A stretch of 64,000 nucleotides of DNA, from NCBI GenBank assembly GCA_963749495.1, contig CAVVMW010000014.1:448001-512000 (forward strand), in the 5' to 3' direction. The notes beneath the pieces were generated by a model. It did not search any database. It was given only the letters and a program-made list of their open reading frames with translations, and was not told the origin of the DNA. The DNA is from an uncultured bacterium. GTDB taxonomy: Bacteria > Verrucomicrobiota > Verrucomicrobiia > Limisphaerales > UBA8199. A program made the position numbers and the translations under genes. Of the stretch, positions 1-64,000 are shown one piece after another (within the stretch, counting starts at the first letter, position 1; every line of letters starts with the position of its first letter).

Positions 1-709
1 GCGCGTTGGCGTCTATGATTTTTTCGGTCGCGGCAATCTGGGCCCTCGTCGATGCCTCCTGGATGGCTGCACCCACGACGCTTGATGCCAGGGTGATATA
101 GGCTGCCTCCAATTCGAACCGCTGCATCGCCGATTGGGCCGCCAAAGACTCCATCTGCCTCCGGTTATGGCCGAAAACGTCGAGGGCATAGCCGACCGTT
201 AGTTGAGCGGTGTGAAAGGTGTAAGTAACCGGGGCAACGTAGGGCGGTCCACTCGGATGCGAATAAGTTGAAATGGTGGTGCCGTTGCCCTGAAGTCCTG
301 GAGAATTGCCGCCCAAATTTCCCGCCAGTTGCTGCCGTTCCACAGTATAGTCCGCTCCAACCGTGGGCCAGTAATAGCCCTTCTGGGCAGAGACCAGTTC
401 CTGCGCCTGGCCCAGCGCCGCCTTGGCCGAGGCAATGGTGGGATTGCCGCGAAGGGGTTTGTCCACAAGCCTATCCAATTCCGGACATTGAAAGGCCTTC
501 CACCAATCGAGCGGGATGTCCTGGGCGGAAACAAAGCGTTGGGCACCGCCGCCGACGGGCGCCGAGGAAGCGGTCGGATCCCGCAGGGGCTTGGGCGAAA
601 AGCCGGCGGACGGCGGGGCTTCGGGCTTTTTGAAGTTCGGTCCCACGGCGCAGCCGGCAAGGAGCGCTGCGGCCAGGAGGGAAAGTGTGAATGTGAGTCT
701 CCGGTTCAT
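1..709 (-). CDS. NodT/OprM-family RND outer-membrane lipoprotein (runs off window edge)
   Basis: Not in the ORF track because it has no stop in the window. Manual translation from ATG 709 gives MNRRLTFTLSLLAAALLAGCAVGPNFKKP...WWKAF...NPTIASAKA...LDVFG, with a lipobox (LAGC) and OMF motifs. Lies downstream of an RND pump. Confidence 0.85.
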   Translation of the reverse strand, partial: MNRRLTFTLSLLAAALLAGCAVGPNFKKPEAPPSAGFSPKPLRDPTASSAPVGGGAQRFVSAQDIPLDWWKAFQCPELDRLVDKPLRGNPTIASAKAALGQAQELVSAQKGYYWPTVGADYTVERQQLAGNLGGNSPGLQGNGTTISTYSHPSGPPYVAPVTYTFHTAQLTVGYALDVFGHNRRQMESLAAQSAMQRFELEAAYITLASSVVGAAIQEASTRAQIAATEKIIDANA

Positions 710-721
710 AATGGTCTTGCT

Positions 722-1351
722 TCACGGCCTGTGCCTCATCCCGGTTCCGCTAATGACCGCGGTGTTTTTGGCGCTCGAGTTTGCCAGTCCACCAATGGCG
801 GCCGAGCCAGCACGTGGATTGCGGCCAGGGTTCAACGATAGCCCGGCGGATGGACCGGCAGCCGCTGAAACCATGGTCGGGCGGCGAGGGTTGTCCGTCT
901 GGTTAATCCGACCGCTCTCCTGGCGAGGGCCTGCCAGCGTGCTCGCAGCCGTTCGCCGGCAGTCCCCATCCTTCGCCAGCGCGCTCTTGGTCTGGGCACT
1001 GCCGACTGGCCGTTGGCCGGGATGGCCGGGACGGTTCGGATCGCGCGCCCCTGGGTTGAGGTTCGGAGGACGCGTGGGGGACCCCGGCTTGGCAACGGCC
1101 TTGCCGCTTCTGTCGGAGTCCCGGCCACCGCCCTGTTTGCCCTCAGGGTGCTTGCCCTCCGTCCGCTCATCCTTGCCTTGCGCCTCGGTCCGGTGCTTCT
1201 GGTCCAAAGTGCGATCACTGCCGGTCTCCAAGCGGGTCGCGGAACTCGCGGGTTTGGATGGCTGATTGGGTGTTTGTGCGGCGAACCCCAGCCCAAGCGC
1301 CAACGAGCCACAGCTTATCATCGCGAAAAGGAAACGGGCGGTCTTCATCAT
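722..1351 (-). CDS. Hypothetical exported low-complexity protein within the RND operon
   Basis: Signal-peptide-like N-terminus, P/G/R/S-rich body; start overlaps the RND stop (ATGA). Confidence 0.6.
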   Translation of the reverse strand: MMKTARFLFAMISCGSLALGLGFAAQTPNQPSKPASSATRLETGSDRTLDQKHRTEAQGKDERTEGKHPEGKQGGGRDSDRSGKAVAKPGSPTRPPNLNPGARDPNRPGHPGQRPVGSAQTKSALAKDGDCRRTAASTLAGPRQESGRINQTDNPRRPTMVSAAAGPSAGLSLNPGRNPRAGSAAIGGLANSSAKNTAVISGTGMRHRP

Positions 1352-4300
1352 GATGGGGTTGGGTTGGAGGGCGCCTGCGGCTCGCCGTTGGTGTCACGGT
1401 CCAGGAATATCATTCTCAGCGCCGGCACGGCGACGAGCAGCATAAAGGGCCCGACGAGCATGCCCCCAACGATCACTGTGGCCAGCGGGCGCTGCACCTG
1501 GCTTCCAATGCCGGTGGAAATGGCTGCGGGAAGCAGGCCGATGCACGCTGAAAGCGCCGTCATCAGCAGGGGGCGCATGCGCGTCGTGGCAGCTCGGAAC
1601 ATCGCATCCATGGGCGCCAGGCCGCGCAGCCTCTCGTGGTTGTAATAGGTGATCATCAGGATGCCGTCCATGACCGAGACACCGAAGAGCGAGACGAAGC
1701 CGATGGCGGCGGAGATGCTGAAAGGCTGCCCGGTAAGAAAGAGCGCGAGCACGCCGCCCACTACGGCGAAGGGGATGCCCGCCAGCGCCAGAAGGGAGTC
1801 GCGCAAGTTATTGAACAAGCTGTAGAGCAGCCCGGCAATCAACAGCAGGCTGACCGGCACAATGATCGCCAGGCGTTTCCTGGCCTTTTGAAGGTCTTCG
1901 AACTCGCCGGCCCAAATGAGCCGGTATCCAGACGGGAGTTTTACATTCCTGCCGATCCGTTCTTGCGCTTCCGCAACGGTGCTGCCAAGGTCGCGTCCTC
2001 TAACGCTGAACTTGACCGGGATGAAGCGCTGCACGCTCTCGTGGTAAATCCAGGCCGCTCCGTCATCCACCGTGATCGCCGCCAACTCGCTCAATGGAAT
2101 GTAGGCGTTGCCGCCAGTGCTGGTGGCGCAGGCCACCTTGATGTTGCTGATCTTTTCGACGCTGTCCCGGTATTCAGGTGTGTAACGGACGACCAGGTCG
2201 AACTGCCGATCGCTTTCCAGCACTGTGGTTGCCGCCGCTCCGCCCAGCGCGGCCTGAATCACGGAGTTAACGTCGCCCGAGTTGAGACCGTAACGCGCGG
2301 CTTTCTCCCGATCCACCTTGATATTCAAGTTCGGCTGCCCCAGGACCGGGAAGATCCCCAAATCGGCAACGCCGCGAACCTGGCTCATTTGATCCCGGAC
2401 CTGCGCAGCCAGCGCCGTCATCGTTTCCAGATTGGGGCCGACGATTTTGATCGAATTGACGGCTTTGACGCCTGAGATGGCCTCCTCGATGTTATCTTGT
2501 ATACATTGAGAGAAGTTGAAGGTAACCCCCGGCACCTCGTTCTGAAGCTCGGCGTTAATCTGCTCGGTCAGTTTCTCCTTGGTCATGCCCTTGCTCCATT
2601 GGTCCAGCGGCTTGAGCACCGCGAACAACTCGACGTTGGAGAAGGGTGATGCATCGCTGCCGTTGTCGGGCCGGCCATGCTGAGAGGTCACAGTAACGAC
2701 CTCCGGATATTTCAGGAGAATCAAGCGCATCTTTCTCGCCGCGGCCTCGCCGTCCTCCAACCGCAGCGTAATCGGCATCGAGCAGCGAATCCAAAAATTG
2801 CCCTCTTCCAGGTGCGGGAGAAACTCGCTGCCGAGCCGGGGTATCAGCAATGCGGCGCCAGCGATAAAAACGATTCCAGCGACCGCCACGGCCGCGCGGT
2901 GGGCCAGGGCGAACCGCAGCGCCGGATCGTAAGAGCGGTGCAAGAAGCGGACGAGGATCGTCTCGGCTTCCGTCACGTGTTCGGAAAGCAAGAACGTGGC
3001 GAGCACCGGGCTGACCGTGAAGGTGGAAATCAAGGCCCCCGCCAGGGCATAGCCGTAGGTGCGCGCCATGGGGCCGAAGATCGCGCCCTCGACGCCCTGC
3101 ATGGTGAAGAGCGGCACAAAACCGGCCACGGTAATCAGCGCCGAGAATAGCACCGCCTTATCCACCTGCATCGCGCTGATCAGGATCAGCCGCAACCGAT
3201 CGGTCCAGCCATGAGCCGGGGCGCTATGCGACGACATGCTTGTTGGGTCCGGCCCAAAAAAGCCCTCCGCCAACCGCCGGAGCAGACTCTGCCTGTCTTC
3301 CGGGGATCTCTGGAAATTCCGGAATATGTTCTCGACCAGGATCACTGCCGAATCGACGATGATGCCGAAATCAACGGCGCCGATCGAGAGCAGGTTGGCG
3401 CTCTCGCCCTGCAACACCAGCAGGATCAGGGCAAAGAACAGAGCAAACGGGATGTTGAATCCGACGATGAGCGCGCTACGGAGGTTGCCCAGGAAAATCC
3501 ATTGGATCAGGAACACCAGCAGGCATCCGAAAATCAGATTGTGCAACACGGTGTGCGTGGTGACCTCAATCAATGCGCGACGATCATAGAAGGAAACCAC
3601 CTTGACTCCGGGCGGCAGGCTGCCGTCGTGGTTGAGCCTGTCGATTTCGGCTTCGACCTTTGGAATCATGTCGTGCGCATGCTGCGTCCGGTTCATTACC
3701 ACGATGGCCGCCACGGCGTCGTCCTCCCGGTCGTGGCCCCATACCCCGAGCCTCGGCCTGTAGCCCACATCCACCTTCCCGACATCCTTTACCTGCACGG
3801 GGACGCCGTTCACCTGGGTCAGGACGACGTTTTCGATGTCACCGACCTTGTAGCCCTTCGTCAAATCATCAGCACCGCCGTCATCCATGAGTCCGACGCC
3901 GCGAATATTGATGGATTGCTGGCCAATGCCGATTTCGCGTCCGCCGACGTTGAGGTTGGCGTTGCCCAAGGCGGTCAGAATTTGCGGCACGGTGATCCCG
4001 AAGGTTTCCAGTTTGTGCGGATCGACCTCGACGTGGAATTGCTTGGTTGGGCCGCCCCAACTGTTGATGGCCACGATGCCGGGAATGGTTAGCAGCCGGC
4101 GCGCGATAATCCAATCCTGGACCGTGCGCAGATTGATGATTCCGAAATGTCTGGGACCGACCACCTGGTAACGGTAGATCTCACCCGTCCCGCTGTTCTG
4201 CTGAATGCTCGGCACCAGGTTACCCGGAAGGTTCACATTCTGCCCCAACGCTATGGCCGCTTGACTATAGGCAAAGTTATAGTCCACGCCATACTTGAAG

Positions 4301-4587
4301 ACGACCCGGACAAAGGAAAGCCCATAGAACGAAGTGGAGCGGATGACCTCGATCCCCGGCGTCGTGTAAAGTCCAATTTCAATGGGACGGGTGTAGTAAC
4401 GCTCGATCTCCTCGGCGGAGAGTCCCGGGGCCTGCGCGGTGATTTCGAGAATGACCGGCGCGGGATTTGGATAGGCCTCGATGTTCAGTTGCTGATAGGC
4501 AACATAACCGGCGCCAAGAAACATCAGCACGGCGAACACGATGACGGCGCGCCGGCTCAGACAGAATGAAATGAGCGACTTGAACAT
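1348..4587 (-). CDS. CusA/CzcA-family heavy-metal efflux RND transporter
   Basis: 1079 aa; IEAYP, GAVDFGIIVDSAVILVEN, RMRPLLMT and QRPLATVIVGG motifs. Confidence 0.93.
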   Translation of the reverse strand: MFKSLISFCLSRRAVIVFAVLMFLGAGYVAYQQLNIEAYPNPAPVILEITAQAPGLSAEEIERYYTRPIEIGLYTTPGIEVIRSTSFYGLSFVRVVFKYGVDYNFAYSQAAIALGQNVNLPGNLVPSIQQNSGTGEIYRYQVVGPRHFGIINLRTVQDWIIARRLLTIPGIVAINSWGGPTKQFHVEVDPHKLETFGITVPQILTALGNANLNVGGREIGIGQQSINIRGVGLMDDGGADDLTKGYKVGDIENVVLTQVNGVPVQVKDVGKVDVGYRPRLGVWGHDREDDAVAAIVVMNRTQHAHDMIPKVEAEIDRLNHDGSLPPGVKVVSFYDRRALIEVTTHTVLHNLIFGCLLVFLIQWIFLGNLRSALIVGFNIPFALFFALILLVLQGESANLLSIGAVDFGIIVDSAVILVENIFRNFQRSPEDRQSLLRRLAEGFFGPDPTSMSSHSAPAHGWTDRLRLILISAMQVDKAVLFSALITVAGFVPLFTMQGVEGAIFGPMARTYGYALAGALISTFTVSPVLATFLLSEHVTEAETILVRFLHRSYDPALRFALAHRAAVAVAGIVFIAGAALLIPRLGSEFLPHLEEGNFWIRCSMPITLRLEDGEAAARKMRLILLKYPEVVTVTSQHGRPDNGSDASPFSNVELFAVLKPLDQWSKGMTKEKLTEQINAELQNEVPGVTFNFSQCIQDNIEEAISGVKAVNSIKIVGPNLETMTALAAQVRDQMSQVRGVADLGIFPVLGQPNLNIKVDREKAARYGLNSGDVNSVIQAALGGAAATTVLESDRQFDLVVRYTPEYRDSVEKISNIKVACATSTGGNAYIPLSELAAITVDDGAAWIYHESVQRFIPVKFSVRGRDLGSTVAEAQERIGRNVKLPSGYRLIWAGEFEDLQKARKRLAIIVPVSLLLIAGLLYSLFNNLRDSLLALAGIPFAVVGGVLALFLTGQPFSISAAIGFVSLFGVSVMDGILMITYYNHERLRGLAPMDAMFRAATTRMRPLLMTALSACIGLLPAAISTGIGSQVQRPLATVIVGGMLVGPFMLLVAVPALRMIFLDRDTNGEPQAPSNPTPS

Positions 4588-4617
4588 AGCAGGATCTTGG
4601 TGGATAGAGGAACGAAC

Positions 4618-5836
4618 CTACTCCGACGGCTGGGCGGTCAGCATGTTGCTCAGGAAAACCGCGCCCTCGGTGACCGCCAGTTCTCCGCGCTGCAAGCCCT
4701 CGAGAACCTCATACCGCGCGTCTCGTTGCAGCCCAAGCCTGAGGGTTCTTTGGGCGAAGTGACGGCGATCCGTGGTTACCCAGGCCGTCATCGTGCCATC
4801 CCCATTCCGAACCGCGCCATTCATCGGTATGGCGAGCGACTCCACCGGGTCCCGAACTCGAATCACGAAATTGGCCAGCATGCCGGGACGCAATTCATGG
4901 TTGGGGTCCGCGATCTCAGACCGGGCCGCGAATCGATGAGTGTTTGGATCGACGGTCGCATAGAGCTTCGAAATCTTGCCTTGGAACACGCGCCCCGGAT
5001 AGGCCATCACCTTGACCTCAACCGCCTGTCCCAGACGATAAAGCGGGCTCTCGCTCTCGCTGACATTGGCCAGCATCCATTTGACCGAGACGTTCAGCGA
5101 CCGAGAAAGGGGCCGGCGCGGTCCCTGGCTGTACCAGCAGGCCCGGCGGCGCGTTGTAGGCTGTTAGCTCGCCCGCCACCGGACTAGGCACGACCAGAGC
5201 GGGGTCAATCTTCCGTGTGGCGACCATCTGATCGATCTCGCCTTCCGTCTTGCCAAAAACGCGGACCGCATCGCGCGCGGCTTTGAGCGCGCCCTCCGCC
5301 GTTTGCTGATCCGAGGTCGCCTGTTCCAGTTCGCGCTGGGAAATGCCGTTGTTGTTGGTGGAGTAAAGTTCCTTAGCTCGAGTCAGTTCCTTGGTCGTCA
5401 GCTCGAGTGTCGCGGCGGCCCCGATCAGCGTGGACTCGGCCTGGATGAGGTCCGGACTGTCAATCGTATAGAGCGGCTGTCCCTTGCGGACTTCGTCGCC
5501 CAGCTCGACGAAGGTCTTGATGAGCTTTCCCTGGTAAGGCGGGAAGACCTGAACCGAGAGAGCGTCAACGAACGTAATGCTCCCGACGGACTCTTTCTCG
5601 ACGGCGAAAAGGTAGGTTCCCACCGGCTCGATTTTGATCGCGTTAAGCTGACTCGGCGTCAGATCCACGCTGGCTTCGGCTTGGGGCGCGCTGGAAGCCG
5701 CAGAGAATCCCTGCGCCGGGGTTGTGTTCGCACGGTGCCCAGAGCCGGCCTTTAAGAGGACCAACGCGAAACCAATGACTGCAACCGCCACGATCACCGC
5801 GGTTGCTCTCCCGCCAAGATGGAATACTTTTTTCAT
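4618..5836 (-). CDS. RND periplasmic adaptor (MFP), frameshifted near 5095
   Basis: ORFs 5018-5908 and 4618-5076 join into one adaptor (N-terminal TM, VRKGQPLYTIDSPDL, LRPGMLA). Likely start MKKVF at 5836. Confidence 0.85.
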
Positions 5837-6292
5837 CCTAAAGCAAAACGATTCCGGCCTTGTGTTCCGTGTGCCGCTCGCCCACAAGGCGGCCGAACCA
5901 GAAACCAACCCCGAAACGGCTTGGCCCTCGCTTAAAACGCGATGCGCGATTCACACGGTTGTATTTGCCAGCCTTCACTATAGCGACGGCCACATGCCTG
6001 TCTATTGGTTGGCGATAGAATTCTTGTGTCGGGCGCGGCCTTGGTCCTTTGTGCGAGAGGCCTGACAAAGGTCTCAGTCGGTCAGTCGTCCACAATGGAC
6101 TCTCGGACATTTCCATTGCGCAGCGAGAAGTGTTCGTTCCAATTCGTCCTCATTTCGACAGAGTCAGGTCCCCTCGCACAGTGCACACGTCGTTCGAGCC
6201 GGCCTATGCGCCACGCTCAGCTAGACGGCCACGCGGCAGCTCCGCGCGCAACGCCGGCCGGCATTACCAGCCCAGAGTGTCCGCCCCTATAC

Positions 6293-6436
6293 TAGAGCCT
6301 GTCCCAAAAGCTCTGATTCCGAATCTTTGTCGCAGCCTTTGTCGGCACCTTTGTCGAGAAATGGCCAATCCGACAAAGGTCTCGACAAAGGCTGCGACAA
6401 AGGCCCCCGCTCGCGGGGTCCTTGGGACAGGCTCTA
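6293..6436. mobile_element. MITE-like element with perfect 15-bp terminal inverted repeats
   Basis: TAGAGCCTGTCCCAA (6293-6307) and TTGGGACAGGCTCTA (6422-6436); internally three CTTTGTCG units mirrored by three CGACAAAG units. Confidence 0.75.
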
Positions 6437-6815
6437 TACTATAGCAATGCTAGCCATTGCCCTAGAACACAGCGGGGCATTACCCCACCCTTCGATGCAA
6501 CCGCGCGAGAAGGAGGAAACGACACCACGCCCGCGATCCCAGGTTGGGCAGACGACGCGTGGGCTTGCTCATCCTGAAGTGTGTTGACTTATGCTCTGTG
6601 ATAGGAGTAACCCAAGAGCCATCAACACGGACGAGCAAGCCCTCAGAGCGTGGTTGGAAACGCGGGGAATCACCCTGCCGGAAGGCTGCTCGATGGCGGA
6701 GGCATATCGGCTCACAGCGCCATCAGTGGCAAGCAGAGACCAGGTCACACTGGCGGGCGCACCAAGTTCAACGGCACGAGCGTCGCGGTCCGGCGGGCAG
6801 GAGTCACGGCATAGG

Positions 6816-9029
6816 TCACAAATCGATGGCGACGATTTCGTGGTCGAGGATGGAGGGCACAGTGACGCGCAGGTATTGTCCGGCGCGCTCGGCGTGCGGG
6901 CGCTTGTCGGCGGCAAGCAGCCAGACCCGCCTGGCTCGGGCCCCGTCCGGCAACCGCAGCCTGACTTTCTGTTCGCCAACCGGGATGAGTTCGCGCACCG
7001 GTCCTTTCATCATCATGGGATTGGTCAAGTTGACCAGGTGAACGGTCAGGGAGTCCCTTTGCTGCCACACGGCCACATCGAGCACCCCGGGCCCGGAAAC
7101 GGTGACGCGCGGTTCCTCGTTGGCGGCCCACTCGACGGCATTGCGCAACAGCTTGAAATGGTCCACGCAAAGCACTTCCCAGAAGGTGCGGTCGATGTCC
7201 CAGGGAAAATAGACGATCCGGCTGCGGCCTGACTCGCGCAGATAGACCCCGGGGATGTCGGTTCTCGGCACTCGCGGGTACACCTTCTCCATCGGCAAAT
7301 CGGGATAGGAGGGGATGAGCGTCAGCGACGGGTTGGGAAACGGCGCCGTGGCCTCAACCTCGAGGCGATGCACGCCGTTGATGATGCGCGCCGCATCCTC
7401 CAGACCTGCGAGCAGTGCGTGCCGCTTGCCTGTTCACGGGTCCGCCTCAAGGCGCAAATATGAATTCTGCATCGGCCCTTCATGACGGCCCGTGAACGAG
7501 ATCCCGAAAAGATCGGCCAGGCCAAACTCCTTTCGCTTGACTCCCCACTCATCATAGAGACTGGTCTCGTAAGTGGCGACGACGCTCCCTCCCTGATGGG
7601 CGAAGTCGCGAAGTTGCCGGCATTGCGCATCCGAAAGGGCGGCGATATTCGGCAGGATGAGCGTCTTGAACGGAGCCAAATGGGCGGAGTCCAGCAGACG
7701 GTCATGGACCATCTCAAAGGGAATGCGAGCCTCGATGAGGGCCTCGTACCAACCCAGGGTGTGGTCCTCCGCGCCGGCGCTGCAAAACCAGGCGGTCTGC
7801 TGAGAATAAACCAGCCCCACACGGGCGAGCGGGCGTTCGTTGCGGAGGTATTTTTCCCACCGGGCGCAACGGCGGTATAGCGCTTCCACCGGCTTGAGCC
7901 ATCGCTCGTCGTGCAGCACACCGGAGAACTTCGTGAACCAGGGACGCAGGCCATTGGCGACACCGTCGGCAACCCAGAGGCGAATCTCCGCTTCGCTCTG
8001 TACGCTGTCCTTCCAGCGATAGGGCTCTTCCAGGCCGACGCTGAAGATGCCGACGATGGGCTTGCGGCCCATGGCGGCGCGGAACTCCTTGCCGTTTTTC
8101 CCGTTCGCCCATGGCGGGGCCAGGCCACGGCGCGCCTGGCGATCGGCGATAAGCGTCGGCGCCAGTTCGCCGATGCGCCGCATGTCCAGGGAACTGGTGG
8201 CCCCGCCGCCGGTGTTGGGGATGACGCACGAGTCGGGGTTAATCTTCCGCACCTCGCCGTCCCACAGACGCCACAGGTCAAAAAGCCGTTGCTGACGCCA
8301 GAGGATGTAGGCGCGGCGCGCCGGCTCCTGCGGGTCGCTCGAACGCGGCAGCTCATGCCCGCTCGCGTCCCGGAAATTGCGGCGGCAATGCTCGCAGAAA
8401 CAGATTCCGGAGCCGTCCCACCGGTTGATGAAGATGGCGTCAACCCGGTAGCGGGCCATGATCTCTTTCTTCACCTGGGTCATGAAGTCGAAGTTGTAGG
8501 GGCCCAAGGCGCAGGTGACCCACATCTCCGGCGAAGCCCAGTGGCGGCGGGCTTTGCCTTCCGCATCGATGGCAATCCAGTCCGGATGCGCCTGGCGCGC
8601 TTCATCGTAGGTCGCGTGCGGGTCGGTGCGGGCAATGACCACCATGCCCAGCTTGCGGCAGCCCGTTACCAGTTCGCCAAACACATCGCGGTCCCCCAGC
8701 CATTGGCTGCGATGATGGAATGGAACCTGGGTGGGATAATAGGCCACGCAACCGCCGGCGCTGAGGCAGGCGGCATCGGAGCGCGTGCGCTGGAAATAGT
8801 CGAGCCAGAAGCGCAGGTCGAACTTGCCGGGGTCGTCCTCGACCAGGGTCAGTTGCGCCCAGCGCATCGGTTTGTCCACCCAACTGGGGGCGGGCGGCGC
8901 CACGGCGGGTTTCTCGGCGGCCTGGAGCAGCGGCCACGAGAGTTTGCCGCTGCCGATGGCGACGGCAGCGCCGGCCAGACAGGTTGTCTTTACGAAGCCA
9001 CGGCGGCTTAGAGGAGTGTGATCGTTCAT
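6816..9029 (-). CDS. Tat-exported putative glycoside hydrolase (GHL6-like barrel plus beta-galactosidase trimerisation-like domain), frameshift near 7435
   Basis: SRRGFVK Tat motif, CFCEHC, LILPNIAALSD; continues in ORF 6816-7373. Confidence 0.7.
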
Positions 9030-9118
9030 CGGCTATGGTGCCTCAATTCTGCCTTTCATGATGCACTCGTGTATGATAATCCAGGGGTGCTGGACAGACA
9101 TTTTCCGGAGAATATTCG

Positions 9119-10171
9119 ATGACGACTACGAGACGAGCATTCAACCGCCGCCGCTTCCTTGGAATACTGGCGGCCACCACGGCATCATCCGCATCACCCT
9201 GGCCGCTTGCCTACGGCCTGCAGAATCCACGGCGGCGCAAGACTATCCTGTCGTTCTACTGCGACGATACCAGTCCTTATGCGGCTGGAGCCGAGGCGTT
9301 TGGCACTTTCCTCGACTTTTGCGCCGAGCGACAAATTGCCGGGGAATCGAGTTGTATCCTGGGGATGAGCGGCCACAGCATGGCCCGCAACCCGAACGAA
9401 CAGGAGCGGGCGTTTCTTCATCACGTTGAGCGCGCCTGGCAGTGCGGCATCGGCACGCACATGGAATTGATGACCCACCACGGCTTGTTCGATTTCCAGG
9501 AGAACCGTGACCCGGAAGGGGCCGTTCACGAGGGTTTGTGGCTCCACGAACCGGAGGTCACCAAAGAGCAATACGAGCGTTACCTCGCCAACATCCTGGC
9601 CGAGGGTGAACGGGCAGGGATTAAATTCACGGGGCTGACGTGGCCAGGCTGCGGCTGCAAGACGTGCGAGCAGCGGTATGCCGAGCTGCGGGCCGGCGGC
9701 CATGCCCAACCCAACCCAGCCCTCTGGCAAGCCCTGTTGAGTCTGGCGAAGCAAGGGAAGTTCCGCGGCCGAACCGTCCCCTGCTTTTTCAATTCCAGCG
9801 AGACCGAATACGGTCTCCATCGGAAGGCGAGCGATGGGCAGTGGGCCGTGTTCGACTTGATGCCCAACGCCATGGATCACTTCGGGATCTGGGAAAACAA
9901 CCCGGACCGGGTCAACCCGGACTACTACATTACCGCGGACGGCAAATCCGGGGTCGTTGTCCGCCGTGTCGAAGCCCAATCACCGTATTGCCTTTGGTAT
10001 TCCCACTGGCAGGGGCTCAATCCGGCCAAGGGCGTCGGCTGGCGGGCCTTCACCATGGTCGTGGAACGAATCCGCAAACACCTGGGCGACCGAGTGGTCT
10101 GGATGCGCCCCAGCGACATCACCGACCGCTATCAGCAGAGCGGCGGCTGGGACTTCATCCAGAACCTTTAG
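9119..10171 (+). CDS. Tat-exported hypothetical protein, possibly NodB/deacetylase-like barrel
   Basis: NRRRFLG Tat motif; FYCDD, H-x5-H and C-terminal VVWMRPSDI resemble deacetylase-like folds. Confidence 0.55.
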   Translation: MTTTRRAFNRRRFLGILAATTASSASPWPLAYGLQNPRRRKTILSFYCDDTSPYAAGAEAFGTFLDFCAERQIAGESSCILGMSGHSMARNPNEQERAFLHHVERAWQCGIGTHMELMTHHGLFDFQENRDPEGAVHEGLWLHEPEVTKEQYERYLANILAEGERAGIKFTGLTWPGCGCKTCEQRYAELRAGGHAQPNPALWQALLSLAKQGKFRGRTVPCFFNSSETEYGLHRKASDGQWAVFDLMPNAMDHFGIWENNPDRVNPDYYITADGKSGVVVRRVEAQSPYCLWYSHWQGLNPAKGVGWRAFTMVVERIRKHLGDRVVWMRPSDITDRYQQSGGWDFIQNL

Positions 10172-10269
10172 CAGGACTCATTGGATCGAGAGGTGTATCA
10201 TTAGCATCAGCCGGCGCAAGCGGGCGTGAACCACCGAGCCACCGTTTCAAAAGGGCGATGTTGCCACTC

Positions 10270-13200
10270 TTAGGCGGTCGTTGCGGGGCTCGGTGGCTCC
10301 TGTCGGGCTTGCTCCCCGCGCAGGCGCAACATCAAATAGTATCCGGCGGGCGTGGCCACCAGCGAGAGCAACACGGAGATGCACAACGCGCCAATCACGG
10401 CAATAGCGAGCGGCTTGAGCATGTCCGCCCCACGGCCAATCCCATAGGCGAGCGGCAACATGCCGAAGGCAGCCGCCAGCGAGGTCATGAGGACCGGACG
10501 CAAACGGCGATGGCCGGAGCGGACCAAGGCATCCTCGAGGCTCGCGCCCTCTGCGCGCAAGTGCTCTACGAAGTCGAGCATCAGAATGCCATTCTTGGCG
10601 ACGATGCCCACTCCAATAATGGCGCCGAGGAACGAGACGACATTCAGGGAAGTGCCGCTGAGCCACAAGGCCAGCACGGTTCCAAACAAGGCCAGGACCG
10701 CGCCGAAGACAATCGCCACCGGTTCATAGAACGACCGGAACTCAATCAGCAGCACGGTGAAAACCAGGAAGATCGCCATCGCCAGCACGAGCATGAGATT
10801 GCGGAATGAATCGCGTTGCTGCTCGAAGAGGCCGCCAAATTCGATCACCCCGGGCGGAATGGTTTTGTCCTGGCTGAGTTTCTGCTGAATTTCCGCCATC
10901 GCGCTGCCGAGATCGCGGCCTTCGAGACGCGCGCTCACGGCCACGTCCTGCCGCAGGTCCTCGCGGCGCAGTTCAAGCTGGCCCGGCTGTTCCACGATGT
11001 CGGCGACTTGGGAGAGCTTGACCAGGGTGCCGTCGGCGGCGTGGAGGGGCAGTTCGCGCAGGGTTGCGATACGATCGATGCTGGAGCGGTCAACCAGCAC
11101 GCGGATGTTGACGACGCGATCTCCCTCCAGCACGGTCGAGGCTTCCTGGCCGAGCATGGCGGCGTTGACCGCCGCCGCCACATCGGCGGCGGTCAGGCCG
11201 AACCGTTGTGCATCGGTGTAGCGCACACGCAGGCCGATCGTCGGGCCGGCGTAGATCAGTCCATCTTTGGTATCCACGACGCCTTTAATTTTCTTCAATT
11301 GCTCTTCGACTTCGGGCGCTTTCTTTTTCAGGAATTCCATGTCGGTGGAGAACAATTTCACTTCGATCGGCTCGGGGGACCAAGTGAGGTCGCCGATAAG
11401 GTCGCTCAAGACACCGGGGAACTCCCATTGAATGCCTGGCAGGGTGGAATTAAACTTGGCGCGCAATTCGCTCGTGACGCCGTCAGTGCGGCGTTTGCGA
11501 TCAGGCTTTAGTTTTACGAGAAAATCGCCGGTGTTGGGCTCGGCGATGGCCAGGGCGAGGCGCGCGCCGGTGCGGCGAGAGAAGCTTTCCACGTCAGGGG
11601 TAGCGATGAGGATTTGTTCGGCGATCAAGAGCTGGCGGTGAGTTTCGGCGAGGCTGGTGCCCGGCGGGGCGATGTAGTCGATGACGAATGCGCCTTCGTC
11701 CATCGGCGGGAGGAATTCGCTTTCCAGGTGTTGGTATATTCCAACGCCAAGGAGCAGCACCAGGCCACAAGCGCCGAGCGTCAGCCAGACGTGGCGCAGA
11801 GCCGCGCGCAGGGCGATTTCATAGACCCGGATGACCCTCTGCAATAGGAACCCACCTTCGTCGCTCGTGGGGGCGTGGCCATGTTCGAGGCGCCCGCGGT
11901 CGCGCGTGAACCATGCGGCGAGCGACGGTGTCAGGGTGATGGCGAGCACGAGCGAGGTCAGCAGGGCCACCACCATGGTGAGGGCCAAGGCGCGGAAGAA
12001 CACGCCGGAGATGCCCTCAAGGAATGCCAGCGGGATGAAGACGACCACCGGGGTGAGGGTGGAACCGATGAGCGGCACGAGAATCTCGCTGATGCCGGCC
12101 TGGATGGCCTCGCGGCGCGGGAGGCCGCCGGCGATTTTGACGTGAATGGCTTCCACCACCACGATGGCATTGTCGATGACCAAACCGATCGACGCGGCAA
12201 TGCCGCCCAGGGTCATGAGATTGAAGCTCAGCCCGACAACCTGCATGGCCACCAGCGTGATGAGCACGGTCACCGGAATCACGAGAATGGCGGTGAACGT
12301 GATGCCCCAGTTCTTCAGGAAGAAATAGAGAATGAATATCGACAGGACCAGGCCAAAACCAATCGCGTCCCAGACACTGCGCACCGACGCCCGGACGAAG
12401 AGCGATTGGTCGTAGTAATAGGCCGTCTTCATGTCCGGCGGCAGGTCCTTTTTCAATTCCTGAAGGACCTGCTGGAGGGCCTTGGCGATGTCGAGGGTGC
12501 TGCCGTCGGCCTGGCTGCGGATATTGAGCAGCACAGCATTCCTGCCCTCAGCGGTCACTACGTTGAAGACCGGTTCGGGTCCACGCTCAACGCGGGCGAA
12601 ATCTTTGATGCGAACCGGGTGCATGTTGACCACAGTCACGGTTAGGTTCTCGATGTCCTCGATACTATGAACACGGCCATCTACGACCGCCAAGTAGAGG
12701 GTGTGGTTCTCTTCGTGCATGCCGGTCGGGGCGATAAGATTGTTCTTCTCCAGCGCGTCGGTGACTTGCGCCAGGCTCAAGTTGGCCGCCTGCAAGCGCA
12801 CAGGATCAACAATGACGTGATATTCGGGCGTTCGTCCCCCCACCAGGTCAACGCGCGCAACGCCAGGAATGCGCAAAAAGCGGGGCTTGAGTTCGTAGCG
12901 CGCCGTCTCCCACAATTCCATGATGCTGCGCTGCGGACTGATGAGGCTCACGCCGATGATCGGGAAGGCGGAGAACGTCAGCCGCCAAACCGTCGTGCTG
13001 GCGGTTGCGGGCAGCGCCGAGCGGATTTGCGAGAGACGGCTGTTCACGTAGAGCTCCGACTGAATCATGTTCACTTGCCAGTTGAAGAAGACATTGATCT
13101 CCGCCGAGCCGCGCCCCGTGGTGGACCGCACCGTGACGGCCCCGGGAATGTCCTTCATCGCTTCTTCGATAGGCCTCGTGATGGTGGCCATCATCTCGTC

Positions 13201-13419
13201 AGCCGGCATCACTCCGTTGTCCACCAGGATGACGACACGCGGGAAATTGGTCTGGGGAAAGACCGAGGACGGTATCTTAAACGCAGCGTAAACGCCCGCG
13301 AGACACAACGCTACACTGATGAACGTGATGGCCAGCGAGTGGTGGACGGCAAATCGGCCGATCCATGAATCTTTCTTCTTCAGCATGGTTGAGATGGGTG
13401 CCCCACCCGATTGGCTCAC
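10270..13419 (-). CDS. RND efflux transporter permease (AcrB/CusA superfamily)
   Basis: 1049 aa; LMTLGGIAASIGLVIDNAIVVVE, AKNGILM, RLRPVLMT. Confidence 0.93.
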   Translation of the reverse strand: MSQSGGAPISTMLKKKDSWIGRFAVHHSLAITFISVALCLAGVYAAFKIPSSVFPQTNFPRVVILVDNGVMPADEMMATITRPIEEAMKDIPGAVTVRSTTGRGSAEINVFFNWQVNMIQSELYVNSRLSQIRSALPATASTTVWRLTFSAFPIIGVSLISPQRSIMELWETARYELKPRFLRIPGVARVDLVGGRTPEYHVIVDPVRLQAANLSLAQVTDALEKNNLIAPTGMHEENHTLYLAVVDGRVHSIEDIENLTVTVVNMHPVRIKDFARVERGPEPVFNVVTAEGRNAVLLNIRSQADGSTLDIAKALQQVLQELKKDLPPDMKTAYYYDQSLFVRASVRSVWDAIGFGLVLSIFILYFFLKNWGITFTAILVIPVTVLITLVAMQVVGLSFNLMTLGGIAASIGLVIDNAIVVVEAIHVKIAGGLPRREAIQAGISEILVPLIGSTLTPVVVFIPLAFLEGISGVFFRALALTMVVALLTSLVLAITLTPSLAAWFTRDRGRLEHGHAPTSDEGGFLLQRVIRVYEIALRAALRHVWLTLGACGLVLLLGVGIYQHLESEFLPPMDEGAFVIDYIAPPGTSLAETHRQLLIAEQILIATPDVESFSRRTGARLALAIAEPNTGDFLVKLKPDRKRRTDGVTSELRAKFNSTLPGIQWEFPGVLSDLIGDLTWSPEPIEVKLFSTDMEFLKKKAPEVEEQLKKIKGVVDTKDGLIYAGPTIGLRVRYTDAQRFGLTAADVAAAVNAAMLGQEASTVLEGDRVVNIRVLVDRSSIDRIATLRELPLHAADGTLVKLSQVADIVEQPGQLELRREDLRQDVAVSARLEGRDLGSAMAEIQQKLSQDKTIPPGVIEFGGLFEQQRDSFRNLMLVLAMAIFLVFTVLLIEFRSFYEPVAIVFGAVLALFGTVLALWLSGTSLNVVSFLGAIIGVGIVAKNGILMLDFVEHLRAEGASLEDALVRSGHRRLRPVLMTSLAAAFGMLPLAYGIGRGADMLKPLAIAVIGALCISVLLSLVATPAGYYLMLRLRGEQARQEPPSPATTA

Positions 13420-14444
13420 TTGGACAACACGCGGACCTTAGTTTCCTTGGGCAGTGCATAAGCACCTTCTGTCACAACGGACATGCCAGGCTGCAAACCG
13501 TCCGCTTCGACTTCAATCAATGCGCCGTCATGCAAGCCGGCCTGGACGGCTTTCTGTGTCGCCTTGTCTCCCTGAACGAGGGCAATGACCGTGCTGCCCT
13601 CAGCGTCCTTGACGACGCTCTCCACCGGCACAGCCAGACGGTCTTTGTGCTCCTCGCTGACAATGCGGGCCGTCACGAACTGACCAGGGCGCAGACCGGA
13701 ATGAGCCGGGAGGTTGGCGCGCACGAGCGCCGTACCTGTTTTGGAGTCCACCTCCGAGCTAATGTAAGTCATCGCGCCCATTGCCGGAGGGGCGGATTTG
13801 TCCACCAGCACTTCGACGGGTTGCCCCACTTTGAGCGCAGCCAGTTCGCGGCTTGGCACGTTGGCGCTGACCACGAGGCGGTCGAGATCCATGACCTCGG
13901 CCAACACGGTCGTCAGGTCCACCGCTTCCCCCGGCTTCACGTTAACGCGCACCACGGTGCCGGCGAGGGGCGCTTGGACGCGCAGCAGCGCTCGTTGGGC
14001 GCGTGAGGCCGCCACTTGTTGCTCGGCTTCCTGCAAGGTCTTCTGCGATGTGCCTTCCACCTGGACTAGTTTTCTCTGCCGTTCGAGGGTTTTTTCGGCG
14101 AAATCCACGGCTACATCTGCCGCCCGGCTGTCGAGTTGGAACAACGCGGCGCCTTTGTCCACGCGCTGGCCTTCCACGCACTTGACCTCCGTCACCACTC
14201 CAGGAACAGAGGCGGCAACGCGAGCGCTGGCTGCCGGGCGCTCGCCCGCCGGTTCCGGCTCGACCGTGCCGTAGGCCGTGATGTAGCCACGCAGTGTGGC
14301 ACGCGTGATCTTGCCGATATGCACAGGCACTTCCGTGTCGGATTTTTTCTCCGGTTCCTCTGGCTTGGCCGGTTTGAACCAGACGAGCCAGACCAGGCTG
14401 GCGACGACGGCCAGGCAGATAACGATGGAGACAGTCTTTTTCAT
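13416..14444 (-). CDS. RND periplasmic adaptor subunit
   Basis: MKKTVSIV N-terminal TM, LRPGQF; start overlaps the TolC stop (ATGA). Confidence 0.9.
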   Translation of the reverse strand: MKKTVSIVICLAVVASLVWLVWFKPAKPEEPEKKSDTEVPVHIGKITRATLRGYITAYGTVEPEPAGERPAASARVAASVPGVVTEVKCVEGQRVDKGAALFQLDSRAADVAVDFAEKTLERQRKLVQVEGTSQKTLQEAEQQVAASRAQRALLRVQAPLAGTVVRVNVKPGEAVDLTTVLAEVMDLDRLVVSANVPSRELAALKVGQPVEVLVDKSAPPAMGAMTYISSEVDSKTGTALVRANLPAHSGLRPGQFVTARIVSEEHKDRLAVPVESVVKDAEGSTVIALVQGDKATQKAVQAGLHDGALIEVEADGLQPGMSVVTEGAYALPKETKVRVLSK

Positions 14445-15850
14445 GGCTGAGCGTTCACTTGATTCGATTGCGAAACTCGCGGCGAAGTCTGCCAAATGGC
14501 CTCTGGCAAACCCAGAGGACCTTGCAGCGCGTCTTCCAACTGCACCAGCGCCTGTTGCGACTTGACCAGCGCGTCAAGGCGGGCCAGGGCCGAAGCGCTC
14601 AGTTGGAGGCGCAGCGCAGCCAGTTCCCCCTTGGAGATCTCTCCCGCATCGAACATCGCGTGCGACCTTTGTTCCTGTTTTTGCAGCCTGGCCAGCAACT
14701 CATCGGCGTCCGCCCGCTTCTTCAGGGAGACGCGATACCCTGCCACAGCACGGTCAATATCGGACAGCACACCGGCCTGAAGCGCGTCGAATCGGGCGGC
14801 GGATTCCGCCCGTTTGGCCTTTGCTTCGGCGATCGGGCCTTTGTTCTGGTTGAGGACTGGCAGCGTCACTGTGATTCCGAGCGACCATTTGTTGTCCCCC
14901 TGGTCATACTGGTAGCCCGGGCCAAGATGGAGGTCGGGGTATTGCCGGGCGATTTCCAATTGCAGCGCGGACTGGCTGGCTGCGTATTCGGCCAGTGCGC
15001 TAAGAATATCCGAGCGATTGAGCAGGGCCTGCCGGCGAGCGTCGGCGACAGCCGTTTCTTCCGGCAACCGGTCTAAGCCCTCGAATGAGAACTTTATGCC
15101 ATCGAGCGCGCCGGCCGGGACGCCAATGGCCTCGGCCAACTGAACGCGAGCCTCTGCGCTCTGCCGCTCCGCGTCTCGCAACGCGAGCCGCGAGCTGTCC
15201 AGCGCGATGCCCGCCTGGGCGACTTCAAAAGCCGACACCGCGCCCGCCTCGTGCTGGCCCTCCAGCAGGCGGAGATTCTCGGCTTGGAGGGCCTGCTGCT
15301 CCCGCAGCAGAGCCTCCGCCTCCCGGGCTGCATTGAGGTCCACCAGACCTTTGCTTACCCCGGTACGGACCTGCCAGGCGACGGAAGCGATGTTCAGCCG
15401 CGCAGCTTCCGAAAGCCGACCCGCGTGAGCGATGCGATAGCGGCGTTTGCCCGCCGTTTCGATCGGGATATCAATGGACCCAAACGGGATCCAGGGAGAA
15501 GGCGTTATGGTCGTGGTATCGTAGCCAGGCGTGACGTTCAGGGTGGGATTGGGCCGCTCCCCGGCCGTGATTTTTCCGGCCTGCGCCACCGCCCACTGAG
15601 CGCGCGCTACGTCGAGGCTGGGGTGGTAGAAGAAGGCCGCGAGCGTGAGCCTTTCAGAATCCCACGAAACCCCGGGCCATTCGGTCAGTTCTCGGTGGAG
15701 GTTCTGTTCCAAGAATGACTTGAGGGCGGGGTTGTCGAGCGACCGGCTTTCCAGCTTCCCCGCGGTTTCCGTTGGTGAGAGGGGCTGGTGCTCGAAGCGG
15801 GCGCACCCGGCCAGAAGGCACAGGAGGCTGATGCTGAGGCTGCGTTTCAT
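14441..15850 (-). CDS. TolC-family outer-membrane lipoprotein
   Basis: LAGC lipobox; IETAGKR and LPVLNQNKGPI motifs. Confidence 0.9.
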   Translation of the reverse strand: MKRSLSISLLCLLAGCARFEHQPLSPTETAGKLESRSLDNPALKSFLEQNLHRELTEWPGVSWDSERLTLAAFFYHPSLDVARAQWAVAQAGKITAGERPNPTLNVTPGYDTTTITPSPWIPFGSIDIPIETAGKRRYRIAHAGRLSEAARLNIASVAWQVRTGVSKGLVDLNAAREAEALLREQQALQAENLRLLEGQHEAGAVSAFEVAQAGIALDSSRLALRDAERQSAEARVQLAEAIGVPAGALDGIKFSFEGLDRLPEETAVADARRQALLNRSDILSALAEYAASQSALQLEIARQYPDLHLGPGYQYDQGDNKWSLGITVTLPVLNQNKGPIAEAKAKRAESAARFDALQAGVLSDIDRAVAGYRVSLKKRADADELLARLQKQEQRSHAMFDAGEISKGELAALRLQLSASALARLDALVKSQQALVQLEDALQGPLGLPEAIWQTSPRVSQSNQVNAQP

Positions 15851-15899
15851 ACGGGGAAACAGTCAAATTGAATTCGCCGCATAAATCAAGGATTACATG

Positions 15900-15914
15900 A
15901 TTACGGTGTTGTCA
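15900..15914 (-). promoter_or_regulatory. Possible CopR/CusR-type response-regulator box upstream of tolC
   Basis: TGACA-ACAC-CGTAAT in an AT-rich intergenic gap; resembles TGACA-N4-TGTAAT with one mismatch. Confidence 0.3.
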
Positions 15915-15967
15915 TTTAACATGCGGGCGGGGGTGAAACGCGAACAAGGGGGATCCTGCCCACTCAA

Positions 15968-18900
15968 TCAGATTACGTCGAGTTCCCTGGCAGTGAACTT
16001 TCCGTATCTCAAGGCCAGTGTCGGCAGCACGAGCAGGTTCAGCACGGTGGAGGTCAGCAGTCCCCCGAGAATCACAATCGCCATCGGCCCTTCGATTTCG
16101 CGCCCCGCCTCACCCGCGCCGATGGCCAGGGGGAGCAACCCGAGCGCGGTGACGAGCGCGGTCATGAGGATGGGCAGCAACCGTTCGGAAGCGCCGCGAA
16201 TGGCGGCCTCGAGCCCCCACGTCAGGCCTTCCTGCTGCACCAGGTGCTCGAAATGCGAGATCATCATGATCGAGTTGCGGGTGGTGATGCCAAAGAGCGT
16301 GACGAAGCCGACCAGCGAGCCCAGCGAAAGCGAGCCGCCGGTCGCAAATACCGCCAGCACGCCTCCAATCAGGGCGAAGGGCATGTTGACAAGGACCAGC
16401 AGCAGGTTGCGCGGGGTGCGGAACACAATGCTGAGCAGCAAAACAATGCCCACCCCGGCAACGGCCGAGTGCAACAGCAACTCGCGCCTGGCCGAGGCTT
16501 GTGCCAGCCCGGAGCCGCCAAAAGTCGGATACACGCCGGGAGGAAACGAAACCTTGGCCGCTATCTGCTTTTTCATTTCCGCCACGAAGGACGCCATATC
16601 GCGTCCGGCAACGTTGCAGGTCACCTGTTGCCGGCGTTGCGCGCCATCATGGGCAATCAGGTAACGTCCGGTCGTAGGATAAATCTCGGCCAACTCGCGC
16701 AACGGCATCCGCTGCCCCTGGGAGTTGCGCAACAGCAACTCGCCAACTTGCTCCGGCGCCTTCCGGCTCGCTTCATCCAAAATCACGGTCACATCGAATA
16801 CCCGATTGCCGTCGTAGATTTGCGCAACCTCGGTGCCCTGACACGCGGTTTGAATTGCTTCCAGGACATCCACTGGCAGGAACCCAAACTGAGTCAATCG
16901 TTCGGGGCGCAACCGCATGACCATCTGTGGCGAACCGGGCTGCGACTCGACTTGCACATCCGCCGCGCCGCTGATCGTGGCAACCACCTGGCGCACCTCT
17001 CCGGCCTTTTGATCGAGCACATCCAGGTCGTCTCCGAAAATATTGACCGCCACCTGCGCAGTGGCGCCCGAAAGGGTCTCCTCGATGCGCTCAGCCAAAA
17101 AGGGCAGCACCCGGAAGGTCAAACCAGGAAACCTCTCCAGTGCTTGGCGGATTTCGCCAGCGACCCCTTCGGCCTCCTCACCGCTCAAAGGCTTCAAATC
17201 CACGTCCAGCTCGCTGTAATGCGTGCCCCAGGTGTCTTCGCCATTCTCCGCCCGGCCCGCTTGCTGCGAGACGGAACGGATGTGCGGATTTTTCAGCAGT
17301 TCCTCCGTGACCTGCCGGCCCAGGCGCAACGATGCCTCCAGCGATGTCCCAGGCAGAGCGGCCATGTGGATAATGAAATGGCCTTCGCGAAACTCGGGCA
17401 GGAATTCGCCCCCAAAGAACGGCAGCGTGGCCGCCGCCGCCAGGATCATCACCAGAGCCACGCCGATGACAGTGCGCGGCCGTCCGCTCAAAGTCCCCAG
17501 CCAGCGCCGATGGCGTTCTTTCATCCAGCGGACGTGCCGAGGCTTCTTCATGGGGGCTGGTCCGCGAGAGCATCCCCAGGCACAGCGCCGGGGTGAGAGT
17601 CAGGGCCACGGCCAGAGAGGCCAAAATCGCGAGAATGAACGCGGTCGCCAGGGGCGTGAACAGCTTTCCCTGAATGCCGGTCATGGTCAGGATTGGAAAA
17701 AACACCAGCGCAACGATGAATGTCGCATAGACCACGGCGCTGCGGACTTCCAGCGACGCTTCCAAGACCACTTGAAAAAGCGGACGCGGCTGAGCCCGGG
17801 CCAGGTTCTCCCGGATACGCCGCAGAATGTTCTCCACGTTGATAATCGCGTCATCCACCACCACACCGATGGCGATGGCAAAGCCACCCAGCGTGAGGGT
17901 GTTCAGCGAAACCCCGCAGCGATCGAGCACAATGACCGCCGCCAGCAACGAGAGCGGAATTGAGCTGAAGGAAATGAACGCGGTCCGCCAGTCCAGCAGA
18001 AAAAAGAGCAACACGGCCGCCACCAGGATGCCGCCGATCATCAGCGACTCGCCCACATTCCGAATCGAGGCCTCGATGAAGTTCGCCTGCCGAAACAGCC
18101 GCGGATGCACAGTGATTCTCTCGGAAACGAAAGCCGGCGCCATCTCCCCCAGCGCGCCCTCCACCGCCCGCGTCACCTCGATCGTATTCGCGCCATATTG
18201 GCTGTACACCTCGAGCACCACGCCGGGCTCGCCCAGGATCAACGCATCACCAAATTTCGGCTCCGGCCCCTCGGCGACCTTTGCCACGTCCTTCAAACGC
18301 ACGCTCGCGCCGTCATGGTGGGCCAGCACCACTTGGCCGAGTTGTTCCGCCGTGAGGGATTGTCCCTCCGTCCGCAGAATGATTCGCTGGTTGGCGTTGT
18401 CCATGAACCCCGCCCCGCGCACGGCGGTGGACTGCCGCGCCGCCGCCAGCACGTCTTCTAAAGCAAGGCCATGCTCCATCAGCAGGTTCGGGTTTGCTTG
18501 GACCTGAAGCTGCCGCACCTCGCCGCCGAAGACCTCCACTTTGGCGACCCCCGGCACTGCCAAAAGTCGCGGTCGCACCGTCCAATCCGCGAAGGCGCGC
18601 AGTTCCATCGCTGTGCGGTTGGTCGAAGTCAGTCCAAGGTTCAGCACCTTGCTCGTCGAAGAAATCAGCGGCCCCATTTTCGGGGCCTTAACGCGTTGCG
18701 GCAGTGAGCCCGCCACTTGGGTCAAACGCTCACTCACCATCTGGCGGACGCGGTAAATATCGGCGCGGTCCCTGAACACGGCCGTGATGGCCGAGAGCCC
18801 TTGAATTGATTCGGAACGAATCGCCACCAGGTTGGGCGCGCCGTTGATGCTGTGCTCGATCGGGCGCGTCACCAGCGCTTCCACTTCCTCGGGCGATAAT

Positions 18901-19063
18901 CCCGGCGCTTCGGTTTGGATGACCACTTGCGGCGGCGCGAACTCGGGAAAACGTCCAGTTTGGTGCGCTGTGCCACGTAAAGGCCATAAGCGAGGGCGGC
19001 ACACGCCAGCACAATGACCACGCCGCGATACCGCAATGAGAATTGAACGATCCGCCGGAGCAT
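15968..19063 (-). CDS. CusA/CzcA-like RND transporter, split by frameshifts near 18947 and 17545
   Basis: Three ORFs join: MLRRIVQFSL...LDVFP / EFAPPQV...GVVVDDAII / ...RLLPILMT. Confidence 0.88.
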
Positions 19064-19068
19064 CGGGG

Positions 19069-20081
19069 TTAATCAAACATCTTGATCTGATATTTTTGCT
19101 CCTCGGAAAGGAGAACCTGCGCGCCCTGGACGACCACCGGCTGGTTCGCACTTACCCCTCTGCTCACGAACCACCCGTCCTCCAGGCGATGGTCGAGCGC
19201 TATTTCCCGGCGTGTGAAAGTGCCCTCCCCGGTTTGCAGATAGATCCAACCGCGGCCGGCGTGCCGCACCACGGCAGAGTCGGGAACGATGCACCCGCTC
19301 AACGGCCCACTCTTGAGTTGGAGGTAGCCGCTCGCCGCCCTTCCCGGAGAGAGTCGCTGTGAATTCGTTTTGACGAGAAACAAAAACCCCTGACCTTGCA
19401 TCTGTGGGTCAACATTTGGCGCCGGCCCCAGCCATTGCGCCGAAATGGAAGGGCTTTCAGCGGATGCCAGGACGATTCGCGCGCCGGCGGGGTTGCTTTC
19501 AGCATTTGGCCCGCTGGCAGGTCAATCCGCACCAGCGCGCTCTCCAGCGAAGCCAGCGACCGCACAAAAACCGCGAGGTCCGGCTGCTCCGCAATCGCGG
19601 TCCCCCACGCCGACACCAGTCGGAGATGCACGGATTCCACGGCAATGTGATCGCGTTGCGCAGTCGCTTCCACCGCTTGCAGCGCCCGGTCGGAAGCATT
19701 CGCCTGCTCATTGAGCCGCTTCACTCGCTCGAATTCCTTCTCTGACGCCGCCGCGGCAGCCTCAGCGGAAGCCAGTTCGGCCACCAGTGCAACGAGCGGC
19801 GAGGGATCCATCACACGCGCAAATCCTCTCACCTCCGGGCTTAGCATGGCAGGTCTGAGGGGTTCGGCTTGCAGCGCGATTTTTGCCTGAGCTTCTCGCT
19901 CCAACGTCAGGATGATTTCGCCGTTCGCCCCAGACGTGACGCGCGATTTCGCAACGACGGGCCTCTCGCGTTCCGCTTCGGCCTGCCGTTCCGCGCTCAT
20001 TTTGAGAAAGGCGAAGACTAAAGCGCCCATGGCGCCTATTGCCACAAGCAGAACCAGGGCGGTCTTGAGGCTGTTTTTCAT
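19069..20081 (-). CDS. RND periplasmic adaptor-like protein, frameshift near 19490
   Basis: N-terminal TM and helical hairpin in ORF 19299-20081; C-terminal VPDSAVV...VVVQGAQVLLSEE in ORF 19069-19401. Confidence 0.8.
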
Positions 20082-20461
20082 GGTTCGGTCGAGGCCATCC
20101 TTCCGCTTTCAGCTCCAGATGTCCAGCCAAAGGGGACCCCAGGAACCCAGCGGGTTTGGATCGAGCAGGCGCAGTTCAGCTTTCAATATGCCTTAGGCGG
20201 TGGAAATAAATAGAGGTGGCAAGATGCCGCCGGGATTTTGGCGCCCAGCGAGGCGTGAACGAGGCGCATATCCAGTGATCTGCAACGAGTGAACAACGAA
20301 GCTGGGCGGCAAAAGAACAAGGCAGGTTGCTACCTTTATTTATTTCCACCGCCTTAATCGGGAAGCCGGTTCGCGCATCGGTGGGCGGACTGGCAACACC
20401 AGCGGCGCCCTGCGCACGGGCGCGCGCACGCCGCGCCCCAGCCAAGCGCAAGCGCGCGCGA

Positions 20462-22161
20462 TCAGGACAACTTCGCCCCGGCAAGCGTCTTGGACCCCCG
20501 CTCCGCCGGCAAGCCCGCCACCCGCAAGAGCGCGCCCGCCGCCTCCAAGTCCCTAATGGCCTCCCGCAGCCGCGGTTCATCCGACTTTGTCCGCGCCAGC
20601 GTTTGCTCCAGCGCCGCCAGTTGGTCCCGCGCCTGTTGTTCCGCCTGCCGGCTCAATTCCGCGATGCCCGTTGCCACCCGCTCACCCCAGTCCGCCGCCA
20701 GCCGCGACAGGTTTTTCTCCACTTCCCACCGTGCCTTACGCGTCAGCACACGCCCAAGCGGCCTGCGAAACACCCTCAACGGCACGACCCAACCAATCGC
20801 GCTGAACGCCACGTCGAAAGCATAAGCCACGTCCACCGGCGGTGCGGCTGGCTGCCGCACCTCCAGGGCGAACTCGCGCGGCGTCAGCGGCAAACCAAGC
20901 GCGTCCTTCACCTGCGCCGCCAGCCGGTCATCAAACGCGCGCAACGCTCGCTTGAGGTGCTCCCGAACCAGGCTCAACGGCTCGCAAAACATCCCTTGCT
21001 GCTCGCACGACACTTCGCCCATCTCGCGCTTCAGGAAAACGCCCAGCCACTCCCTCCAGCCGGCCGAGACCCCGAAAGCGTTCGGGGCAGTGGCCGGCCA
21101 TCCAGCCGCCCGCCCAATTCGGTCGTCACTTTCGCCTGCAACCTCCGCTGTGTTGGCTGCAACCGCTCCAGCGATTGCTCCAGCGCCTTCGCCGACCACT
21201 CCCGTGCCATCACCTGCAGCTCCTCCCGGAACAACCCGAACTGCCGTCGCTCCTCCGCCAGCCGCCCGCGCAACGCCTGCCGCGCGGATTCCGTCTGCGT
21301 TGCCGCCGCCAACCCCACGCGCAGATAATCCTGCGCCTGGCTGACGACCGAAGCCAGTTTGTGCCGCAGAATTGCCCCCGCCGCTTCGCCACCGCCCTGG
21401 CGCAGCGGCAGCAGCAGCCGTCCCACGAACTCCTCCCGGAGCGCCGCCAGCGCCGGCTTGACCGAGTAGAAGAACACCGACAGGCCGCCATCCCATTTTT
21501 CATCCAACTGTCCCCGCACGAACGCCAGTACCTCTCCCCGCTGCGCTTCCGTCAGCAGGTCAGCCTTTGTCAGCAGGAGCACGATCTTCGGTGTCTGCCG
21601 GCGCAACTCTTCGTGCAACGCCAGGTCGCGCTCGGACAGCGGCGCATCCGAGCTCACCGCCACTAGCGCGGCGCCTACATTCGGCAGCCATTTCATCGCC
21701 GCCTCTGTGTTGTGCCGGAACGCGCTCCCCAAACCTGGCGTGTCCACAAATTGCAGAGGCGCCAGGCCCTCCAGCGCGGGCAACTCCACTTCCACCGACG
21801 CCACCTGCTTCCAGTTTTCGTGATTCTGGTTCTCGCCCACGAACAGCCCGATGTCCTTCACCGGAATCACCTCCGCCCGCCCATCCAGGTAGCAGACCTC
21901 CGCCCGCTCCACCGGTCCAAAGCGCAGCCGCGTAATGACCGCTGTCAGCGGCACCACCCCGATCGGCAGCACGTCCCGTCCGGCCAGGTGGTTCAGAAAC
22001 GAACTCTTCCCCGCCTTGAACCGCCCGAACACGGCCACGTCAATTCCGTGGTCCCCCTCCATCAGCCCCTTGCAGGCCGCGATCTGCGGCCGGAGGTTCG
22101 CCAGCTTGAACTGCTCCGCCAGACCGGAAACTCGTTCGAGAATACCGCTTGTGGGGGTCAT
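20462..22161 (-). CDS. Bacterial dynamin-like GTPase (DLP-B), frameshift near 21090
   Basis: G1 GRFKAGKSS, G2 LPIGVVPLT, G3 DTPG, G4 TKAD; helical stalk continues in ORF 20462-21496. Confidence 0.88.
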
Positions 22162-22162
22162 T

Positions 22163-23299
22163 TCAGATATGCTTGTTGTCGCTCTCGTCCTTGACCGTGT
22201 AGCCCGAGTCCTGGCGCTGGAGGTTGACTACGTGCTTCTTGGTATAGGCTTCGAACAATTCATTAGGTGTCATCCCCATCACTTGCGCGAGCGAAATCAG
22301 GAAGTGCAGCAAATCCACGATTTCCACGCGGGCATTTTGTTTGTCGAATTTCTGGTAGTTCGCCCACCACTTCCATGGCACGCAGTCAACCAACTCCGCT
22401 AGCTCCTGGTCCACTGCCCGGCAGTAGTTCAGCATCCATTGCTGGCGCTGGGCGTCATCCATTTTATCCGTATCGACCCCGATCCGGCGGTTGAGCAATT
22501 TCTGGAGGTAAAATATCGCCTCCAATTTGTCAGGGTGCTTTTGGCAGTACGCGCTGAAAAGCTCTTCCGCAGTTTGGTCCAGCGGCAAATGCCCGCCCGT
22601 GCGCAACACTTCGGCCAGCGTGTCCACAACGCGCGGCTCAAGCCGCAGGCCACGATACGCCGCAACCGTTTTCTCGACGTTGTAGGCAGCCCGGCGCAGG
22701 GTGACCTCGCCGTCGTCCCATATTGCGTATGCCGCGCGCGGGTCGCCGTCTTTGGGCTGGCCGACGCTGCCGGGGTTAACCACGAGCGTCCGGCGGAAGC
22801 GCGTCTTCATCGGCAGGTGCGTGTGACCGAGAAACAGGAAGTCCGGGTATTTCACGGTATTCAATTCCGACTCCCAGAGCGTGACCGGGCTGTTTTCCGG
22901 CAGGTAAAGATAGAGCGGGTCCGCGGGCACGGCGTGGCAAGCCACACATATAGCGGAATCAAGCTGGAATCGTTGCAAAGGCTGCAGCCCGGCCAGGAAT
23001 TGTTTCATCTCTGCCGTCAGGACTTGTTGGCTCGCCGCCTGGGTAGCCGCTGCCAGCGCCTGGTAAGCTGCCGAGGAGCGAGAACCCTCGTCCAGTGCAA
23101 CAGCGCGGTCATGGTTGCCTTGCACCAGCCAATCGGGGGTAAGGCTCTGCATCGCCCAGGCCACGCATTCTGCCGGCTGCGGCCCGTAGTTGACCAGGTC
23201 CCCCAGGCACAGAATCTGGTCAATCTGCGGTTCGGCGGCCAAGACAGCTTGCAGGGCGGGCCAGTTGCCGTGAACGTCCGAGATAAGCAATATCTTCAT
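22163..23299 (-). CDS. Calcineurin-like metallophosphoesterase fused to all-alpha dimeric dUTPase
   Basis: N-terminus has SDVHGN, LGDLVNYG, GNHD, GHTH and NPGSVGQPKDGDPRA. C-terminus has ELAEL...WKWW...VEIVDLLHFLIS...NLQRQDSGY (dUTPase_2-like). Confidence 0.88.
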   Translation of the reverse strand: MKILLISDVHGNWPALQAVLAAEPQIDQILCLGDLVNYGPQPAECVAWAMQSLTPDWLVQGNHDRAVALDEGSRSSAAYQALAAATQAASQQVLTAEMKQFLAGLQPLQRFQLDSAICVACHAVPADPLYLYLPENSPVTLWESELNTVKYPDFLFLGHTHLPMKTRFRRTLVVNPGSVGQPKDGDPRAAYAIWDDGEVTLRRAAYNVEKTVAAYRGLRLEPRVVDTLAEVLRTGGHLPLDQTAEELFSAYCQKHPDKLEAIFYLQKLLNRRIGVDTDKMDDAQRQQWMLNYCRAVDQELAELVDCVPWKWWANYQKFDKQNARVEIVDLLHFLISLAQVMGMTPNELFEAYTKKHVVNLQRQDSGYTVKDESDNKHI

Positions 23300-24208
23300 A
23301 ACTCGCTACCACAATGAATGCGGTCTGTTTCGCAGCGTTGTGCCATTACCTGCTCCATTAAGTCTCCGATGCTCTGCTGCTGTGCGGGCGGGAACTCCAC
23401 CCGGATTGTTTCGCCGCCGCCTGCCGCGCGGATTTCCAGTTCGAGCTGGGCCAACCGGTCGTTGGCCCGAACCCGGTAACTTTCCAGCCGAGACAGCGGA
23501 CAGTAAGTTACGACGTCGCCGTACTTGTCGGACCGACCGACACGCAACCACGACCAGGTTTTCTCGTCCGAAATCAGAATCAACTCGCGCTCGGTGAGCA
23601 CCAGCATGGCCTGTGGCGCCAGCTCACGCTCAAACCATCGCCTTGCTCTGCCCCTAACGGCTGGCCAGGGCCGCGCGGCCAAGACGCGTTGCGACAAGGG
23701 CCTGAATTCGTGGACAGCATTCCAGAACCTCAACGGTGTCCCCTGAAGCAGCGCATTTAGGCTTCTGTCCTCTATGGGAATGGTTCCGCGGACTCCACTC
23801 ATGCCATCCAACACCTGCCGCGCCGCCTCCCTGTAAACCCGTTCCATGACTGCATTGAATTCGATCATCGCCGACTGCGTGACCCCATCGGTCGCGTAAT
23901 CGAGTTTCAGCCGTCCATAGAGCAGAATCACGGTCAATTCCACGAGCATCGTGTCAACGAAGGCAGCGCGCGCGAGGCGAGGCGGCATTTCTTCCGCGCC
24001 GCTCACAAGCACCCATTCGTCATCGAGCACGGCCAGCAGAGTCGCGGGCGAACACTGGCCGAGCGTTTTGGCGGCTGGGCCGAAGATCATCAACTGGAGC
24101 CGCTGGCCGCCCTCCAGCGCGGCTGACATGGCGCTGCGCAGCGGTTCGGGGGCTTCTTCCACCGTACCTAAGCCGGCAGGCAAATCTATCCCAAAGGAAT
24201 TTCTTCAT
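23296..24208 (-). CDS. Hypothetical protein (possibly PH-like domains); probable start MKKFLW at 24208 with frameshift near 24180
   Basis: 295-aa ORF whose stop overlaps the phosphoesterase start; no recognisable catalytic motif. Confidence 0.6.
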
Positions 24209-24253
24209 TGGATTTGGCGCTCTCTGCGCGGATGGCGGCTCGCGTCGCCTTTT

Positions 24254-24297
24254 CGCACTCCGCACTCCGCATTCCGCACCGCGCACTCCACACTTCG
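24254..24297. repeat. Degenerate heptamer tandem repeat (CCGCACT-like)
   Basis: cgcactc cgcactc cgcattc cgcaccg cgcactc cacactt, intergenic. Confidence 0.7.
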
Positions 24298-24309
24298 TTG
24301 AGCCATGTT

Positions 24310-26352
24310 TCACCTTCCTGCCGCCGGTTCTGCGGCCGGATATGTCGCCAACCGTCTCAGGTCGGCTTCAACGCTCGTCACGTCAGTTTCGGCGACGGCA
24401 GTGGCTGCCCGCGCTTCCAACTGGGCACTCAGCAGCCCGGCGCGGGCCGCAAACGCATCTCGAAGTTCCAACAACGATTGTCGAAACCACTGCCGCACTT
24501 GCCGGCGGTAGGAATTGAGCAAGTCTGGCAGTGTCTCACCAAGGTGTTGTTCCAATCGCGAGCGGGTGTGGCGGCGCAAGACCGCCGCGCCCAATGACGA
24601 CAGCAACACGGGTCGTTTCAGAACGAGGTTTTGGGTGAACGCCTCGGTGTCGGCGATCGGCGCGCCCGCAGGCGGGGGCAGTTGCTCGGACGTGTCTATT
24701 GCCAACCGCAGTGCCTGGTGAGCCAGTTGCAGTGCCTGGCCCAGTTGCCACCTCATCGAAGACAACTGTCTCACCAATTTCGCCACCCTTTCCGCCAGGA
24801 CCCGGTGCATGGAAAGCGACATTCCCTTGGCGATGGCCGCGCTTTTTCCCCCGGCGGAGAGCCAGAAGTCCGCGAGGTCTGCCGCCGCAGCCTCGATGAG
24901 GTCGTCGGCCAGCGTGGAGAAGCCGTCCACGATGGCGTCACCCTCCCGCTGCGCGGCCTCCAACAGGGCGTCGGCTTTCCGCACGGCGGCCAGGGCCTCC
25001 TGGACGCACTGGCCGGACGGCGCTGGGGACACGTGGGAACTGCGTTGGAGGCGGCTTTCGAGAACCGCGATGACCGCTTCGCGCAACGCGCCCACTTTGC
25101 GTTTCTGCGCGGCAGCGGCTTGCTCGAGACGCGATTCGACCAGCGGCATCAATTCCTCTTCCAGCCATTCGTCGCAGAGAGCGGCACTTTCGCCGAGCAC
25201 GCTAACGAAGTGCGCCCGGAGTTTCAGGTTCGCTTGTGCGGAGAGTTGACGCTCGACGTAATCGCCGGTCTGCCGGCGCTCGGCAGCCCCCAGCAGATCC
25301 GCTTTGCTCACCAGCACCATCGCCTGTGCACCCGACTGGTAGAGGGCATGGACAATGGTCAAATCCTCGTGGGTGATGGTCGAGCCGGCGTCCACCAGCA
25401 CGATGCCCAGGTCGCACCGCGGCAAATAGGCAGCCGTCTCTTCGGCGCCAGCCGTAGCGAGCGAACCCAGTCCCGGCGTATCGACGAATGTCACCCCCTC
25501 GCGCAATCGCGGCGAGGGCAGTTGCGCGCTAATGCGTACGACATGCTTGGCATTCCCTGGATTCTGCTGTTCCGTTACAAACTCCGCCAGACGAGAAAGT
25601 TCGACCACTTGCGGCTTGCCTTCGGCAAACGCGATAATGGCCCGAGCTTCGGCGCCGTAGCTCACCCGGGTGGAAAAGCCGTCACCGGGGTGACGCCCAC
25701 GGGTAAAACCGTGTTCCCCAGCAGATAGTTCAATAGCGACGACTTGCCCGAGCTGACGCGTCCGAATACCCCGATTTCAAAGACCTGGTTTTCCAACCTC
25801 TCCAGCAACATCGCCAAGGCGCTGCGAAATTCGATCAAGCCGTGGGCCGTGACCACGCGCTCCAATTCGCGCAGGAGCCTGGCCTGATCGGTCGTTTTCT
25901 CCAGCCGCGCAAGGCGAGCCTGCAGGTCGGCATCCGGACCCTTGTTCCAGTAAGCGATAAGCCGTTCGAGCGTTGCGTTCAACTCGGCGACCACTTCGTT
26001 GATCGCCTTGACGTCCTCCTCGCTCAAAACGCCGTAGCCGCGCATGCGCTGCGGCTCCATTTCCGCCACCGCAATCTGAGCAAACGTGAATCGCCCGCCC
26101 GCAGCCCACATCGCTCCGCACACGGGAGTGGGCCGGGGCAGTCGGAGGTCGGTCAGGGCACGGTTCATCGCCTGCCGCACCCGCTCGATGTAGTCGTGCA
26201 ACACCTTGCGCTGCACGGGAGTTGAATCCTGGGTGTATTCCGCGAAAGGGGACGTTCGAGCCGGCGGTTGCCAGAATGTGCTCGGCTTCGGACAGGAGAT
26301 TGTCGATGTGCCGGAACGTGGTGAGCAGGTGTCGCTCGTGATTCTCGTTCAT
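24310..26352 (-). CDS. Bacterial dynamin-like GTPase (DLP-A) with N-terminal helical extension, frameshifts near 26250 and 25670
   Basis: G1 GRVSSGKSS, G2 LPVGVTPVT, G3 DTPGLGS, G4 SKAD distributed across three ORFs. Confidence 0.88.
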
Positions 26353-27089
26353 GTCAGGGGGAAGATCTCGTGGATGCGCCGATCCAGATCGAGACGCCGG
26401 AGGGCGTAAGGATTGCTGAGATCGTACTTGCCGGTTGCCAGTTCTTCAAAGAGCTCCCGCAGCACCAGTGGGCTGCCTGCTGATCTCCGGTGCAGCCACT
26501 CGACAATGGTGGCCGCCTCAGGGGGAATGAGGGCCGCCTTCAGCGCCGCCTCGACCATTTCCTGCGTCTCCGACAAATGAAACGGGTGCAACTCAACTCG
26601 AGCAAACCGCACCAGCATCGGCCAGAAATGGCCGATGTCCCACGAATGCTCCGAACGCGCGCAAATCCAGACCGGCGCCCCTTGAGCGATGCGCTCGAAG
26701 AACGAACTCAGTTTGGGTGTGGTCCAGCCGACCCCATCAAAAACAACCGTCCTGCCCGCCGCGCGCAGCGATTCCCGCAGCCGCTGCTTGCGCTGGAGGA
26801 GCTTCATCTCCGCGGCATCCAACCCCAGTTGCGGTTCGAGGCTGTCGCAAATCTCTCCCCAATGTGCCGATTTGGGTGAAACCAGCAGCGCGAGGGAATC
26901 GCGCAGATGCGCAACCAGTGCCGACTTCCCGACGCCGGCCTGGCCAAGAATGAGCGCATGCTTGTGTTCCGCACACAGTTCGCAAAGCCGCGCCATTTCT
27001 TTGCGCCGCGCCGCGAATGGAAGAGATATGAGAATGTGACCCGACGTTTCCGCTGGCCTCTTGCTCAGGACTTGTTTCGGCGTTGCCAT
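26349..27089 (-). CDS. P-loop ATPase (AAA/STAND-like)
   Basis: Walker A GQAGVGKS, Walker B-like TVVFDG, SAGSPL (GxP) motif; stop overlaps the DLP-A start. Confidence 0.8.
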   Translation of the reverse strand: MATPKQVLSKRPAETSGHILISLPFAARRKEMARLCELCAEHKHALILGQAGVGKSALVAHLRDSLALLVSPKSAHWGEICDSLEPQLGLDAAEMKLLQRKQRLRESLRAAGRTVVFDGVGWTTPKLSSFFERIAQGAPVWICARSEHSWDIGHFWPMLVRFARVELHPFHLSETQEMVEAALKAALIPPEAATIVEWLHRRSAGSPLVLRELFEELATGKYDLSNPYALRRLDLDRRIHEIFPLT

Positions 27090-27120
27090 AACTCACTACC
27101 GTTGCGAACAATATCGTTTC

Positions 27121-27187
27121 GGTAGGAGTCGTCAGCCCAAGGGCGGTTTGCCCCGAACCCGTTCGGGGGCAGGCAAACTCCATTGCC
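27121..27187 (-). ncRNA. Fluoride (crcB) riboswitch, internal copy
   Basis: GGCAATGGAGTTTGCC...AAACCGCCC-TT-GGGCTGACGACTCCTACC; matches the crcB consensus, with pseudoknot GGAGU/ACUCC. Confidence 0.9.
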
Positions 27188-27223
27188 TTTGACACACTAT
27201 CACCCGTTAGCGGCGGACAGGAA

Positions 27224-28525
27224 CTACCTCCGGCTCCCGAACAATGCGCCTCCGTATTGCGCCTTCTTGCCCAGCTCCCGCTCGATGGCCAGCAGCCGGT
27301 TGTATTTGGCGATGCGTTCGGACCGGCACGCCGACCCTGTCTTGATCTGCCCCGCGCCCGTCCCCACCGCAAGGTCCGCGATAAACGCGTCTTCGGTCTC
27401 GCCCGACCGATGCGAAATCACAGCGCCGTAACCGGCCTTCTGCGCCATCGATACTGTCTCCAGTGTCTCGGACACGGTGCCGATCTGATTCAGTTTGATC
27501 AGGATTGCGTTGGCGATTCCATCGCGGATGCCCTCCGCGAAGATTTTCGGGTTGGTCACGAAGTTGTCATCGCCCACGAGTTGCATCTTCCTGCCCAGCG
27601 CCTTCGTGAGCGCCTTCCACCCCTCGCGGTCCTCTTCGCCCATCCCGTCCTCCAGCGAGACGATGGGATATTTCCTCGCCCACTCGGCCCACAACGCCAC
27701 CAGCTCCGCAGGCGTCTTGCGCGACCCGTCCGATTTTTTCATCACGTAAGCGCCCTCGTCCCAAAACTCGCTGGCTGCCGGGTCCAGGGCGATGGCAATT
27801 TGTTTGCCCGCCTGGTAACCCGCCGTTCCGATAGCCTCCAGAATCACGTCCACCGCTTCCGTGTTGGTCTTTAGGTTCGGCGCGAAGCCACCCTCGTCGC
27901 CAACGGCCGTCACCAACCCGCGTTTCTGCAAAAGCTTCTTGAGCGTGTGAAACGTCTCCGTCCCATACCGCAGCGCCTCGGCAAACGTCGGCGCCCCAAT
28001 CGGGAAGAGCATGAATTCCTGGAAATCCACATTGTTGGTCGCATGCGCCCCGCCGTTCAGGACGTTCATCATCGGCGCAGGCAGCACATAGAGCGCGTTC
28101 TCTTCCCCGCCGAAAAGCCTCCGAATGTGCGTGTAGAGGGGCGAAGCCGACTCCGTAGCCGCCGCCCGGCACGCCGCCATCGAAACGCCCAGAATGGCAT
28201 TCGCTCCCAGCTTCGCTTTGGTCTCCGTCCCGTCCAGCTCGCACATCATTCTGTCAATCTCCTTTTGCTCCTGCGGCGATTTCCCCTGCAGCCTCGGCGC
28301 AATCACCGTGTTGACGTTCGCCACCGCTTTCAACACACCCTTGCCGCCATACCGCTTCGGCTCCTGGTCCCGCAACTCCACGGCTTCCCGGATGCCCGTG
28401 GAGGCGCCCGATGGGACGCTCGCCGACGCTGTAATGCCGTTCGACAAAACGACCGTTACCGAAACGGTCGGATTGCCCCGCGAGTCGAGAATTTCCAATG
28501 CGCTGATGTTTTCTATGGTGTTCAT
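27224..28525 (-). CDS. eno: Enolase (phosphopyruvate hydratase)
   Basis: [46 protein letters not shown]. Confidence 0.97.
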
Positions 28526-28544
28526 ATCGAGTCCTGTTCTGTGG

Positions 28545-29015
28545 TTATTCAATTTCACCGGGACTGGTTTGGTCCCCGGGAAGTTCATCGGGCTGTTTGA
28601 CGATGAGCACGCTGCAATGGGCGTGGTCACTAATCCGGTCCGCCGTGTCGCCGAGCAGGCGTCCCCAAAGCTCCGAGTGATCGCTGTGGCCGACGACGAT
28701 GAGGTCGTAGCCGGCGCTGTTGGCGAAGGTCACCATTACCTTGGCGGCATGGCCGGCGCGGCTCTCGCAGCCGATGGCGATGCCAAAGCGTTGGGCCACC
28801 TTCTCGACTTCGTGCTTGCGCTCCTGGAAGTAATCGCGCGCGGCATCGGCTTCGCCTTCCGCTTCCCCGGGCAAGTCCGCATGGCGCGGCAGTGGCTGCC
28901 GCACCCAGAGCGCCGTCAATTGCCCGCCGCCCTCACGGGCCAGTGCCGCCGCGCGTTCCAGCGCCGCCCGCCCGCCTTTCGATCCGTCGTAACCGACCAG
29001 GATTTTCCGGAACAT
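28545..29015 (-). CDS. Universal stress protein (USP)
   Basis: [37 protein letters not shown]. Confidence 0.92.
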
Positions 29016-29022
29016 AATCGCT

Positions 29023-30243
29023 TCACTTTCCCAGGGGCTGAGGTTGGACTTTCACCCTGCCGTTGAGCTTCCGCTGATAAAGCCGGCCCCAGGCCTGCAT
29101 CGTCCGCCGGGACGGCTCGAAGAACTTCGGCGCGATGACGGTGGGCACAAACGCGCTCAGAATGACGACCGTGACGAGGATGGAATACTGCTTCTGGTCA
29201 ATGATCCTGTTTTGCAGCCCGAACAGGGCAGAGATTGTGCCGAAGGTCAGGCCTGTGGACATGAGCAGCGTCGTGTAATTGGCCTCTCGCGGCCGCATGA
29301 AGTATTTCCGGCACAACGGCAGCACGCCCACGAGCTTGGTGGCCATCTTGAGCGCCAGGAGCGCCAGGATAACGCCCGAGGCCGCCGCCAGCGCGCGGAG
29401 CGACACGAACGAACCGGCGCGGATGAAGTAAAAAGGGGTGAAGACCGCGAAGGCGATGCTGCGCATCCGGTGCACCAGTGTCTTGTCGCGCAGGAACACA
29501 CCGGCCACAACCAGGCCGAGGAGGTAGGCGGGGAGCACCGCCTCGCTCTTGGCCGTCAAGGCCAGCCCGCCCAGGAAGAAGAGCACGAGGAAAATGAACT
29601 TAATCTCCGGCTCGCTCGCCCGGGTGGCCCCCAAGCGCACGACGATGTACTGGGTCCACCTGGGCATAAACCACAGCGTCACGCAGGTAACGATGACGAA
29701 CACCAGCAGCCAGACGTTGAAATTGGCGAAAATGAGGCCCAGTGCCAGCACTGTGCCAAGGTCGTTGATGAAACACGCCGCCAGAATCATCTTGCCCAGG
29801 GCCGTCTCGCCTTGCCGCGTCTCAATCATCACGGCATAGACCACGGCGACGGAAGTCGTCGAGAGGGCTATGCCGGCGATTTGGGCCTGGTGAAGGGGCC
29901 AGCCGAGGGCAAACCGCGCGAAGGCCCAGACTCCCGCGAAGGGCAGGAGAAATGCCGCAGTGCCGATGGCCATGCTCGCGCGCAGGTTGGCCCGGAGGGA
30001 TACCGGGTCAATCTCCGCTCCGGCCAGGAAGGTCAGCACGCCACTGCCGAGCATGGCCAGGAAATTGGTCCAATCGGTGGAGCGCAGCAGTGGTTGGCCG
30101 CCGCCCAGGTGGAGGTTGCCCGCAACGACGCCGACGAAGATCTCGGTCAACGCCACCGAGATGCCCAACCGAATCGAGGTGAGGCTGGCTACCAACGCCA
30201 ACCCCATCCAGAGTGCTGCAATAAACCAGATATTCTCAGACAT
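29023..30243 (-). CDS. CPA2-family cation:proton antiporter
   Basis: Multi-TM protein; FLAGAEID, IALSTTSVAVV, ACFINDLG. Start MSENIW at 30243 with a Shine-Dalgarno (SD) site. Confidence 0.9.
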   Translation of the reverse strand: MSENIWFIAALWMGLALVASLTSIRLGISVALTEIFVGVVAGNLHLGGGQPLLRSTDWTNFLAMLGSGVLTFLAGAEIDPVSLRANLRASMAIGTAAFLLPFAGVWAFARFALGWPLHQAQIAGIALSTTSVAVVYAVMIETRQGETALGKMILAACFINDLGTVLALGLIFANFNVWLLVFVIVTCVTLWFMPRWTQYIVVRLGATRASEPEIKFIFLVLFFLGGLALTAKSEAVLPAYLLGLVVAGVFLRDKTLVHRMRSIAFAVFTPFYFIRAGSFVSLRALAAASGVILALLALKMATKLVGVLPLCRKYFMRPREANYTTLLMSTGLTFGTISALFGLQNRIIDQKQYSILVTVVILSAFVPTVIAPKFFEPSRRTMQAWGRLYQRKLNGRVKVQPQPLGK

Positions 30244-30273
30244 AACTCCCACCTCGCCACATCCTGTGGCGCT

Positions 30274-30349
30274 GGTAGGAGTCATCAGCACTGAAACCGT
30301 TCAGGCGGTTTTCCCCGAAGCCCTTGAGGGGAAGGCAAACTCCATTGCC
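30274..30349 (-). ncRNA. Fluoride (crcB) riboswitch, leader of the antiporter operon
   Basis: GGCAATGGAGTTTGCC...AAACCGCC...GCTGATGACTCCTACC; a putative TTGCCA-17 bp-CAGAAT promoter lies just upstream. Confidence 0.92.
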
Positions 30350-30442
30350 ACAGTAATTCTGGCCCGCAATGCCCACGCTGGCAACTAAAATCGTGCCGGC
30401 CTGGTAATCGGTCAGTGAAGGCGGGAACGGAGTCCCCTGCGA

Positions 30443-30588
30443 ACCCCTCACCCCAGCCCTCTCCCCTCCGAGGGGAGAGGGAGGATTCTCGTCAGCGGCT
30501 TGAGCAAGCGGAGGCGCCTGGAGTTCAAAGAGACTGCCGGCGCTTCCCCCTCTCCCCTTCGGAAGGGGAGAGGGCCGGGGTGAGGGGT
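30443..30588. repeat. Inverted pair of CCCCTCACCCC..CCCTCTCCC REP-like palindromes
   Basis: acccctcaccccagccctctcccc...ggggagaggg followed by its reverse complement. Confidence 0.75.
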
Positions 30589-30716
30589 CTGCCCGTGACA
30601 CTCCCGCCTTCAGTGAGGCCTTACCTGGCCTGCAAGTCTTGATCGGACAGATCTCGGTGCGCGGCACGACTTCGGCCGGATCCGAAGCTGGCGCCCGGGC
30701 ACGCCGGAACCGACGG

Positions 30717-30778
30717 CTAGAGATCGCGATAGACTTCTGAACGATGCTGAACCCTATAGACGCGATTTGGAAGGACAT
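30717..30778 (-). pseudogene. RelE-like toxin remnant (internally deleted)
   Basis: MSFQI start followed, out of frame, by the RelE-type tail YRVQHRSEVYRDL*. Confidence 0.55.
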
Positions 30779-30957
30779 GGCAAGTGACATGGCTTCCATG
30801 GCCTGAATTTGCCCGCGAGATCATCCTTGCGTGCTTGCCGCAGCTCGCGCATGAGGCGAGGATTTCTTGCCATTAACCAATCCTCCAGTTCATCCAGAGT
30901 GTCCACCGATTCCAGAACCTTGGTCGGAATCTCAATGGGTTCCCGGGGCGTTTTCAT
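30754..30957 (-). CDS. Putative antitoxin
   Basis: 67 aa; LDELEDWL...ARKDDLAGK resembles RelB/Phd-type C-termini; upstream of the RelE remnant. Confidence 0.55.
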   Translation of the reverse strand: MKTPREPIEIPTKVLESVDTLDELEDWLMARNPRLMRELRQARKDDLAGKFRPWKPCHLPCPSKSRL

Positions 30958-30970
30958 ATCTTCCGCCAGT

Positions 30971-31294
30971 CTAACGCGAGCCGGCTGTCAATTCAAGCGC
31001 AAGCATGGCCTTTCCGGTGACCTCCCCAAGCCGCCCTATCCTGTGCCCCCGAAGAGAAACGACCACGTGGTCCCCCATCTGGATTCGGTCGATCAAGCCC
31101 CGAGTTCGATGCCAGCCACCGTGTTTGGACTCCCACCTCGTTGCCTGACCCACGGTTGCGCGCTCGCCCCTCAGCCGCCATCCCTGCTTCCCCACCCAGC
31201 CCACGGCTACGCATTGGTTCACGAACCAGTGCTGCCACATGCCGGGGTAGGAGTCCTCCATACAATGAACTTTCCACAGTCGTTCAATGCTCAT
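30971..31294 (-). pseudogene. Truncated N-terminal domain of restriction/Mrr-like type
   Basis: W...CVAVGW...IQMGDHVVV...GRLGEVTG pattern, ending abruptly. Confidence 0.35.
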
Positions 31295-31436
31295 GAATCC
31301 GAGCGTGTGGATAGCTGAACCGTGGGGTCAAGCGGTTGTGGGGCTTTGTTTGTAGTGGCGCGGTGTTCCGCAGGCAGCTCGTCTTGGCGCCCGTCAGGGA
31401 TTGACACGCCATTCCGGCAGCCTATCGTGAGGCTGT

Positions 31437-31718
31437 ATGGCAACCAAGACTATCCGGGTGGCGCTGCCGGACGAGTTGAGCGGCTTCGTTCAGCGTGCGG
31501 TCAAAGGTGGACGATATCAGGACGCGAGCGAAGTCGTTCGCGAGGCCCTTCGCCGGATGGAAGCGGCCGAGTTGGCGGAAGAACTTAGACAATTCGAACA
31601 CGCCTTTGCGGGGGGACACGACCGGGCTGAGACCGAGGAAGAAATCCAGCGCGTGGAATCCGCCGTGCGAGACGGTCGCAAGAGGAGATCGCCGTCGTTT
31701 ACGATACGGCAGTCGTGA
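31437..31718 (+). CDS. ParD/CC2985-like RHH antitoxin
   Basis: IRVALPDELSGFV...GRYQDASEVVREALR. Confidence 0.8.
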   Translation: MATKTIRVALPDELSGFVQRAVKGGRYQDASEVVREALRRMEAAELAEELRQFEHAFAGGHDRAETEEEIQRVESAVRDGRKRRSPSFTIRQS

Positions 31719-32101
31719 TCAGCGCGATCGGCTGGCGTGGCCCCGCCCACCGTTGCCTGGCGCTGGTCGCCTGGCGGCGCCGCAGGCTGCTACTCTCGGC
31801 TGACATCAACGCCGAATATGGATCGCGCGTCCCCGCTGTGCTCGCCCAAGAGGCGCCGCAGCCAAACGCGCTTGGCGCACTGGCCTGGATCCGGGCCAAA
31901 GCTCTCTGGGTGGAACCTGCGCCGCTGGGCAAGCAGCGCTCGCGGGACATCAAAGACGAGCGGTTCATCGCGGCGGCGCTGGCCGGCAGCGCCAAGGCGA
32001 TTGTCAGCTACGACAAAGACCTGCTGGCCCTCCATAAGCCCTTCGGCCTCCCCGTCATGCGGCCGGCCGCCTTTCTGGTTTGGATGGAACCCCGCCACTA
32101 A
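31688..32101 (+). CDS. PIN-domain toxin (PIN_3-like); start codon apparently damaged
   Basis: IAVVYDTAVVISA...RDIKDERFI...IVSYDKDLL. Confidence 0.78.
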   Translation: MAVVYDTAVVISAIGWRGPAHRCLALVAWRRRRLLLSADINAEYGSRVPAVLAQEAPQPNALGALAWIRAKALWVEPAPLGKQRSRDIKDERFIAAALAGSAKAIVSYDKDLLALHKPFGLPVMRPAAFLVWMEPRH

Positions 32102-32150
32102 AGCGAGCCCCGCTGCTCGGGGCGCATTTGGCCGTCGCCCAGGTGGCGGT

Positions 32151-32295
32151 GGGCGCATTCGCGAGTGCTTGGTGCCCAGGCGGAGCGCCGACTTGCAGTC
32201 GGCTTAGACCGGACCAAGAGCAACGAATTCGGAAACGGGGTACGCGCAAAGCCGACTGCAAGTCGGCGCTCCACCAAGCACTCGCGAATGCGCCC
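32151..32295. mobile_element. MITE with 24-bp TIRs, 10-bp target duplication and an internal REP pair
   Basis: GGGCGCATTCGCGAGTGCTTGGTG ... CACCAAGCACTCGCGAATGCGCCC, flanked by AGGTGGCGGT (32141-32150 and 32296-32305). A solo TIR lies at 32601-32624. Confidence 0.85.
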
Positions 32296-32432
32296 AGGTG
32301 GCGGTTGCCCGCCAGGACGCCGACGAAGATCTCGGTTAACGCCACCGAGATGCCCAACCGGATCGAGGTGAGGCTGGCCACCAACGCCAACCCCATCCAG
32401 AGTGCTGCAACAAACCAAATATTCTCAGACAT
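32296..32432 (-). pseudogene. Duplicated 5' fragment of the CPA2 antiporter
   Basis: MSENIWFVAALW...GVLAGN, near-identical to the start at 30243 and interrupted by the MITE. Confidence 0.85.
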
Positions 32433-32462
32433 AACTCCCACCTCGCCACATCCTGTGGCGCT

Positions 32463-32538
32463 GGTAGGAGTCATCAGCACTGAAACCGTTCAGGCGGTTT
32501 TCCCCGAAGCCCTTGAGGGGAAGGCAAACTCCATTGCC
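32463..32538 (-). ncRNA. Fluoride riboswitch, third (duplicated) copy
   Basis: Reads identical by eye to 30274-30349. Confidence 0.88.
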
Positions 32539-32644
32539 GCAGTAATCTTCGCGCCGAATGCCCGCGCTGGCAACTAAAATTGTGCTGGCGTGTGCGCATG
32601 GGGCGCATTCGCGAGTGCTTGGTGCTAAGGTTGGCCGCGCGACC

Positions 32645-32884
32645 ATGAATTATCTCGAACATCTCGAACGGCGGCGCGACCTGTGCGGCGGCGAACTGGT
32701 CGTCAGGGGCACCCGCGTGACGGTGCGCACGTTGCTCGCCAGCCTGTCCGAAGGCGCGAGGCAGGAGGAAATCCTCGCCGACTTCCCGACGGTCCCGGTG
32801 GAAGCGTTGCGCGCGGTCATCGCCTTTGCCGCGGCGTCCGCGGCGGAAGATATGCCCGTATCGCCCTTGCCGGCCGCCGCATGA
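32645..32884 (+). CDS. DUF433-family antitoxin
   Basis: LCGGELVVRGTRVTV...EEILADFP; followed by the truncated DUF5615-type toxin start MKIKLDENLP at 32881. Confidence 0.8.
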   Translation: MNYLEHLERRRDLCGGELVVRGTRVTVRTLLASLSEGARQEEILADFPTVPVEALRAVIAFAAASAAEDMPVSPLPAAA

Positions 32885-33153
32885 AAATCAAGTTGGACGA
32901 GAATCTGCCGGAAGCGTTTCGCAACGAGAACGTGGAATCATGGCGTCCCCGTAGCCGGCGTCCACCTCCGCCTCCACTGGGTACGCTTCGATGCCGTTGA
33001 CGGCCGCCGAGGTGGTCTGTCCTCCCCCAGCGAGGTCTCCATTGATGAAGAGTCTCTGGGCGTGGGACGTGCCGTCCAAGCTCACCGTGGCGTGGAGGGT
33101 CTCTGCGGCCAGAATTTGCTTGCCACTCAGGCTGCGCGAACCGAGGCTTTGGC

Positions 33154-33426
33154 ATGGACAGAGCCAGAGCCTTTGCCGCAAGACCACAACGACCGCCGGC
33201 GAGTGCGGGGGATGTGCAAGAACTCATCCAACAGCACCCCGGCGAGTGGCTGGCGATACACGTCAAGACCGAAACCGGCGGCCGACCAAAGGCAGGCCGG
33301 TTAGTCTGCCACTCGAGAGATCGAGACGCGGTGTGGCGGAAGACAAAAAACCGACGCCGATTGTATATCGTCTATGCCGGGCCACCCCTCCAGGATGGTT
33401 ACGCTGCGGCGTTCTTGACTCTGTGA
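33154..33426 (+). CDS. Small DUF5678-like protein
   Basis: HPGEWLAI...GRLVCHSRDRD; stop overlaps the protease start (GTGA). Confidence 0.5.
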   Translation: MDRARAFAARPQRPPASAGDVQELIQQHPGEWLAIHVKTETGGRPKAGRLVCHSRDRDAVWRKTKNRRRLYIVYAGPPLQDGYAAAFLTL

Positions 33427-33872
33427 AGCTTGACCCCCACGCGGGCCTTATCGTGCTGGAGGTCGAGGTCTTCAGGCGCGCCAAGAGTCGCATCGTGCGG
33501 ATGGCCTTGGATACGGGGGCTACCTACGTGATGGTGCCATTTCATCTCCTGGAGGCGCTGGGCTATGCCCCCCGGAACGCCCGCAGGAAGCTCTCCATCA
33601 CCACAGCCAGCGGCACTAAGACCGCCCCCCTCGTGAACTTAGACAAGCTCAAAGCCATGGGAAGAACCGTCGCGGCGGTTCCAGCCATTTGCCACGACCT
33701 CCCGCGACAAAGCCCGGTGGACGGGCTGCTGGGCCTGTCATTCCTCAAATGGTTTGACGTTGATCTTCACTTTCGAACGCGAACGCTCAGGTTGAGCGGC
33801 CCTTCGAGAAAGCTCGGCTCATCACGCGGTCCCGCGACTCTTTCACCGCCGCATCCGGCAGGCCAACGATGA
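33423..33872 (+). CDS. Retropepsin-like (clan AA) aspartyl protease
   Basis: MALDTGATY, ITTASG, DGLLGLSFL. Confidence 0.82.
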   Translation: MKLDPHAGLIVLEVEVFRRAKSRIVRMALDTGATYVMVPFHLLEALGYAPRNARRKLSITTASGTKTAPLVNLDKLKAMGRTVAAVPAICHDLPRQSPVDGLLGLSFLKWFDVDLHFRTRTLRLSGPSRKLGSSRGPATLSPPHPAGQR

Positions 33873-34538
33873 CAATATTATCTTGTATTCTCCGTATGCC
33901 CGAAGCCGCTGTGTAAGTTACTGCCTTGCAATCCATTACGTCTGGTGAGGTCGTTGGTTTGGCTTTTTCCGGGCCAGAAAAGTCCTCAAATCGGTTGGGT
34001 GAAATGCCCCCAACGCCCAGTTCATCAGTTGGATGGAAGGGCCTGTTCCTGCCAAAGTTCGACATGTGGACGGCACCTCGTGGCCTATCGTCCTCAAAAC
34101 CGTCGTGGCCCTGGGTGGTATCGGCCCCAATGTGCTGCTTATCGGTCCTCCGGGCGCGGGCAAACCGATGCTGGCCAAGCGATTGGCCACGATCCCGCCG
34201 CCGCTCGCGCTCGAGGAGGCCCTCGAGACGAGCAAGATTCACAGCCCTCCCAATTCATGCTGGTGGCGGCGATGAACCCGGCTGCCTTCGGCGAGGCCAG
34301 TTGCATAAACTGCTGAATGCAAGTTGCTGTAACTGAGGTCTATGCCAAGTACTCCGGCTAGGCAACCTCGGTCGCGAGTCTCGGAAAATGAACCGAGCCA
34401 TGGTTTGACCCTGTTCCCGGCGGCTGCCGTGTGCGGTGTGAACCTGCACCGTCCGATGGGTGAGGCCGGCGAGGCCCCGCAGCCCTGTTAGTGCCGGACG
34501 CCGTTGCGGCAGGGGACATCAACTGCCGCTCCCGCGCC

Positions 34539-37500
34539 TCACGGCCATCTGAGGCGATAGAAACGGGCGGGATAATTCGTCCACTGCGGGTCCCAGAAAT
34601 AGGATGAGCCGCTGCTAAGGGTGTTCGTCGCCACCGGATACCAGACGGAATTGGCGAGATTCGTGCTGGCCTCCACCACGACGGTCATGCCGCCGGCCCA
34701 GTTAATGGTGAACCCAAAGCGATTGGTCCTGACACCGAAGCTGGCGAAGGTAACTTGCGGCGGGGACCACAGCGCGGTGGGAAGACCGGCAAACGCCGTG
34801 CCCCATCCCTTGGTCCCAGGCAGGTAATAGACCGTCGCGTTAGTGTCAGAAAGGAACGCAAGACCACTGACACTGGGGGCGCTACCCTCGAAATAGACGC
34901 TGGTGAGGCTGATGCAGCCATCGAACGCCTCGGCTCCGACGTTCGTGACGCTGCTGGGGATCGTGACGGTGGTGAGGCTGAGGCAGTCGTCGAACGCCGC
35001 GTACCCGATGCTGGTGACGCTGCTGGGGATCGTGACGCTGGTAAGGCTGGCGCAGTAGTCGAACGCCTGGACCCCGATGCTAGTGACGCTGTTGGGGATC
35101 GTGACGCTCGCCAGGCTGATGCAGCCCTGGAACGCCTCGGCCCCGATGTTGGTGACGCTGGTTGGGATTGTGACGGTGGTCAGGGTGAGGCAGTCCTCAA
35201 ACGCGCCGGCCCCGATGCCCGTGACCGGCACGAAATTGATCCCGCTGGGCACGGTCACCGCACCGCCGGCACCGGTGTATCCCGTGATCGTGATCGTGCC
35301 GTTGTAGTTCGTGTAAGTGTAGGGCACGGGTGGGTTCCACAGCACCGAATGAAGACCGCCAAACATCGTGCCCCAGCCAGTGGTCCCTGGCAAGTAATAG
35401 ACGGTCGCTTTGCTGTCACCGGAGAACACAGACGAACCAACGCTGGGGGCGTTACCCTGAAAATAGACTCCCGTTAGGTTCGTGCAGTCATAGAACGCCG
35501 AGTCCCCGATGCTGGTGACGCTGTTGGGAATCGTCACGCCGGTCAGGCTGGTGCAGCCAGAGAACGCCCCCTCTCCGATGGTGGTGACGCTGTTGGGGAT
35601 TGTGGCGCTGGTCAGGCTGGTGCAGTCATAGAACGCCGAGTCCCCGATGCTGGTGACGCTGTTGGGGATGGTGACGCTGGTCAGGCTGGCGCAGAATGCA
35701 AACGCGCTGTATCCGATGTTGGTGATGCTGTTCGGGAGCACCACGTTCGTGATGGAGGACTGAGCGAACGCACCTTCTCCAATGCTGGTGACCGGCAGGC
35801 CATTGATCGCGCTCGGAATAATCACCGAACCGCCGGGACTGGTGTATGCTGTGATGGTGACCGCGCCGTTAGTGGTCGCGCAGGCGTAGCCCGGCGGCGC
35901 CGGGAACCACAGGACGGCTGGGAGACCGCCAAACGTCCTCCCCCAGCCAGTGGTCCCTGCCAAGTAATAGACGGTCGCATTGCTGTCACCGGAGAACACA
36001 TACCAACCAACGTTGGGGGCGTTACCCTGAAAATAGACTCCCGTTAGGTTGGTGCAGTCATTGAACGCCGAGTCCCCGATGCTGGTGACGCTGTTGGCGA
36101 TGGTGACGTTGCCCAGGCTGATGCAGCCCTGGAACGTCTCGGCCCCGATGTTGGTGACGCTGTTGGGGATGGTGACGCTGGTCAGACCGCTGCCAGAGAA
36201 CGCCGAGTCCCCGATGTTGGTCACGCTGTTGGGAATCGTCACGCCGGTCAGGCTGGTGCAGCCAGAGAACGCCCCGTCCCCGATGCTCGTGACGCTGTTG
36301 GGGATGCTGACGCTGGTCAGACCGCTGCCAGAGAACGTCGAGTCCCCGATGCTGGCGAGGCCGTTGCCTATCGTGATGCTGGTGAGGAAACTGCACCCGT
36401 CGAATGCGTCCTGCCCGATGCTGGTGACGCTGTTGGGGATGGTGACGCTGGTGAGGGGGCAGTCAGAGAACGCCCAGTCCCCGATGCTGGTGACGCTGTT
36501 GGGGATGGTGATGCTGGTGAGGGCGCAGTCATAGAACGCCGAGTCCCCCATGGTGATCACGCTGTTGGGGACAGTGACGCTGGTCAGGCTGTAGCACTGA
36601 GCAAACGCGTCGTCCCCAATGCTGGTCACGCTGCTGGGAATCGTGTAACTTCCGCGCAAGCCGCCCGGATATTGAATAAGAGCGGTCTGGCTCTTGTCAA
36701 AAAAGACCCCATCCACACCACTAAAGGCGGGGTTGAGTGCATCCACCGTGATCGCCGTCAGTCTGGTGCAGCCATCAAACGCCTGTTTCCCTATGTTCGT
36801 GACGCTGCTGGGGATCGTGACGCTACTCAGACCGCAGCCATAGAACGCCGAGTTCCCGATGCTGGTGACGCTGTTCGGAATGGTCACGCCGGTCAGGCTG
36901 GTACAACCAGAGAACGCCCCCTCTGCGATGGTGGTGACGTTGTTGCCGATCGTGGCGTTGGCCAGGGCGGCGCAGTCAGAGAACGCCGAGGCCCCGATGC
37001 TGGTGACGCTATTAGGGATTGTGACGCTGGTCAGGCTGGTGCAGTCGAAGAATGCCGAGGGCCCGATGTTGGTGACGGTGCCGGGGATCGTGACGCTGGT
37101 CAGTCTGGCGCAATAGAAAAACGCCCCCTCTGCGATGCTGGTGACGCTGTTCGGGATCGTGGCGTTAGTCAGGGCGGTGCAGTCAGAGAACGCCGAGCCC
37201 CCGATGTTGGTGACGCTGCTGGGGAGAGTGACGCTGGTGAGGCTGTAGCACTCATTGAACGCGTTGTCCCCAATGTTGGCAACGTTGTCGGGGATCGTGA
37301 CGCTGGTCAGACCGCTGCCAAAGAACGCCCCGTCCTCGATGGTGGTGACGCTATTGGGGATTGTGACGCTGGTCAGGCTGATGCAACGGTCAAACGCATA
37401 GCCGCCGATGCTGGTGACGCTGTTGGGGATTGTGACGCTGGTCAGGCTGGTGCAGCCGGAGAACGCTTCGTCGCCGATGTTAGTGACGCTGTTCGGAATC

Positions 37501-38162
37501 GTGATGCTGGTCAGCCTGATGCAGCCCTCGAACGCATCGGCCCCGATGTTGGTGACGCTACCTGGGATCGTGAGGCTGGTCAGGCTAGTGCAACCGTTAA
37601 ACGCCCCCTCCTCGATGGTGGTGACTCCGTTGCCGATGGTCGCGTTGGTCAGGCTTGTGCAGGCACCGAACGCATGGTCGCCTATGTTGGTGACGCAGTT
37701 GCCGATCGTGGCGTTGGCCAGGCTGGTGCAGCCAAAGAACGCATAGTCCCCAATGTTGGTGACGGTGTTGGGAACTGTGACGCTGGTCAGGCTGGTGCAG
37801 CCAGAGAACGCCCCCTCTCCGATGCTGGTGACCGGCAGGAAATTGATCGCGCTGGGGATGGTCACCGCTTCGCCGGGGCCAGTGTATCCCGTGATGGTGA
37901 TCGTGCCGTTATTCGTCGTGTAGTCGTATTGGGCCTGCACCACGCCGGGTAGCGCCAACAGCAACAGCAGCGGCAGCAATCTCCTGGCGGAGGCGGTTCT
38001 GAAACGCCTGGGCATAGCCTTCGGGCAAGCGCTCCCCGGAATGGAGGTTTCTGTTTCCATAGTTCGAGAACAAGTTTGAGAGCCCAGGGATTCGCTTATG
38101 ATCACGTACTGGTCATTTGACGCGCTTCCTTGCTTGGGCGAACGGGCGTTTCGCGGGGGCAT
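34539..38162 (-). CDS. BspA-like LRR_5 (TpLRR) secreted/surface protein; true start probably near 38015
   Basis: Many LTSVTIPNSVTSIG..AF..C repeats, signal peptide ending VVQA, C-terminal FGFTI...ASTNL...ARFYRL domain. Confidence 0.93.
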   Translation of the reverse strand: MPPRNARSPKQGSASNDQYVIISESLGSQTCSRTMETETSIPGSACPKAMPRRFRTASARRLLPLLLLLALPGVVQAQYDYTTNNGTITITGYTGPGEAVTIPSAINFLPVTSIGEGAFSGCTSLTSVTVPNTVTNIGDYAFFGCTSLANATIGNCVTNIGDHAFGACTSLTNATIGNGVTTIEEGAFNGCTSLTSLTIPGSVTNIGADAFEGCIRLTSITIPNSVTNIGDEAFSGCTSLTSVTIPNSVTSIGGYAFDRCISLTSVTIPNSVTTIEDGAFFGSGLTSVTIPDNVANIGDNAFNECYSLTSVTLPSSVTNIGGSAFSDCTALTNATIPNSVTSIAEGAFFYCARLTSVTIPGTVTNIGPSAFFDCTSLTSVTIPNSVTSIGASAFSDCAALANATIGNNVTTIAEGAFSGCTSLTGVTIPNSVTSIGNSAFYGCGLSSVTIPSSVTNIGKQAFDGCTRLTAITVDALNPAFSGVDGVFFDKSQTALIQYPGGLRGSYTIPSSVTSIGDDAFAQCYSLTSVTVPNSVITMGDSAFYDCALTSITIPNSVTSIGDWAFSDCPLTSVTIPNSVTSIGQDAFDGCSFLTSITIGNGLASIGDSTFSGSGLTSVSIPNSVTSIGDGAFSGCTSLTGVTIPNSVTNIGDSAFSGSGLTSVTIPNSVTNIGAETFQGCISLGNVTIANSVTSIGDSAFNDCTNLTGVYFQGNAPNVGWYVFSGDSNATVYYLAGTTGWGRTFGGLPAVLWFPAPPGYACATTNGAVTITAYTSPGGSVIIPSAINGLPVTSIGEGAFAQSSITNVVLPNSITNIGYSAFAFCASLTSVTIPNSVTSIGDSAFYDCTSLTSATIPNSVTTIGEGAFSGCTSLTGVTIPNSVTSIGDSAFYDCTNLTGVYFQGNAPSVGSSVFSGDSKATVYYLPGTTGWGTMFGGLHSVLWNPPVPYTYTNYNGTITITGYTGAGGAVTVPSGINFVPVTGIGAGAFEDCLTLTTVTIPTSVTNIGAEAFQGCISLASVTIPNSVTSIGVQAFDYCASLTSVTIPSSVTSIGYAAFDDCLSLTTVTIPSSVTNVGAEAFDGCISLTSVYFEGSAPSVSGLAFLSDTNATVYYLPGTKGWGTAFAGLPTALWSPPQVTFASFGVRTNRFGFTINWAGGMTVVVEASTNLANSVWYPVATNTLSSGSSYFWDPQWTNYPARFYRLRWP

Positions 38163-38339
38163 TTTCTTAATATTTCATCTGGAATCCGGTCCGTGCCCGC
38201 CTGCCCCTGGGGAATAACTGTGTCAAGACGACGGGGCGAGCCTGCTTGAAGGTCAAGCGGAGGCGCCCGCCAGGCATCAAAGCCACCGTGAGGTCTGGCG
38301 TACTACGCGGTCCCTGAAGATGAAGGCGCCTGCCAGGCA

Positions 38340-41207
38340 TCAAGGGAACCGTGGCGTCTGCGTTACGAGGTCCTTGAACGTGAAGGCGGTGCTGTCTTCG
38401 TTGTCCGTGCTGTCGTGGTTGTGTTGGCACGGACCGATTATAGGCAAGCCTGGAAGTGCGGTCAACGAGCAAATAGTCCTGGCCCTTTTTTGGCGGTTTT
38501 CGCCCTGCGGATGGGCGTTGGGTGTGGAGGCGGGTGACTGCTGCGTCCGGCGGTTGGAAGTTGCGCGGCACCGGCGGCGGTTGTCCGGTGGCGCAGGGGC
38601 AAAGAGAGGTGGTCGCGTTTTATTTGGCGGGGTTTGTTTTCCCGGATGACGTGGGGCCGGGGCGCCGGGGAGGTCAACCGCTTCGCCCTGGGGCAGGACC
38701 AACTCGCCTTGGCCTGTGTGTGGCAATTCCAAGGTCAGTTCGCGCCGGCCACGGGCTCCGCGAGAGCGCAGCCGCAGCGCGCCGCGCACGGTGAAGGCAG
38801 CCAGCTCGAGCTCTTGGAGGTCGGCCAGTTGGGGCCGGACCTCGAAACGCTTGAAACCCGGCTCCAAGGGCGCCAACCCCAGCAGTCCGTGGAGGGCGAT
38901 ATACGCGGGCACCACGTCGCAGTGGCTCCACTGTTCGCCGGAGTCGTGGCTGGCATGCCAGTCCTCCTGGAGGGTGTTGTTCTCTTTGACCGAACTCATC
39001 GTGGCCCAACGCTGGCGCAGGTCCGAGACGATGACGTCGGCTCGGCCGCACTTGGCCAGCGCCCATAACCGCCATCCGGCATTGCAGGGATAGGAAAGGC
39101 CCATCTCCGCCGGGCACTCTGCCAGCGAGCGCACCGCGGCGGAGGTTTGGCCTGCGGGGCATTGATCGTAAAGGATCGCCGTGGCCAGGGAGCGGTCGCA
39201 AGTGCGGGGAGTCTTCTCCTCGGAGAGCCAGGGCAGGTTGTTGACGAACAGACCGCGGTCGGCGCTCCAGAAGGCGCGGACGGCAGCCCTCAGGAGTTCC
39301 CGGCCGAACTGGGCGGCAGCTTCGGCTTGGGCGGGCTGTCCGAAGGCGCGACAGAGCGGGGCCAGGGCGTGCTCCATGGCCGCTGCGGCGTAGAGGTTAA
39401 ACGCGCACTGCTTGTGGCGCTGGCGCTGGTAAGCGACGTGGTCCATCCAGACGGAGGGGATGCCGATATTCTCGACCGGGAGCAGTCCGTCCAGACCCGT
39501 GAGCGTTTGAAGAAACCGGGCGAACCGAACCAGGCGCGGGAGGGGCTCCCGCAAGGCATCAAGGTCAGCCGTGTAGCGGTAGTGGTGCCAGCAATCGAAG
39601 GTGAACCCGACTCCGTGGTCGAGGATGGGTCCCCAATTGGTCAGGTCGAGCTGCCGTTCGATCAAACGCGCCAGACGATCATAAGCGGGCCAGCAGTCCA
39701 GGAAATAACCGTCCTTGGTCAGGCCCTGGCTCCAGGTGGTGAGGTAGCGGGCGACGAGCCGCCGTTCGCCCAGGGCCAGGTGGACGGCGTGCAATTGGTG
39801 GCCGCCATCGCCGCTGTACTGCTGGCGCTCGCGCGCCATGCCGTCCACCAGGGTCTCCTGGGCGCAGTTGTTGAGCGTGTTGAGCGAGGCGTCGAACAGG
39901 CGTTGGAGGGCCGGTTCATCACTGCGCAGGACAGGGGTGTTGGGCCAGGGGAAAACCCGCCGCCGGATGTGAACGTCACGGATGAGCACGGGGCCCGCGG
40001 CGCCGTGGATGTGCAGTTGAAGCCAGCGCGCGCTTTCAAAATCAAAAGTCTCGAAGTGGTTCAGGCCGGCCCGGCAAATGAAGCGAGCCCAGGAATCGAA
40101 GTGGGTGTTGAGCAGCGCCGGACCGCCGGGCGCATGCGCCTCGTGGACGAGCAGTTCTATGGTGGTCCCGGCCGGCGCCTGGATGGTAAAGCCCGGCCAG
40201 CCGACGACCTGTTCGGCGAACTCGAAAGTGAGGGCCGTGCCTTGGCGGCCGTCCAATTCGAGCTGCCATTGGCCCGGGGCCACCTCGGTTGCAACCTCCG
40301 CGCGCCCGGCCTCGAAAGCACCGGGGGTCCGAAACTCGAAGTACTCTTGCGGCGTGACTCGCCAGCTCAGGCGATAGGACTCGGCGAGTTTGGCCGCCGG
40401 GACTTCCCATTCACGCAGCATCGGGATGCTCCGTGGACGCAGTTCGGTGTCTGGCGGGCCGTCTCCGGCGTTCAAGAGGTACTCATCGTAGCCGGCTGAA
40501 AGAGCGGGCCTGTTGGGTGACCCGGGCAATGGCATGGCGGCCAGCCAGCGGGGGTCCAGGGGGAAGCCGGGCTTATTCCAATCGTAGGGGTAAAGCCGGG
40601 CATCGAATTCCTCCTGAAGCGCGCGCAAGTACCACCGCTTGTAGTGTCCTGGGGGCCACGCGCGGCAAAGAAAGGACCGCCACGAGGGATCCGAGACCAG
40701 ATGCTCGAGATGGCCATCGGCGTGCTCGAGCTCGAGCCAGAACAGGAAACCCGGCTTGCCGATGGGCCAAGTGCCGTCGCCTGCGCCGTAAAAAAGGACC
40801 GTGGCCCCAAGGACATTGGGGCCTGGCTGGAGGTAATCGCGAAGGTCCAAAGGGTCGGCCTCCGACCACCGGGGATCACTGGGCGCCGGTCCCCACTGCA
40901 CACGCCGGCCATTCACCTCGAGTCGATACCGGCTGTCGGCGCAAATCCACCCCGTGGCCCGGCGGGGTCTGGATCCCAAAGTGAATTCGCGGCGGAACAG
41001 GATGAACGTGTTGGGCAGCGTCCGTCCCGACGGATACCAAATCCAACGCGCGGGCGATAGGTCAGGCAGGCCATGACCGTGTGCCGGAGCGGGGGCTATC
41101 GGGTCGATGGTTTGGCCCCGGCTCTGGACCTCGCCGGAGGCAGGCCTGGCCAACAGCAGGGAACTGCTCGTCAGGGCCGAGGCTTTGAGAAAATCGCGTC
41201 GCTTCAT
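38340..41207 (-). CDS. GH78-like alpha-L-rhamnosidase, Tat-exported; C-terminus beyond about 38650 probably spurious
   Basis: MKRRDFLK, CADSRYRLEVNG, D...RERQQYSGD, PGFKRFEVRPQL. Confidence 0.8.
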   Translation of the reverse strand: MKRRDFLKASALTSSSLLLARPASGEVQSRGQTIDPIAPAPAHGHGLPDLSPARWIWYPSGRTLPNTFILFRREFTLGSRPRRATGWICADSRYRLEVNGRRVQWGPAPSDPRWSEADPLDLRDYLQPGPNVLGATVLFYGAGDGTWPIGKPGFLFWLELEHADGHLEHLVSDPSWRSFLCRAWPPGHYKRWYLRALQEEFDARLYPYDWNKPGFPLDPRWLAAMPLPGSPNRPALSAGYDEYLLNAGDGPPDTELRPRSIPMLREWEVPAAKLAESYRLSWRVTPQEYFEFRTPGAFEAGRAEVATEVAPGQWQLELDGRQGTALTFEFAEQVVGWPGFTIQAPAGTTIELLVHEAHAPGGPALLNTHFDSWARFICRAGLNHFETFDFESARWLQLHIHGAAGPVLIRDVHIRRRVFPWPNTPVLRSDEPALQRLFDASLNTLNNCAQETLVDGMARERQQYSGDGGHQLHAVHLALGERRLVARYLTTWSQGLTKDGYFLDCWPAYDRLARLIERQLDLTNWGPILDHGVGFTFDCWHHYRYTADLDALREPLPRLVRFARFLQTLTGLDGLLPVENIGIPSVWMDHVAYQRQRHKQCAFNLYAAAAMEHALAPLCRAFGQPAQAEAAAQFGRELLRAAVRAFWSADRGLFVNNLPWLSEEKTPRTCDRSLATAILYDQCPAGQTSAAVRSLAECPAEMGLSYPCNAGWRLWALAKCGRADVIVSDLRQRWATMSSVKENNTLQEDWHASHDSGEQWSHCDVVPAYIALHGLLGLAPLEPGFKRFEVRPQLADLQELELAAFTVRGALRLRSRGARGRRELTLELPHTGQGELVLPQGEAVDLPGAPAPRHPGKQTPPNKTRPPLFAPAPPDNRRRCRATSNRRTQQSPASTPNAHPQGENRQKRARTICSLTALPGLPIIGPCQHNHDSTDNEDSTAFTFKDLVTQTPRFP

Positions 41208-41469
41208 TTGGCAGATATAGGCAGACCCGACGGGCGCTGAAAAGCTCGAACCGAAGTCTCTCGCCGCGTGAAGCGTGGCACGAATTCACCCGAAGGCCCC
41301 ATAAGGCACGGGGCGGCGTCAGAGTGCTTTTTGTTGCTGACGGCCGCTCTCACAAACGCCACGGCGCAAACAACACCCTCCAATACCCACACCGACTGGT
41401 TCAGCCAGCCGAAATACGGGGTCTTCATCGCCTCGCTCTGGCTGCACCCAAACTCAACCGGGGCTTGGC

Positions 41470-41720
41470 CGCGGTCAGGCGACCCGGCTCGCGGCGCTCG
41501 GCCCCGGGCCGCTTCGTCAGCGCGTCGCCCAAAGCGGCGCGCGCCTTTTCTGCCTCGGCCTCCAAGCTGCTTCACCCTTTCCGGGTGCAGCGCGGAAACA
41601 TCGGTGGTCTCACCGATGTCGTTGACGAGATCGTAGAGTTCCTCCCTTTCAATCTTGCGACGCGAGTAAGGCGCCGGCACTCCATCCTTGCCGCGGGGTC
41701 TGCCGGCCAGAGCCTGCAAA
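41470..41720 (-). pseudogene. Sulfatase C-terminal fragment
   Basis: ELYDLVNDIGETTDV...HPERVKQL. Confidence 0.6.
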
Positions 41721-42009
41721 CAGCAGATGGGCCGGGCGGCCTTCCACCGGAAGACCGCCCCGGCCCCATCCCTTCTGCTGGAGCAGGAAAAAGCGATAAA
41801 TCCACCTCCCCAAAACCCCGCAGCCCCCTCGCCCCCCTCCCGCAAACATCAAGATAAAACCATCCGTATTAAGCGAGACGCGCTACACCGGGGTCTTGTG
41901 ATCCAGCGACCATGCCGTCCTCGATTGGGTTATTCTCAATCACGCTCCTCATGCTGAAATATAGCCCATGTTACCCTGTCCGTCAGCCATGCTTATGTCC
42001 GATTACCTG

Positions 42010-43313
42010 TGAAGGTCTAATGGTGGATCGCTTTGCCAGCTATAAGTTTTTGGCCGTGGCGCTCCTGTTGGCTTTTTGCTGGGCGCATGTGCGGCGGGAT
42101 TTTCTGATGTTCCGTCCGGGGGCCGATGCGGCGGGACAGGGCTGGGCCGATCAGTGGATCGAGGGTATTGGGCAATTATATCGGCTCAATGAGGCGCGGC
42201 TCGAAAGGGGCCGGGATTTGAAGGCCCCGGCACTTCCCGCCTCGTTTGTGCGGATGGACCTGGAGCGGATGAAGAGGCCCGCATATGCCCAAAGCCAACA
42301 GGCCCTGGTCCAGCAGGTGGCGAGCCTGGCTCAGGCCCGGGATGCGCAACTGGCCCAAGCGGGGCTGCCGTCCCCGCGCCGGAAGATTCTGGAAAGTCTG
42401 CTTGCAGCCCATAAGGCTGCCAGTCCAGCCGGTGAAAGTCCGGCGATGGTAAATGACGATAAGCCATCCAGTCATAACCGACGTGGGTATTCGGGGTGAC
42501 CCGGCCCACGCAAGCCCGGTTGTAAAAGCCCTGGCCGAAGCGGGGCAAGCAGCACCTCCAGGCCGCAGCATTAAGCGAACGTTGCAGCTTCGTTACACAG
42601 CCCACGTGTTTCGGAATCGTGGGGGCTTGTGGTTGCCGAGCCAATGCAGATATGGCGAAGGCAGCACCAACGACCAAGGAATCGTCGAGCGCAGTCGTTG
42701 GAACCACCGGAGTACGGGCGACGGCATGGGGTGGAAGGACTGGCAGAGTAAATTGGGGACCCTCTGCGGCTGGCGGGCTGGTCCCGCAGCCTGGCGGAAT
42801 AATGCATAAGCCGCTGGGTGGCCAACAGAGGCGCAGATGTGGCCATAGTAAGCGACGAGCCGACCGGACAGCACAACCGGTTGGGGAGCCAAGGGCCACT
42901 GGACCCGCGGTCGTGGTCAGAAGTTCTCGGTGCCGCTTGGACGCAAGTCCGACTACGGAACAAACGCCGGGGACGGAGATACCGACAGTGACGGCCTATA
43001 AGCGGGCGATGACACGCCCGCGAAGGTGGCCGTGGCGTCAGGCGGGTTTGAAGCCGGTACTGGGGAAACCCGCCGTACGGAATTTTAGAGGGGGCAGAGG
43101 AAACGAAGTGGATGGCCTGATGACCGTTTGCCACGATGCCCGAAAGGGCCGACACACTGGAAGTCATTGGCCTAATCATGTTCGCGCCTCTGCCCTACTC
43201 GATGGGAACATTGGGCCGGGTTGACGCTGTTTTTGGAGCATCCGGGGATTCCGTTGGACAACAACGGGGCGGAACGGGCCGGGCGGCCCGCGGCGGTGGG
43301 GCGCAAGAACTAC
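42010..43313 (+). mobile_element. IS66-family TnpC fragment interrupted by a group II intron
   Basis: LMVDRFASY...CWAHVRRDF; after the intron EHWAGLTLF...LDNNGAERAGRPAAVGRKNY. Confidence 0.85.
42402..43203 (+). ncRNA. ORF-less group II intron, copy 1 (802 nt)
   Basis: Domain V AGCCGGTACTGGGGAAACCCGCCGTACGG; domain VI ends CCCTACTCGAT; removing it restores the IS66 reading frame. Confidence 0.88.
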
Positions 43314-44100
43314 TCCTGCCGCTGGGCCTGCTTTTCTTCGTACTCCTCCTGCTGCGCCGCCGCCATCTCTTTGGCCCGCTCCTCAATAACCTGCCGAGCT
43401 TGCTTCAACGCCGCCACCCGCTTTTCCCGCCGCGCCAACTCGGCCGGAATATCCAGAGTCTCCTCGGCCTCCTTTGCGTCGGCTTGCTCGGCCCGCCCCA
43501 GCAACTCCTTCACTTCCAATTCCAACTGCTCGATCATCTCTCCAGCCCGCTGGTAACTCACGGCGGCATGCTTGCTGGCATTGGCCTGAATTTTGGTCCC
43601 GTCCACACTCACGGCTCCCACTTTGCTCAAGTGCAACTCCTGCGCCAGTTGCAGCACGCTCACAAAGGCCGCCCGCAACGCAGCCCCATTGACCACCCGG
43701 AACTCGCAGATCGAAGAATGATCCGGATGGAGATTGGCGCACAGATACCGCACGGCCACGTCGTTGTAGGTGGCGGCTTCGATCGTCCGGGAGCCAAACC
43801 GGCCGGTGGCGTAACAGCAAATCAGCAAAGCCAGCATCATCGTCGGCGGGTATTGCTCACTGCCAGTGCCACGGTCGTTGACGTGGAAGTGGGCGGTCGG
43901 GATCTGCTCCACCGCATCCACGATGAAATGAACGATATGGTCCTCGGGCACCCACTCGCGCAGATCGCAAGGCAGAAACATCGGCGTCTGCCGGTCCAAG
44001 TTCACAAGACGTGCAGCCATGGTGATCCGATCCCCTCCGGCCCGCATTTGTTCAATTTATTTCAAAATATTTTCGCTCCCCTAAGTCCGACAGGCTGCTA
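43310..44100 (-). mobile_element. IS1182-family transposase, 5' part (CDS from 44020) with left end
   Basis: DRQTPMFLPCDLREWVPEDH, YPPTMML, PDHSSI, VDGTKIQANASKH; end motif GCAGCCTGTCGGACTTAGG. Confidence 0.82.
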
Positions 44101-44982
44101 GCAAACACGTTCAGCGAATATTTACCTGGAATTAGGTCTAACTAATTGCGGCAGAAGTTATTAGCGTGAAAGAAGGCCGCTGCTGCGGAGGACTCAAGCG
44201 GACCGTAACCGTTGGCCTGAACCCCTGTGCGTTTGATCCGAGGAAGAGTGACGTACGCTCCTTGTGAGGAGCGAGATTTCTCGACCTTGCTGGCCTTCGA
44301 GGCTTTGTTCCAATCGATAAGGGCGCTGGCCGTGTGCAGATTCAAGCCTTGCCTGGTGGCGTCGGTACAAACCAGATCGCCGCAGTTCTCGATGAGCTTA
44401 GGCACCGCGGTGAAGTCGGCCTACAGGCCAAGCTGGCCAGTCCAACATGGGGAATCGCCTGTTTCCACAGGTTTGCCAGGCTACCTGGCAAGCAGAGCAG
44501 AGGACTCATAAGCCGATTTTGGCGGTTTTCAGCGCGTTTCACGGCGTCTCTCCGCGCACGCCAACCCTTCATCCCGCCCCGTGTTTACCGAGTCGAAATG
44601 CACTTTCGGCCCGGTTTTACCGGGCCGGGGGATGATTTTGCAAAAGTAAGCACAAAAGTAAGCACGAAAGGAAAAGGACTGCGTTTCCTTTGGTCTGCAT
44701 CAGCGCTTCCTTTGGTCTGGCCTCAAACCCTGCGGGTAGGGGAGGCCGGCGTGCTTTTTGGGGGTGGGTGCGGAGGCAACGCCTGGCCCAACGAGCCCTA
44801 AACCCGCGCGGGCGTGCCTCCATAAGAACTCCGCCTAATCCGTCATCCGCGCCTGCGTGGACCACAGTGCCAGCTACGGCCTGATGCTCAACAAGCACAA
44901 CCAGACCTTCCTGTTCCACTTCGACGGCGCCGCCGATGACCCGGTGTTTTACGTCGAGTTGCGCTTGATTCCGCGGCTTCCT

Positions 44983-46824
44983 TCATTTCTTCCTCAGCCG
45001 CGCGGCAATGTCCGCCTGGAAGGCGGGGGGTTCGAGTCGGAGCCGGTCGTCAGACGCGACCGCTTGAGCGTCGGTTACGCGCTTCCCTTCGGCAGTGTTC
45101 CACCACTGGACCGACCAGGCACCGTCGTCCACCCCGGTGAGGACCACCTTGGCACCCGTCAACGAGGGGGGAACGGCATTCGTCGCGCCGTCCGGCCAGT
45201 CGACAGCGCGATCCAGGAGCCAAACCAGCGCCTCGGTGCGCGAGGAAATCCCGAACGGCTTCACCCCGCCCTCAACCGTGTCGAACCGCGCCGGCCGCAG
45301 ATCCGCCCGGCCGATGCCCGTTCCCTCGAGGAACGCCGCGAGCGCGGACCAGTGAGGATAGAGGTTTGCCGAGTGAATGTTCTCCCACCACCAACTCATC
45401 GCGGTGCCGGCGGCGCCCGTGAAGGCCCCGCTCCAGAGGGCCTGGTGCAACGCCCGGAAATGCGGGTCGGTAGCAGGCTTCCACCCGCGCCAATCGGTCC
45501 CATACTCGCTGACGAGGAAGGGCTTGCGGTATTTATCGAAGAACCGCTCGGTCTTTGCCGCCATCATCTCCGCGGGGTGCGGTTCGTTGTAAGAATGGTA
45601 CTGCGAGAAGTCCATCTCCGGCAGGGCGTAGAGATCGGGCCGTTCGCTGCCGCCGGTGAAGCTGGAGGAGATCAGGTGGCGGCAGGGATCGATGCCGCGC
45701 AAGAAGCGGCCGAGGTCGCGGTGCCAGGCCACCACGTCCGCGTGCTTCAGGTAGGCGTACTCGTTGTCGATCTCGTTGAAGAACTCCCAGGCCAGGAGAT
45801 TGGGAAAGGCCGACCAGCGCGCCACGATGTAGCGCAGGCGTTTCTCATAGAGCTTCCGGGCCTCCGCGTTCGTGAAGAACTCGTTCTGGAGCTGGCAGGG
45901 CCCGCCGTTGGTGGCGTTATAAGGATGGCGGGGCCAGAAGTTGTTGCCGCCCCAGTAATCGGGTTTGATCTCGAAGATCCCGTGATAATCCAGGCAGAGC
46001 ATGACGAAGACGCCCCGCCGTTCGGCCTCTGCGAGCACGCGGTCCAGCCGCCAGGCATTGTCCATGCGGTAGTTGAGTTTGTCGCCGCGGTCCCACTCGA
46101 TACCGAAGGCCTGGTGCCACATCCAGAGGCGGATGTAATTGATCCCCGCCTTCTGGCTGCTCTCCAGCCAATCGTCGTAGTCATAAGTGCCGCGGCGGCC
46201 GTGCCAGCACATGCAGAGGCCGTCCAGGAAGAGCGGCGTGCCGTCGTCCAAACGGAACGAACGCATCCCCATCGGGTCGACCCTGGCCAGCCCGTGCCGT
46301 TTGCCGGGGACGGCTTCGATGACCGCCTCGCCTCTCGCGGCGATTTTGCCGGCGAGCGTGGCCCTCACCGACAGCGTGTGACGGCCCGGTTCAACTGGCA
46401 GCCAGCGGATGCGCCAGCGCTCGGCGCCGCCCTCGAGAACCTCGCGGCCGCCCTCGAGCTTCCGGCTGAATTCACGCTCGAAAAAACCGGGCACACGGAC
46501 GACTTTGCCGGAAGGGGCGGCAACCTCCGCGTCCAGCGCGACGACCTCGGGGTCGAATGGATTCGCCGCCGCAGGCATCCCCGAAACGGCGATCTCCACC
46601 CGCTCGTACACCTCGGGTTTGAAGGCGGGAAACACCAGGTTGAGCGCCGCGGCGGAATCGTCCGTGGCCGCCGCCGCCCCCAACAGGGGAGCGGCCAGAA
46701 TGAACATGCGCACGAGCTGGCTGATCTTCATGGGGAGAACCGGCGAGATCGGGATGAGTCTTTTCGTCTGCACGCGGAAGGCTAATCGGACCCTGGGAAC
46801 ATTGTAAACTGTCTTCGATGGCAC
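44983..46824 (-). CDS. DUF5060 plus GH5-like (clan GH-A) secreted glycoside hydrolase; start probably near 46730
   Basis: [19 protein letters not shown] (acid/base) and PFLVSEYG (nucleophile). Confidence 0.8.
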
Positions 46825-46849
46825 TCACGGCCACCAACATCGTCCCTGG

Positions 46850-47225
46850 CAGCCTGTTCTACGTCGCGCACAACATGCCGCACGTGCCGTTGGGCGTGAG
46901 CGAAAAATTCCGCGGCAAGACGGCTCGCGGACTTTACGGCGATGTGATCGAGGAAATCAACTGGTCAGTGGGCCAGGTTCTTGACGCGCTCAAGCGAAGC
47001 GGCCTCGAACAGAGCACGTGGATCATTTTCACGTCGGACAACGGCCCGTGGCTGTGCTATGGCAATCATGCCGGCTCGGCCAAGCCGTTGCGCGAGGGCA
47101 AGGGCACGAACTGGGAAGGCGGCACGCGCGAACCGTGCATCATGCGCTGGCCCGGCCACATTCCCGCCGGCGCGGACACGTGGGATATGCTGATGACGAT
47201 TGACCTGTTTCCAACCATTGAAATG
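46850..47225 (+). pseudogene. Arylsulfatase internal fragment
   Basis: [33 protein letters not shown]. Confidence 0.75.
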
Positions 47226-47241
47226 ACAGGCATACGAGCCT

Positions 47242-48339
47242 TCACCACTGCTCGAGGCGCTTGATAACCTCCGGTTCCTGGCCTTCCTCGACGCCGAGGC
47301 AGAGAAACACACCCTCGGGTTCCACGGCGGCGATGAAGCCCTCAAGCTCGTCGAGCTGCAAGTCCACTACGATGGATTTGCCGGCGGCCTGGATACGCCG
47401 GAGCAGCGGCACCCATTGGAGAATGGGCTGGTCCAGGCCCAGGCCCTGCACCCATTGGATGGCGTGAATGTCGGGCATGGCCAAAAGCAGGTCCAGGTGC
47501 CGGGCCACGCCTTTGCCGTCCACGTGATAGATGTTACGCGTCATGCCTGCCACTTCGCGGCGGAGCAGCGGCAGAGAACACCGGGCAAAGTGGCGGGTCG
47601 AAATCATGGCCGCGACATCGCAACTGGGGATGTGCAGCTTGCCGAAGGAAGGGATGCCGAGCCAGGTCACCGACGGCAGGCCCCGCGCCTTGAGCAGGCG
47701 GTCGAAATGGTCGAAAATGCGGTGAAAATCGCGCACGGAACGCTCCAACAGCGGCTCGAGCTTGCCCGGCGCCGTGGCCAGGTCCAGGCACAGAGCGGGG
47801 ATTCCGCGCCAAGCCGCCACGCAATCGAGGCTCGGATGAAGATCCGAGTAGCCAACGAGATACTTCCCAGCACAGCGTTCCAGTGCGGCGCGAGTCAGCT
47901 CGTCGAGCTTTCGAAAATAGACGCTGGTAAACGGGTCCGGAGCGAGCACAGACAAGTCCTCCAAGTCCGTTACGAGGGGCGCGTACCAGGACGTGACTTC
48001 GGCGAACTCGAGCTCCCCGCCATAGAAGGCCGAATAGACATTGGGGCCCAGGTTGGGCCAAAAGACCGGGAACGTTTCGGCGTGGAAGGTCCGGCCCGCG
48101 ATGGAGCGCTCGAAGGTCTCCACCTGATATTCAACGTCGAACCAACAATCCCGAAGAGTGGCCCAGCGGGCGGGGTCGAGGGCGGCGCCGCCTTCGTACT
48201 CGACGTTATGGTGGTAGAAGCGGATGGGCGGGCGATCGAGAACGGCCTGCTTGAACCAGGCTTCGATGCGGGCCAGGCAGCGGGCCGAGTCCGGCTTGGA
48301 GTCCAGGTCGAAAGGGTAGTCTGGCGTGGTTGGGTGCAT
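47242..48339 (-). CDS. URO-D/MtaA-CmuA-like TIM-barrel protein
   Basis: 365 aa; DLHPSLD, PSCD, IYHVDG, AIQWVQG. Confidence 0.65.
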
Positions 48340-48354
48340 GCGGCCGCCCGTTCT

Positions 48355-49146
48355 TCAGCGCGGCTTGGCGGCGCCCGCCCTCCATTGCTCTTCGATTTCT
48401 TCGAGCGTCTTGTTCCTGGTTTCCGGGACGAAGCGCCAGGTGAAAAGCGCCTGGGTCAGCGCCATGAGGCCGAGGAACGCGAAGGTGGGCGCCTTGCCGA
48501 TTTGGTTAAAGGCCACCGGGAAGAACAGGACGGCCGCCGCATTTGCCGCCCACTGCGTCAGGACCGGCACAATCATCGCCGTGCCCCGCACCCGGTTGGG
48601 AAAAATCTCCGGCACCAGCGTCCAGAAGACCGGCCCGATGCAGGCAGCGAAGAAGGCGATAAAGGCCATGAAGAGGTAGTTGATGCAGTAGGAAACGAGG
48701 ATGCCGAGAGTAATGGAAAGCTGATAAAACGCGCACAGGCGCCCGCGCAGCACGGCCGGAGAAACCTCGGCCACATACATGGGGGACACGATGGAGGCAC
48801 CGCCCACCGCCAGCCCGCCCAGAAAGCGCGCGAGGATGAAGAGGCGAAAGGTCGGCGCCAAACCGGTGGCCACGGTGGTCGCGGCAAAGAGGAGCGCTAC
48901 CCCCAGGAGTATCTTTCTCCGCCCGGCCAAGTCGGTCAGACGACCCGCGATCACGGAGCCCACGATGCACCCAAAGAGCAACGAACTGAAGGCCCAGCCA
49001 AGGCTCAGATCATCCAGCTTGAAGTGACGGATGAGGAAAGGCCCCGCGCCGGTGATGATCGAGATGTCGAAACCGAACAACAAACCGCCCAGAGTGGCGG
49101 TCACCCCCAGGAAGGCGACGAATCGAAAGTTGATTTGGTTGGACAT
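48355..49146 (-). pseudogene. Sugar-porter MFS transporter with large in-frame internal deletion
   Basis: GGLLFGFD, GRRK, YVAEVSP, then jumps to EIFPNRVRG and PETRNKTLEEIE; central helices are missing. Confidence 0.8.
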
Positions 49147-49174
49147 GTTGGGGTTTGCCGTCGAGGCGGGCCGC

Positions 49175-51949
49175 TTATCGGTCAATGAACACACCTGTCG
49201 TGGGAAGCACAGGCTTGAGGCTCCAGCGGAGCGGCAGGACTAACGCGCTCAAGGCGCGCCCCGCCCGCGGCTCAGCGGCCGGCTGCGAAACAGCCGCCGC
49301 CTGCGGGGCGGCAGCAGCTTCCTGTGACGGGTGTGAAGACTGAGAAGGGGTTGAAGAGTGTAAAGGGAGAGAAGGGGAAGGAAGGGACGAGCGGACGTCG
49401 TCACCGGGTTCCCAGACGGCGGTTGCCGTCGTTCCTTCGGCCGTCTCGACAAACAGTTGGGCGCAATCCGGGAGATACCACGCACCTTCGTCGGCAGCAA
49501 GGAGTGTGACTTCAGGTTTCGCAAGGTGTTCGACCGTGCAAGGGAAACTCCCGTAAGAACCCTCCAGGGTGCCCACAGAGACACCGTCCACCAGCACGCG
49601 GAAAGGGCCGGGATGGTTGAAATTGGTGCCGGCGAGACGAAGTCTGGCCTTGGTGACAGCGCCGGCGGGCGCGGAAGCGGCTGTCGGCGCTGTGTTTGAC
49701 CGCCGCGGGAAACGCGCGTCGCGCACCACCGCAAGACGCGCAGTCTCGCCGTCCTCGAGCGCGGGTTCAGTGCCCGATCCCACCACCAGCATGGTGGCTG
49801 CGCTGTGGCGCGGCAGGGTCAAACGGGCCTGGCCAGGCCGGCTCCATATCTCGGCCCGGTAGGGCTTGTCCCCGAGCGGAATGGCATGGGCCCAGGTGAG
49901 AGCAGAGGCTTCCGGCAGCGAAATAGTGACCTCGACGGCAGTCACTTCGCGGTCGCCGCGGCTCAGGAATCGGATGCGGGAGGTCACCGGCACGAGGTAG
50001 CGCCCCTGAGGATCCGTGAACAAGTTGACGTTGTTGGCGCCGGTGGCGGCGACGCAATGCGGGCGCAAGACCTGGCGCCGTCCGGCAAGAACCTTGAAGA
50101 GCGGGGTGAACAACTCCTGCAGGTCTGCCGCGGCTTCCGCGGGCGGCTGTTGCGAGATAGGAAAGCGGTGGGCGATCATCTGTGGGAGCAAGGCGATCTG
50201 CAGCCGCTGTTTGAGTTGGGCCTCGAAGGGGGCGAGGTTGCGCGTGTCATAGGGCTTCGTGGCCTGCCGCCAGGCCGCTGCCGGGCGGAAGGGAATAAGG
50301 TAGCGCTGGGCCAGGTAGTCGGACTCGTGACACGAACCGTTGACGTCGCGCAGCACCTCGACCTTCCAGAACTGGTTCACGAGCACGCGCCGGCCCGCCG
50401 CATGGCTGAGCCGGCACACTTCCCGCACGGCTGCGGCGACCGGTCCGGCCAGGTTCTCCACGGGCCGGTCGCCCACCATGCTCAGGCCGTCGTCGTGGCC
50501 GTAGTCCAGGGTGCTGGCCCAGTCGAGGCGATCGATGACAAATCCCTGGCAGTCAGGCAACCGCCGGAGGTGGCGCTCCACTTGCTCTTTGAGTTGCGGC
50601 CAAAGCGAGTGGCCCAGCCCCGGGTTCATGGCCATGGCCCCTTCCCAAGTAGGGATGGCGTTGCTCGAGGCGTCCCGGATGAGGGCATCGGCGAAGCGTT
50701 CCCGAAGAAGGCGATTGGCCTCGGCAGGTTCGCCGCTCTGGCCGCCACTGCCGCCGTACTCCGTGACGTTGAAGTAAGCGTAGGTTCCGACTTGGTGCCG
50801 GAGCATTTCGTCAATGAAGGCGTTGATGCGGCCGTCGTTCATTGTCTCGCGCAAGTTCCACCACTTGGCATAGGTGTAGGGATACCAGTCGGGTTCGTCG
50901 GGCAGGTAGTTGCCCAAGTGCGTGAACCAGAAGGAGGACCAGATGTAACGCACATTCTGACGCTCCATTTCCAGAAAGTCCGGATGGGCCTGAATATGGT
51001 GGTAATAGAAGGAGCCGTCGTAGCGGTTGGGCGGCAAGGCTGGCTCGAAGTAGGCGGGGAACTGGCTGGCATAAGCGGCCAGCACGCTGCGGTAGTCGGC
51101 CTGGTGGGTGGTGAACAGGAGGCGCAAGGGGGAGGGCCGGCCGCCTCCCATGCCGCGGTGGCCCAGCGTGAAGCGCAGGACGCGCGCCTCGACCCATTCC
51201 ACCTGGAGATGCGGAATGTTCTGGTCCGGCGGCAGGGCCACCGTCAAGGCGCAGTCCTTGCCAACGTCAAACACACTGGCCAGGGGAAGAACGTAGGCGG
51301 TCTGGCCCGAGGCAGCCCCCCAGCCATTGAAACCATACGGAACCGGCCTATGTGAGGGCAGCAGCGAGAGATCCACTACGCCGCGATCGCTGGGAGTAAA
51401 GAGGCGCAGGGTGGGTGCCAGGACCGGCAGGTCGAGTGTGACTTCGTGGCCGGAGCGCGGTCCCTGGCCGGCAAAATCGAGATCCCACACCAGCCAGGCC
51501 CCCTCGCGGGACCAACGCGAGTTCATGGTCAGGCCGAGGGGGTCCAGTCGTGCTAGCACCGCGCCCTCGCGGATGGCGGAGCCATGGGCCGGCGCGGCGG
51601 CGGCGCCGGTGGTCTCCTTACGCGCTTGGAGTGTGGCCGACCCCTGGAGCCATTGGCGCTGGCTGTCACCCAGGCGGGTCTCGAGCTGCGCAGGCAGGCC
51701 GGTGGCGGGCTCGAATGTCGCGCGCAACTGTCCTGCCCTGCCGCCCTGGCCGACGGGTACCGTGATAAAGGAGCCGGCTTCCGAGGCTCCCGATGGCAGG
51801 GCCTCCTCGGTGGCGACGGGGAGCGCCAGGGCGCGGGCAGCCGGCTCCCCCACCACGAGCAGCACGGCGGTCAGCAACCCCCCAGGCAACCGCCCCGCCC
51901 AGGGCGAGGGCTGGCTCCGAAGTCGGGCTGTTCCTAATCTAAAGGTCAT
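49175..51949 (-). CDS. Secreted hypothetical glycoside-hydrolase-like protein
   Basis: Signal peptide; YFNVTEYG and IDRLDW...DDG shared with the neighbouring gene. Confidence 0.6.
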   Translation of the reverse strand: MTFRLGTARLRSQPSPWAGRLPGGLLTAVLLVVGEPAARALALPVATEEALPSGASEAGSFITVPVGQGGRAGQLRATFEPATGLPAQLETRLGDSQRQWLQGSATLQARKETTGAAAAPAHGSAIREGAVLARLDPLGLTMNSRWSREGAWLVWDLDFAGQGPRSGHEVTLDLPVLAPTLRLFTPSDRGVVDLSLLPSHRPVPYGFNGWGAASGQTAYVLPLASVFDVGKDCALTVALPPDQNIPHLQVEWVEARVLRFTLGHRGMGGGRPSPLRLLFTTHQADYRSVLAAYASQFPAYFEPALPPNRYDGSFYYHHIQAHPDFLEMERQNVRYIWSSFWFTHLGNYLPDEPDWYPYTYAKWWNLRETMNDGRINAFIDEMLRHQVGTYAYFNVTEYGGSGGQSGEPAEANRLLRERFADALIRDASSNAIPTWEGAMAMNPGLGHSLWPQLKEQVERHLRRLPDCQGFVIDRLDWASTLDYGHDDGLSMVGDRPVENLAGPVAAAVREVCRLSHAAGRRVLVNQFWKVEVLRDVNGSCHESDYLAQRYLIPFRPAAAWRQATKPYDTRNLAPFEAQLKQRLQIALLPQMIAHRFPISQQPPAEAAADLQELFTPLFKVLAGRRQVLRPHCVAATGANNVNLFTDPQGRYLVPVTSRIRFLSRGDREVTAVEVTISLPEASALTWAHAIPLGDKPYRAEIWSRPGQARLTLPRHSAATMLVVGSGTEPALEDGETARLAVVRDARFPRRSNTAPTAASAPAGAVTKARLRLAGTNFNHPGPFRVLVDGVSVGTLEGSYGSFPCTVEHLAKPEVTLLAADEGAWYLPDCAQLFVETAEGTTATAVWEPGDDVRSSLPSPSLPLHSSTPSQSSHPSQEAAAAPQAAAVSQPAAEPRAGRALSALVLPLRWSLKPVLPTTGVFIDR

Positions 51950-52057
51950 ATTCCAGCAAGGCGGTTGGTTGCCTTCCTGAAGACTGCATGGGACAGCGTT
52001 CGGGCTGCTCGTGGCTGAGGGCCATTCGCACGCGGTCTTTTGGTTTGACGGACGATC

Positions 52058-54625
52058 TCATTCAGGAAACTGTCCCCGCACCATCGCGCAGCTTCTCTTG
52101 AGGGGGACATCGAGCTCGAGGGAACCGTCCCGGGAAACGGCTGAGATTGGCACCGGCGTCTCAACACCGGGCTGCAGCGCGCTCCACTTGGCTTTGTCCA
52201 GCCCCGGCAGGTTCGCAAGCCGGAGCTGGACCGAGGCGGCTCGGCCACCAAAGGTCACCGGCAGCACGTAGCCGCCAGGTACGCGGAAGAGATTCACTTT
52301 GGCTCCCGGCGTCGCACTTTCCACGCAGCGAGCGGTCAACACCCATTTTCTGCCCCGCATGGCGTCGAGCAACGGACCGTAATCCATATAATATCGCTCG
52401 GCTCGAGGCTCGGGGTTGATGCAGTGATGGTTGAACGGATAGGGAGCGGTTGGAAAGACGCCGAGGTGCATGTGCCGCTGGAAGAACGAATCAGGGTCGG
52501 GCTGATTGAGGGTCTCGTTGTAGGTCCAGGCGAGGACTGGTTTGCGAAGGCCCATCAGCGCGGCGGCGTTGAGCGCACCGGGATTGTCGCCGTGCTCGGT
52601 GTAGATGCCGTCGAGCTCGCGGTTGAGTTCCAGGCGCATGGTCATGGTGTTGGCGAAGATGACTTTGTCCGCGCTGTGCATGAGCGGGCCGAGCTCCGCC
52701 ATGAAGGCGCGCCAGGAGTTGTAGAGCGAGCGAGCCGCCTGTCCGTCCACGAAGCTGACGCCGTCGTCGGCGGCCGGGTTATAGTAGCGCAGCCAATCGA
52801 GGCGGTCGATGCAGAGCCCGTCCGTATCCGGCAGCAGTTCGAGGTGGCGCCTGACCTGTTCGAGGAGGAACTTTCGGTAGGCGGGGTCCCCCACATCAGT
52901 GACCCAGGCCCGGTAGCAGGTGTTGATGGGCGGCTTGAGATAGGCCTGAGGAAGGCACAGCTTGAGAAAGGCGACGGGATTTGTCCAAAGGAGAGGCTCA
53001 GCGGCGTACTCGGCTGGAACGTTGAGGTCTTTCATGTTCTTGCCGAACTCGGTGACGTTGAAATAATTCAGCACATGGAATCCTTGCGCCCGCATGCGCC
53101 GGGCGTAATCGTTCATCTGGCGGGCGGAGATGGTGGGCAGCTTGCCCGTCGGTGTCGGCTCATCGCAGGAACGAGTCCAGCGCTCGTCGGCGTCACGCAC
53201 GGGCGGGAGGAACATGCCCATGTAGGGGAAGTCGTCCGACATCTTCCAGTTGAGGCGAAAGGCCATTTTCTTGAACTTGGCGGCGTCGATGGGGCGTTCG
53301 TCACCCGAGTAGGCCCCACAGCCGGTGATCGCGTCGGCTCTGGGGTTGGGCGGGTCGAAGAATGCGGGATAGCGCGCCACCATCCAGCGCAGGCCGCCGC
53401 GCCAGTCCGCCTCGTGGCCGACCAGGTCCATGACAAAGCGGGGGGTCTTGCCGCCGCCAAGACGGTGACAGGTGCGCGAGAAGCGGACGTCCCCCGCGCA
53501 GGACAAGCCTAAGGTCATGTTCAGCAACACTTCCTCTGGGGACAAAACCAGGCTAAAGCCCGCGTTCCGGTCGGGAGCGGCGATGGTGACCAGAGGGATG
53601 GAAACGAAATCTCCGCCGATGGGCGCGCTCTGGGCCGCGTTGCCATAGTGCCAACTCCGGTTGACGAACGGCCTCAGTGCCAGGGGATCGCGCCATGCGT
53701 CGCCCCGGCCCTCCGGGTCCGACCAGCCGGTCCAGCACCGAAGATGCTCCGGCGTACCGCAGGCCAAGCGTGTGATGACCGCAGTGGTCCAGGGCTCATC
53801 GGGGCTGTTGATCTCGACTTCCCAGCGAATGCTCTCCCGGCCAGGCGTGAACCTCTCAGTGACCGTGCAGGAGTGGTTTTGCGGGCCGGTCAGCTTCCGG
53901 GAAACAGCCAGCCCTCCGCCGGGCAACTCCGTGGCCACGGCCTTTCCCGCGATCTGGCAGCCTGCCAGCCGCGTCAACCCGCGAACCCCCATCCGTTCGC
54001 CGCCCACTTCCAGGCCCGTGATGTCGCCATCCTCGGCCAGTTGGACTGTGATGGAAGGCGAGGCCACCTTGAACCGGGGGGGCTTGGGAGCTTCCTGCGG
54101 CCTGGGCTTCGCCAGCAGGACCGCTTCGGCCCAATCGGCGTGGTCACAATTCCGTCCGTCCCCCGCGTCGGTGACGACGAGCTTGAGCTGCCTGACCCCA
54201 GCTAGAGGCACGCTCACGCGCGCCGCGGGAGTCTCAGCCCTCATCACCCCGCTCTGGAATAGCTCCCGTCCGTCGCCGAGAACCTTGAAGACGACGCTGG
54301 CCTCCTTATACTGGCGCATCGCCGCGTCCACGCCCACCCATGCCTCGAACCGTTCCCACGGCTCCTCCAGCTCAAAGACGAGTTCGCTGTTGGCGTGCGT
54401 CCCCAAACCCTCGGAGAACTTGCGGTCGCCAATCTGGAGCGGCTTGCCCCACACGCTTAGGTCCCTCTGCAGGCTGCCCCAATCCTGCCGGACTGAATCG
54501 GGGATTAAGGTGCCCAGCGGAACAGATCTCAGACCCGGGGCCTGCAGTTCAGCGGCCTGGCTGGCAGCGCCCAACAGAACGAGCCACGCCACCAGGTTGG
54601 CAAAAGCAGGTTTCATAGCGCCCAA
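52058..54625 (-). CDS. NPCBM/NEW2-domain secreted glycoside-hydrolase-like protein
   Basis: GLGTHANS...DAGDGRNCDHADWA (NPCBM); YFNVTEFG, IDRLDW. Confidence 0.75.
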   Translation of the reverse strand: MGAMKPAFANLVAWLVLLGAASQAAELQAPGLRSVPLGTLIPDSVRQDWGSLQRDLSVWGKPLQIGDRKFSEGLGTHANSELVFELEEPWERFEAWVGVDAAMRQYKEASVVFKVLGDGRELFQSGVMRAETPAARVSVPLAGVRQLKLVVTDAGDGRNCDHADWAEAVLLAKPRPQEAPKPPRFKVASPSITVQLAEDGDITGLEVGGERMGVRGLTRLAGCQIAGKAVATELPGGGLAVSRKLTGPQNHSCTVTERFTPGRESIRWEVEINSPDEPWTTAVITRLACGTPEHLRCWTGWSDPEGRGDAWRDPLALRPFVNRSWHYGNAAQSAPIGGDFVSIPLVTIAAPDRNAGFSLVLSPEEVLLNMTLGLSCAGDVRFSRTCHRLGGGKTPRFVMDLVGHEADWRGGLRWMVARYPAFFDPPNPRADAITGCGAYSGDERPIDAAKFKKMAFRLNWKMSDDFPYMGMFLPPVRDADERWTRSCDEPTPTGKLPTISARQMNDYARRMRAQGFHVLNYFNVTEFGKNMKDLNVPAEYAAEPLLWTNPVAFLKLCLPQAYLKPPINTCYRAWVTDVGDPAYRKFLLEQVRRHLELLPDTDGLCIDRLDWLRYYNPAADDGVSFVDGQAARSLYNSWRAFMAELGPLMHSADKVIFANTMTMRLELNRELDGIYTEHGDNPGALNAAALMGLRKPVLAWTYNETLNQPDPDSFFQRHMHLGVFPTAPYPFNHHCINPEPRAERYYMDYGPLLDAMRGRKWVLTARCVESATPGAKVNLFRVPGGYVLPVTFGGRAASVQLRLANLPGLDKAKWSALQPGVETPVPISAVSRDGSLELDVPLKRSCAMVRGQFPE

Positions 54626-54684
54626 TTATCCGCAAAACGGAGCCGTTGGGAAGTGCAATGATCGGCCGGGCCCCTGTGGTTGAC

Positions 54685-55746
54685 CTAGTGCTCCATCCCT
54701 TGCTCACGTGCCCAGTTCTTCCATTTCATGATTTGTGCATCATGCTCCTCCATGAACCTAGGATAAGACGGATAGCCTTGGTTAGTTATCCTCCCCAGAG
54801 CAAAAATCGCGTCGTATTGAGTCCGTGCATTCGCATCATCAAGCGCTGAGACCAGACTCCGCACGCTGCTTAAGTCGCCCAGGTGCCTCAACAGACGGAC
54901 TCCGATCCCGCGAACGAGCGCATCATTTGAAGCGGCGAGTTTATTCGCTTGCTCAACCACCACGGCATTTGTGGCGCGCTCTAAAGCCCATCCGACCTCC
55001 CCCATCTGATTAGGCTGAAACACGGTCCCCGACAAAAGGTCGTTTACCGTTCGACCTACGGCGTCCTTATCGGCTTGGCGAACCCCCTGAATCCGCGCCT
55101 GGAACTGGATTCGCTTGTCAGCGCTCCCTTCCAAACCTTCAAGGATACTCGTGGGCACCGGTTTGACCAAATTGTTCATCCACAAGAATACTTGAAACAC
55201 GGCATCTGCATCTGGCCCACCCGACAGCATAGCCAGAAGCTGCCTGGCGATGCGGTCGGCCACGGTGTTCGTCAACACGTCCGCCGACGCGTCGTAGGAA
55301 GGCAGGGAGATCTTTGAATTGAAACGACTTACAAATTCGAAGTGGCTGCTGTCGTGTCTTTTCAAAAAGAGCACCGCTGTCTCATTCGGAGCGAGGTCGT
55401 CGAAATGGTTCGGGACGGATTCTGGCCGGTAGAACAGAACGTTGATCTTGTCCCCCGGTGAAACGTTGTGGCCGTTTGCGTCATCGGCCTTGAGCAACGC
55501 CAACACTCCACACTCGGCATTGAACGCGCGGCATTTGATGTCACTCTGGCCGACCCGCCGAACCGCGGCTCCAGCCGCTTCGGGAGCCGAGGCCTTAGCG
55601 ATGACGAGGAGGTTGGAGGCCCCAGTGACCTGATCGAGGTCGAACGCGGGTACCGGTTCCGCCGCCGCCCGGGCCAACGCCAACATCAGGATCAGGCACT
55701 CTGCCACAGCTTCGCGAATCCGACGGCTACTATTCATGGCGCACAT
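54685..55746 (-). CDS. Exported protein with C-terminal HEAT-like repeats
   Basis: Signal-like N-terminus; LVSALDD...AIFALGRIT. Confidence 0.55.
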   Translation of the reverse strand: MCAMNSSRRIREAVAECLILMLALARAAAEPVPAFDLDQVTGASNLLVIAKASAPEAAGAAVRRVGQSDIKCRAFNAECGVLALLKADDANGHNVSPGDKINVLFYRPESVPNHFDDLAPNETAVLFLKRHDSSHFEFVSRFNSKISLPSYDASADVLTNTVADRIARQLLAMLSGGPDADAVFQVFLWMNNLVKPVPTSILEGLEGSADKRIQFQARIQGVRQADKDAVGRTVNDLLSGTVFQPNQMGEVGWALERATNAVVVEQANKLAASNDALVRGIGVRLLRHLGDLSSVRSLVSALDDANARTQYDAIFALGRITNQGYPSYPRFMEEHDAQIMKWKNWAREQGMEH

Positions 55747-55842
55747 ATCCTCTGTTTTGTTGCCACGTCAGCGCTATGGCTTGGACGCCGACGACAACGG
55801 GACTATCGGACCACAGGCCCGCACCGGTGTCAACCCGGAAAC

Positions 55843-56297
55843 GCGTCAAGGCCTTACATTGTGCATTTTCGATTGACAGCACGGGCGGGGCAGCCACAAT
55901 GGGACCCTGCCGCGCCAACTGCGCATTCAGTTTCCCGGTGCCGTGTGCCATCTGATGAGTCGTGGGGATCGCCGCGAGGACATTTTCCTGGACGACGCAG
56001 ACCGCCTGGATTTCCTTAAGACCGTGGCCGAGGCTTGCCAGAAAACGGGCTGGCAGGTCCATGGCTACTGCCTGATGCGCAACCACTGTCATCTGGTCGT
56101 GGAGACGCCCAACGCGAACCTGGTGGCGGGGATGGAGTGGCTACAAAGAGAAGGAGATCGCCGGTCGGTTGCATCTGGGCACGGCGCGGAGCGCGAGCGC
56201 CCGCTTGCACACCGCGATGCGGCGCCAGACTGCCGCTGCCTCAGCCCAAGGCCACTTGCCAATGTGAGAGAAAACGTGCTTTGTAAAGGCTGACCCC
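55843..56297 (+). mobile_element. Internally deleted Y1/RAYT-like transposase element
   Basis: PRQLRIQFPGAVCHLMSRG...YCLMRNHCHLVV (HUH); imperfect inverted ends, the right one ending TGACCCC. Confidence 0.75.
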
Positions 56298-56345
56298 TTT
56301 TCGTCAACCGATGCATCGGGGTCCTTCAACCCCGGCTCGACCCCG

Positions 56346-56780
56346 TCAAGGAACGGCTCTCAAACCAGTCGCGACGGCAAGGGCCCGCTGGCGGGTGTCG
56401 AAAGAGACAAACTCTGCTGCGCGTAGCGTCTTCCCCACCGCCACGTGCAGAATGTCGAGACTGGGCGTTCCAGTGGCCGCCGTGTGCCGCTCGCTCAGGT
56501 GTGTGGCAATGCGGAGGGCCACTGCCCACTTCACCACCGTCTTCACCAAGCGCCCGCTACGCAGATCCGAATCCAAATTCGCCCAAGCCGCGGCGGCATC
56601 AGCAGCGGAGAACAGCCCCCGAAACACACCAAGCTTGAACGCATTCCGCACTTCCAAGGCGTGCAACGCTGTAAAAGGGAGTTGCGCGCCGGTTCGGGAG
56701 AGCCAGGTCTTGGCTGGCCCGGTATTCGCGTCGACGATGTAACACGAGACCAGAAAACTGCTGTCCGCATAGTAGTGCAT
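56346..56780 (-). CDS. VapC-like PIN toxin
   Basis: YADSSFLV, EVRNA, SLDILHVA, FVSFDTRQ. Confidence 0.88.
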   Translation of the reverse strand: MHYYADSSFLVSCYIVDANTGPAKTWLSRTGAQLPFTALHALEVRNAFKLGVFRGLFSAADAAAAWANLDSDLRSGRLVKTVVKWAVALRIATHLSERHTAATGTPSLDILHVAVGKTLRAAEFVSFDTRQRALAVATGLRAVP

Positions 56781-56785
56781 CCCCT

Positions 56786-57010
56786 TCAGAACGCCGCTTC
56801 CTCGCGTTCCACAAGGACCAGATTCGGCAGCACCCGATCACCGAAGATGCGCTTGGCTCGCGCTTCAACGTCCGGCCATTTCACACGCCGAGCCCTTCTT
56901 TCGGACTGGGCTGGCATCTCGTCCGCCAGCGCCAGGACCGCCAGGACAAATTTCCGCCGCTCCCGAGGCGGCAGCGCCCCGACTTGCTTGAGAAGTTCAA
57001 CCGCGCTCAT
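56786..57010 (-). CDS. Putative antitoxin
   Basis: MSAVELLKQVGALPPRERRK...; immediately upstream of the PIN toxin. Confidence 0.65.
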   Translation of the reverse strand: MSAVELLKQVGALPPRERRKFVLAVLALADEMPAQSERRARRVKWPDVEARAKRIFGDRVLPNLVLVEREEAAF

Positions 57011-57092
57011 GGGAGTAAATTTAGAAGGGCCGGCCGAGGCTGTCAATCCATTGCGGTGCATGGCAGCGGTTCCTCGCCACGCTGGAGGAGGG

Positions 57093-57356
57093 CTGCCAGA
57101 AGACAGGCTGGCAGGTTCATGGCTACTGCCTGATGCGCAACCACTGTCATCTGGTCCTGCAGACGCCCAACGCGAACCTGGTGGCCGGGATGGCGTGGGT
57201 ACACAGACACGGAGATCCCCGGTCGGCTGCATCTGGGCACGGCGCGGAGCGCGAGCGCCCGCTTGCACACCGCGATGCGGCGCCAGACTGCCGCTGCCTC
57301 AGCCCAAGGCCACTAGCCAATGTGAGAGAAAACGTGCTTTGTAAAGGCTTGACCCC
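57093..57356 (+). repeat. Direct repeat of the RAYT 3' part (copy of about 56035-56297)
   Basis: Near-identical ctgccagaa...ggctactgcctgatgcgcaaccactgtcatctgg...gtaaaggc(t)tgacccc. Confidence 0.8.
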
Positions 57357-57609
57357 TTTCCCGTTGTCGTAACTGAAACAGATGCACTTGTTGAGCCGGT
57401 CCAAAGTGCCAATTGTCCAAATGACAAGACATGACCCCAATGGTTTACCAATGGTTTAAATTATTCTGCCGGCTGTAGTAGCCGATGAAGATCTCGGTGC
57501 CCGCCGGATTTGCCGCGATGGACGGTTCCCACAGGTCGGTGAGCGTCATGTCGTTGTCGTTGGTGTTGAGCCGCACAAATACGTCAATAGTCATCTCTGA
57601 CCCCTTTCT

Positions 57610-57815
57610 TGTGGCTGTTTTGCTCTTTGGTCCGGCGGCCTGGAAGTGCGCACCCCGCGACCGCTTCATCGGGTGGAGCGCGGCCCAACGGCAAGCCCAC
57701 CTCGAGCAGGTGGCCAACAACAGCCGATTCCTGATTTTACCCTGGGTAGAGGCGCCGCGGTTGGCCAGCCATGTCCTGAGCCTGGTCTTGCGCCGGCTGC
57801 GCCAGGACTGGCAAA
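57610..57815 (+). pseudogene. DUF4338 (DruA-like) fragment
   Basis: AAWKCAPRDRFIGW...NNSRFLILPWV...LASHVL...DWQ. Confidence 0.7.
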
Positions 57816-57912
57816 GCGCAATGCCTTCGGTATTGCGGTGCTGCCAGCCCTCACCCGGTCGATACACCAGCGGGCCTTCTGTTCACCATCGTGCTTTTCA
57901 GGGCCCACCGGG

Positions 57913-59115
57913 TTATTGACGCTGCGCGGGTGACTCACGCCTCAGCACCCAAGTATCGGGTTCCGGCTCCTGCACTCGCACCTGGATGCTCAGCGCGCAC
58001 GCTACGCATTTCCCCGTGCCAATCGCGATCGTTTGCTTGGCTCGGCAGCGAGGGCACGTCAACGTGATCTCACCCAAGTCCGCCACGGTGGCGGGCACTG
58101 GGACGGTTCGCTGGTTGATCTTCGCGAGGACCAGGAGCGCGAGCGTTCCGCAACCCCCCATGATGGCCATCGCCCCGGCGAGGCGGCCGAGCATTTCCGC
58201 CTGCCACGGACTCGTGATGCTCGCGATGTCCACGAATCCACCGGTGGCGATGCCGGCCCCAATCGTCCCCCAAAGGAGCCACCGCTGGGCTGGCTTCAAG
58301 GGACACCAGGCCATGGCGTTCGCGTGCGCCACGACCGCTGCCACGCTGACGACGCAGACGAAGAACGCGGATGTCTCATGAATGTCCGAGAGGATCGCGT
58401 ACGCGGAGATCGCAAATGCGGTTGCTGCCGCCGCCACCCCCAGCCAGCGCCAGTGTCGCCGGTCCGTGCCTGTCCCAATGAGGCAGAGCACCGCCAGCGC
58501 AGCGAAGACGGCGAGCGACAGTCCGAGCAGTTGCCAACGCTCCGCTCGGACTTTCCCAAGCCACCCGCCCCAGATTCCCACCATGAGCAATACGAATACC
58601 ACCGCGCTGGCGAAGAGTCCGACCCGCCCCGAAAGAGAGGCGTCCGCTCGCTTCAAGATTGCCGAAAAACCGATGGCGGGAACCGAGGTGCCGGCCAGGT
58701 AGAACATCGTCATCGCTACTTGTTCGTCCGCGCGCCCGAAGAGGTTCCAGGTCAACCCGAGGGTTGCGAGGTATTCGGTCACGATCAGCGAAACCGCCAT
58801 GACGCCCGGCAGCCAGGTCGCCTCCTGCTCGAACTGCCGGGATACGGCCAGCACGAGGAACGCCCCGACGGCGGTAGCCGCACACGTCCCCACGATCCGC
58901 CAGAGCGTGTCGTGTCCCGCAAAAATGACGCCCGCCGCTCCGAAACCCGCCGCCAGCCCCAGCGCCCAGAACACAACTCGCAGCAGGACCTTTCGATAGA
59001 TCACTGGGTTGTTCTTCATGCTTTCGGAGTCTTCGACCAGCCCCAGTCGAGTCAGGTTGCCGGCGGTTCCCGTGCCAGTTGTGGAGGGTTTTGGTGTCAT
59101 ATTCATGCAGGGCAT
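57913..59115 (-). CDS. Multi-TM membrane protein with C-terminal Zn ribbon; start probably MKNNP at 59019
   Basis: Many hydrophobic segments; CPRC...CVAC. Confidence 0.7.
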   Translation of the reverse strand: MPCMNMTPKPSTTGTGTAGNLTRLGLVEDSESMKNNPVIYRKVLLRVVFWALGLAAGFGAAGVIFAGHDTLWRIVGTCAATAVGAFLVLAVSRQFEQEATWLPGVMAVSLIVTEYLATLGLTWNLFGRADEQVAMTMFYLAGTSVPAIGFSAILKRADASLSGRVGLFASAVVFVLLMVGIWGGWLGKVRAERWQLLGLSLAVFAALAVLCLIGTGTDRRHWRWLGVAAAATAFAISAYAILSDIHETSAFFVCVVSVAAVVAHANAMAWCPLKPAQRWLLWGTIGAGIATGGFVDIASITSPWQAEMLGRLAGAMAIMGGCGTLALLVLAKINQRTVPVPATVADLGEITLTCPRCRAKQTIAIGTGKCVACALSIQVRVQEPEPDTWVLRRESPAQRQ

Positions 59116-59532
59116 TTTGCCCCAGGAGTGGCTCCAGGCGGTAATTGATAATTCTGTTGATACTATTGATGTCCTCGATGTACACGCACTAATGGTGAGA
59201 CCTCAAGCCAGCTTCCGCGCACCGCGCAAAAGGCGCGGCCCGAGGTCTGACCCAGTCGCGCCCGTTCCAGGCCGAAGCAGGGTGATGATCGTCGGTGGGG
59301 GCAACCCCGGAATTAGTGATAGGAATTTGGTTTTTGCCGCGCCGACGGTTTTGACGCTGCGCGGGTGAGGGAGAATTGGTTTTTGGTCTCACTCATTACG
59401 GTCGGATGCTGCCAGATGAGGACCAGAGGGTCAAGAGGAACGTTTTGTCGGTTTTTGATGGTTTTGGCACAACATGGGGGCCGCTGGCGTGTGCTGGGGC
59501 CTGAGGGTCGGCTCAAAAAAACCATTGGCAAA

Positions 59533-59978
59533 AACCATTGGGGTCATGTCTTGTCATTTGGACAATTGGCACTTGACGCCGGGATTCCGGGATGATTCCA
59601 ATGGCCCATGGCACGCGCGTTGCGCATCGAACGGGCGGGCGGGCGGTATCACGTCACCGCCCGCGGCAATGAACGCCAGGACATCTTCCGTGATGACGCA
59701 GACCATTTCCATTTTTTGGCATTGCTGAGCCAGCTTGGCGAGTGTTTTGGCGTAAGGGTTCCGGTTACGCTGGCTACCGCCCGCCGCTGGCGTGGGTCTG
59801 GCGCCAGCCGCTGGCCCGGTTATGGGTTTGAGTCAACTGGCGGTTTGGACTACCCCGTAGTGAGCAAAGCCCTCGCCCGCTTTGGACGGCGCCTCGAAGC
59901 CGATCCCCGCCTGCGAGAAGAAATAGCCGCAATCCAGGACCGATTGTCCAAATGACAAGTCATGACCCCAATGGGTTT
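59533..59978 (+). mobile_element. Second Y1/RAYT-like element, internally deleted, with terminal inverted repeats
   Basis: MARALRIERAGGRYHVTARGNERQDIF between CCATTGGGGTCATGTCTTGTCATTTGGACAAT and ATTGTCCAAATGACAAGTCATGACCCCAATGG; another end copy at about 57403-57446. Confidence 0.8.
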
Positions 59979-60129
59979 AGTGCCAATGGGTTTCATCGTG
60001 GAGTTCGAACTGGCCAAACCGTCGATTCGATCATGTCGGGATTTCGCGGTGCCGGTGCTTGATGCCTCGAGGCGGGCTGGCACTTTGCGTGCCTGCCGCG
60101 CCGCCAGTTTTGGCGCTGCGCGGTTTAGG

Positions 60130-60450
60130 TCACGCCGCTGCGGGAAGAAGTGGGCAGCGCTGCACCTCTTTGGCGATGCGCTCCTCAGTTTCATCCTGGG
60201 CGAGGTCGAGATCATATTGGCCCTGAAGGCCGATCCAGAATTCCGGGGTCGTGCCGACATACCGGGCAAGTCGGAGCGCCAGTTCTGCGCTGACGCCGCG
60301 CCGTCCACGGATCAGCAAACGCACAGTGGCCTGAGTCACCCCCAAGCCCTTGGCAACCGCTGAAGCCGAAAGTTTCAATGGTTTCATGAATTCCTCTCGC
60401 AGCACCTCGCCCGGGTGGACCGGCGGAAGCTTGTTCTTTCGTGTGCCCAT
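60130..60450 (-). CDS. higA: HigA antitoxin
   Basis: VHPGEVLREEF...ALRLARY...PEFWIGLQ..YDL. Confidence 0.9.
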   Translation of the reverse strand: MGTRKNKLPPVHPGEVLREEFMKPLKLSASAVAKGLGVTQATVRLLIRGRRGVSAELALRLARYVGTTPEFWIGLQGQYDLDLAQDETEERIAKEVQRCPLLPAAA

Positions 60451-60454
60451 GGCC

Positions 60455-60736
60455 TTAATGATAGTCAACGATTTCAACTTGGTGTGCGTCGTTTTCCTGC
60501 CACCGGAAGCAGATGCGCCACTGGTCATTGATCCGAATGCTCCACTGGCCGCGGCGGCTGCCTTTGAGCGCCTCCAAACGGCTGCCAGGGAATGCGGCCA
60601 GGTCCCCAAGCCTTCGGGCATTGTGCAGCATACGCAACTTCCGGAGCGCCACAGCCTGCATGACGTGATCCAACCGCCGCGAGAATCCGCGATGCCAGAG
60701 GCGCTCAGTCTCTTTGCAGGCAAAGCTCGCAATCAC
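60455..60736 (-). CDS. higB: HigB (RelE/ParE family) toxin
   Basis: VIASF...LEALKG...WSIRINDQWRICF...EIVDYH. Confidence 0.9.
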   Translation of the reverse strand: MIASFACKETERLWHRGFSRRLDHVMQAVALRKLRMLHNARRLGDLAAFPGSRLEALKGSRRGQWSIRINDQWRICFRWQENDAHQVEIVDYH

Positions 60737-60824
60737 CGACAAAAACTAAGGTGCCGCCTGCAAGCTGTCAACTCTGCGCCGCGACTCGAACAAAAGCCTC
60801 AGGCCCTTACCCTGTTTACTGAAA

Positions 60825-60945
60825 AAGCCCTTACATTGTGCATTTTCGACTGGCAGCACGGGCGGGGCAGCCACAATGGGACCATGCCGCGCGAACTGCG
60901 CATTCAGTTTCCGGGTGCCGTGTACCATCTGATGAGTCGTGGGGG
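60825..60945 (+). mobile_element. Left end and 5' stub of a Y1/RAYT element
   Basis: Same end as about 55850; MPRELRIQFPGAVYHLMSRG. Confidence 0.7.
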
Positions 60946-61166
60946 TCGGGTGCCGGACAAAAAAGTAACCTCCGTTGAAGAGACCAAGGCAGGCGTTGTT
61001 TCTTCCCTTCCGGGATTGTATCTATGCGGATGCAACCGCAATGAAATGGGGCTGCCCCAAGGCTGGCCAGCCCCCCCGGATCGCTCAGCGGCTTTGTTTT
61101 CCGCGTATTCCGTCCACCCTCCGTAGCAGAGCTACTGCGGAGGACGGGCGTATTCCGCGGTTGCCC

Positions 61167-61310
61167 TCAGGTGCCATGGCCGTATCGGCCCCGCTCCGCC
61201 ACGATGCGCTCAATTTGGACTTTGGGATAATGGCCAAAGTTGACCAACAGCCCGAGCTTGAACCGGGTCGCCTTGAGGTGGTTTTGCACCTGCGCCCGAT
61301 GCTCGTCCCG
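61167..61310 (-). pseudogene. GxxExxY-family protein C-terminal fragment
   Basis: DEHRAQVQNHLKATRFKLGLLVNFG..PKVQIERI. Confidence 0.7.
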
Positions 61311-61324
61311 CAGAAGAATGAACC

Positions 61325-62123
61325 ATCGAGTAGAGCAGAGGCGCGAACATGATTAGGCCAATGACTTCCAGTGTATCGGCCCTTTCGGGCATCGTGGCAA
61401 ACGGTCATCAAGCCATCCACTTCGTTTCCTCTGCCCCCTCTAAAATTCCGTACGGTGGGTTTTCCCCAGTACCGGCTTCAAACCCGCCTGACGCCACGGC
61501 CACCTTCGCGGGCGTGCTACCGCCCGCTTATAGGCCGTCACTGTCGGTATCTCCGTCCCCGGCGTTTGTTCCGTAGTCGGACTTGCGTCCAAGCGGCACC
61601 GAGAACCTCTGACCACGACCGCGGGTCCAGTGGCCCTTGGCTCCCCAACCGGTTATGCTGTCCGGTCGGCTCGTCGCTTACTATGGCCACATGTGCGCCT
61701 CTGTTGGCCACCCAGCGGCTTATGCATTATTCCGCCAGGCTGCGGGGCCAACCCGCCAGCCCCAGAGGGTCCCCAATTTACTCTGCCAGTCCTTTCACCC
61801 CATGCCGCCGCCCGTACTCCGGTGACTCCAACGATTGCCTGCGACGATGCCTTCATCGTTGGTTGTGCCTTCGCCGTTTTCGCACCGGTTCGGCAGTCAC
61901 AAATCCCACGAATCCGGAACCCGTGGGTAGCGTAACGAAGCTGCAGCTTTCGCTTTATGCTACGGCCTGGAGGTGTTGCTCGCCCTGCTCCGGCCAGGAC
62001 TTTTACGACCGAGCTTTCGCGGGTCGGGTCGCCCCTTCCCGTGTCGGTTATCACTGTATGGTTCATCGTCAGTTACCATCGCCGGACTTCCACCGGCTGG
62101 ACTGGCAGCCTTATGGGCTGCGA
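61325..62123 (-). ncRNA. ORF-less group II intron, copy 2 (799 nt)
   Basis: Colinear with 42402-43203; near-identical domains V/VI; 5' end TCGCAGCCC, 3' end CTACTCGAT. Confidence 0.87.
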
Positions 62124-62389
62124 GCGGAATACGCGGAATACGCGGAAATGAACAGGTCTAATGGTTACTAGTTTGTCCCGTACCCGTGGGGATCGGCGCG
62201 ATGACATTCAGAAAAACCCGCCATTGCCGCTTCGCGGGCGGCCTAAATCCACCCCATCGATAGCCGGCCCAAGCGTAAAACTCCGCATTGTCCGAACAGT
62301 CCGCGCTGTCCGTGGACAGGAGCGGTCGAGGCGGCGCATAGTGGCGTCCATGAGAAACGCAACTGTTCAGGTGGCTACACAACAAGTGC

Positions 62390-62446
62390 CCTGCCGCCTA
62401 AAGGCGGCGTTCCGCCCGCTCTGGGAACGCCGCCTTCAGGCGGCAG
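62390..62446. repeat. REP-like inverted pair
   Basis: ctgccgcctaaaggcggcgttcc ... ggaacgccgccttcaggcggcag. Confidence 0.7.
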
Positions 62447-62753
62447 CGCGCTCGTGTGCAAGGGCGCATCCCCAGGCACCTGAACAGGAGCGCTGGGAAC
62501 GCCTGCGCCAACTCCTGCCCGAACGCTCCCGCCTCCGCCGCGACGGCCACCGCTTTCAATCCCTCCAACTGGACCGCCGCCGTGCTGACCGCATCGAAGC
62601 CGAGGCCCAAGCCAGGCAAGCCCAAGCCGACTTCCGTGCCCGCATCCTCCACGCAGCCGGGCAGCAATCCCTCTCCGAGCTCCTCGCCTCTGGCGACCCG
62701 GCCCTCCGAGCCCTGGGCGCTGAATTCTCAAAATGCGTCGCCGCCGAGGAGAG

Positions 62754-62835
62754 GAAACGTGAAACGTGAAACGTGAACCCTGAACCCTGAACCCTGAACC
62801 CCGAACCTTAAACCCAATTAAACTCAATTAAACCT
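62754..62835. repeat. Drifting heptamer tandem repeat
   Basis: (GAAACGT)3 (GAACCCT)3 GAACCCC GAACCTT, then AAAC(C/T)CAATT twice. Confidence 0.75.
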
Positions 62836-62872
62836 CTTCAAGGCTATGAGCCGTATTGGCGCGCCGCTATTT

Positions 62873-62932
62873 CAGCAATTCTTTAAGATTTCTTTCACGC
62901 GAAGCCGTGAAAGAAATCTTAAAGAATTGCTG
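62873..62932. repeat. Perfect 27-bp AT-rich inverted repeat with a 6-nt loop
   Basis: CAGCAATTCTTTAAGATTTCTTTCACG-cgaagc-CGTGAAAGAAATCTTAAAGAATTGCTG. Confidence 0.85.
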
Positions 62933-63013
62933 CGAAGTGGCTGTCCTGGCTTGACCTGCATCGGGTCCGATGCAGAATCCAGTTGCTGGCCGGATAAGCC
63001 GGAAACCGGACCT

Positions 63014-64000
63014 ATGTGGAAAAGAGTGGTAGTGGGCTGCGCGATGTGCCTGCTGGTGGAGGCGCACGTGGGGAATGGCGCGCCAACGGCACACCGATTC
63101 TCGTTCGGCGGGCCGGACAACTCCGAGTTTCTGCTCGACGGACGACCGTTTCAAATACGGTCGGGCGAGGTGCACCCGGACCGGATTCCGCCGGAGTACT
63201 GGCGTCATCGCCTCCAAATGGCGAAGGCGATGGGGTTGAATACCGTCGCGATTTACGTGTTTTGGAACGCTCACGAATCCGAGGAAGGCCGCTACGATTT
63301 CAGCAGCGCCCCGCGCGACATCGGGAGATTTCTCCGCCTTGCGCGCGAGGAGGGTCTCTGGGTCCTCCTGCGCCCTGGTCCGTACTGCTGTGGGGAGTGG
63401 GACTTTGGCGGCATCCCGACGTATCTGCTGCGCTACCCCGAGCTGAAACTGCGCACGCTGGCGGACGCGCATTACGTCAAAGCCGTGGAGAACTATCTGA
63501 AGGCGCTGGCCAAGGTCGTGCGCCCGCATCTGGTGGAAAACGGCGGCCCCATCCTGATGATCCAGATCGAGAATGAAAACTGGTTTTCGCCAACCTGGAC
63601 GATTATGGACAGGTGTTCCTGAACGGCTCCTTTGTCGGGACGCTGAACCGCCGGCTGGGCCAGCATGAGATTGAGCTTCCCGCCTGCGGCGGAGAAGCAA
63701 TCCTTGAAATTCTGGTCGAAGCGATGGGCCATATCAACTTCACCATCGGGATGGATTCGGATCGCAAGGGGATTTATGGTGAGGTAACGCTCGGCGGCGC
63801 AGCGCTGAAGGGCTGGCAGATGTTCCCGCTGCCCCTCTCCGAGGATTGGGCGATGAAGACGCCGAAGACCACGCCCATCTCGGGCCGTCCCGGGGGAATC
63901 TTCAGAGGGCGTTTCAGGCTCGACCATCCGGCCGACACGTTCCTGGACCTGTCCAAGTGGAACAAGGGCGTGGTGTGGGTCAACGGCCACAACCTGGGCC
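63014..64000 (+). pseudogene. GH35 beta-galactosidase, internally deleted near 63577, runs off the window
   Basis: SGEVH, GLNTVAIYVFWN, LRPGPY..GEW, QIENE; then jumps out of frame to the C-terminal DYGQVFLNG...DTFLDLSKWNKGVVWVNGHNLG. Confidence 0.8.

Follow-up and report, generated by a model that had tools for sequence, protein, structure and literature searches.

The fusion gene and its neighbours

The window (the whole stretch of DNA analysed, 64,000 nucleotides) contains a gene in which a metallophosphoesterase (MPE) is joined to a short dUTPase-like domain (DUT). It lies in a row of genes headed by a fluoride riboswitch. The features are as follows.

20462..22161, minus strand: dynamin-like GTPase 2, directly downstream of the fusion (Dynamin_N, 72 bits), split over two frames here
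22163..23299, minus strand: MPE-DUT fusion gene, 378 aa plus stop codon, ATG start, unbroken ORF
22166..22534, minus strand: short dimeric-type DUT domain, residues 256-378, with homology to a 126-aa stand-alone protein from about residue 253
22232..22270, minus strand: source-like copy of the helix repeat, TPNELFEAYTKKH, residues 344-356, at the start of the last DUT helix and bearing the K..N..R...GY motif
22535..22573, minus strand: linker helix TAEELFSAYCQKH, residues 243-255, repeating part of the last DUT helix
22592..23299, minus strand: MPE domain of SapH/3rqz type with helical insert (residues 62-103), residues 1-236, from sequence and Foldseek matches
23296..24183, minus strand: 295-aa protein, directly upstream of the fusion
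24310..26352, minus strand: dynamin-like GTPase 1 (Dynamin_N pieces), split over three frames here
26349..27089, minus strand: P-loop NTPase (AAA_16-like, Pfam), first gene after the riboswitch
27116-27196, minus strand: fluoride riboswitch heading the gene row of the fusion (Rfam RF01734, 51.1 bits against a gathering threshold of 34)
27224..30358, minus strand: neighbouring fluoride unit, with a riboswitch (30269-30358), a Na+/H+ exchanger (29023-30291) and an enolase (27224-28630)

The MPE occupies residues 1 to about 236 of the fusion and is followed by the short dimeric-type DUT at residues 253-378, approximately. At 23296-23299 the letters ATGA hold both the ATG start of the fusion and, overlapping it, the stop codon of the gene before it, and the downstream gene begins 1 nt past the fusion stop codon, start/stop arrangements which couple the fusion to its neighbours. 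A sequence-only reading had described one uninterrupted 378-aa ORF with calcineurin-like and dUTPase parts. This is borne out by the domain-architecture search that it proposed, in which Metallophos and dUTPase_2 families both score above cut-off, and by the database: 84 of the 120 best clusters are full-length fusions of 370-395 aa, all of them from Verrucomicrobiota. Residues 1-378 are covered in full by a single one (P0006) of the 150 top-ranked sequences from 1.84 billion representatives.

The same reading held that the fusion would fall if no independent genome carried it, or if a stop and restart separated the domains. Neither is the case. The fusion is present in the genomes of ten other species, and contigs span the junction without an indel: an independent contig from a related strain, about 91% alike, crosses 22454-22921 free of gaps, and a near-identical contig covers 22557-22707 with one difference. 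These indel and bridging checks, the only use made of the sequencing runs, relied on DNA contigs that cover small fractions of the stretch (0.06-0.17). Indels do occur in neighbouring genes here (the dynamins, AcrB, position 25671), as an artefact of an error-prone long-read assembly joining two genes would require. Against this, the same 378-aa frame recurs in the 84 clusters and the ten other genomes and the junction is bridged without gaps, leaving an artefact with a negligible chance of being correct. It is concluded that the MPE-DUT fusion is genuine and conserved. The dynamin genes are a different matter: dynamin-like GTPase 1 is a single frame at locus L001 and dynamin-like GTPase 2 at L002, and a contig that is identical in all other respects carries an additional G after 25671, so at least that frameshift in dynamin 1 is an assembly indel.

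The metallophosphoesterase half

Pfam places Metallophos_2 (PF12850) at residues 1-194 with 73.5 bits (cut-off 27) and Metallophos (PF00149) at residues 1-71 with 55.4 bits (cut-off 21.5). Calcineurin-like MPE enzymes bind metals through DxH, GD, GNH[DE], H and GHxH motifs, and by eye these are D8-x-H10, G33-D34, G61-N62-H63-D64, H122 and G158-H159-x-H161. All eight metal ligands (D8, H10, D34, N62, H63, H122, H159, H161) are retained in 83 of the 84 fusions.

The solved sequence relative of this half is the metallophosphoesterase 3rqz (E 3e-29, residues 1-229). A Foldseek search with the predicted model returned 3rqz at E 1.5e-18 and SapH (3qfn/3qfm) at E 2.5e-15, with TM 0.79-0.82 on the target over about 255 aligned columns, so that the SapH/3rqz fold is matched including its helical insert. 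SapH (Spr1479 of Streptococcus pneumoniae, PDB 3qfm/3qfn) and the Sphaerobacter protein 3rqz thus share with the fusion an MPE subfamily, the insert and all metal ligands, although identity is only 26-33%. They differ in being single-domain proteins without known fluoride regulation, whereas the fusion has two domains and lies behind a riboswitch. The scores for other subfamilies are lower. Models of the YfcE family phosphodiesterases stay below their NCBIfam cut-offs (TIGR00040, 52.3 bits against 56.25; PRK09453, 64.6 against 117), and the MPE half is related to that family, yet not a member of it. Models of the ApaH symmetrical Ap4A hydrolase are also below cut-off (NF001204, 33.1 bits against 176; TIGR00668, 14.9 against 222.85).

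SapH is described in its PDB title as an Ap4A hydrolase and phosphodiesterase. Our guess, by analogy, is that an Ap4A or phosphodiester substrate has carried over to the MPE half. The earlier suggestion that this half hydrolyses PPi is not borne out here, the nearest characterised relative being an Ap4A hydrolase/phosphodiesterase and not a pyrophosphatase.

The dUTPase half

The DUT half matches dUTPase_2 (PF08761) in two stretches, the better at residues 258-338 with 74.4 bits (gathering cut-off 22.9), while the Pfam MazG-like and PRA-PH models are below cut-off. Its solved sequence relatives are the dimeric dUTPases 2cje, 2yay and 1w2y (E 1e-9 to 1e-10, residues 264-355). In the alignment with the Leishmania dUTPase, the metal ligands E299, E302, E326 and D329 fall on its ExxE...ExxD, and the K..N..R...GY of the last helix falls on its C-terminal motif. 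With the dimeric dUTPases of Campylobacter jejuni (1w2y) and Trypanosoma/Leishmania (1ogk, 4dkb, 2yaz), the DUT half has in common ExxE...ExxD, PWKWW, HF and the C-terminal K..N..R...GY. Those enzymes have 230-290 residues and the DUT half only about 126, without the mobile-domain insert; unlike them, it sits behind an MPE and an additional N-terminal helix that repeats a portion of its last helix. Consistent with the short form, its score with NF049964, the NCBIfam epsilonproteobacterial equivalog of the long mobile-domain form, is 51.2 bits (cut-off 300), and in the alignment it lacks the insert of about 60 residues of the trypanosomal enzymes. The sequence-only reading had called the domain complete, and in this short form it is, since residues 253-378 correspond to the entire 126-aa stand-alone protein.

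Foldseek of the full-length model gave only MPE matches, and the DUT half was therefore folded alone (pLDDT 88.2), which gave an all-alpha structure of the dUTPase/MazG superfamily type. The top rows were then the dUTPases of T. cruzi, T. brucei, L. major and C. jejuni, with probability about 1.0 and E 0.1-0.5. VIA gave dimeric dUTPases at Z 8.4, rmsd 3.0 and 83 aligned residues, with MazG-like enzymes also among the best. DR2231 of Deinococcus radiodurans and the MazG-type NTP pyrophosphohydrolases are four-helix, all-alpha proteins of similar size (Z about 7), but their identity to the DUT half is only 13-16%; the PDB titles of DR2231 structures name dUMP and dUMPNPP. The structural scores are modest, as is usual for a helical bundle, so the assignment to the family is carried by the sequence evidence.

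All four DUT ligands are present in 63 of the 84 fusions. The window copy is one of these and has every metal ligand of both heads. At least one is lost in the other 21, so dUTP hydrolysis is not obligatory across the family. In a subclade of seven fusions the EEED ligands read QREE and the K..N..R...GY motif is gone as well, and the fusion at L007 is likewise degenerate in its DUT half. W309, W311, W312 and H332 are near-invariant even in fusions missing ligands. Some ligand losses may be errors in the metagenomes.

Origin of the fused dUTPase

The stand-alone DUT of PVC bacteria is 62-78% identical to residues 253-378 of the fusion. It is a 126-aa dUTPase_2 protein (Verrucomicrobiota, Kiritimatiellia, Lentisphaerae) of the same length and motifs as the fused domain, but it is free-standing and in a housekeeping setting, whereas the fused domain is in a fluoride setting. 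It adjoins rpsD-rpoA-rplQ and a trxB-like gene in 20-30 of 66 loci, and at 66 of 69 non-fused loci there is no fluoride riboswitch within 10 kb. In the genome of the window it lies behind a class II ribonucleotide reductase; tblastn found no ribonucleotide reductase beside it in other genomes (80 loci).

In a DUT tree of 82 rows, the 11 fused domains and four free copies from fluoride islands (L011, L017, L014, L031) form a clade with support 100/100. Within it the fused domains are monophyletic (99/93) and sister to L014 and L031. At L014 the two genes are still separate, with the MPE stop codon, 7 nt and then the DUT start. Apparent DUT fusions at L015, L031, L038, L040 and L042 were rejected, their upstream frames being low-complexity read-through and each DUT having its own M..PDKL start. 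Phylogeny and gene order together point firmly to the fused DUT being a paralogue of the 126-aa housekeeping dUTPase-type gene, its evident parent. They indicate with equal firmness that the DUT entered a fluoride island as a free gene, came to lie beside a riboswitch-controlled MPE gene and was then fused to it, in a single event. The free fluoride-island copies are intact, so the DUT appears to have been recruited as an enzyme before the fusion took place.

The linker helix

The helix between the two domains, TAEELFSAYCQKH, is identical to TPNELFEAYTKKH at 8 of 13 residues. A comparison of the two segments as profiles built from 74 orthologues gives a score of 35.2, a value reached by none of 5000 column shuffles (mean 5.7, sd 3.3, maximum 25.1); as a control, the best of 217 MPE windows against the DUT domain scores 17.1. 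The resemblance of the linker to the C-terminal segment, which had been noticed by eye, is thus far beyond chance. The helix is predicted at residues 244-254 with pLDDT of about 65-80. It is missing from the stand-alone DUT and from the tails of stand-alone MPE proteins, with the exception of P0095, which has a linker-like tail.

It had further been proposed that the repeat records the origin of the fusion by duplication. This gains no support: the unfused neighbour state at L014 has no linker helix, its tail, spacer and start adding up to about the length of the linker, and the codons do not point to a recent conversion event linking the two helices, since identical ones are not in excess (1-6 among 5-8 shared residues). 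Duplication, templated patching and convergence are all possible origins.

Fluoride riboswitches at the fused loci

In the window the riboswitch lies 3.8 kb and three genes upstream of the fusion, and the row reads P-loop NTPase, dynamin, 295-aa protein, fusion, dynamin. A same-strand fluoride riboswitch is found upstream in all 11 fused loci (the window and L001-L010), at distances of 19 nt to 4.5 kb. It stands immediately before the fusion in L002, L003 and L005, and in L008, L009 and L010 only an MPE paralogue separates the two. At L002, L008, L009, L010 and L031, free MPE paralogues carry separate riboswitches. The fusion belongs to the RF01734 regulon in the sense that a same-strand riboswitch is upstream of it with no opposing gene between. 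The fluoride link suggested in the sequence-only reading is considerably strengthened by these data.

The neighbours are also conserved. The P-loop NTPase has the equivalent position in L001-L006, L008, L009 and L014. Dynamin-like GTPase 2 is the next gene after the fusion in L002, L003 and L005-L010, and in L004 it is downstream, non-adjacent. The 295-aa protein has no Pfam match; its relative in L004 has its own fluoride riboswitch upstream.

No further riboswitch was found between 27116-27196 and the fusion, and a search for a hidden one in the 126-nt gap within the gene row (24184-24309) or inside the gene gave best scores below 5 bits (E above 6). A crude scan for promoter and terminator patterns over 19000-28000 gave counts not above those of shuffles, and nothing usable near the fusion or in the gap. 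We can only infer co-transcription with the riboswitch, because it is 3.8 kb and three genes away and the gap could hold a promoter or terminator.

These observations bear on whether the fusion might be a plain housekeeping dUTPase that has been joined to a neighbour and has no particular tie to fluoride. In the stand-alone copy from the genome of the window the first metal ligand is replaced by Q (QQVAEL), this copy has a long branch in the tree, and no canonical trimeric dUTPase was found in this genome, which is 88% complete. The fused copy may for these reasons bear much of the dUTPase load, as a housekeeping role would imply. Such a role is nevertheless quite improbable, given a riboswitch at 11 of 11 fused loci, a clade of fused and fluoride-island copies apart from the housekeeping ones, and a separate DUT kept by five of six fusion-bearing genomes (this one and four of the five others).

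A role as a nucleotide-depleting anti-phage effector acting with the dynamin-like proteins had also been raised. Dynamin-like and nucleotide-degrading proteins are known in defence systems, and with PADLOC-DB 2.0 (single-protein models) dynamin-like GTPase 2 matches the LeoA model (E 2.2e-9), while the fusion matches PDC-S10 weakly and over residues 1-72 only (E 0.0013, 16 bits). Set against this are the small-molecule riboswitch at every fused locus, the descent of the DUT half from a housekeeping gene, neighbours that include enolase and a Na+/H+ exchanger, with CrcB and Usp in a second fluoride island of the same genome, and a synteny conserved in a species-level clade, not patchy as in defence islands. 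The defence proposal thus finds little to stand on, and we regard it as very improbable.

A third alternative is that only the MPE head serves the fluoride response, the DUT being a scaffold for dimerisation or nucleotide binding that is drifting towards a pseudoenzyme, with the window copy intact by chance. The unequal retention of ligands in the two halves (83 against 63 of 84), the QREE subclade without K..N..R...GY, the degenerate L007 copy and the riboswitches on free MPE paralogues all fit this, and the near-invariance of the tryptophans and H332 despite ligand loss is as expected for a retained fold or pocket. However, the window copy and 62 other clusters retain the four ligands with the full motif set, the free DUT genes in fluoride islands are intact, and part of the losses may be sequence errors. 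We consider this alternative unlikely, though it is the strongest of those weighed here.

A proposed function under fluoride

Our preferred reading, to which we would give a probability of roughly 0.6, is that the fusion is a cytoplasmic two-headed nucleotide phosphohydrolase of the fluoride-riboswitch regulon in a soil/peat clade of Verrucomicrobia, and that it offsets enzymes poisoned by fluoride. With rising fluoride, transcription would be let past the riboswitch and on along the whole gene row, from the P-loop NTPase to the second dynamin. The DUT head would convert dUTP and dUDP to dUMP, and would probably dimerise the whole protein. The MPE head would act on phosphoanhydride or phosphodiester bonds in nucleotide-pool compounds; judging by SapH, dinucleotides such as Ap4A are our first guess, and PPi is possible. 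The cell's own two-metal pyrophosphohydrolases (dUTPase, Nudix enzymes, pyrophosphatase) would be poisoned by metal-fluoride complexes, and the fusion would stand in for them with extra or less fluoride-sensitive activity, the purpose also ascribed to the riboswitch-controlled second enolase. No family I pyrophosphatase was found in this genome (88% complete).

MPE enzymes are themselves classic fluoride targets, NaF being used as a phosphatase inhibitor, so a lower sensitivity of the fusion is not a given.

Such poisoning finds support in the literature. The titles of PDB entries 4dlc and 4dl8 describe the T. brucei dimeric dUTPase with dUMP and MgF3- or AlF3 as transition-state analogues, and fluoride IC50 values of 3-20 uM are given for Nudix Ap4A, CoA and ADP-ribose hydrolases (PMC2248764). 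Cargo named as established for the riboswitch includes pyrophosphatase, enolase and phosphoesterases of the haloacid-dehalogenase fold (PMC11139923), and mutS is listed among the genes neighbouring the crcB motif (PMC2864571).

A wider proposal is that corruption of the nucleotide pool is a main route of fluoride toxicity, and the fusion a dedicated countermeasure. Micromolar fluoride would jam two-metal pyrophosphohydrolases (dUTPase via dUMP-MgF3-, Nudix enzymes and pyrophosphatase), and the riboswitch-induced dimeric MPE-dUTPase would hold down dUTP together with dinucleoside polyphosphates or PPi. This is tentative and rather unlikely. In a bolder form, the MPE head may cleave phosphate adducts derived from fluoride (fluorophosphate, nucleoside phosphorofluoridates), and the copied linker helix may couple the active sites.

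Comparison with known fluoride operons

Fluoride riboswitches are known to control exporters, ion transporters and a small number of enzymes that fluoride inhibits (enolase, pyrophosphatase). In Enterobacter cloacae FRM the riboswitch operon is reported as ppaC-uspA-eno-gpmA-crcB (PMC5533749), and operons of this type, as far as described there, drive extra copies of fluoride-inhibited phosphoryl-transfer enzymes along with ion transporters. The islands of the present genome similarly hold enolase, a Na+/H+ exchanger, Usp and CrcB. They differ in carrying the MPE-dUTPase fusion, the P-loop NTPase and two dynamin-like GTPases. In the literature covered, which does not extend to the gene lists of Baker et al. 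2012 (Science), where more cargo may be named, no link between fluoride riboswitches and such a fusion, P-loop NTPase or dynamin was found: metallophosphoesterase and dUTPase turned up with the riboswitch only as unrelated co-mentions, and dynamin did not turn up with it.

Fluoride tolerance is described as limiting microbial degradation and synthesis of organofluorines (PMC11139923), so new tolerance genes would be useful. The fusion family also provides a natural series of catalytic-domain decay, with 63 of 84 copies intact and 21 degenerate while the partner domain stays intact. For the bacterial dynamins and the P-loop protein next to the fusion, fluoride would be a well-defined inducer. 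The stepwise recruitment, juxtaposition and fusion of a dUTPase paralogue hints that DNA-precursor hygiene may be an unrecognised arm of the fluoride response, and the locus offers two easily expressed enzymes with which this could be tested.

Domain structure and predicted fold

The fusion joins a metallophosphoesterase (MPE) head, a linker helix and a short dimeric-type dUTPase (DUT) head in a single frame:

22163..23299, minus strand, MPE-DUT fusion, uninterrupted ORF of 378 aa

In Pfam, the calcineurin-like MPE head matches Metallophos_2 (residues 1–194, 73.5 bits), and the DUT head matches dUTPase_2 in two stretches starting at residue 258 (74.4 bits). By sequence, the closest solved protein to the MPE head is the Sphaerobacter MPE 3rqz (E 3e-29, residues 1–229), and the nearest to DUT residues 264–355 are the dimeric dUTPases of Leishmania, Campylobacter and Trypanosoma (E ~1e-10). 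The MPE metal ligands are complete (D8, H10, D34, N62, H63, H122, H159, H161), as are the four acidic ligands of the dUTPase site (E299, E302, E326, D329), and the DUT head also carries PWKWW, HF and a C-terminal K..N..R...GY motif. The protein scores under every cut-off of the YfcE, ApaH and epsilonproteobacterial dUTPase models of NCBIfam, and is thus a relative of these curated equivalogs and not a member.

The full-length AlphaFold2 model, based on a 110-sequence alignment (mean pLDDT 88.4, pTM 0.65), consists of two confident domains connected by a helix at 244–254 of lower confidence. Foldseek matches the MPE half to 3rqz (E 1.5e-18), to SapH/Spr1479 (E 2.5e-15, TM ~0.8), a structure whose title names an asymmetric Ap4A hydrolase and phosphodiesterase, and to two archaeal hypothetical proteins, while YfcE and lambda phosphatase score far lower. 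The C-terminal 147 residues, modelled separately (pLDDT 88.2), match dimeric dUTPases best, followed by iMazG, DCTPP1 and DR2231 (Foldseek E 0.1–0.5); the VIA comparison with 1ogk gives Z 8.4 and rmsd 3.0 over 83 residues, with many other matches at Z ~7. Modest structural scores are usual for helical bundles, so that family membership is based on sequence, with which the fold agrees.

The fusion is genuine

The sequence-only reading of an MPE and a dUTPase in one uninterrupted ORF is borne out by Pfam and by homologues. In a collection of 5.8 billion proteins, 84 of the 120 best clusters are 370–395 aa long and align end to end at 59–89% identity; their sources, where named, are Verrucomicrobiota or Limisphaerales, and their automatic annotations are ‘dUTP diphosphatase’ and ‘metallophosphoesterase family protein’. 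Independent genomes also have the fusion, with ten more fused loci (L001–L010) in species-representative genomes. Of the best 150 matches from scanning 1.84 billion representatives (50% identity) without a profile, only one (P0006) covers residues 1–378, and each of the others aligns with just one of the two parts, MPE or DUT. There is no stop and restart between the domains: the junction is crossed without an indel by public contigs (set X4, record 29, 22454–22921; set X1, record 1, 22557–22707).

Indel errors are present in the assembly, but the fusion is not among them. Both dynamin-like genes (24310–26352 and 20462–22161) and the AcrB-type pump gene (15968–19151) occupy two or three frames in the window, and each is a single frame in relatives. 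The frame change in the first dynamin-like gene coincides with an extra G behind 25671 in an otherwise identical contig, and related contigs have 1-nt indels at 21069, 24167 and 26255. These frame splits are probably long-read assembly indels and not pseudogenes. Since one base is missing at 24167 in related contigs, the 295-aa gene preceding the fusion may in fact begin further upstream. The gap between that gene and the first dynamin-like gene (24184–24309) holds a short run of GTGCGGA-like repeats.

Parentage and origin

The C-terminal half has a stand-alone counterpart, and 69 of the 80 loci match residues ~253–378 only. The stand-alone DUT is a protein of 126 aa starting M-x-x-PDKLEEIFRLQ, is 62–78% identical to the fused domain, and occurs in Verrucomicrobiota, Kiritimatiellia, Lentisphaerae and Opitutales. 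Its neighbours, across 66 loci, include trxB-like genes (30/66), rplQ (21/66), rpoA (20/66) and rpsD (20/66). Some of these genes are preceded by long open frames, which were considered and dismissed as junk. The window's own genome has one such gene:

6710–7090 of locus L081 (contig C27), minus strand, stand-alone DUT of 126 aa, after a class II ribonucleotide reductase

Its product shares 53% identity with the fused domain. The first glutamate of the metal ligands is replaced by Q (QQVAEL), and the branch leading to this copy in the tree is long. A stand-alone copy is also kept in four of the five other fusion-bearing genomes. No canonical trimeric dUTPase was found in the own genome (88% complete), where the sole PF00692 match (29.9 bits) is a 343-aa protein (L083 868–1899, minus strand, contig C1) with a dCTP-deaminase/dUTPase-like (Dcd-like) N-terminal domain, a long coiled coil and a hydrophobic membrane tail. 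Given the housekeeping neighbours, the apparent lack of a trimeric enzyme and the retained copies, the simplest view is that the 126-aa protein serves these bacteria as their housekeeping dUTPase and that the fused domain is an additional paralogue.

A maximum-likelihood tree of the DUT region covered every one of the 80 loci as well as the window and the own genome's stand-alone copy, and no sequence was left out. One clade (support 100/100), nested within the verrucomicrobial housekeeping copies, holds the 11 fused domains and the free DUT copies of four fluoride islands (L011, L017, L014 and L031). Within it the fused domains are monophyletic (99/93), with L014 and L031 as their sister and L011 and L017 as earlier branches; the fusion arose once. 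In L017, the free DUT has an exchanger gene under riboswitch control on one side and enolase on the other. In L014, the order is riboswitch, an MPE gene ending in LRTGGNLPAEHHQQPKT and a stop, 7 nt, and a DUT starting ATG-MNKPDKL. The order with fewest steps would be duplication, recruitment to the island, adjacency to MPE and a single fusion, a direction that we infer from a tree rooted at its midpoint.

The L014 record is labelled Candidatus Aquilonibacter, another phylum, and its DUT nests in the verrucomicrobial clade. Its island is of verrucomicrobial type (P-loop, dynamin fragment, riboswitch, MPE, DUT, dynamin), and the label points to horizontal transfer of the island or else to faulty binning.

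The repeated helix at the junction

A duplicated helix at the junction, also proposed from the sequence, stands up well to statistics. The linker TAEELFSAYCQKH (243–255) and TPNELFEAYTKKH (344–356) match at 8 of 13 positions, and the resemblance persists in orthologues (TAEELFSAYYQKH or NPYEQFNAYFQKH against TPEELFEAYTKKH). The profile score is 35.2, against a maximum of 25.1 in 5000 column shuffles and 17.1 for the best other profile window. The likeness ends precisely where the stand-alone protein starts (PDKL). The linker helix is absent from the stand-alone DUT, the unfused L014 pair and most free MPE tails; a 257-aa MPE (P0095) with a linker-like C-terminal stretch may be a truncated fusion. 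The codons show no sign of recent copying between the linker and the last helix. Because the repeat is kept in orthologues, is absent from most unfused forms and has no recent copying in its codons, it dates back to roughly when the fusion formed and is maintained at the protein level. Three origins can be envisaged: what remains of a DUT tandem, a patch copied from a template, and convergent evolution towards a helix able to dock as the last one does. In L014 the MPE tail, spacer and DUT start together approximate the linker length, so a net insertion is not required.

A natural DUT-DUT tandem in a single chain is found in a 236-aa metagenome protein (P0183), whose first copy is cut short in the last helix and whose second copy has a degenerate first metal motif.

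Fluoride riboswitch context

Three fluoride riboswitches were identified in the window using Rfam, all on the fusion's strand, and the own genome has five in total, all on the window's contig. The fusion lies in the row headed by the first:

27116–27196 onward, minus strand, riboswitch, then P-loop NTPase, dynamin-like GTPase 1, 295-aa unknown, fusion, dynamin-like GTPase 2

The genes on either side overlap or abut the fusion, and no further riboswitch was found between the 27116–27196 element and the fusion. The next unit upstream consists of a riboswitch (30269–30358), a Na+/H+ exchanger and enolase.

An upstream fluoride riboswitch is present in 11/11 fused loci, and in relatives it is more tightly linked to the fusion. 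It ends 19–27 nt ahead of the fusion in L002, L003 and L005; elsewhere the intervening genes are a free MPE paralogue alone (L008, L009, L010), P-loop and dynamin genes (L001, L004), two unknown genes and a P-loop gene (L006), or an AAA+ ATPase gene (L007). Additional free MPE paralogues with riboswitches of their own occur in L002, L008, L009, L010 and L031. A covariance model made from 27 of these riboswitches, run on the 69 non-fused loci, has matches in only three (L011, L017, L031).

Several other features of these regions were seen. In the window, the third riboswitch (32458–32547) hardly differs from the second, and behind it lies a shortened copy of the exchanger N-terminus (32055–32480), the remainder apparently displaced by small plus-strand ORFs (31437–31718 and 31715–32101), which we take to resemble a putative antitoxin/PIN-type toxin pair. 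A second fluoride island in the own genome (L082, contig C14 634000–646000) has one riboswitch followed by a partial CrcB, DUF190, Na+/H+ exchanger, Usp and enolase, and another followed by a P-loop NTPase, a 47-aa MPE remnant with 68% identity to the N-terminus of the fusion, and a 563-aa dynamin-like GTPase. L011 is an unusually dense island, with six fluoride riboswitches in 19 kb, on both strands, around free DUT, P-loop, exchanger and dynamin-like genes. Group II intron D1-D4-4 models match the window at 42426–42573 (plus strand, 63 bits) and 61955–62099 (minus strand, 66 bits).

Predicted function

We consider the fusion to be probably (at about 60%) a nucleotide phosphohydrolase induced by fluoride. 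The function of its parent, conversion of dUTP/dUDP to dUMP, is most likely retained by the DUT head, given that this head is up to 78% identical to free copies (53% to the own genome's copy) with motifs intact. By analogy with SapH, candidate substrates of the MPE head would be Ap4A-like dinucleotides or phosphodiesters; PPi, as proposed in the sequence-only reading, is possible. The own genome (88% complete) yielded no family I inorganic pyrophosphatase but two membrane pyrophosphatase matches (C5:508540–510681 and C31:7199–8596). The further proposal of a nucleotide-depleting defence effector is not supported.

The rationale would be fluoride compensation, in line with the regulon literature, in which cells put additional copies of phosphoryl-transfer enzymes that fluoride inhibits under riboswitch control (PMC11139923; PMC5533749). 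Database entries for dimeric dUTPase crystals list dUMP with MgF3- or AlF3 (PDB 4dlc, 4dl8), a passage in PMC2248764 gives 3–20 uM fluoride as blocking many Nudix hydrolases, and one in PMC2864571 places mutS among the earliest genes found beside the crcB motif.

Across the family, at least one DUT ligand is lost in 21 of the 84 fusions, and all MPE ligands are kept in 83 of 84. This asymmetry would suit a DUT head that serves mainly as a dimerising or binding module, but the window's own DUT head is intact, and we regard such a role as unlikely.

No literature linking fluoride riboswitches with MPEs, dUTPases or dynamins was found, in a search that did not extend to Baker et al. 2012 and its supplements. 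What is new here is where the fusion came from and by which steps, the helix-repeat statistics, the finding that the two active sites decay unequally, and the contig evidence across the junction.

Follow-up and report, generated by a model that had tools for sequence, protein, structure and literature searches.

The locus raises the question of how an 802-nt sequence with no reverse transcriptase (RT) gene of its own came to lie within the coding sequence of an IS66-family transposase, and whether it is a group II intron. The window analysed was a 64,000-nt stretch of contig CAVVMW010000014.1 (positions 448,001 to 512,000) from an uncultured Verrucomicrobiota bacterium, the genome assembly of which comprises 11.4 Mb and is 88% complete. 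All coordinates below are those of the window.

The insert and its IS66 host gene

The initial annotation had described an ORF-less group II intron placed precisely inside an IS66 transposase gene. This reading was upheld by a match to Rfam model RF02003, by a gapless restoration of the transposase frame and by EBS pairing with the exon. The insert and its neighbours are as follows.

42402..43203, plus strand: probable group II intron, ORF-less, family A 'type 1'; 802 nt, 5' UUGCAG, 3' GAU
42020..42401, plus strand: 5' exon, IS66-family transposase fragment (Pfam PF03050, DDE_Tnp_IS66, E=1e-8, profile 131-192)
43204..43319, plus strand: 3' exon, IS66 transposase continued, ending near 43310-43320 (PF03050, E=4.5e-10, profile 238-274)
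43310..44047, minus strand: DUF772-type transposase ORF, context outside the intron, which abuts and truncates IS66 (PF05598, E=6.7e-10; ORF list)

At the DNA level, the insert runs from 42402 (TTGCAG...) to 43203 (...CTACTCGAT), a length of 802 nt, and it is oriented in the sense direction relative to the transposase. When the insert was left out in silico, the exons joined as ...RKILESL-R-EHWAGLTLFLEHPGIPLDNNGAERA and the reading frame was restored, as had been claimed. The joined product aligned without a gap to its nearest homologue, L002 (...RKLLVSLQKHWLGLIVFVTHPQAPMDNN), and both flanks matched PF03050. The IS66 gene is itself a fragment, truncated at both ends and missing its N-terminal part, and the insert is surrounded by a nest of IS fragments. 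A blastn search with both flanks returned only the locus itself, with no second copy of this IS66 and no empty site in the genome.

In 44 same-family genomes, IS66 homologues had only 34-41% identity, which confirmed the spacing but did not discriminate among boundaries shifted by 1-2 nt. Because such shifts would still be in frame, with one residue altered, the exact boundaries are not set by the frame alone. They were fixed by a tandem junction of family copies (...CTCGAT|TCGCAG..., with zero spacer), by L093, a relative in another genus whose 7-nt EBS1 match stops precisely at the aligned 5' end, and by metagenome and metatranscriptome contigs, whose likeness to the insert begins at 42400-42406 and is over by 43202. 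Neither terminal inverted repeats nor a target duplication was seen at 42401|43204.

Target recognition by domain I

The elements assigned to target recognition are listed below.

42426..42573, plus strand: domain I core (Rfam RF02003, group-II-D1D4-4, 63.2 bits, E=1.7e-11, model 1-138 of 138)
42385..42394, plus strand: IBS2 GATTCTGGAA, exon -17 to -8; 10-bp antiparallel run with EBS2
42396..42401, plus strand: IBS1 GTCTGC, exon -6 to -1; 6/6 pairs with EBS1
42601..42623, plus strand: EBS2 hairpin, stem CCCACG/CGTGGG, 11-nt loop; EBS2 TTTCGGAATC at 42609-42618, read from the sequence
42640..42656, plus strand: EBS1 hairpin, stem GCCA/TGGC, 9-nt loop; EBS1 GCAGAT at 42646-42651; the loop tracks the target

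The gathering score of RF02003 is 49, and the E-value given refers to the whole window. Both pairings proposed initially were recovered in full: EBS1 paired with GTCTGC at all six positions, and EBS2 paired with exon positions -8 to -17 at all ten (eight Watson-Crick and two G.U pairs). The closing stem begins with the last C of EBS2, which leaves 9 of the 10 EBS2 bases in the loop. As a control for chance, 112 of 20000 random 6-mers from the window showed equally complete pairing with the loop region, and 28 of 20000 random 24-mers gave a run of at least 10 that was also adjacent to IBS1.

The recognition loops differ among family members along with their targets. In the type 2 copies of the genome, EBS1 is GCGAAA and the flanks end in TTTCGC or TTCCGC; in L093, EBS1 ACAGGAT lies opposite ATCCTGT|. 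The inner pair of the EBS1 hairpin changes from A-U in type 1 to G-C in type 2, and the EBS2 stem of L093 is CGCAC/GTGCG, a compensatory change; compensatory changes were also present in domain I among type 1, type 2, L092 and L093. Between types 1 and 2, the EBS2 loop differs at 3 of 11 positions, with an overall difference of 9%. In alignments judged by eye, EBS2 pairing was not evident for the type 2 targets or for L093. For the window copy, the complementarity demonstrates, at the level of sequence, that insertion was guided by EBS1-IBS1 (6 bp) and EBS2-IBS2 (9-10 bp) on the IS66 sense strand.

An altered ribozyme core

Group II introns begin with GUGYG, end with AY and carry a bulged branch-point A in domain VI, 7-8 nt before the 3' splice site. 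Their domain V usually consists of two helices of about 34 nt in total, with a 2-nt bulge, a GNRA loop and an AGC triad that is paired with a G.U wobble. The insert does not have the GUGYG start; as noted initially, it begins with TTGCAG. The RNA would start with UUGCA in the type 1 copy and with UCGCA in type 2, while GUGCA opens L092, L093 and family B (a second family, described below) and GUGCG opens L013 and L014. Since the relatives in other genera begin with GUGCAG, U1 is a derived state.

All six domains could be placed in the insert. The core elements are as follows.

42832..42838, plus strand: J2/3 CGCAGAT, candidate gamma base A42835 (alignments, by eye)
43052..43082, plus strand: domain V; AGC 43052-43054, lower helix and upper helix (UGGG/CCCG), GAAA loop 43065-43068, CC bulge 43073-43074
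43088..43200, plus strand: domain VI; basal helix plus a structured insertion of ~85 nt (43101-43186), with a GAAA-capped hairpin at 43138-43149

By the same by-eye assignment, the candidate gamma-gamma' pair is A42835-U43203 in family A, for types 1 and 2 alike; L093 and family B have G-C instead. Types 1 and 2 differ from each other in J2/3 by a G/C change. In domain V, the AGC triad lies opposite GAA (43080-43082), so that G.A and A.A stand where G.U and A.U are usual. When all copies were parsed, AGC was opposite GAA in family A and AAC was opposite GGA in family B; the middle pair of the triad was purine-purine throughout, G.A for family A and A.G for most members of family B. The loop is GAAA in the type 1 copy and GAAAA in type 2, family B and the canonical relative L028, and in copies without the extra G the GAAA loop lies 5 bp from the bulge. 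In domain VI, A43197 (at -7 relative to the 3' end) is bulged out, with GAG/CUC on one side and a helix of 10 bp on the other, and the intron ends in AU. As a separate point, either U1 or the mismatched triad partners might cripple catalysis.

Of the Rfam support expected in the initial annotation, the domain I part stood (RF02003, 63.2 bits) and the domain V/VI part did not. RF00029 had no match in 42300-43350 even at E<=10, an outcome that had been named in advance as speaking against an intron. Genome-wide, RF00029 gave nine matches, with none inside the intron family. The two domains are supported by covariation instead. Across their helices (29 pairs, including the basal helix, the extension and the GAAA hairpin), 97% of 372 cells were paired, and 13 of the 29 pairs were altered on both sides; none of 500 shuffles was as good, and slid controls reached at most 50.8% paired and at most 6 pairs. 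The basal helix of domain VI was 96.7% paired over 13 sequences. Moreover, the region is homologous to stretches of the canonical L013 and L090 that do match RF00029, and the ~85-nt expansion of domain VI is also found in both of these relatives with a canonical domain V, of which L090 encodes an RT. Because domains V and VI are in place, covary and are homologous to those of L013 and L090, the missing RF00029 match points to a failure of the model rather than to missing domains. As far as comparison of sequences can tell, the ribozyme core is altered yet conserved.

Copies and families in the genome

The window copy is the sole full type 1 member of family A; its identity to the 13 type 2 copies, which are nearly identical among themselves, is 91%. 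Another member of the family lies in the same window:

61325..62123, minus strand: second family member, type 2, TCGCAG...GAT (RF02003, 66.4 bits at 61955-62099; alignment and blastn; 91% identity)

In total, the genome contained 16 full-length copies, three that lack their 3' end and a single 3' fragment of 153 nt. The 13 type 2 copies shared 98.1-99.9% identity at separate sites. U1 and the AGC/GAA domain V were present in all 13, so both features predate the recent burst. Tandem arrays were found where the 9-nt target motif repeats, and the C22 array contains decayed copies (85-88% identity). Weaker 3'-domain matches in the genome come from family B, which is likewise ORF-less, and from a shortened version of B. 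Type 1 is a retargeted side branch, and the sister lineage, type 2, has recently expanded, with at least 13 near-identical copies in the genome; with its single full copy, the type 1 branch may be inactive. Three features thus go beyond the initial annotation: the insert is a divergent member of a multi-copy family, its domain VI has a large insertion, and the IS66 gene is truncated.

These copies bear on whether the insert is a dead relic, that is, a decayed, immobile and splicing-incompetent intron whose odd 5' end and domain V are damage tolerated in a pseudogene IS66. U1 and the G.A/A.A triad could be read in this way, but they recur identically in the 13 type 2 copies (98-99.9%) at different sites, and the middle triad position holds two purines in every case, suggesting that the pair has been maintained. 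The lack of an RF00029 match also agrees with decay; against it, helix pairing is preserved by compensatory changes. That only one full type 1 copy exists, that IS66 is truncated at both ends, that a cognate RT is absent from the assembly and that decayed family copies do occur (the C22 array, 85-88%) would all fit a relic, but EBS1 and EBS2 of the type 1 copy still fully match the exon. We consider a relic unlikely.

The missing reverse transcriptase

The absence of an RT ORF was borne out: four ORFs of 118-237 aa overlap the insert, and none had a Pfam match at E<=0.01. Genome-wide profile searches with RVT_1 and GIIM did not match the element, and no RT ORF was found within 3.2 kb upstream of the 15 loci with weaker 3'-domain matches. 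Domain IV of the intron showed no remnant of an ORF; L013, by contrast, keeps 83 IEP residues.

A maturase-encoding relative elsewhere in the genome, which the initial annotation had suggested searching for, did not turn up. The genome has three intact intron RTs from two other intron classes only, two of D1D4-7 type and one of D1D4-6 type, and none of them had an endonuclease domain match. When the element was compared with the nine RF00029-bearing intron loci of the genome (RT-encoding and ORF-less, all with a canonical domain V; blastn-short and relaxed blastn), the only matches were 18 nt long (E ~0.9). The IEP of L014, the nearest autonomous relative, found proteins of only 33-39% identity at best in this genome. 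Assigning a class through this IEP was uninformative, the best solved relatives being the GsI-IIC RT and other intron RTs with similar scores. ORF-less introns that depend on the IEP of a related intron have been reviewed (PMC4424553); no closely related intron that encodes an IEP was found here, in an assembly that is 88% complete, and its absence is unproven.

Mobilisation in trans, as proposed initially, is therefore plausible but unproven: the family has multiplied (13 copies at 98-99.9%), but no closely related RT-encoding intron is present in the assembly. It is conceivable, although we would not favour it, that the lineage persists across several genera and multiplies without a cognate IEP, either by borrowing an RT of an unrelated class (e.g., D1D4-6 type) or with no intron RT. 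The D1D4-6-type intron of the genome, whose IEP lies on contig C6 at about 1223044-1224300, has a similar domain V, with an AAC or AGC triad, a GAAAA loop and a CC bulge.

A stricter proposal would dispense with the IEP altogether: the RNA would reverse splice unaided into single-stranded DNA, and host polymerases and repair would finish the process. Some same-family genomes are consistent with it. G009 (88% complete) carries the full-length L093 with its perfect 7-bp EBS1 match and has no RVT_1 match, and G004 (94% complete) contains relatives of the element, again with no RVT_1 match. G002 (94% complete), in the genus of the window, has 11 3'-domain matches among those listed and one weak RVT_1 match (35.7 bits). 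The available part of PMC11754743 also reports complete reverse splicing into DNA without protein in vitro for one IIB1 intron. However, these assemblies have gaps, and introns that bear an RT and are repeated often go unassembled; three intact intron RTs are present in the genome under study; and the copies could stem from an earlier period in which a cognate RT existed. Complete mobility of an intron without any RT is not known in vivo, which also counts against the proposal, and we regard the proposal as quite improbable.

That the insert is no intron at all, but a DNA-level mobile element (a MITE or an IS fragment) with a group II-like piece of domain I arisen by chance, might be suggested by the nest of IS fragments and by an RF02003 match that spans only 148 of 802 nt, but it is hardly credible given that terminal inverted repeats and a target duplication are absent at 42401|43204, that the place of insertion is determined by base complementarity with internal loops that covary with their targets, and that six domains are placeable, with covariation support for V and VI.

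Proposed route of insertion and excision

The evidence as a whole argues that the insert is probably a group II intron of the Rfam D1D4-4 lineage, IIB-like and, being ORF-less, non-autonomous, which entered by EBS pairing with the help of an outside RT. The intron RNA would pair with the IS66 sense strand through EBS1 and EBS2 and insert directly after the IBS1 match, presumably by reverse splicing. The inserted RNA would then be copied into DNA by an RT from elsewhere, since the intron encodes none. At the RNA level, the bulged A at -7 in domain VI would serve as the branch point for excision of the intron, which would rejoin the IS66 frame. Because this IS66 copy is a dead fragment, splicing would be inconsequential to the host here.

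Sequencing runs contained at most a share of 0.17 of the words in any one run. Four runs were aligned, and depth was 0-18.7 over the exon bins versus tens to more than 1000 inside the intron. The IS66 exons were never present in these four runs, only relatives of the intron. As the reads derive from intron relatives and not from the IS66 exons, the runs are silent on splicing and expression of the locus. Joints at 42551/42681 and 42765/42827 in the runs were dismissed as internal differences of the relatives, aligned at 85% likeness.

Comparison with known group II introns

Class IIC introns have no EBS2, recognise short targets and insert after hairpins. HYER ribozymes (Liu et al., 2024, Science, as cited in PMC12990946 and PMC11754743) are, according to the available text of the latter two, ORF-less class IIC RNAs that read their targets by only 6-7 nt; like the present insert, they are ORF-less group II RNAs without a protein of their own. 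Identity with HYERs or class IIC was ruled out by the EBS2 hairpin with its 9-10-bp match, the full domain VI with a branch A, and a target inside a coding sequence.

Classes IIE and IIF (Nagy et al., 2013; PMC3753933) are described, in the part of that paper available, as IIB-like small ribozymes of 450-700 nt, the IEP not counted, defined by a 5-nt zeta' loop in domain V and by an alpha' at the tip of the DId3 stem-loop. Compared by the domain V loop, the 5-nt loop is matched by the GAAAA of type 2, family B and L028, whereas the type 1 copy has a 4-nt GAAA. Neither triad mispairing nor U1 nor an enlarged domain VI was found as a IIE/IIF feature in the same part of PMC3753933.

Mohr, Ghanem & Lambowitz (2010; PMC2882425), in the sections available, describe ORF-less introns of Thermosynechococcus elongatus that form families with different EBS, one of them in an IS element, and that are driven by the IEPs of other introns. 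Like the present intron, these TeI3 introns are ORF-less, of IIB type and multiplied in one genome. They are described there as keeping clear ORF remnants, closely related IEP introns and a canonical ribozyme, whereas neither a remnant nor a related IEP was found for our intron in the assembly, and its core differs by U1, AGC opposite GAA and the expanded domain VI.

A review, in the part available, points out that introns whose domain V is unusual would go undetected in surveys keyed on domain V or on the RT. The present family is such a case: the usual model of domains V and VI does not detect it, its conserved first G is gone and two of the three positions of its catalytic triad are mispaired, yet it recently multiplied and was retargeted. 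If the RNA is active, it would show a tolerance of the group II active site that is relevant to the homologous U6/U2 core of the spliceosome, and it would be a compact programmable ribozyme with a target recognition of 15-16 nt. Should its driving RT belong to an unrelated intron, the arrangement would mirror, in bacteria, the SINE/LINE relationship.

Among the relatives, the RT-encoding L014 and L090 (both in G011) and their ORF-less derivative L013 (in G002) have the domain I core in common with our intron (RF02003, 81-91 bits). Unlike it, they start with GUGCG, and their domain V, in which AGC pairs with GUU, is recognised by RF00029. L013 also retains the first 83 IEP residues at 86% identity, a kind of remnant not seen in our intron, and blastn aligned nothing beyond the 3' domain between our family and the L013/L014 lineage. 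The three relatives resemble our intron in overall size and in an expanded domain VI with a GAAA-capped arm. The GAAA loop of this arm might, as a guess, substitute for the usual tetraloop contact of domain VI.

Identity of the 802-nt insert as a group II intron

The Rfam domain I model group-II-D1D4-4 (RF02003) matched positions 42426-42573 of the window with 63.2 bits (gathering score 49), and a second match was found at 61955-62099 (-). With the domain V/VI model (RF00029), 42300-43350 remained without a match at E<=10, and the 9 matches obtained genome-wide all lay outside the family of the element. Because the initial annotation had named a missing domain V/VI match as evidence against the intron, its 3' end was inspected directly, and two helices were recognized:

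43052-43082 (+), domain V-like hairpin with an AGC triad, lower helix, UGGG/CCCG upper helix, GAAA loop and CC bulge
43088-43200 (+), long domain VI helix, beginning 5 nt after the domain V hairpin, with GAG/CUC at its base

The bulged A of domain VI is at 43197, seven bases before the intron end, and the 3' terminus is AU. The alignment comprised 13 sequences: the element, three of its sisters (copies or fragments), seven members of a second ORF-less family in the same genome (family B) and two relatives found in other genomes. From it, RNAalifold recovered domain V, the basal part of domain VI, a GAAA-capped hairpin and, within domain VI, a helix of 9 bp. In the consensus structure, which was derived from the same alignment on which it was scored, 97.0% of 372 cells were paired and 13 of 29 pairs had two-sided changes. 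None of 500 shuffled alignments scored as high, and slid controls reached at most 50.8% paired cells and at most 6 pairs with two-sided changes. RF00029 was indeed silent, but a domain V-like hairpin and a domain VI helix are present and backed by covariation.

RF00029 accepted the homologous stretch in two canonical introns, the ORF-less L013 from the window's genus (40.3 bits) and the RT-encoding L014/L090 (44.3 bits), the matches spanning ~150 nt for a 77-position model. The domain VI insertion (~75-85 nt) also occurs in these two introns, indicating that it is a lineage trait and not damage. ORFs of the insert had no match in a Pfam search, in agreement with the annotated absence of an RT ORF. 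With the RF02003 match and the covarying domain V/VI, the annotation was correct in the main: the 802-nt insert is real, and it is an ORF-less group II intron that may still splice.

Insertion in an IS66 transposase gene

The junctions read ...GGAAGATTCTGGAAAGTCTGC/TTGCAGCCC ... CCCTACTCGAT/GGGAACATTGG..., with slashes marking 42401/42402 and 43203/43204. Scripted joining of the IS66 flanks without the insert gave ...RKILESL-R-EHWAGLTLFLEHPGIPLDNNGAERA. The flanks corresponded to positions 131-192 (5') and 238-274 (3') of the Pfam profile DDE_Tnp_IS66, and the rejoined product aligned without gaps to the nearest homologue found (L002, 41% identity). The reading frame was also kept when both boundaries were moved by 1-2 nt; thus, the frame by itself cannot fix the intron ends. 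Three other results fixed them. Tandem sister copies abut directly (...CTCGAT/TCGCAG...); in L093, a relative from another genus, a 7-nt EBS1 match (ACAGGAT opposite ATCCTGT) stops exactly at the aligned first base; and environmental contigs resemble the window from 42400-42406 until 43202 at the latest. The proposal of a precise insertion whose removal restores the IS66 frame is therefore upheld. The IS66 gene is a fragment without its N-terminal part, truncated near 43310 by an opposite-strand DUF772-type transposase ORF, and no further copy of it was found in the genome assembly.

Target recognition

Both pairings with the 5' exon that had been annotated were confirmed. EBS1 (GCAGAT) lies within a small hairpin, in its 9-nt loop, and pairs with all of the final six exon bases, as fully as 112 of 20000 random 6-mers. 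Ten bases of EBS2 pair with exon positions -8 to -17, a single unpaired base separating IBS2 from IBS1; 28 of 20000 random 24-mers were as good in the adjacent position. The EBS loops are where the element (type 1) and its type 2 sister copies diverge most. The type 2 EBS1 is GCGAAA, and the flanks listed end in TTTCGC (n=8), TTCCGC (n=6) or CTTCGC (n=1). No convincing EBS2 match was found for type 2 targets or L093, so EBS2 pairing is supported for the element only.

Copies in the genome and relatives

A blastn search of the 11.4-Mb genome (31 contigs) with the 802-nt query found 16 full-length copies (query counted), three with 3' truncation, one 153-nt 3' fragment and 15 weaker matches to the 3' domain only. 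Thirteen type 2 copies share 98.1-99.9% mutual identity, and two copies in a contig-end array are 85-95% identical to the remaining copies. The element is the sole type 1 copy, 90.7-91.2% identical to type 2. One type 2 copy lies in the window:

61325-62123 (-), second family member, type 2, preceded by a doubled gtattccgc motif

Several further type 2 copies share the flanks of this copy, whose 3' flank reads like the C-terminal half of what we take to be a GxxExxY-type small protein. The type 2 target is a repeated motif, gtattccgc or gtatttcgc, and tandem motifs carry tandem introns (C18:250431-252039, C10:537245-539537 and C22:584337-586627). These arrays hold two or three ORF-less introns each, with 0 or 9 nt between neighbours. 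The arrays on C10 and C22 share a 3' truncation (element position 689) and flank, indicating a duplication followed by divergence.

The weaker 3'-domain matches constitute family B (~820 nt, GUGCAG...CUCGAC), which also matches RF02003. Some of its copies are shortened to ~560-610 nt:

C10:59879, shortened family B copy (L054)
C18:146761, shortened family B copy (L055)
C1:798438, shortened family B copy (L056)
C5:287400, shortened family B copy (L057)

This form has lost most of domain I and with it the hairpin bearing the predicted EBS1 (ATAGGAA). Even so, it occurs at no fewer than four loci, which share their deletion breakpoints and are 88-96% identical. In the 5' flanks of family B (this genome; L018, L020, L022, L023, L030, L032), the 35-60 nt before GUGCAG are conserved across genomes, with a GC-rich segment, an A run and then ...AAATTCCTAT; this stretch could be a conserved homing site, or it could belong to the element itself.

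Of 45 genomes from the bacterial family, 13 contained matches to the element and 14 contained RF02003 matches; RF02003 also matched in 8 of 151 sampled genomes of the phylum. Ten loci from other families of this phylum were examined: an RT-like YxDD ORF follows the D1D4-4 core in seven, and the other three were too short for a call.

Unusual core features

The element begins with U, as do its type 2 sisters (UCGCAG). Its family A relatives from two other genera, L092 (83% identity) and L093 (71%), start with GUGCAG, as does family B, and L013 and L014 start with GUGCG. The annotated non-canonical 5' end is thus borne out; since the relatives begin with G, U1 is derived, and since types 1 and 2 share it, it is older than their 9% divergence.

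In domain V of the element, AGC stands opposite GAA (C-G, G.A, A.A), and most family B copies have AAC opposite GGA. The middle position of the triad is purine-purine throughout the family A (types 1 and 2) and family B copies, either G.A or A.G, and the triads of L013, L090 and another canonical relative, L028, are AGC opposite GUU. RT-encoding D1D4-6-type introns of the same genome, which passed RF00029, have AGC or AAC opposite GAU, a GAAAA loop and a CC bulge. They share the purine-purine middle pair, so it is not restricted to ORF-less elements. Single-base differences in domain V, a G or a T, separate some copies and may be real variants or assembly errors.

The terminal base is U in the element versus C in its relatives, and the J2/3 base switches from G to A in step. 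This co-change, assigned by eye, is consistent with the gamma-gamma' pairing of group II introns (PMC4238363). In the type 2 sisters, the domain V loop has 5 nt, which recalls classes IIE/IIF (PMC3753933), a comparison that covers the loop. Identity with HYERs was rejected, as these belong to class IIC.

Reverse transcriptases and mobility

ORFs with RVT_1 and GIIM domains were found in two D1D4-7-type introns (open frames of 550 and 507 aa) and one intact D1D4-6-type intron (664 aa); none matched an endonuclease domain. ORF-less D1D4-7-type copies were also present:

C15:316500-319900, ORF-less D1D4-7-type copy (L037)
C4:866700-870200, ORF-less D1D4-7-type copy (L038)
C15:141200-144700, ORF-less D1D4-7-type copy (L039)

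In these copies, the D1D4-7 core and domain V are ~750 nt apart; together with the two RT-encoding siblings, they form the classical arrangement. An Acido-Lenti-1 sRNA match (RF01687; 37.7 bits, gathering score 37) adjoins an RT-encoding intron (L034 2463-2521 (+), C4 ~524062-524120).

The element showed no DNA-level likeness to these introns of its genome, RT-bearing or ORF-less. The annotation had proposed a genome search for a maturase-encoding relative, and none was found in the assembly: the best match to the intron-encoded protein (IEP) of L014, the nearest autonomous relative, is the D1D4-6-type IEP, with 33-39% identity. Among 45 genomes, IEPs at least 67% identical to that of L014 occurred only in G011, G023 and G001. 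No RVT_1 match was found in two genomes of the same bacterial family, G009 (88% complete) and G004 (94% complete), both holding relatives of the element. These RT-poor genomes, like G002 below, are incomplete and mutually related; thus, RT independence is a lead, not proof. G002, the source of L013, had one weak RVT_1 match and, among those listed, 11 3'-domain matches, most at contig ends, which points to a high-copy relative breaking its assembly. Its contig-end matches to the domain VI arm include C79:1-116, C67:1-116 and C19:1-116.

In the best-supported account, the element retrohomes or retrotransposes through reverse splicing, with RT supplied in trans. The intron would reverse splice into a target chosen by EBS/IBS pairing, and cDNA would be made by the trans-supplied RT. 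Bacterial ORF-less introns have been termed rare (PMC4424553). The closest precedent is the ORF-less introns of T. elongatus (PMC2882425), which diverged in their EBS sequences, include one family within an IS element and are mobilised by 'driver' IEPs of other introns. Unlike those introns, the element has no related IEP found in the assembly, no detectable ORF remnant and an altered core.

Elsewhere in the window, three matches to the fluoride riboswitch model (crcB motif, RF01734) lie within 5.5 kb:

27116-27196 (-), fluoride riboswitch, 51.1 bits
30269-30358 (-), fluoride riboswitch, 44.8 bits
32458-32547 (-), fluoride riboswitch, 43.7 bits

Follow-up and report, generated by a model that had tools for sequence, protein, structure and literature searches.

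Probable non-autonomous group II introns of a Verrucomicrobiota genome whose guide-loop variants match their own insertion sites, including a dispersed 9-nt repeat

In Thermosynechococcus elongatus, 17 ORF-less TeI3 introns that arose from one deletion have split into EBS families, and these copies are mobilized by the IEPs of TeI4, reverse transcriptase (RT)-encoding sister introns with the same ribozyme (Mohr, Ghanem and Lambowitz 2010, PMC2882425). That account of TeI3/TeI4 already establishes that ORF-less introns are retargeted when their EBS changes, so the principle is not new here. The E. coli IIB1 intron EcKTE56.groEL has been reported to form spacer-free, head-to-tail tandems in experiments, where a further copy inserts at the intact 5' exon junction of a resident one, with an EBS3(U)-G wobble to the first G of the resident (Gomes et al. 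2025, PMC12584367). HYERs, as portrayed via PMC11754743, are ORF-less bacterial group II introns of class IIC that measure 0.4-0.6 kb and recognize their targets by a short guide.

Two copies of an ORF-less intron were analyzed in the window, that is, the whole 64,000-nt stretch of DNA under study, which lies on contig C14 of an 88% complete genome (11.37 Mb, 31 contigs). The family to which they belong shares with TeI3, as described in PMC2882425, the presence of many near-identical ORF-less copies per genome, EBS families that match their own flanks, and insertion sites that mostly avoid intact genes or lie within other mobile elements. TeI3 has RT-bearing sisters and ORF remnants, neither of which was found for the window family, and the latter differs from TeI3 as depicted there in its 5' U, its atypical D5 and an 86-nt insertion in D6. 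A likeness to HYERs lies in the missing ORF and the short guide; compared by description only, the 0.8-kb size of the window RNA, with its large domain I, argues against membership in that 0.4-0.6-kb group (PMC11754743). A full-text literature search, judged by title and abstract and with most subscription journals outside it, returned no description of the window intron family.

The boundaries of both copies (Table 1) were set by aligning the two regions and by comparing filled with empty sites. The sequence is ...TATTCCGC[intron]GGTTCATTC at filled sites and ...TATTCCGCGGTTCATTC at empty paralogues; at the copy-2 target, the empty paralogous sites read ...GTATTCCGCGGTTCATTC. Because the terminal intron bases of copy 2 (T and T) differ from the adjoining exon bases (G and C), these boundaries are exact and unambiguous. 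The preliminary description of the locus had noted a near-identical 3' half beside a diverged 5' region, and segment-wise identity between the copies agrees: 91.2% for intron positions 1-80, 83.0% for 81-400 and 97.2% for 401-799, which amounts to 97% in D2-D6 and 83% in distal domain I. Its statement that both copies insert at GC/GG (the slash marks the insertion point here and below) is likewise correct. The copies differ across all of distal domain I, beyond EBS1, and their likeness to other lineages is mosaic; retargeting may have proceeded through recombination that exchanged domain-I segments, rather than through point mutations.

Table 1. Positions in the window of the intron copies and their parts, followed by guide loops and 5' flanks of further variants
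Feature	Position	Strand	Description
Copy 1	42402-43203	+	802-nt intron, 5' UUGCAG
RF02003 match in copy 1	42426-42573	+	63.2 bits
EBS1 of copy 1	42646-42652	+	GCAGATA; pairs with 5' flank AGTCTGC, 6/7
Inverted partner array	61100-61163	+	unoccupied target GCGTATTCCGC/GGTT at 61150-61163
3' exon of copy 2	61170-61324	-	starts GGTTCATTC; C-terminal 51 aa of PD-(D/E)XK (PDDEXK_3) protein
Copy 2	61325-62123	-	799-nt ORF-less group II intron, 5' UCGCAG ... CUCGAU 3'
Domain VI of copy 2	61328-61440	-	helices 25-28; bulged A at 61331
D6 apical insertion of copy 2	61342-61427	-	86 nt, own helices
Domain V-like hairpin of copy 2	61444-61479	-	36 nt; helix 24 of consensus fold
EBS1 of copy 2	61883->61877	-	GCGAAAA; 9-nt terminal loop, domain-I hairpin; alignment A2 columns 283-291
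RF02003 match in copy 2	61955-62099	-	66.4 bits
5' exon of copy 2	62124-62148	-	9-nt units TTTCCGCG TATTCCGCG TATTCCGC; last 7 nt ATTCCGC = IBS1
EBS1 of L088			GCAAAGA; 5' flank TCTTTGC, 7/7
EBS1 of L060			GCTAATT; 5' flank GATTAGC, 7/7, one wobble
EBS1 of L167			ACAGGAT; 5' flank ATCCTGT, 7/7
EBS1 of family 2b			ATAGGAA; 5' flank TTCCTAT, 7/7
EBS1 of L037			GAGAAGA; 5' flank ACTTCAT, 5/7

Both copies match the Rfam model RF02003 (group-II-D1D4-4; cut-off 49 bits). An RT/maturase ORF in domain IV is absent from the 799-nt element, and none lies inside any family copy. The ORFs inside copy 2 match no Pfam family at E<=0.1 in a profile search; intron-internal ORFs (137-266 aa, Arg/Gly/Pro-rich) were rejected as genes, their frame and length varying between copies. 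ORF-bearing introns of the phylum (L212-L214 and C6:1222797-1224750) share with copy 2 the domain-I motifs (RF02005/RF02003), the basal stem of D6 and the 3' end CUACUCKAY, and in the C6 intron, as in copy 2, the central position of the D5 triad is mismatched. Unlike copy 2, these relatives begin with GUGCG, encode a 447-543-aa RT/maturase, are recognized by RF00029 and carry a short D6. Since they hit the same Rfam clan and share the domain-I motifs and the 3' end, copy 2 is judged an ORF-less derivative of the ORF-bearing group II introns of the phylum.

A consensus fold was obtained with RNAalifold from nine diverse sequences, namely, copies 1 and 2, the full-length elements L088, L060 and L037 from other genomes, L167, and three family-2b copies. 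It comprises 160 pairs, 76 of them with compensatory changes, compared with 43.2 +/- 3.5 in shuffles and 11-22 with partners slid. Paired cells reach 94.3% versus 82.4% in shuffles and 31-44% with slid partners, and none of 500 shuffles attains the observed value on any of five measures. The six-domain group II fold is present: D1 (to about position 356), D2, D3, D4, a D5-like hairpin and D6. Domain V is normally a hairpin of about 34 nt with an AGC triad, a 2-nt bulge and a GNRA loop. The D5-like hairpin has an AGC triad, a 2-nt CC bulge and a GAAAA loop and aligns to the canonical D5 of ORF-bearing introns; it deviates in an A that faces the triad G and in an extra G. Neither window copy, nor any of 16 related loci, matched RF00029 (D5/D6) at gathering or at E<=10. 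The family thereby evades the standard D5/D6 model and is visible only via the domain-I model.

Group II introns carry a bulged branch-point A in domain VI, 7-8 nt from the 3' splice site, and end in AY. In copy 2, pairs 745-855 and 746-853 enclose the bulged A at 61331, which stays unpaired 7 nt before a 3' terminus that reads AU. The apical insertion in D6 is missing from all five ORF-bearing introns examined. Over the nine sequences, invariant columns make up 47.7% of the insertion, 55.6% of D5 and 13.8% of D4; between copy 2 and family 2b, identity is 77.9% in the insertion and 75.0% in D5 versus 48.4% in D1 and 38.3% in D4, the families compared sharing only 38-48% in D1, D2 and D4. The D6 insertion is about as conserved as catalytic domain V, and what this RNA add-on does could be relevant to the way in which introns cease to depend on a protein of their own. 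The 5' end of group II introns is GUGYG, with a near-universal G as first base. Departing from this rule, the copy-2 family begins with UCGCA and copy 1 with UUGCA. The 5' U recurs in L088, L060 and fragment L039, and thus in at least four genomes. This is a G1-to-U variant of natural origin, and it seems to be spreading still. A 5' G (GUGCA) is found in the relatives L037 and L167 and in family 2, and L043 also starts with G.

The covariation-supported fold puts GCGAAAA in the loop of a distal domain-I hairpin, which is the expected EBS1 position in the modeled structure and the place that the preliminary description had given it. Helices 13 and 14 of this hairpin both show compensatory changes, and its loop reads G-U-GCGAAAA. 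The pairing first reported for copy 2, five of six positions between GCGAAA (61883->61878, minus strand) and the exon end TTCCGC (62129->62124), was reproduced and becomes 5/7 when the guide is taken as GCGAAAA. All 17 copy-2-type copies that retain the hairpin carry this loop. Their 5' flanks pair with it at 7/7 in three copies (TTTTCGC), at 6/7 in five and at 5/7 in seven, the window copy among them; the remaining two, both abutting another intron copy, pair at 2/7.

Covariation between guide and flank was evaluated with seven independent variants drawn from the genome of the window and four others (Table 1). Cognate EBS1-IBS1 pairs average 6.57/7, compared with 4.24 over the 42 non-cognate combinations, and the pairing total is reached by one of 5040 permutations, the true assignment alone. 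Each variant complements its own 5' exon, which supports the proposal of a mini-intron family that retargets by EBS change and bears out the covariation expected among its copies. The eight EBS1 variants constitute a natural series of guide/target pairs. Of 16 copy-2-type copies whose 3' end is intact, 15 are followed by a G as the first base of the 3' exon. In lineages with such a G, U stands immediately 5' of EBS1; where the 3' exon begins with C (family 2b and L167), that base is G. From this contrast between two clades only, U 61884 may pair with the first 3'-exon base. For EBS2, all domain-I 6-nt windows were compared with exon positions -8 to -24, and a longest-helix test was applied to four regions. 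No window stood out, the best candidate region (A2 columns 224-238) giving helices that average 4.7 nt for cognate and 3.9 nt for non-cognate combinations.

The GCGAAAA variant sits after (U)UUYCGC and before G, its cognate site being UUUUCGC; copy 2 occupies the near-cognate unit TATTCCGC. As initially described, the insertion point of copy 2 lies in a repeat, (GTATTCCGC)n/GGTT, and the same motif near 61100-61162 proved to be an unoccupied target on the plus strand. This inverted partner array is split by a 41-nt hairpin, itself a dispersed mini-repeat with more than 10 other loci at 95-100%. A regular expression retrieved 97 arrays of two or three 9-nt units from the genome, and array pairs within 2.5 kb include 19 convergent and 17 divergent inverted pairs. 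Given that many array pairs are inverted, the repeat is dispersed and largely palindromic. GCGAAAA copies sit in this 97-array repeat, in line with the earlier suggestion that one variant homes into a dispersed repeat.

Occupancy varies with the match to the guide. Perfect-match TATTTCGC units are occupied in four cases and unoccupied in three, and GCGTATTCCGCG units (one-mismatch type, TATTCCGC) are occupied in six and unoccupied in 142 (Fisher p = 2.9e-4). Because at least 64 GCGNNTTTCGCG sites remain unoccupied, EBS1 pairing looks necessary but is insufficient for insertion. The copies occupy different units of the array, and their flanks are otherwise unrelated or part of the mostly empty repeat. 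Five insertions lie in unrelated sequences that still end ...TTYCGC, with GCG about 9 nt upstream. Relatives elsewhere are also found in short-period repeats whose unit matches their own EBS1. For example, the L088 site reads (GTTCTTTGC)n/GGTTGATTCC, with a second, empty copy 200 nt downstream, and L167 occupies a unit ATCCTGTTC in the 3' arm of an inverted repeat. The intron lineage appears, from these site sequences, to track short-period repeats across species. Class IIC group II introns home after terminators, that is, structured DNA. The window family shares with them a preference for palindromic or repeated intergenic motifs over genes and differs in that recognition here is by 7-nt EBS1 pairing. 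Several targets are the 3' arm of an inverted repeat; with copy 2 in the 5' arm of its own inverted pair, nothing points to a need for a stem-loop.

The family also includes tandem copies. In three pairs (C18, C10 B-C and C22 Y-Z), a single 9-nt unit lies between the copies, the C10 A-B pair has no spacer, and the C22 X-Y pair is 3-6 nt apart. Tandem neighbors differ at 4-8 positions and dispersed copies at 2-10; differing as much as dispersed copies, the neighbors are not fresh duplications of each other. The 9-nt-spaced tandems are as expected of insertions into successive repeat units, an example of how intron arrays can grow where a short tandem repeat offers a landing pad. The C10 and C22 arrays share their truncation point and downstream flank. 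The C10 pair resembles the spacer-free, head-to-tail tandems of EcKTE56.groEL, in which, as described in PMC12584367, the wobble is with a first G; the resident here starts with U. The window family also departs from that intron in that its tandems are mostly 9-nt spaced, since the target itself is a 9-nt tandem repeat.

By BLAST, the GCGAAAA variant has 19 copies in the genome: 13 full-length copies 98.6-100% identical to copy 2, two at 93-96% identity in an array at a contig end, and four partial copies (positions 1-686 twice, 1-530 and 646-799). Copy 1 is 91% identical to copy 2. A second, more distant family (GUGCAG...CUCGAC, ~816 nt, with ~557-nt forms in which most of domain I is missing) resembles copy 2 only in its last 150 nt, at ~78% identity. 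The whole element was matched in 8 of 41 genomes of relatives, counting that of the window (G000), its domain-I half in 3 of 45 genomes of the host's taxonomic family at E<=1e-10, and RF02003, in a sample of 151 genomes of the phylum, in 10, with 3 above the cut-off. This patchy distribution is as expected of a mobile element. The nearest relatives of the element are in assemblies labeled Verrucomicrobia/Verrucomicrobiae. Scanning the genome collection for an 18-nt D6 motif retrieved 113 stretches; 13 are truly similar by BLAST, and the others, having no BLAST similarity, were discarded as chance matches.

A profile search of the window's genome gave six GIIM and six RVT_1 matches, including three intact intron ORFs (C4:522k, C6:668k and C6:1223k), none in a family member. 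When the family was compared by BLAST with the four IEP-bearing introns of the genome, nothing fell below E = 7e-4 and only a weak D5 alignment appeared; C6:1223k, the closest IEP at the protein level, reaches no more than 37% identity with that of a D1D4-6-type relative. No related RT-bearing sister intron was found in the 88%-complete genome or in five relatives (incomplete assemblies). GIIM occurs in two of the five relatives carrying family members or fragments, G003 and G023, in unrelated introns, and the 20 IEP loci of these two genomes showed neither similarity to the family nor the D6-insert motif. The draft or metagenome-type assemblies G001, G002 and G042, all carrying family members, had no GIIM match; RVT_1 was not matched in G001 or G042 and only once, weakly, in G002, these assemblies being incomplete. 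G002 carries at least 12 copy ends. The family is unusual in four respects: its 5' U, a D5 outside the Rfam D5/D6 model, the 86-nt D6 insertion, and no related RT gene found.

We consider it highly probable that the element is a non-autonomous (ORF-less) group II intron and a member of a recently amplified family, including the mobility that follows. Excised intron RNA would reverse-splice into DNA sites that pair with EBS1, and perhaps also with the adjacent U, and the inserted RNA would then be copied into DNA by an RT acting in trans. Recurrence of the target every 9 nt in a dispersed repeat would offer the family about 150 near-cognate sites. Successive array units would each take a copy, giving tandems 9 nt apart, and entry of a second copy at the resident's 5' junction would give a tandem without a spacer. 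Points weighed against this explanation are the lack of an internal RT, the dissimilarity outside D5 between the family and the introns that hold the three intact RT genes, the 5' U, the D5 outside RF00029, the failure to establish an EBS2, the 64 or more unoccupied GCGNNTTTCGCG sites and the pairing of only 5/7 in copy 2. Several of these would also suit dead relics, amplified while a cognate RT-encoding master was present, since lost, and now neither splicing nor moving: searches gave no cognate IEP, the first base is U, D5 goes unmatched by RF00029, some copies are truncated, and copy 2 lies in a gene fragment, so that nothing selects for its splicing. With 13 copies at 98.6-100% identity, however, any loss must be very recent; the U-initiated form occupies different sites with matching EBS1 in at least four genomes (G000, G027 (L039) and those of L088 and L060); compensatory change has preserved the helices, D5 and the D6 insertion; and in a genome 88% complete, a master copy may be unassembled. 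We regard this relic reading as unlikely, although it deserves some weight. That the lineage is independent of a cognate IEP, the D6 insertion taking over maturase-type functions such as positioning D6 or stabilizing the core, is in our estimation quite unlikely; if true, a U-initiated ribozyme would multiply where no group II RT is detectable, via a heterologous RT or host repair.

The fuller form of that proposal, in which the RNA moves or acts through a heterologous RT, through host repair after RNA-only reverse splicing, or as a HYER-like, guide-directed DNA-cutting ribozyme, with the D6 insertion replacing maturase functions, can draw on reverse splicing without protein and on DNA hydrolysis, both documented for group II ribozymes, as presented in PMC11754743. 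It would also account for an insertion conserved like D5 between divergent families and missing from ORF-bearing relatives, and for the presence of the family where GIIM (G001, G002, G042) or RVT_1 (G001, G042) gave no match. Yet draft and metagenome-type assemblies often miss repeats and mobile elements, and G000 encodes three intact group II RTs that could act in trans; we judge it decidedly unlikely. Passive spread with the dispersed repeat, by duplication or recombination and with no site-specific insertion, would explain the common repeat flanks, 5' and 3', of six copies, and the C10 and C22 arrays, with their common truncation point and downstream flank, indicate that at least that block was duplicated. 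As a general account it is very improbable, given that repeat units are mostly empty (142 versus 6), that copies lie in different units while five unrelated flanks still end TTYCGC, and that relatives elsewhere have different EBS1 loops matching different flanks. Nor does it seem credible that the element is some other structured repeat (a MITE or an unrelated ncRNA) that matches the Rfam model by chance: the missing RF00029 match and GUGYG end would fit, but its six domains and D5-like hairpin, which aligns to canonical D5, its bulged A and AY end, the EBS1-IBS1 covariation and a domain I continuous with that of ORF-bearing relatives all speak against it.

The host contexts of the two copies differ. 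The 3' flank of copy 2 matches PF13366 (E 1.6e-8, profile positions 81-117 of 117); because it holds only the last 51 codons and no intact gene, no host gene depends on removal of copy 2. Among the contigs of four metatranscriptome runs, none joins 61324 to 62124, as ligated exons or an empty allele would. Contigs from these RNA libraries, 88-99% alike, cover much of copy 2, and their likeness ends at 61321-61324 and 62121-62126; such libraries may contain DNA. On the favored reading of a mobile, non-autonomous intron, copy 1 would have reached a different site because it has another domain-I segment, with EBS1 GCAGATA. That site is an IS66-family transposase gene, which copy 1 interrupts in sense orientation with the frame continuing across the junction; PF03050 matches the flanks collinearly, at profile positions 130-189 upstream and 238-273 downstream.

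The dispersed repeat into which copy-2-type introns insert consists of a 9-nt unit, TTCCGCGTA, occurring two or three times per array, and 97 such arrays are scattered across the source genome; in the window the repeat occupies 61100-61163 and 62124-62148. Neighboring arrays form convergent inverted pairs (n = 19) at spacings of 73-1399 nt, mostly 73-203 nt, as well as 17 divergent pairs, mostly 10-37 nt apart. The arrays resemble REP/REPIN-like elements, and the same genome yielded 24 matches to Y1_Tnp (IS200/RAYT-type). The left array of the window is interrupted by a GC-rich 41-nt hairpin (61109-61149), with GTATTCCG on each side. This hairpin is a separate miniature repeat, its sequence being found at more than 10 further loci with 95-100% identity. 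A short ORF start at 60877-60950 (+), beginning MPRELRIQFPGAVYHLMSRG..., resembles the N-terminus of an IS200/RAYT-type transposase and is a candidate for one; the 125-nt piece at this place recurs at more than 12 loci (90-97%).

The source genome also harbors a second mini-intron family with the ends GUGCAG...CUCGAC. Its EBS1, the guide loop that pairs with the end of the 5' exon, reads ATAGGAA, and members are inserted after TTCCTAT. In addition to the longer members, at least four copies of a short form lack the greater part of domain I, and with it the EBS1 hairpin; these occupy the same type of site and have ~50 nt of upstream flank in common.

Second-family mini-introns of the source genome (G000) and fluoride riboswitch aptamers of the window
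Feature	Location	Strand	Rfam match
Mini-intron, ~816 nt	G000 C21:194509-195324	-	
Mini-intron, ~816 nt	G000 C10:282552-283369	-	
Mini-intron, ~816 nt	G000 C26:21916-22732	+	
Short form, ~557 nt (example)	G000 C10:59470-60025	+	
Short form, ~557 nt (example)	G000 C18:146352-146907	+	
Fluoride riboswitch aptamer	Window 27116-27196	-	RF01734, 51.1 bits
Fluoride riboswitch aptamer	Window 30269-30358	-	RF01734, 44.8 bits
Fluoride riboswitch aptamer	Window 32458-32547	-	RF01734, 43.7 bits

Directly 3' of copy 1, where the IS66 frame degenerates, the opposite strand carries a 245-aa ORF (window 43310-44047, -), which may represent another insertion sequence within the IS66 element. For an intron copy that ends at position 530 (G000 C23:16122-16651), a Y1_Tnp-type gene (16751-17086) lies at most 100 nt beyond, and the stop may reflect IS insertion into the intron rather than true truncation. 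In a relative's genome, locus L042 (G002:C40, 1-750) holds a solitary domain VI module with the family's apical insertion and no domain V. The module lies downstream of an IS200/RAYT-like gene, at a distance of ~270 nt, with an Acido-Lenti-1 RNA motif (RF01687, 37.1 bits) in the interval.

Similarity among intron lineages is uneven. In alignment A2, which spans diverse lineages, copy 2 is 93% identical to L037, a related intron from another genome, in columns 80-160 yet 78-79% identical in domains II-IV; copies 1 and 2 match at 97% only from domain II onward. This mosaic pattern suggests that intron lineages have recombined or that templates were switched between them.

Elsewhere in the window, Rfam matches place three fluoride riboswitch aptamers on one strand within less than 5.5 kb, a clustering that suggests repeated, putatively fluoride-responsive transcription units.
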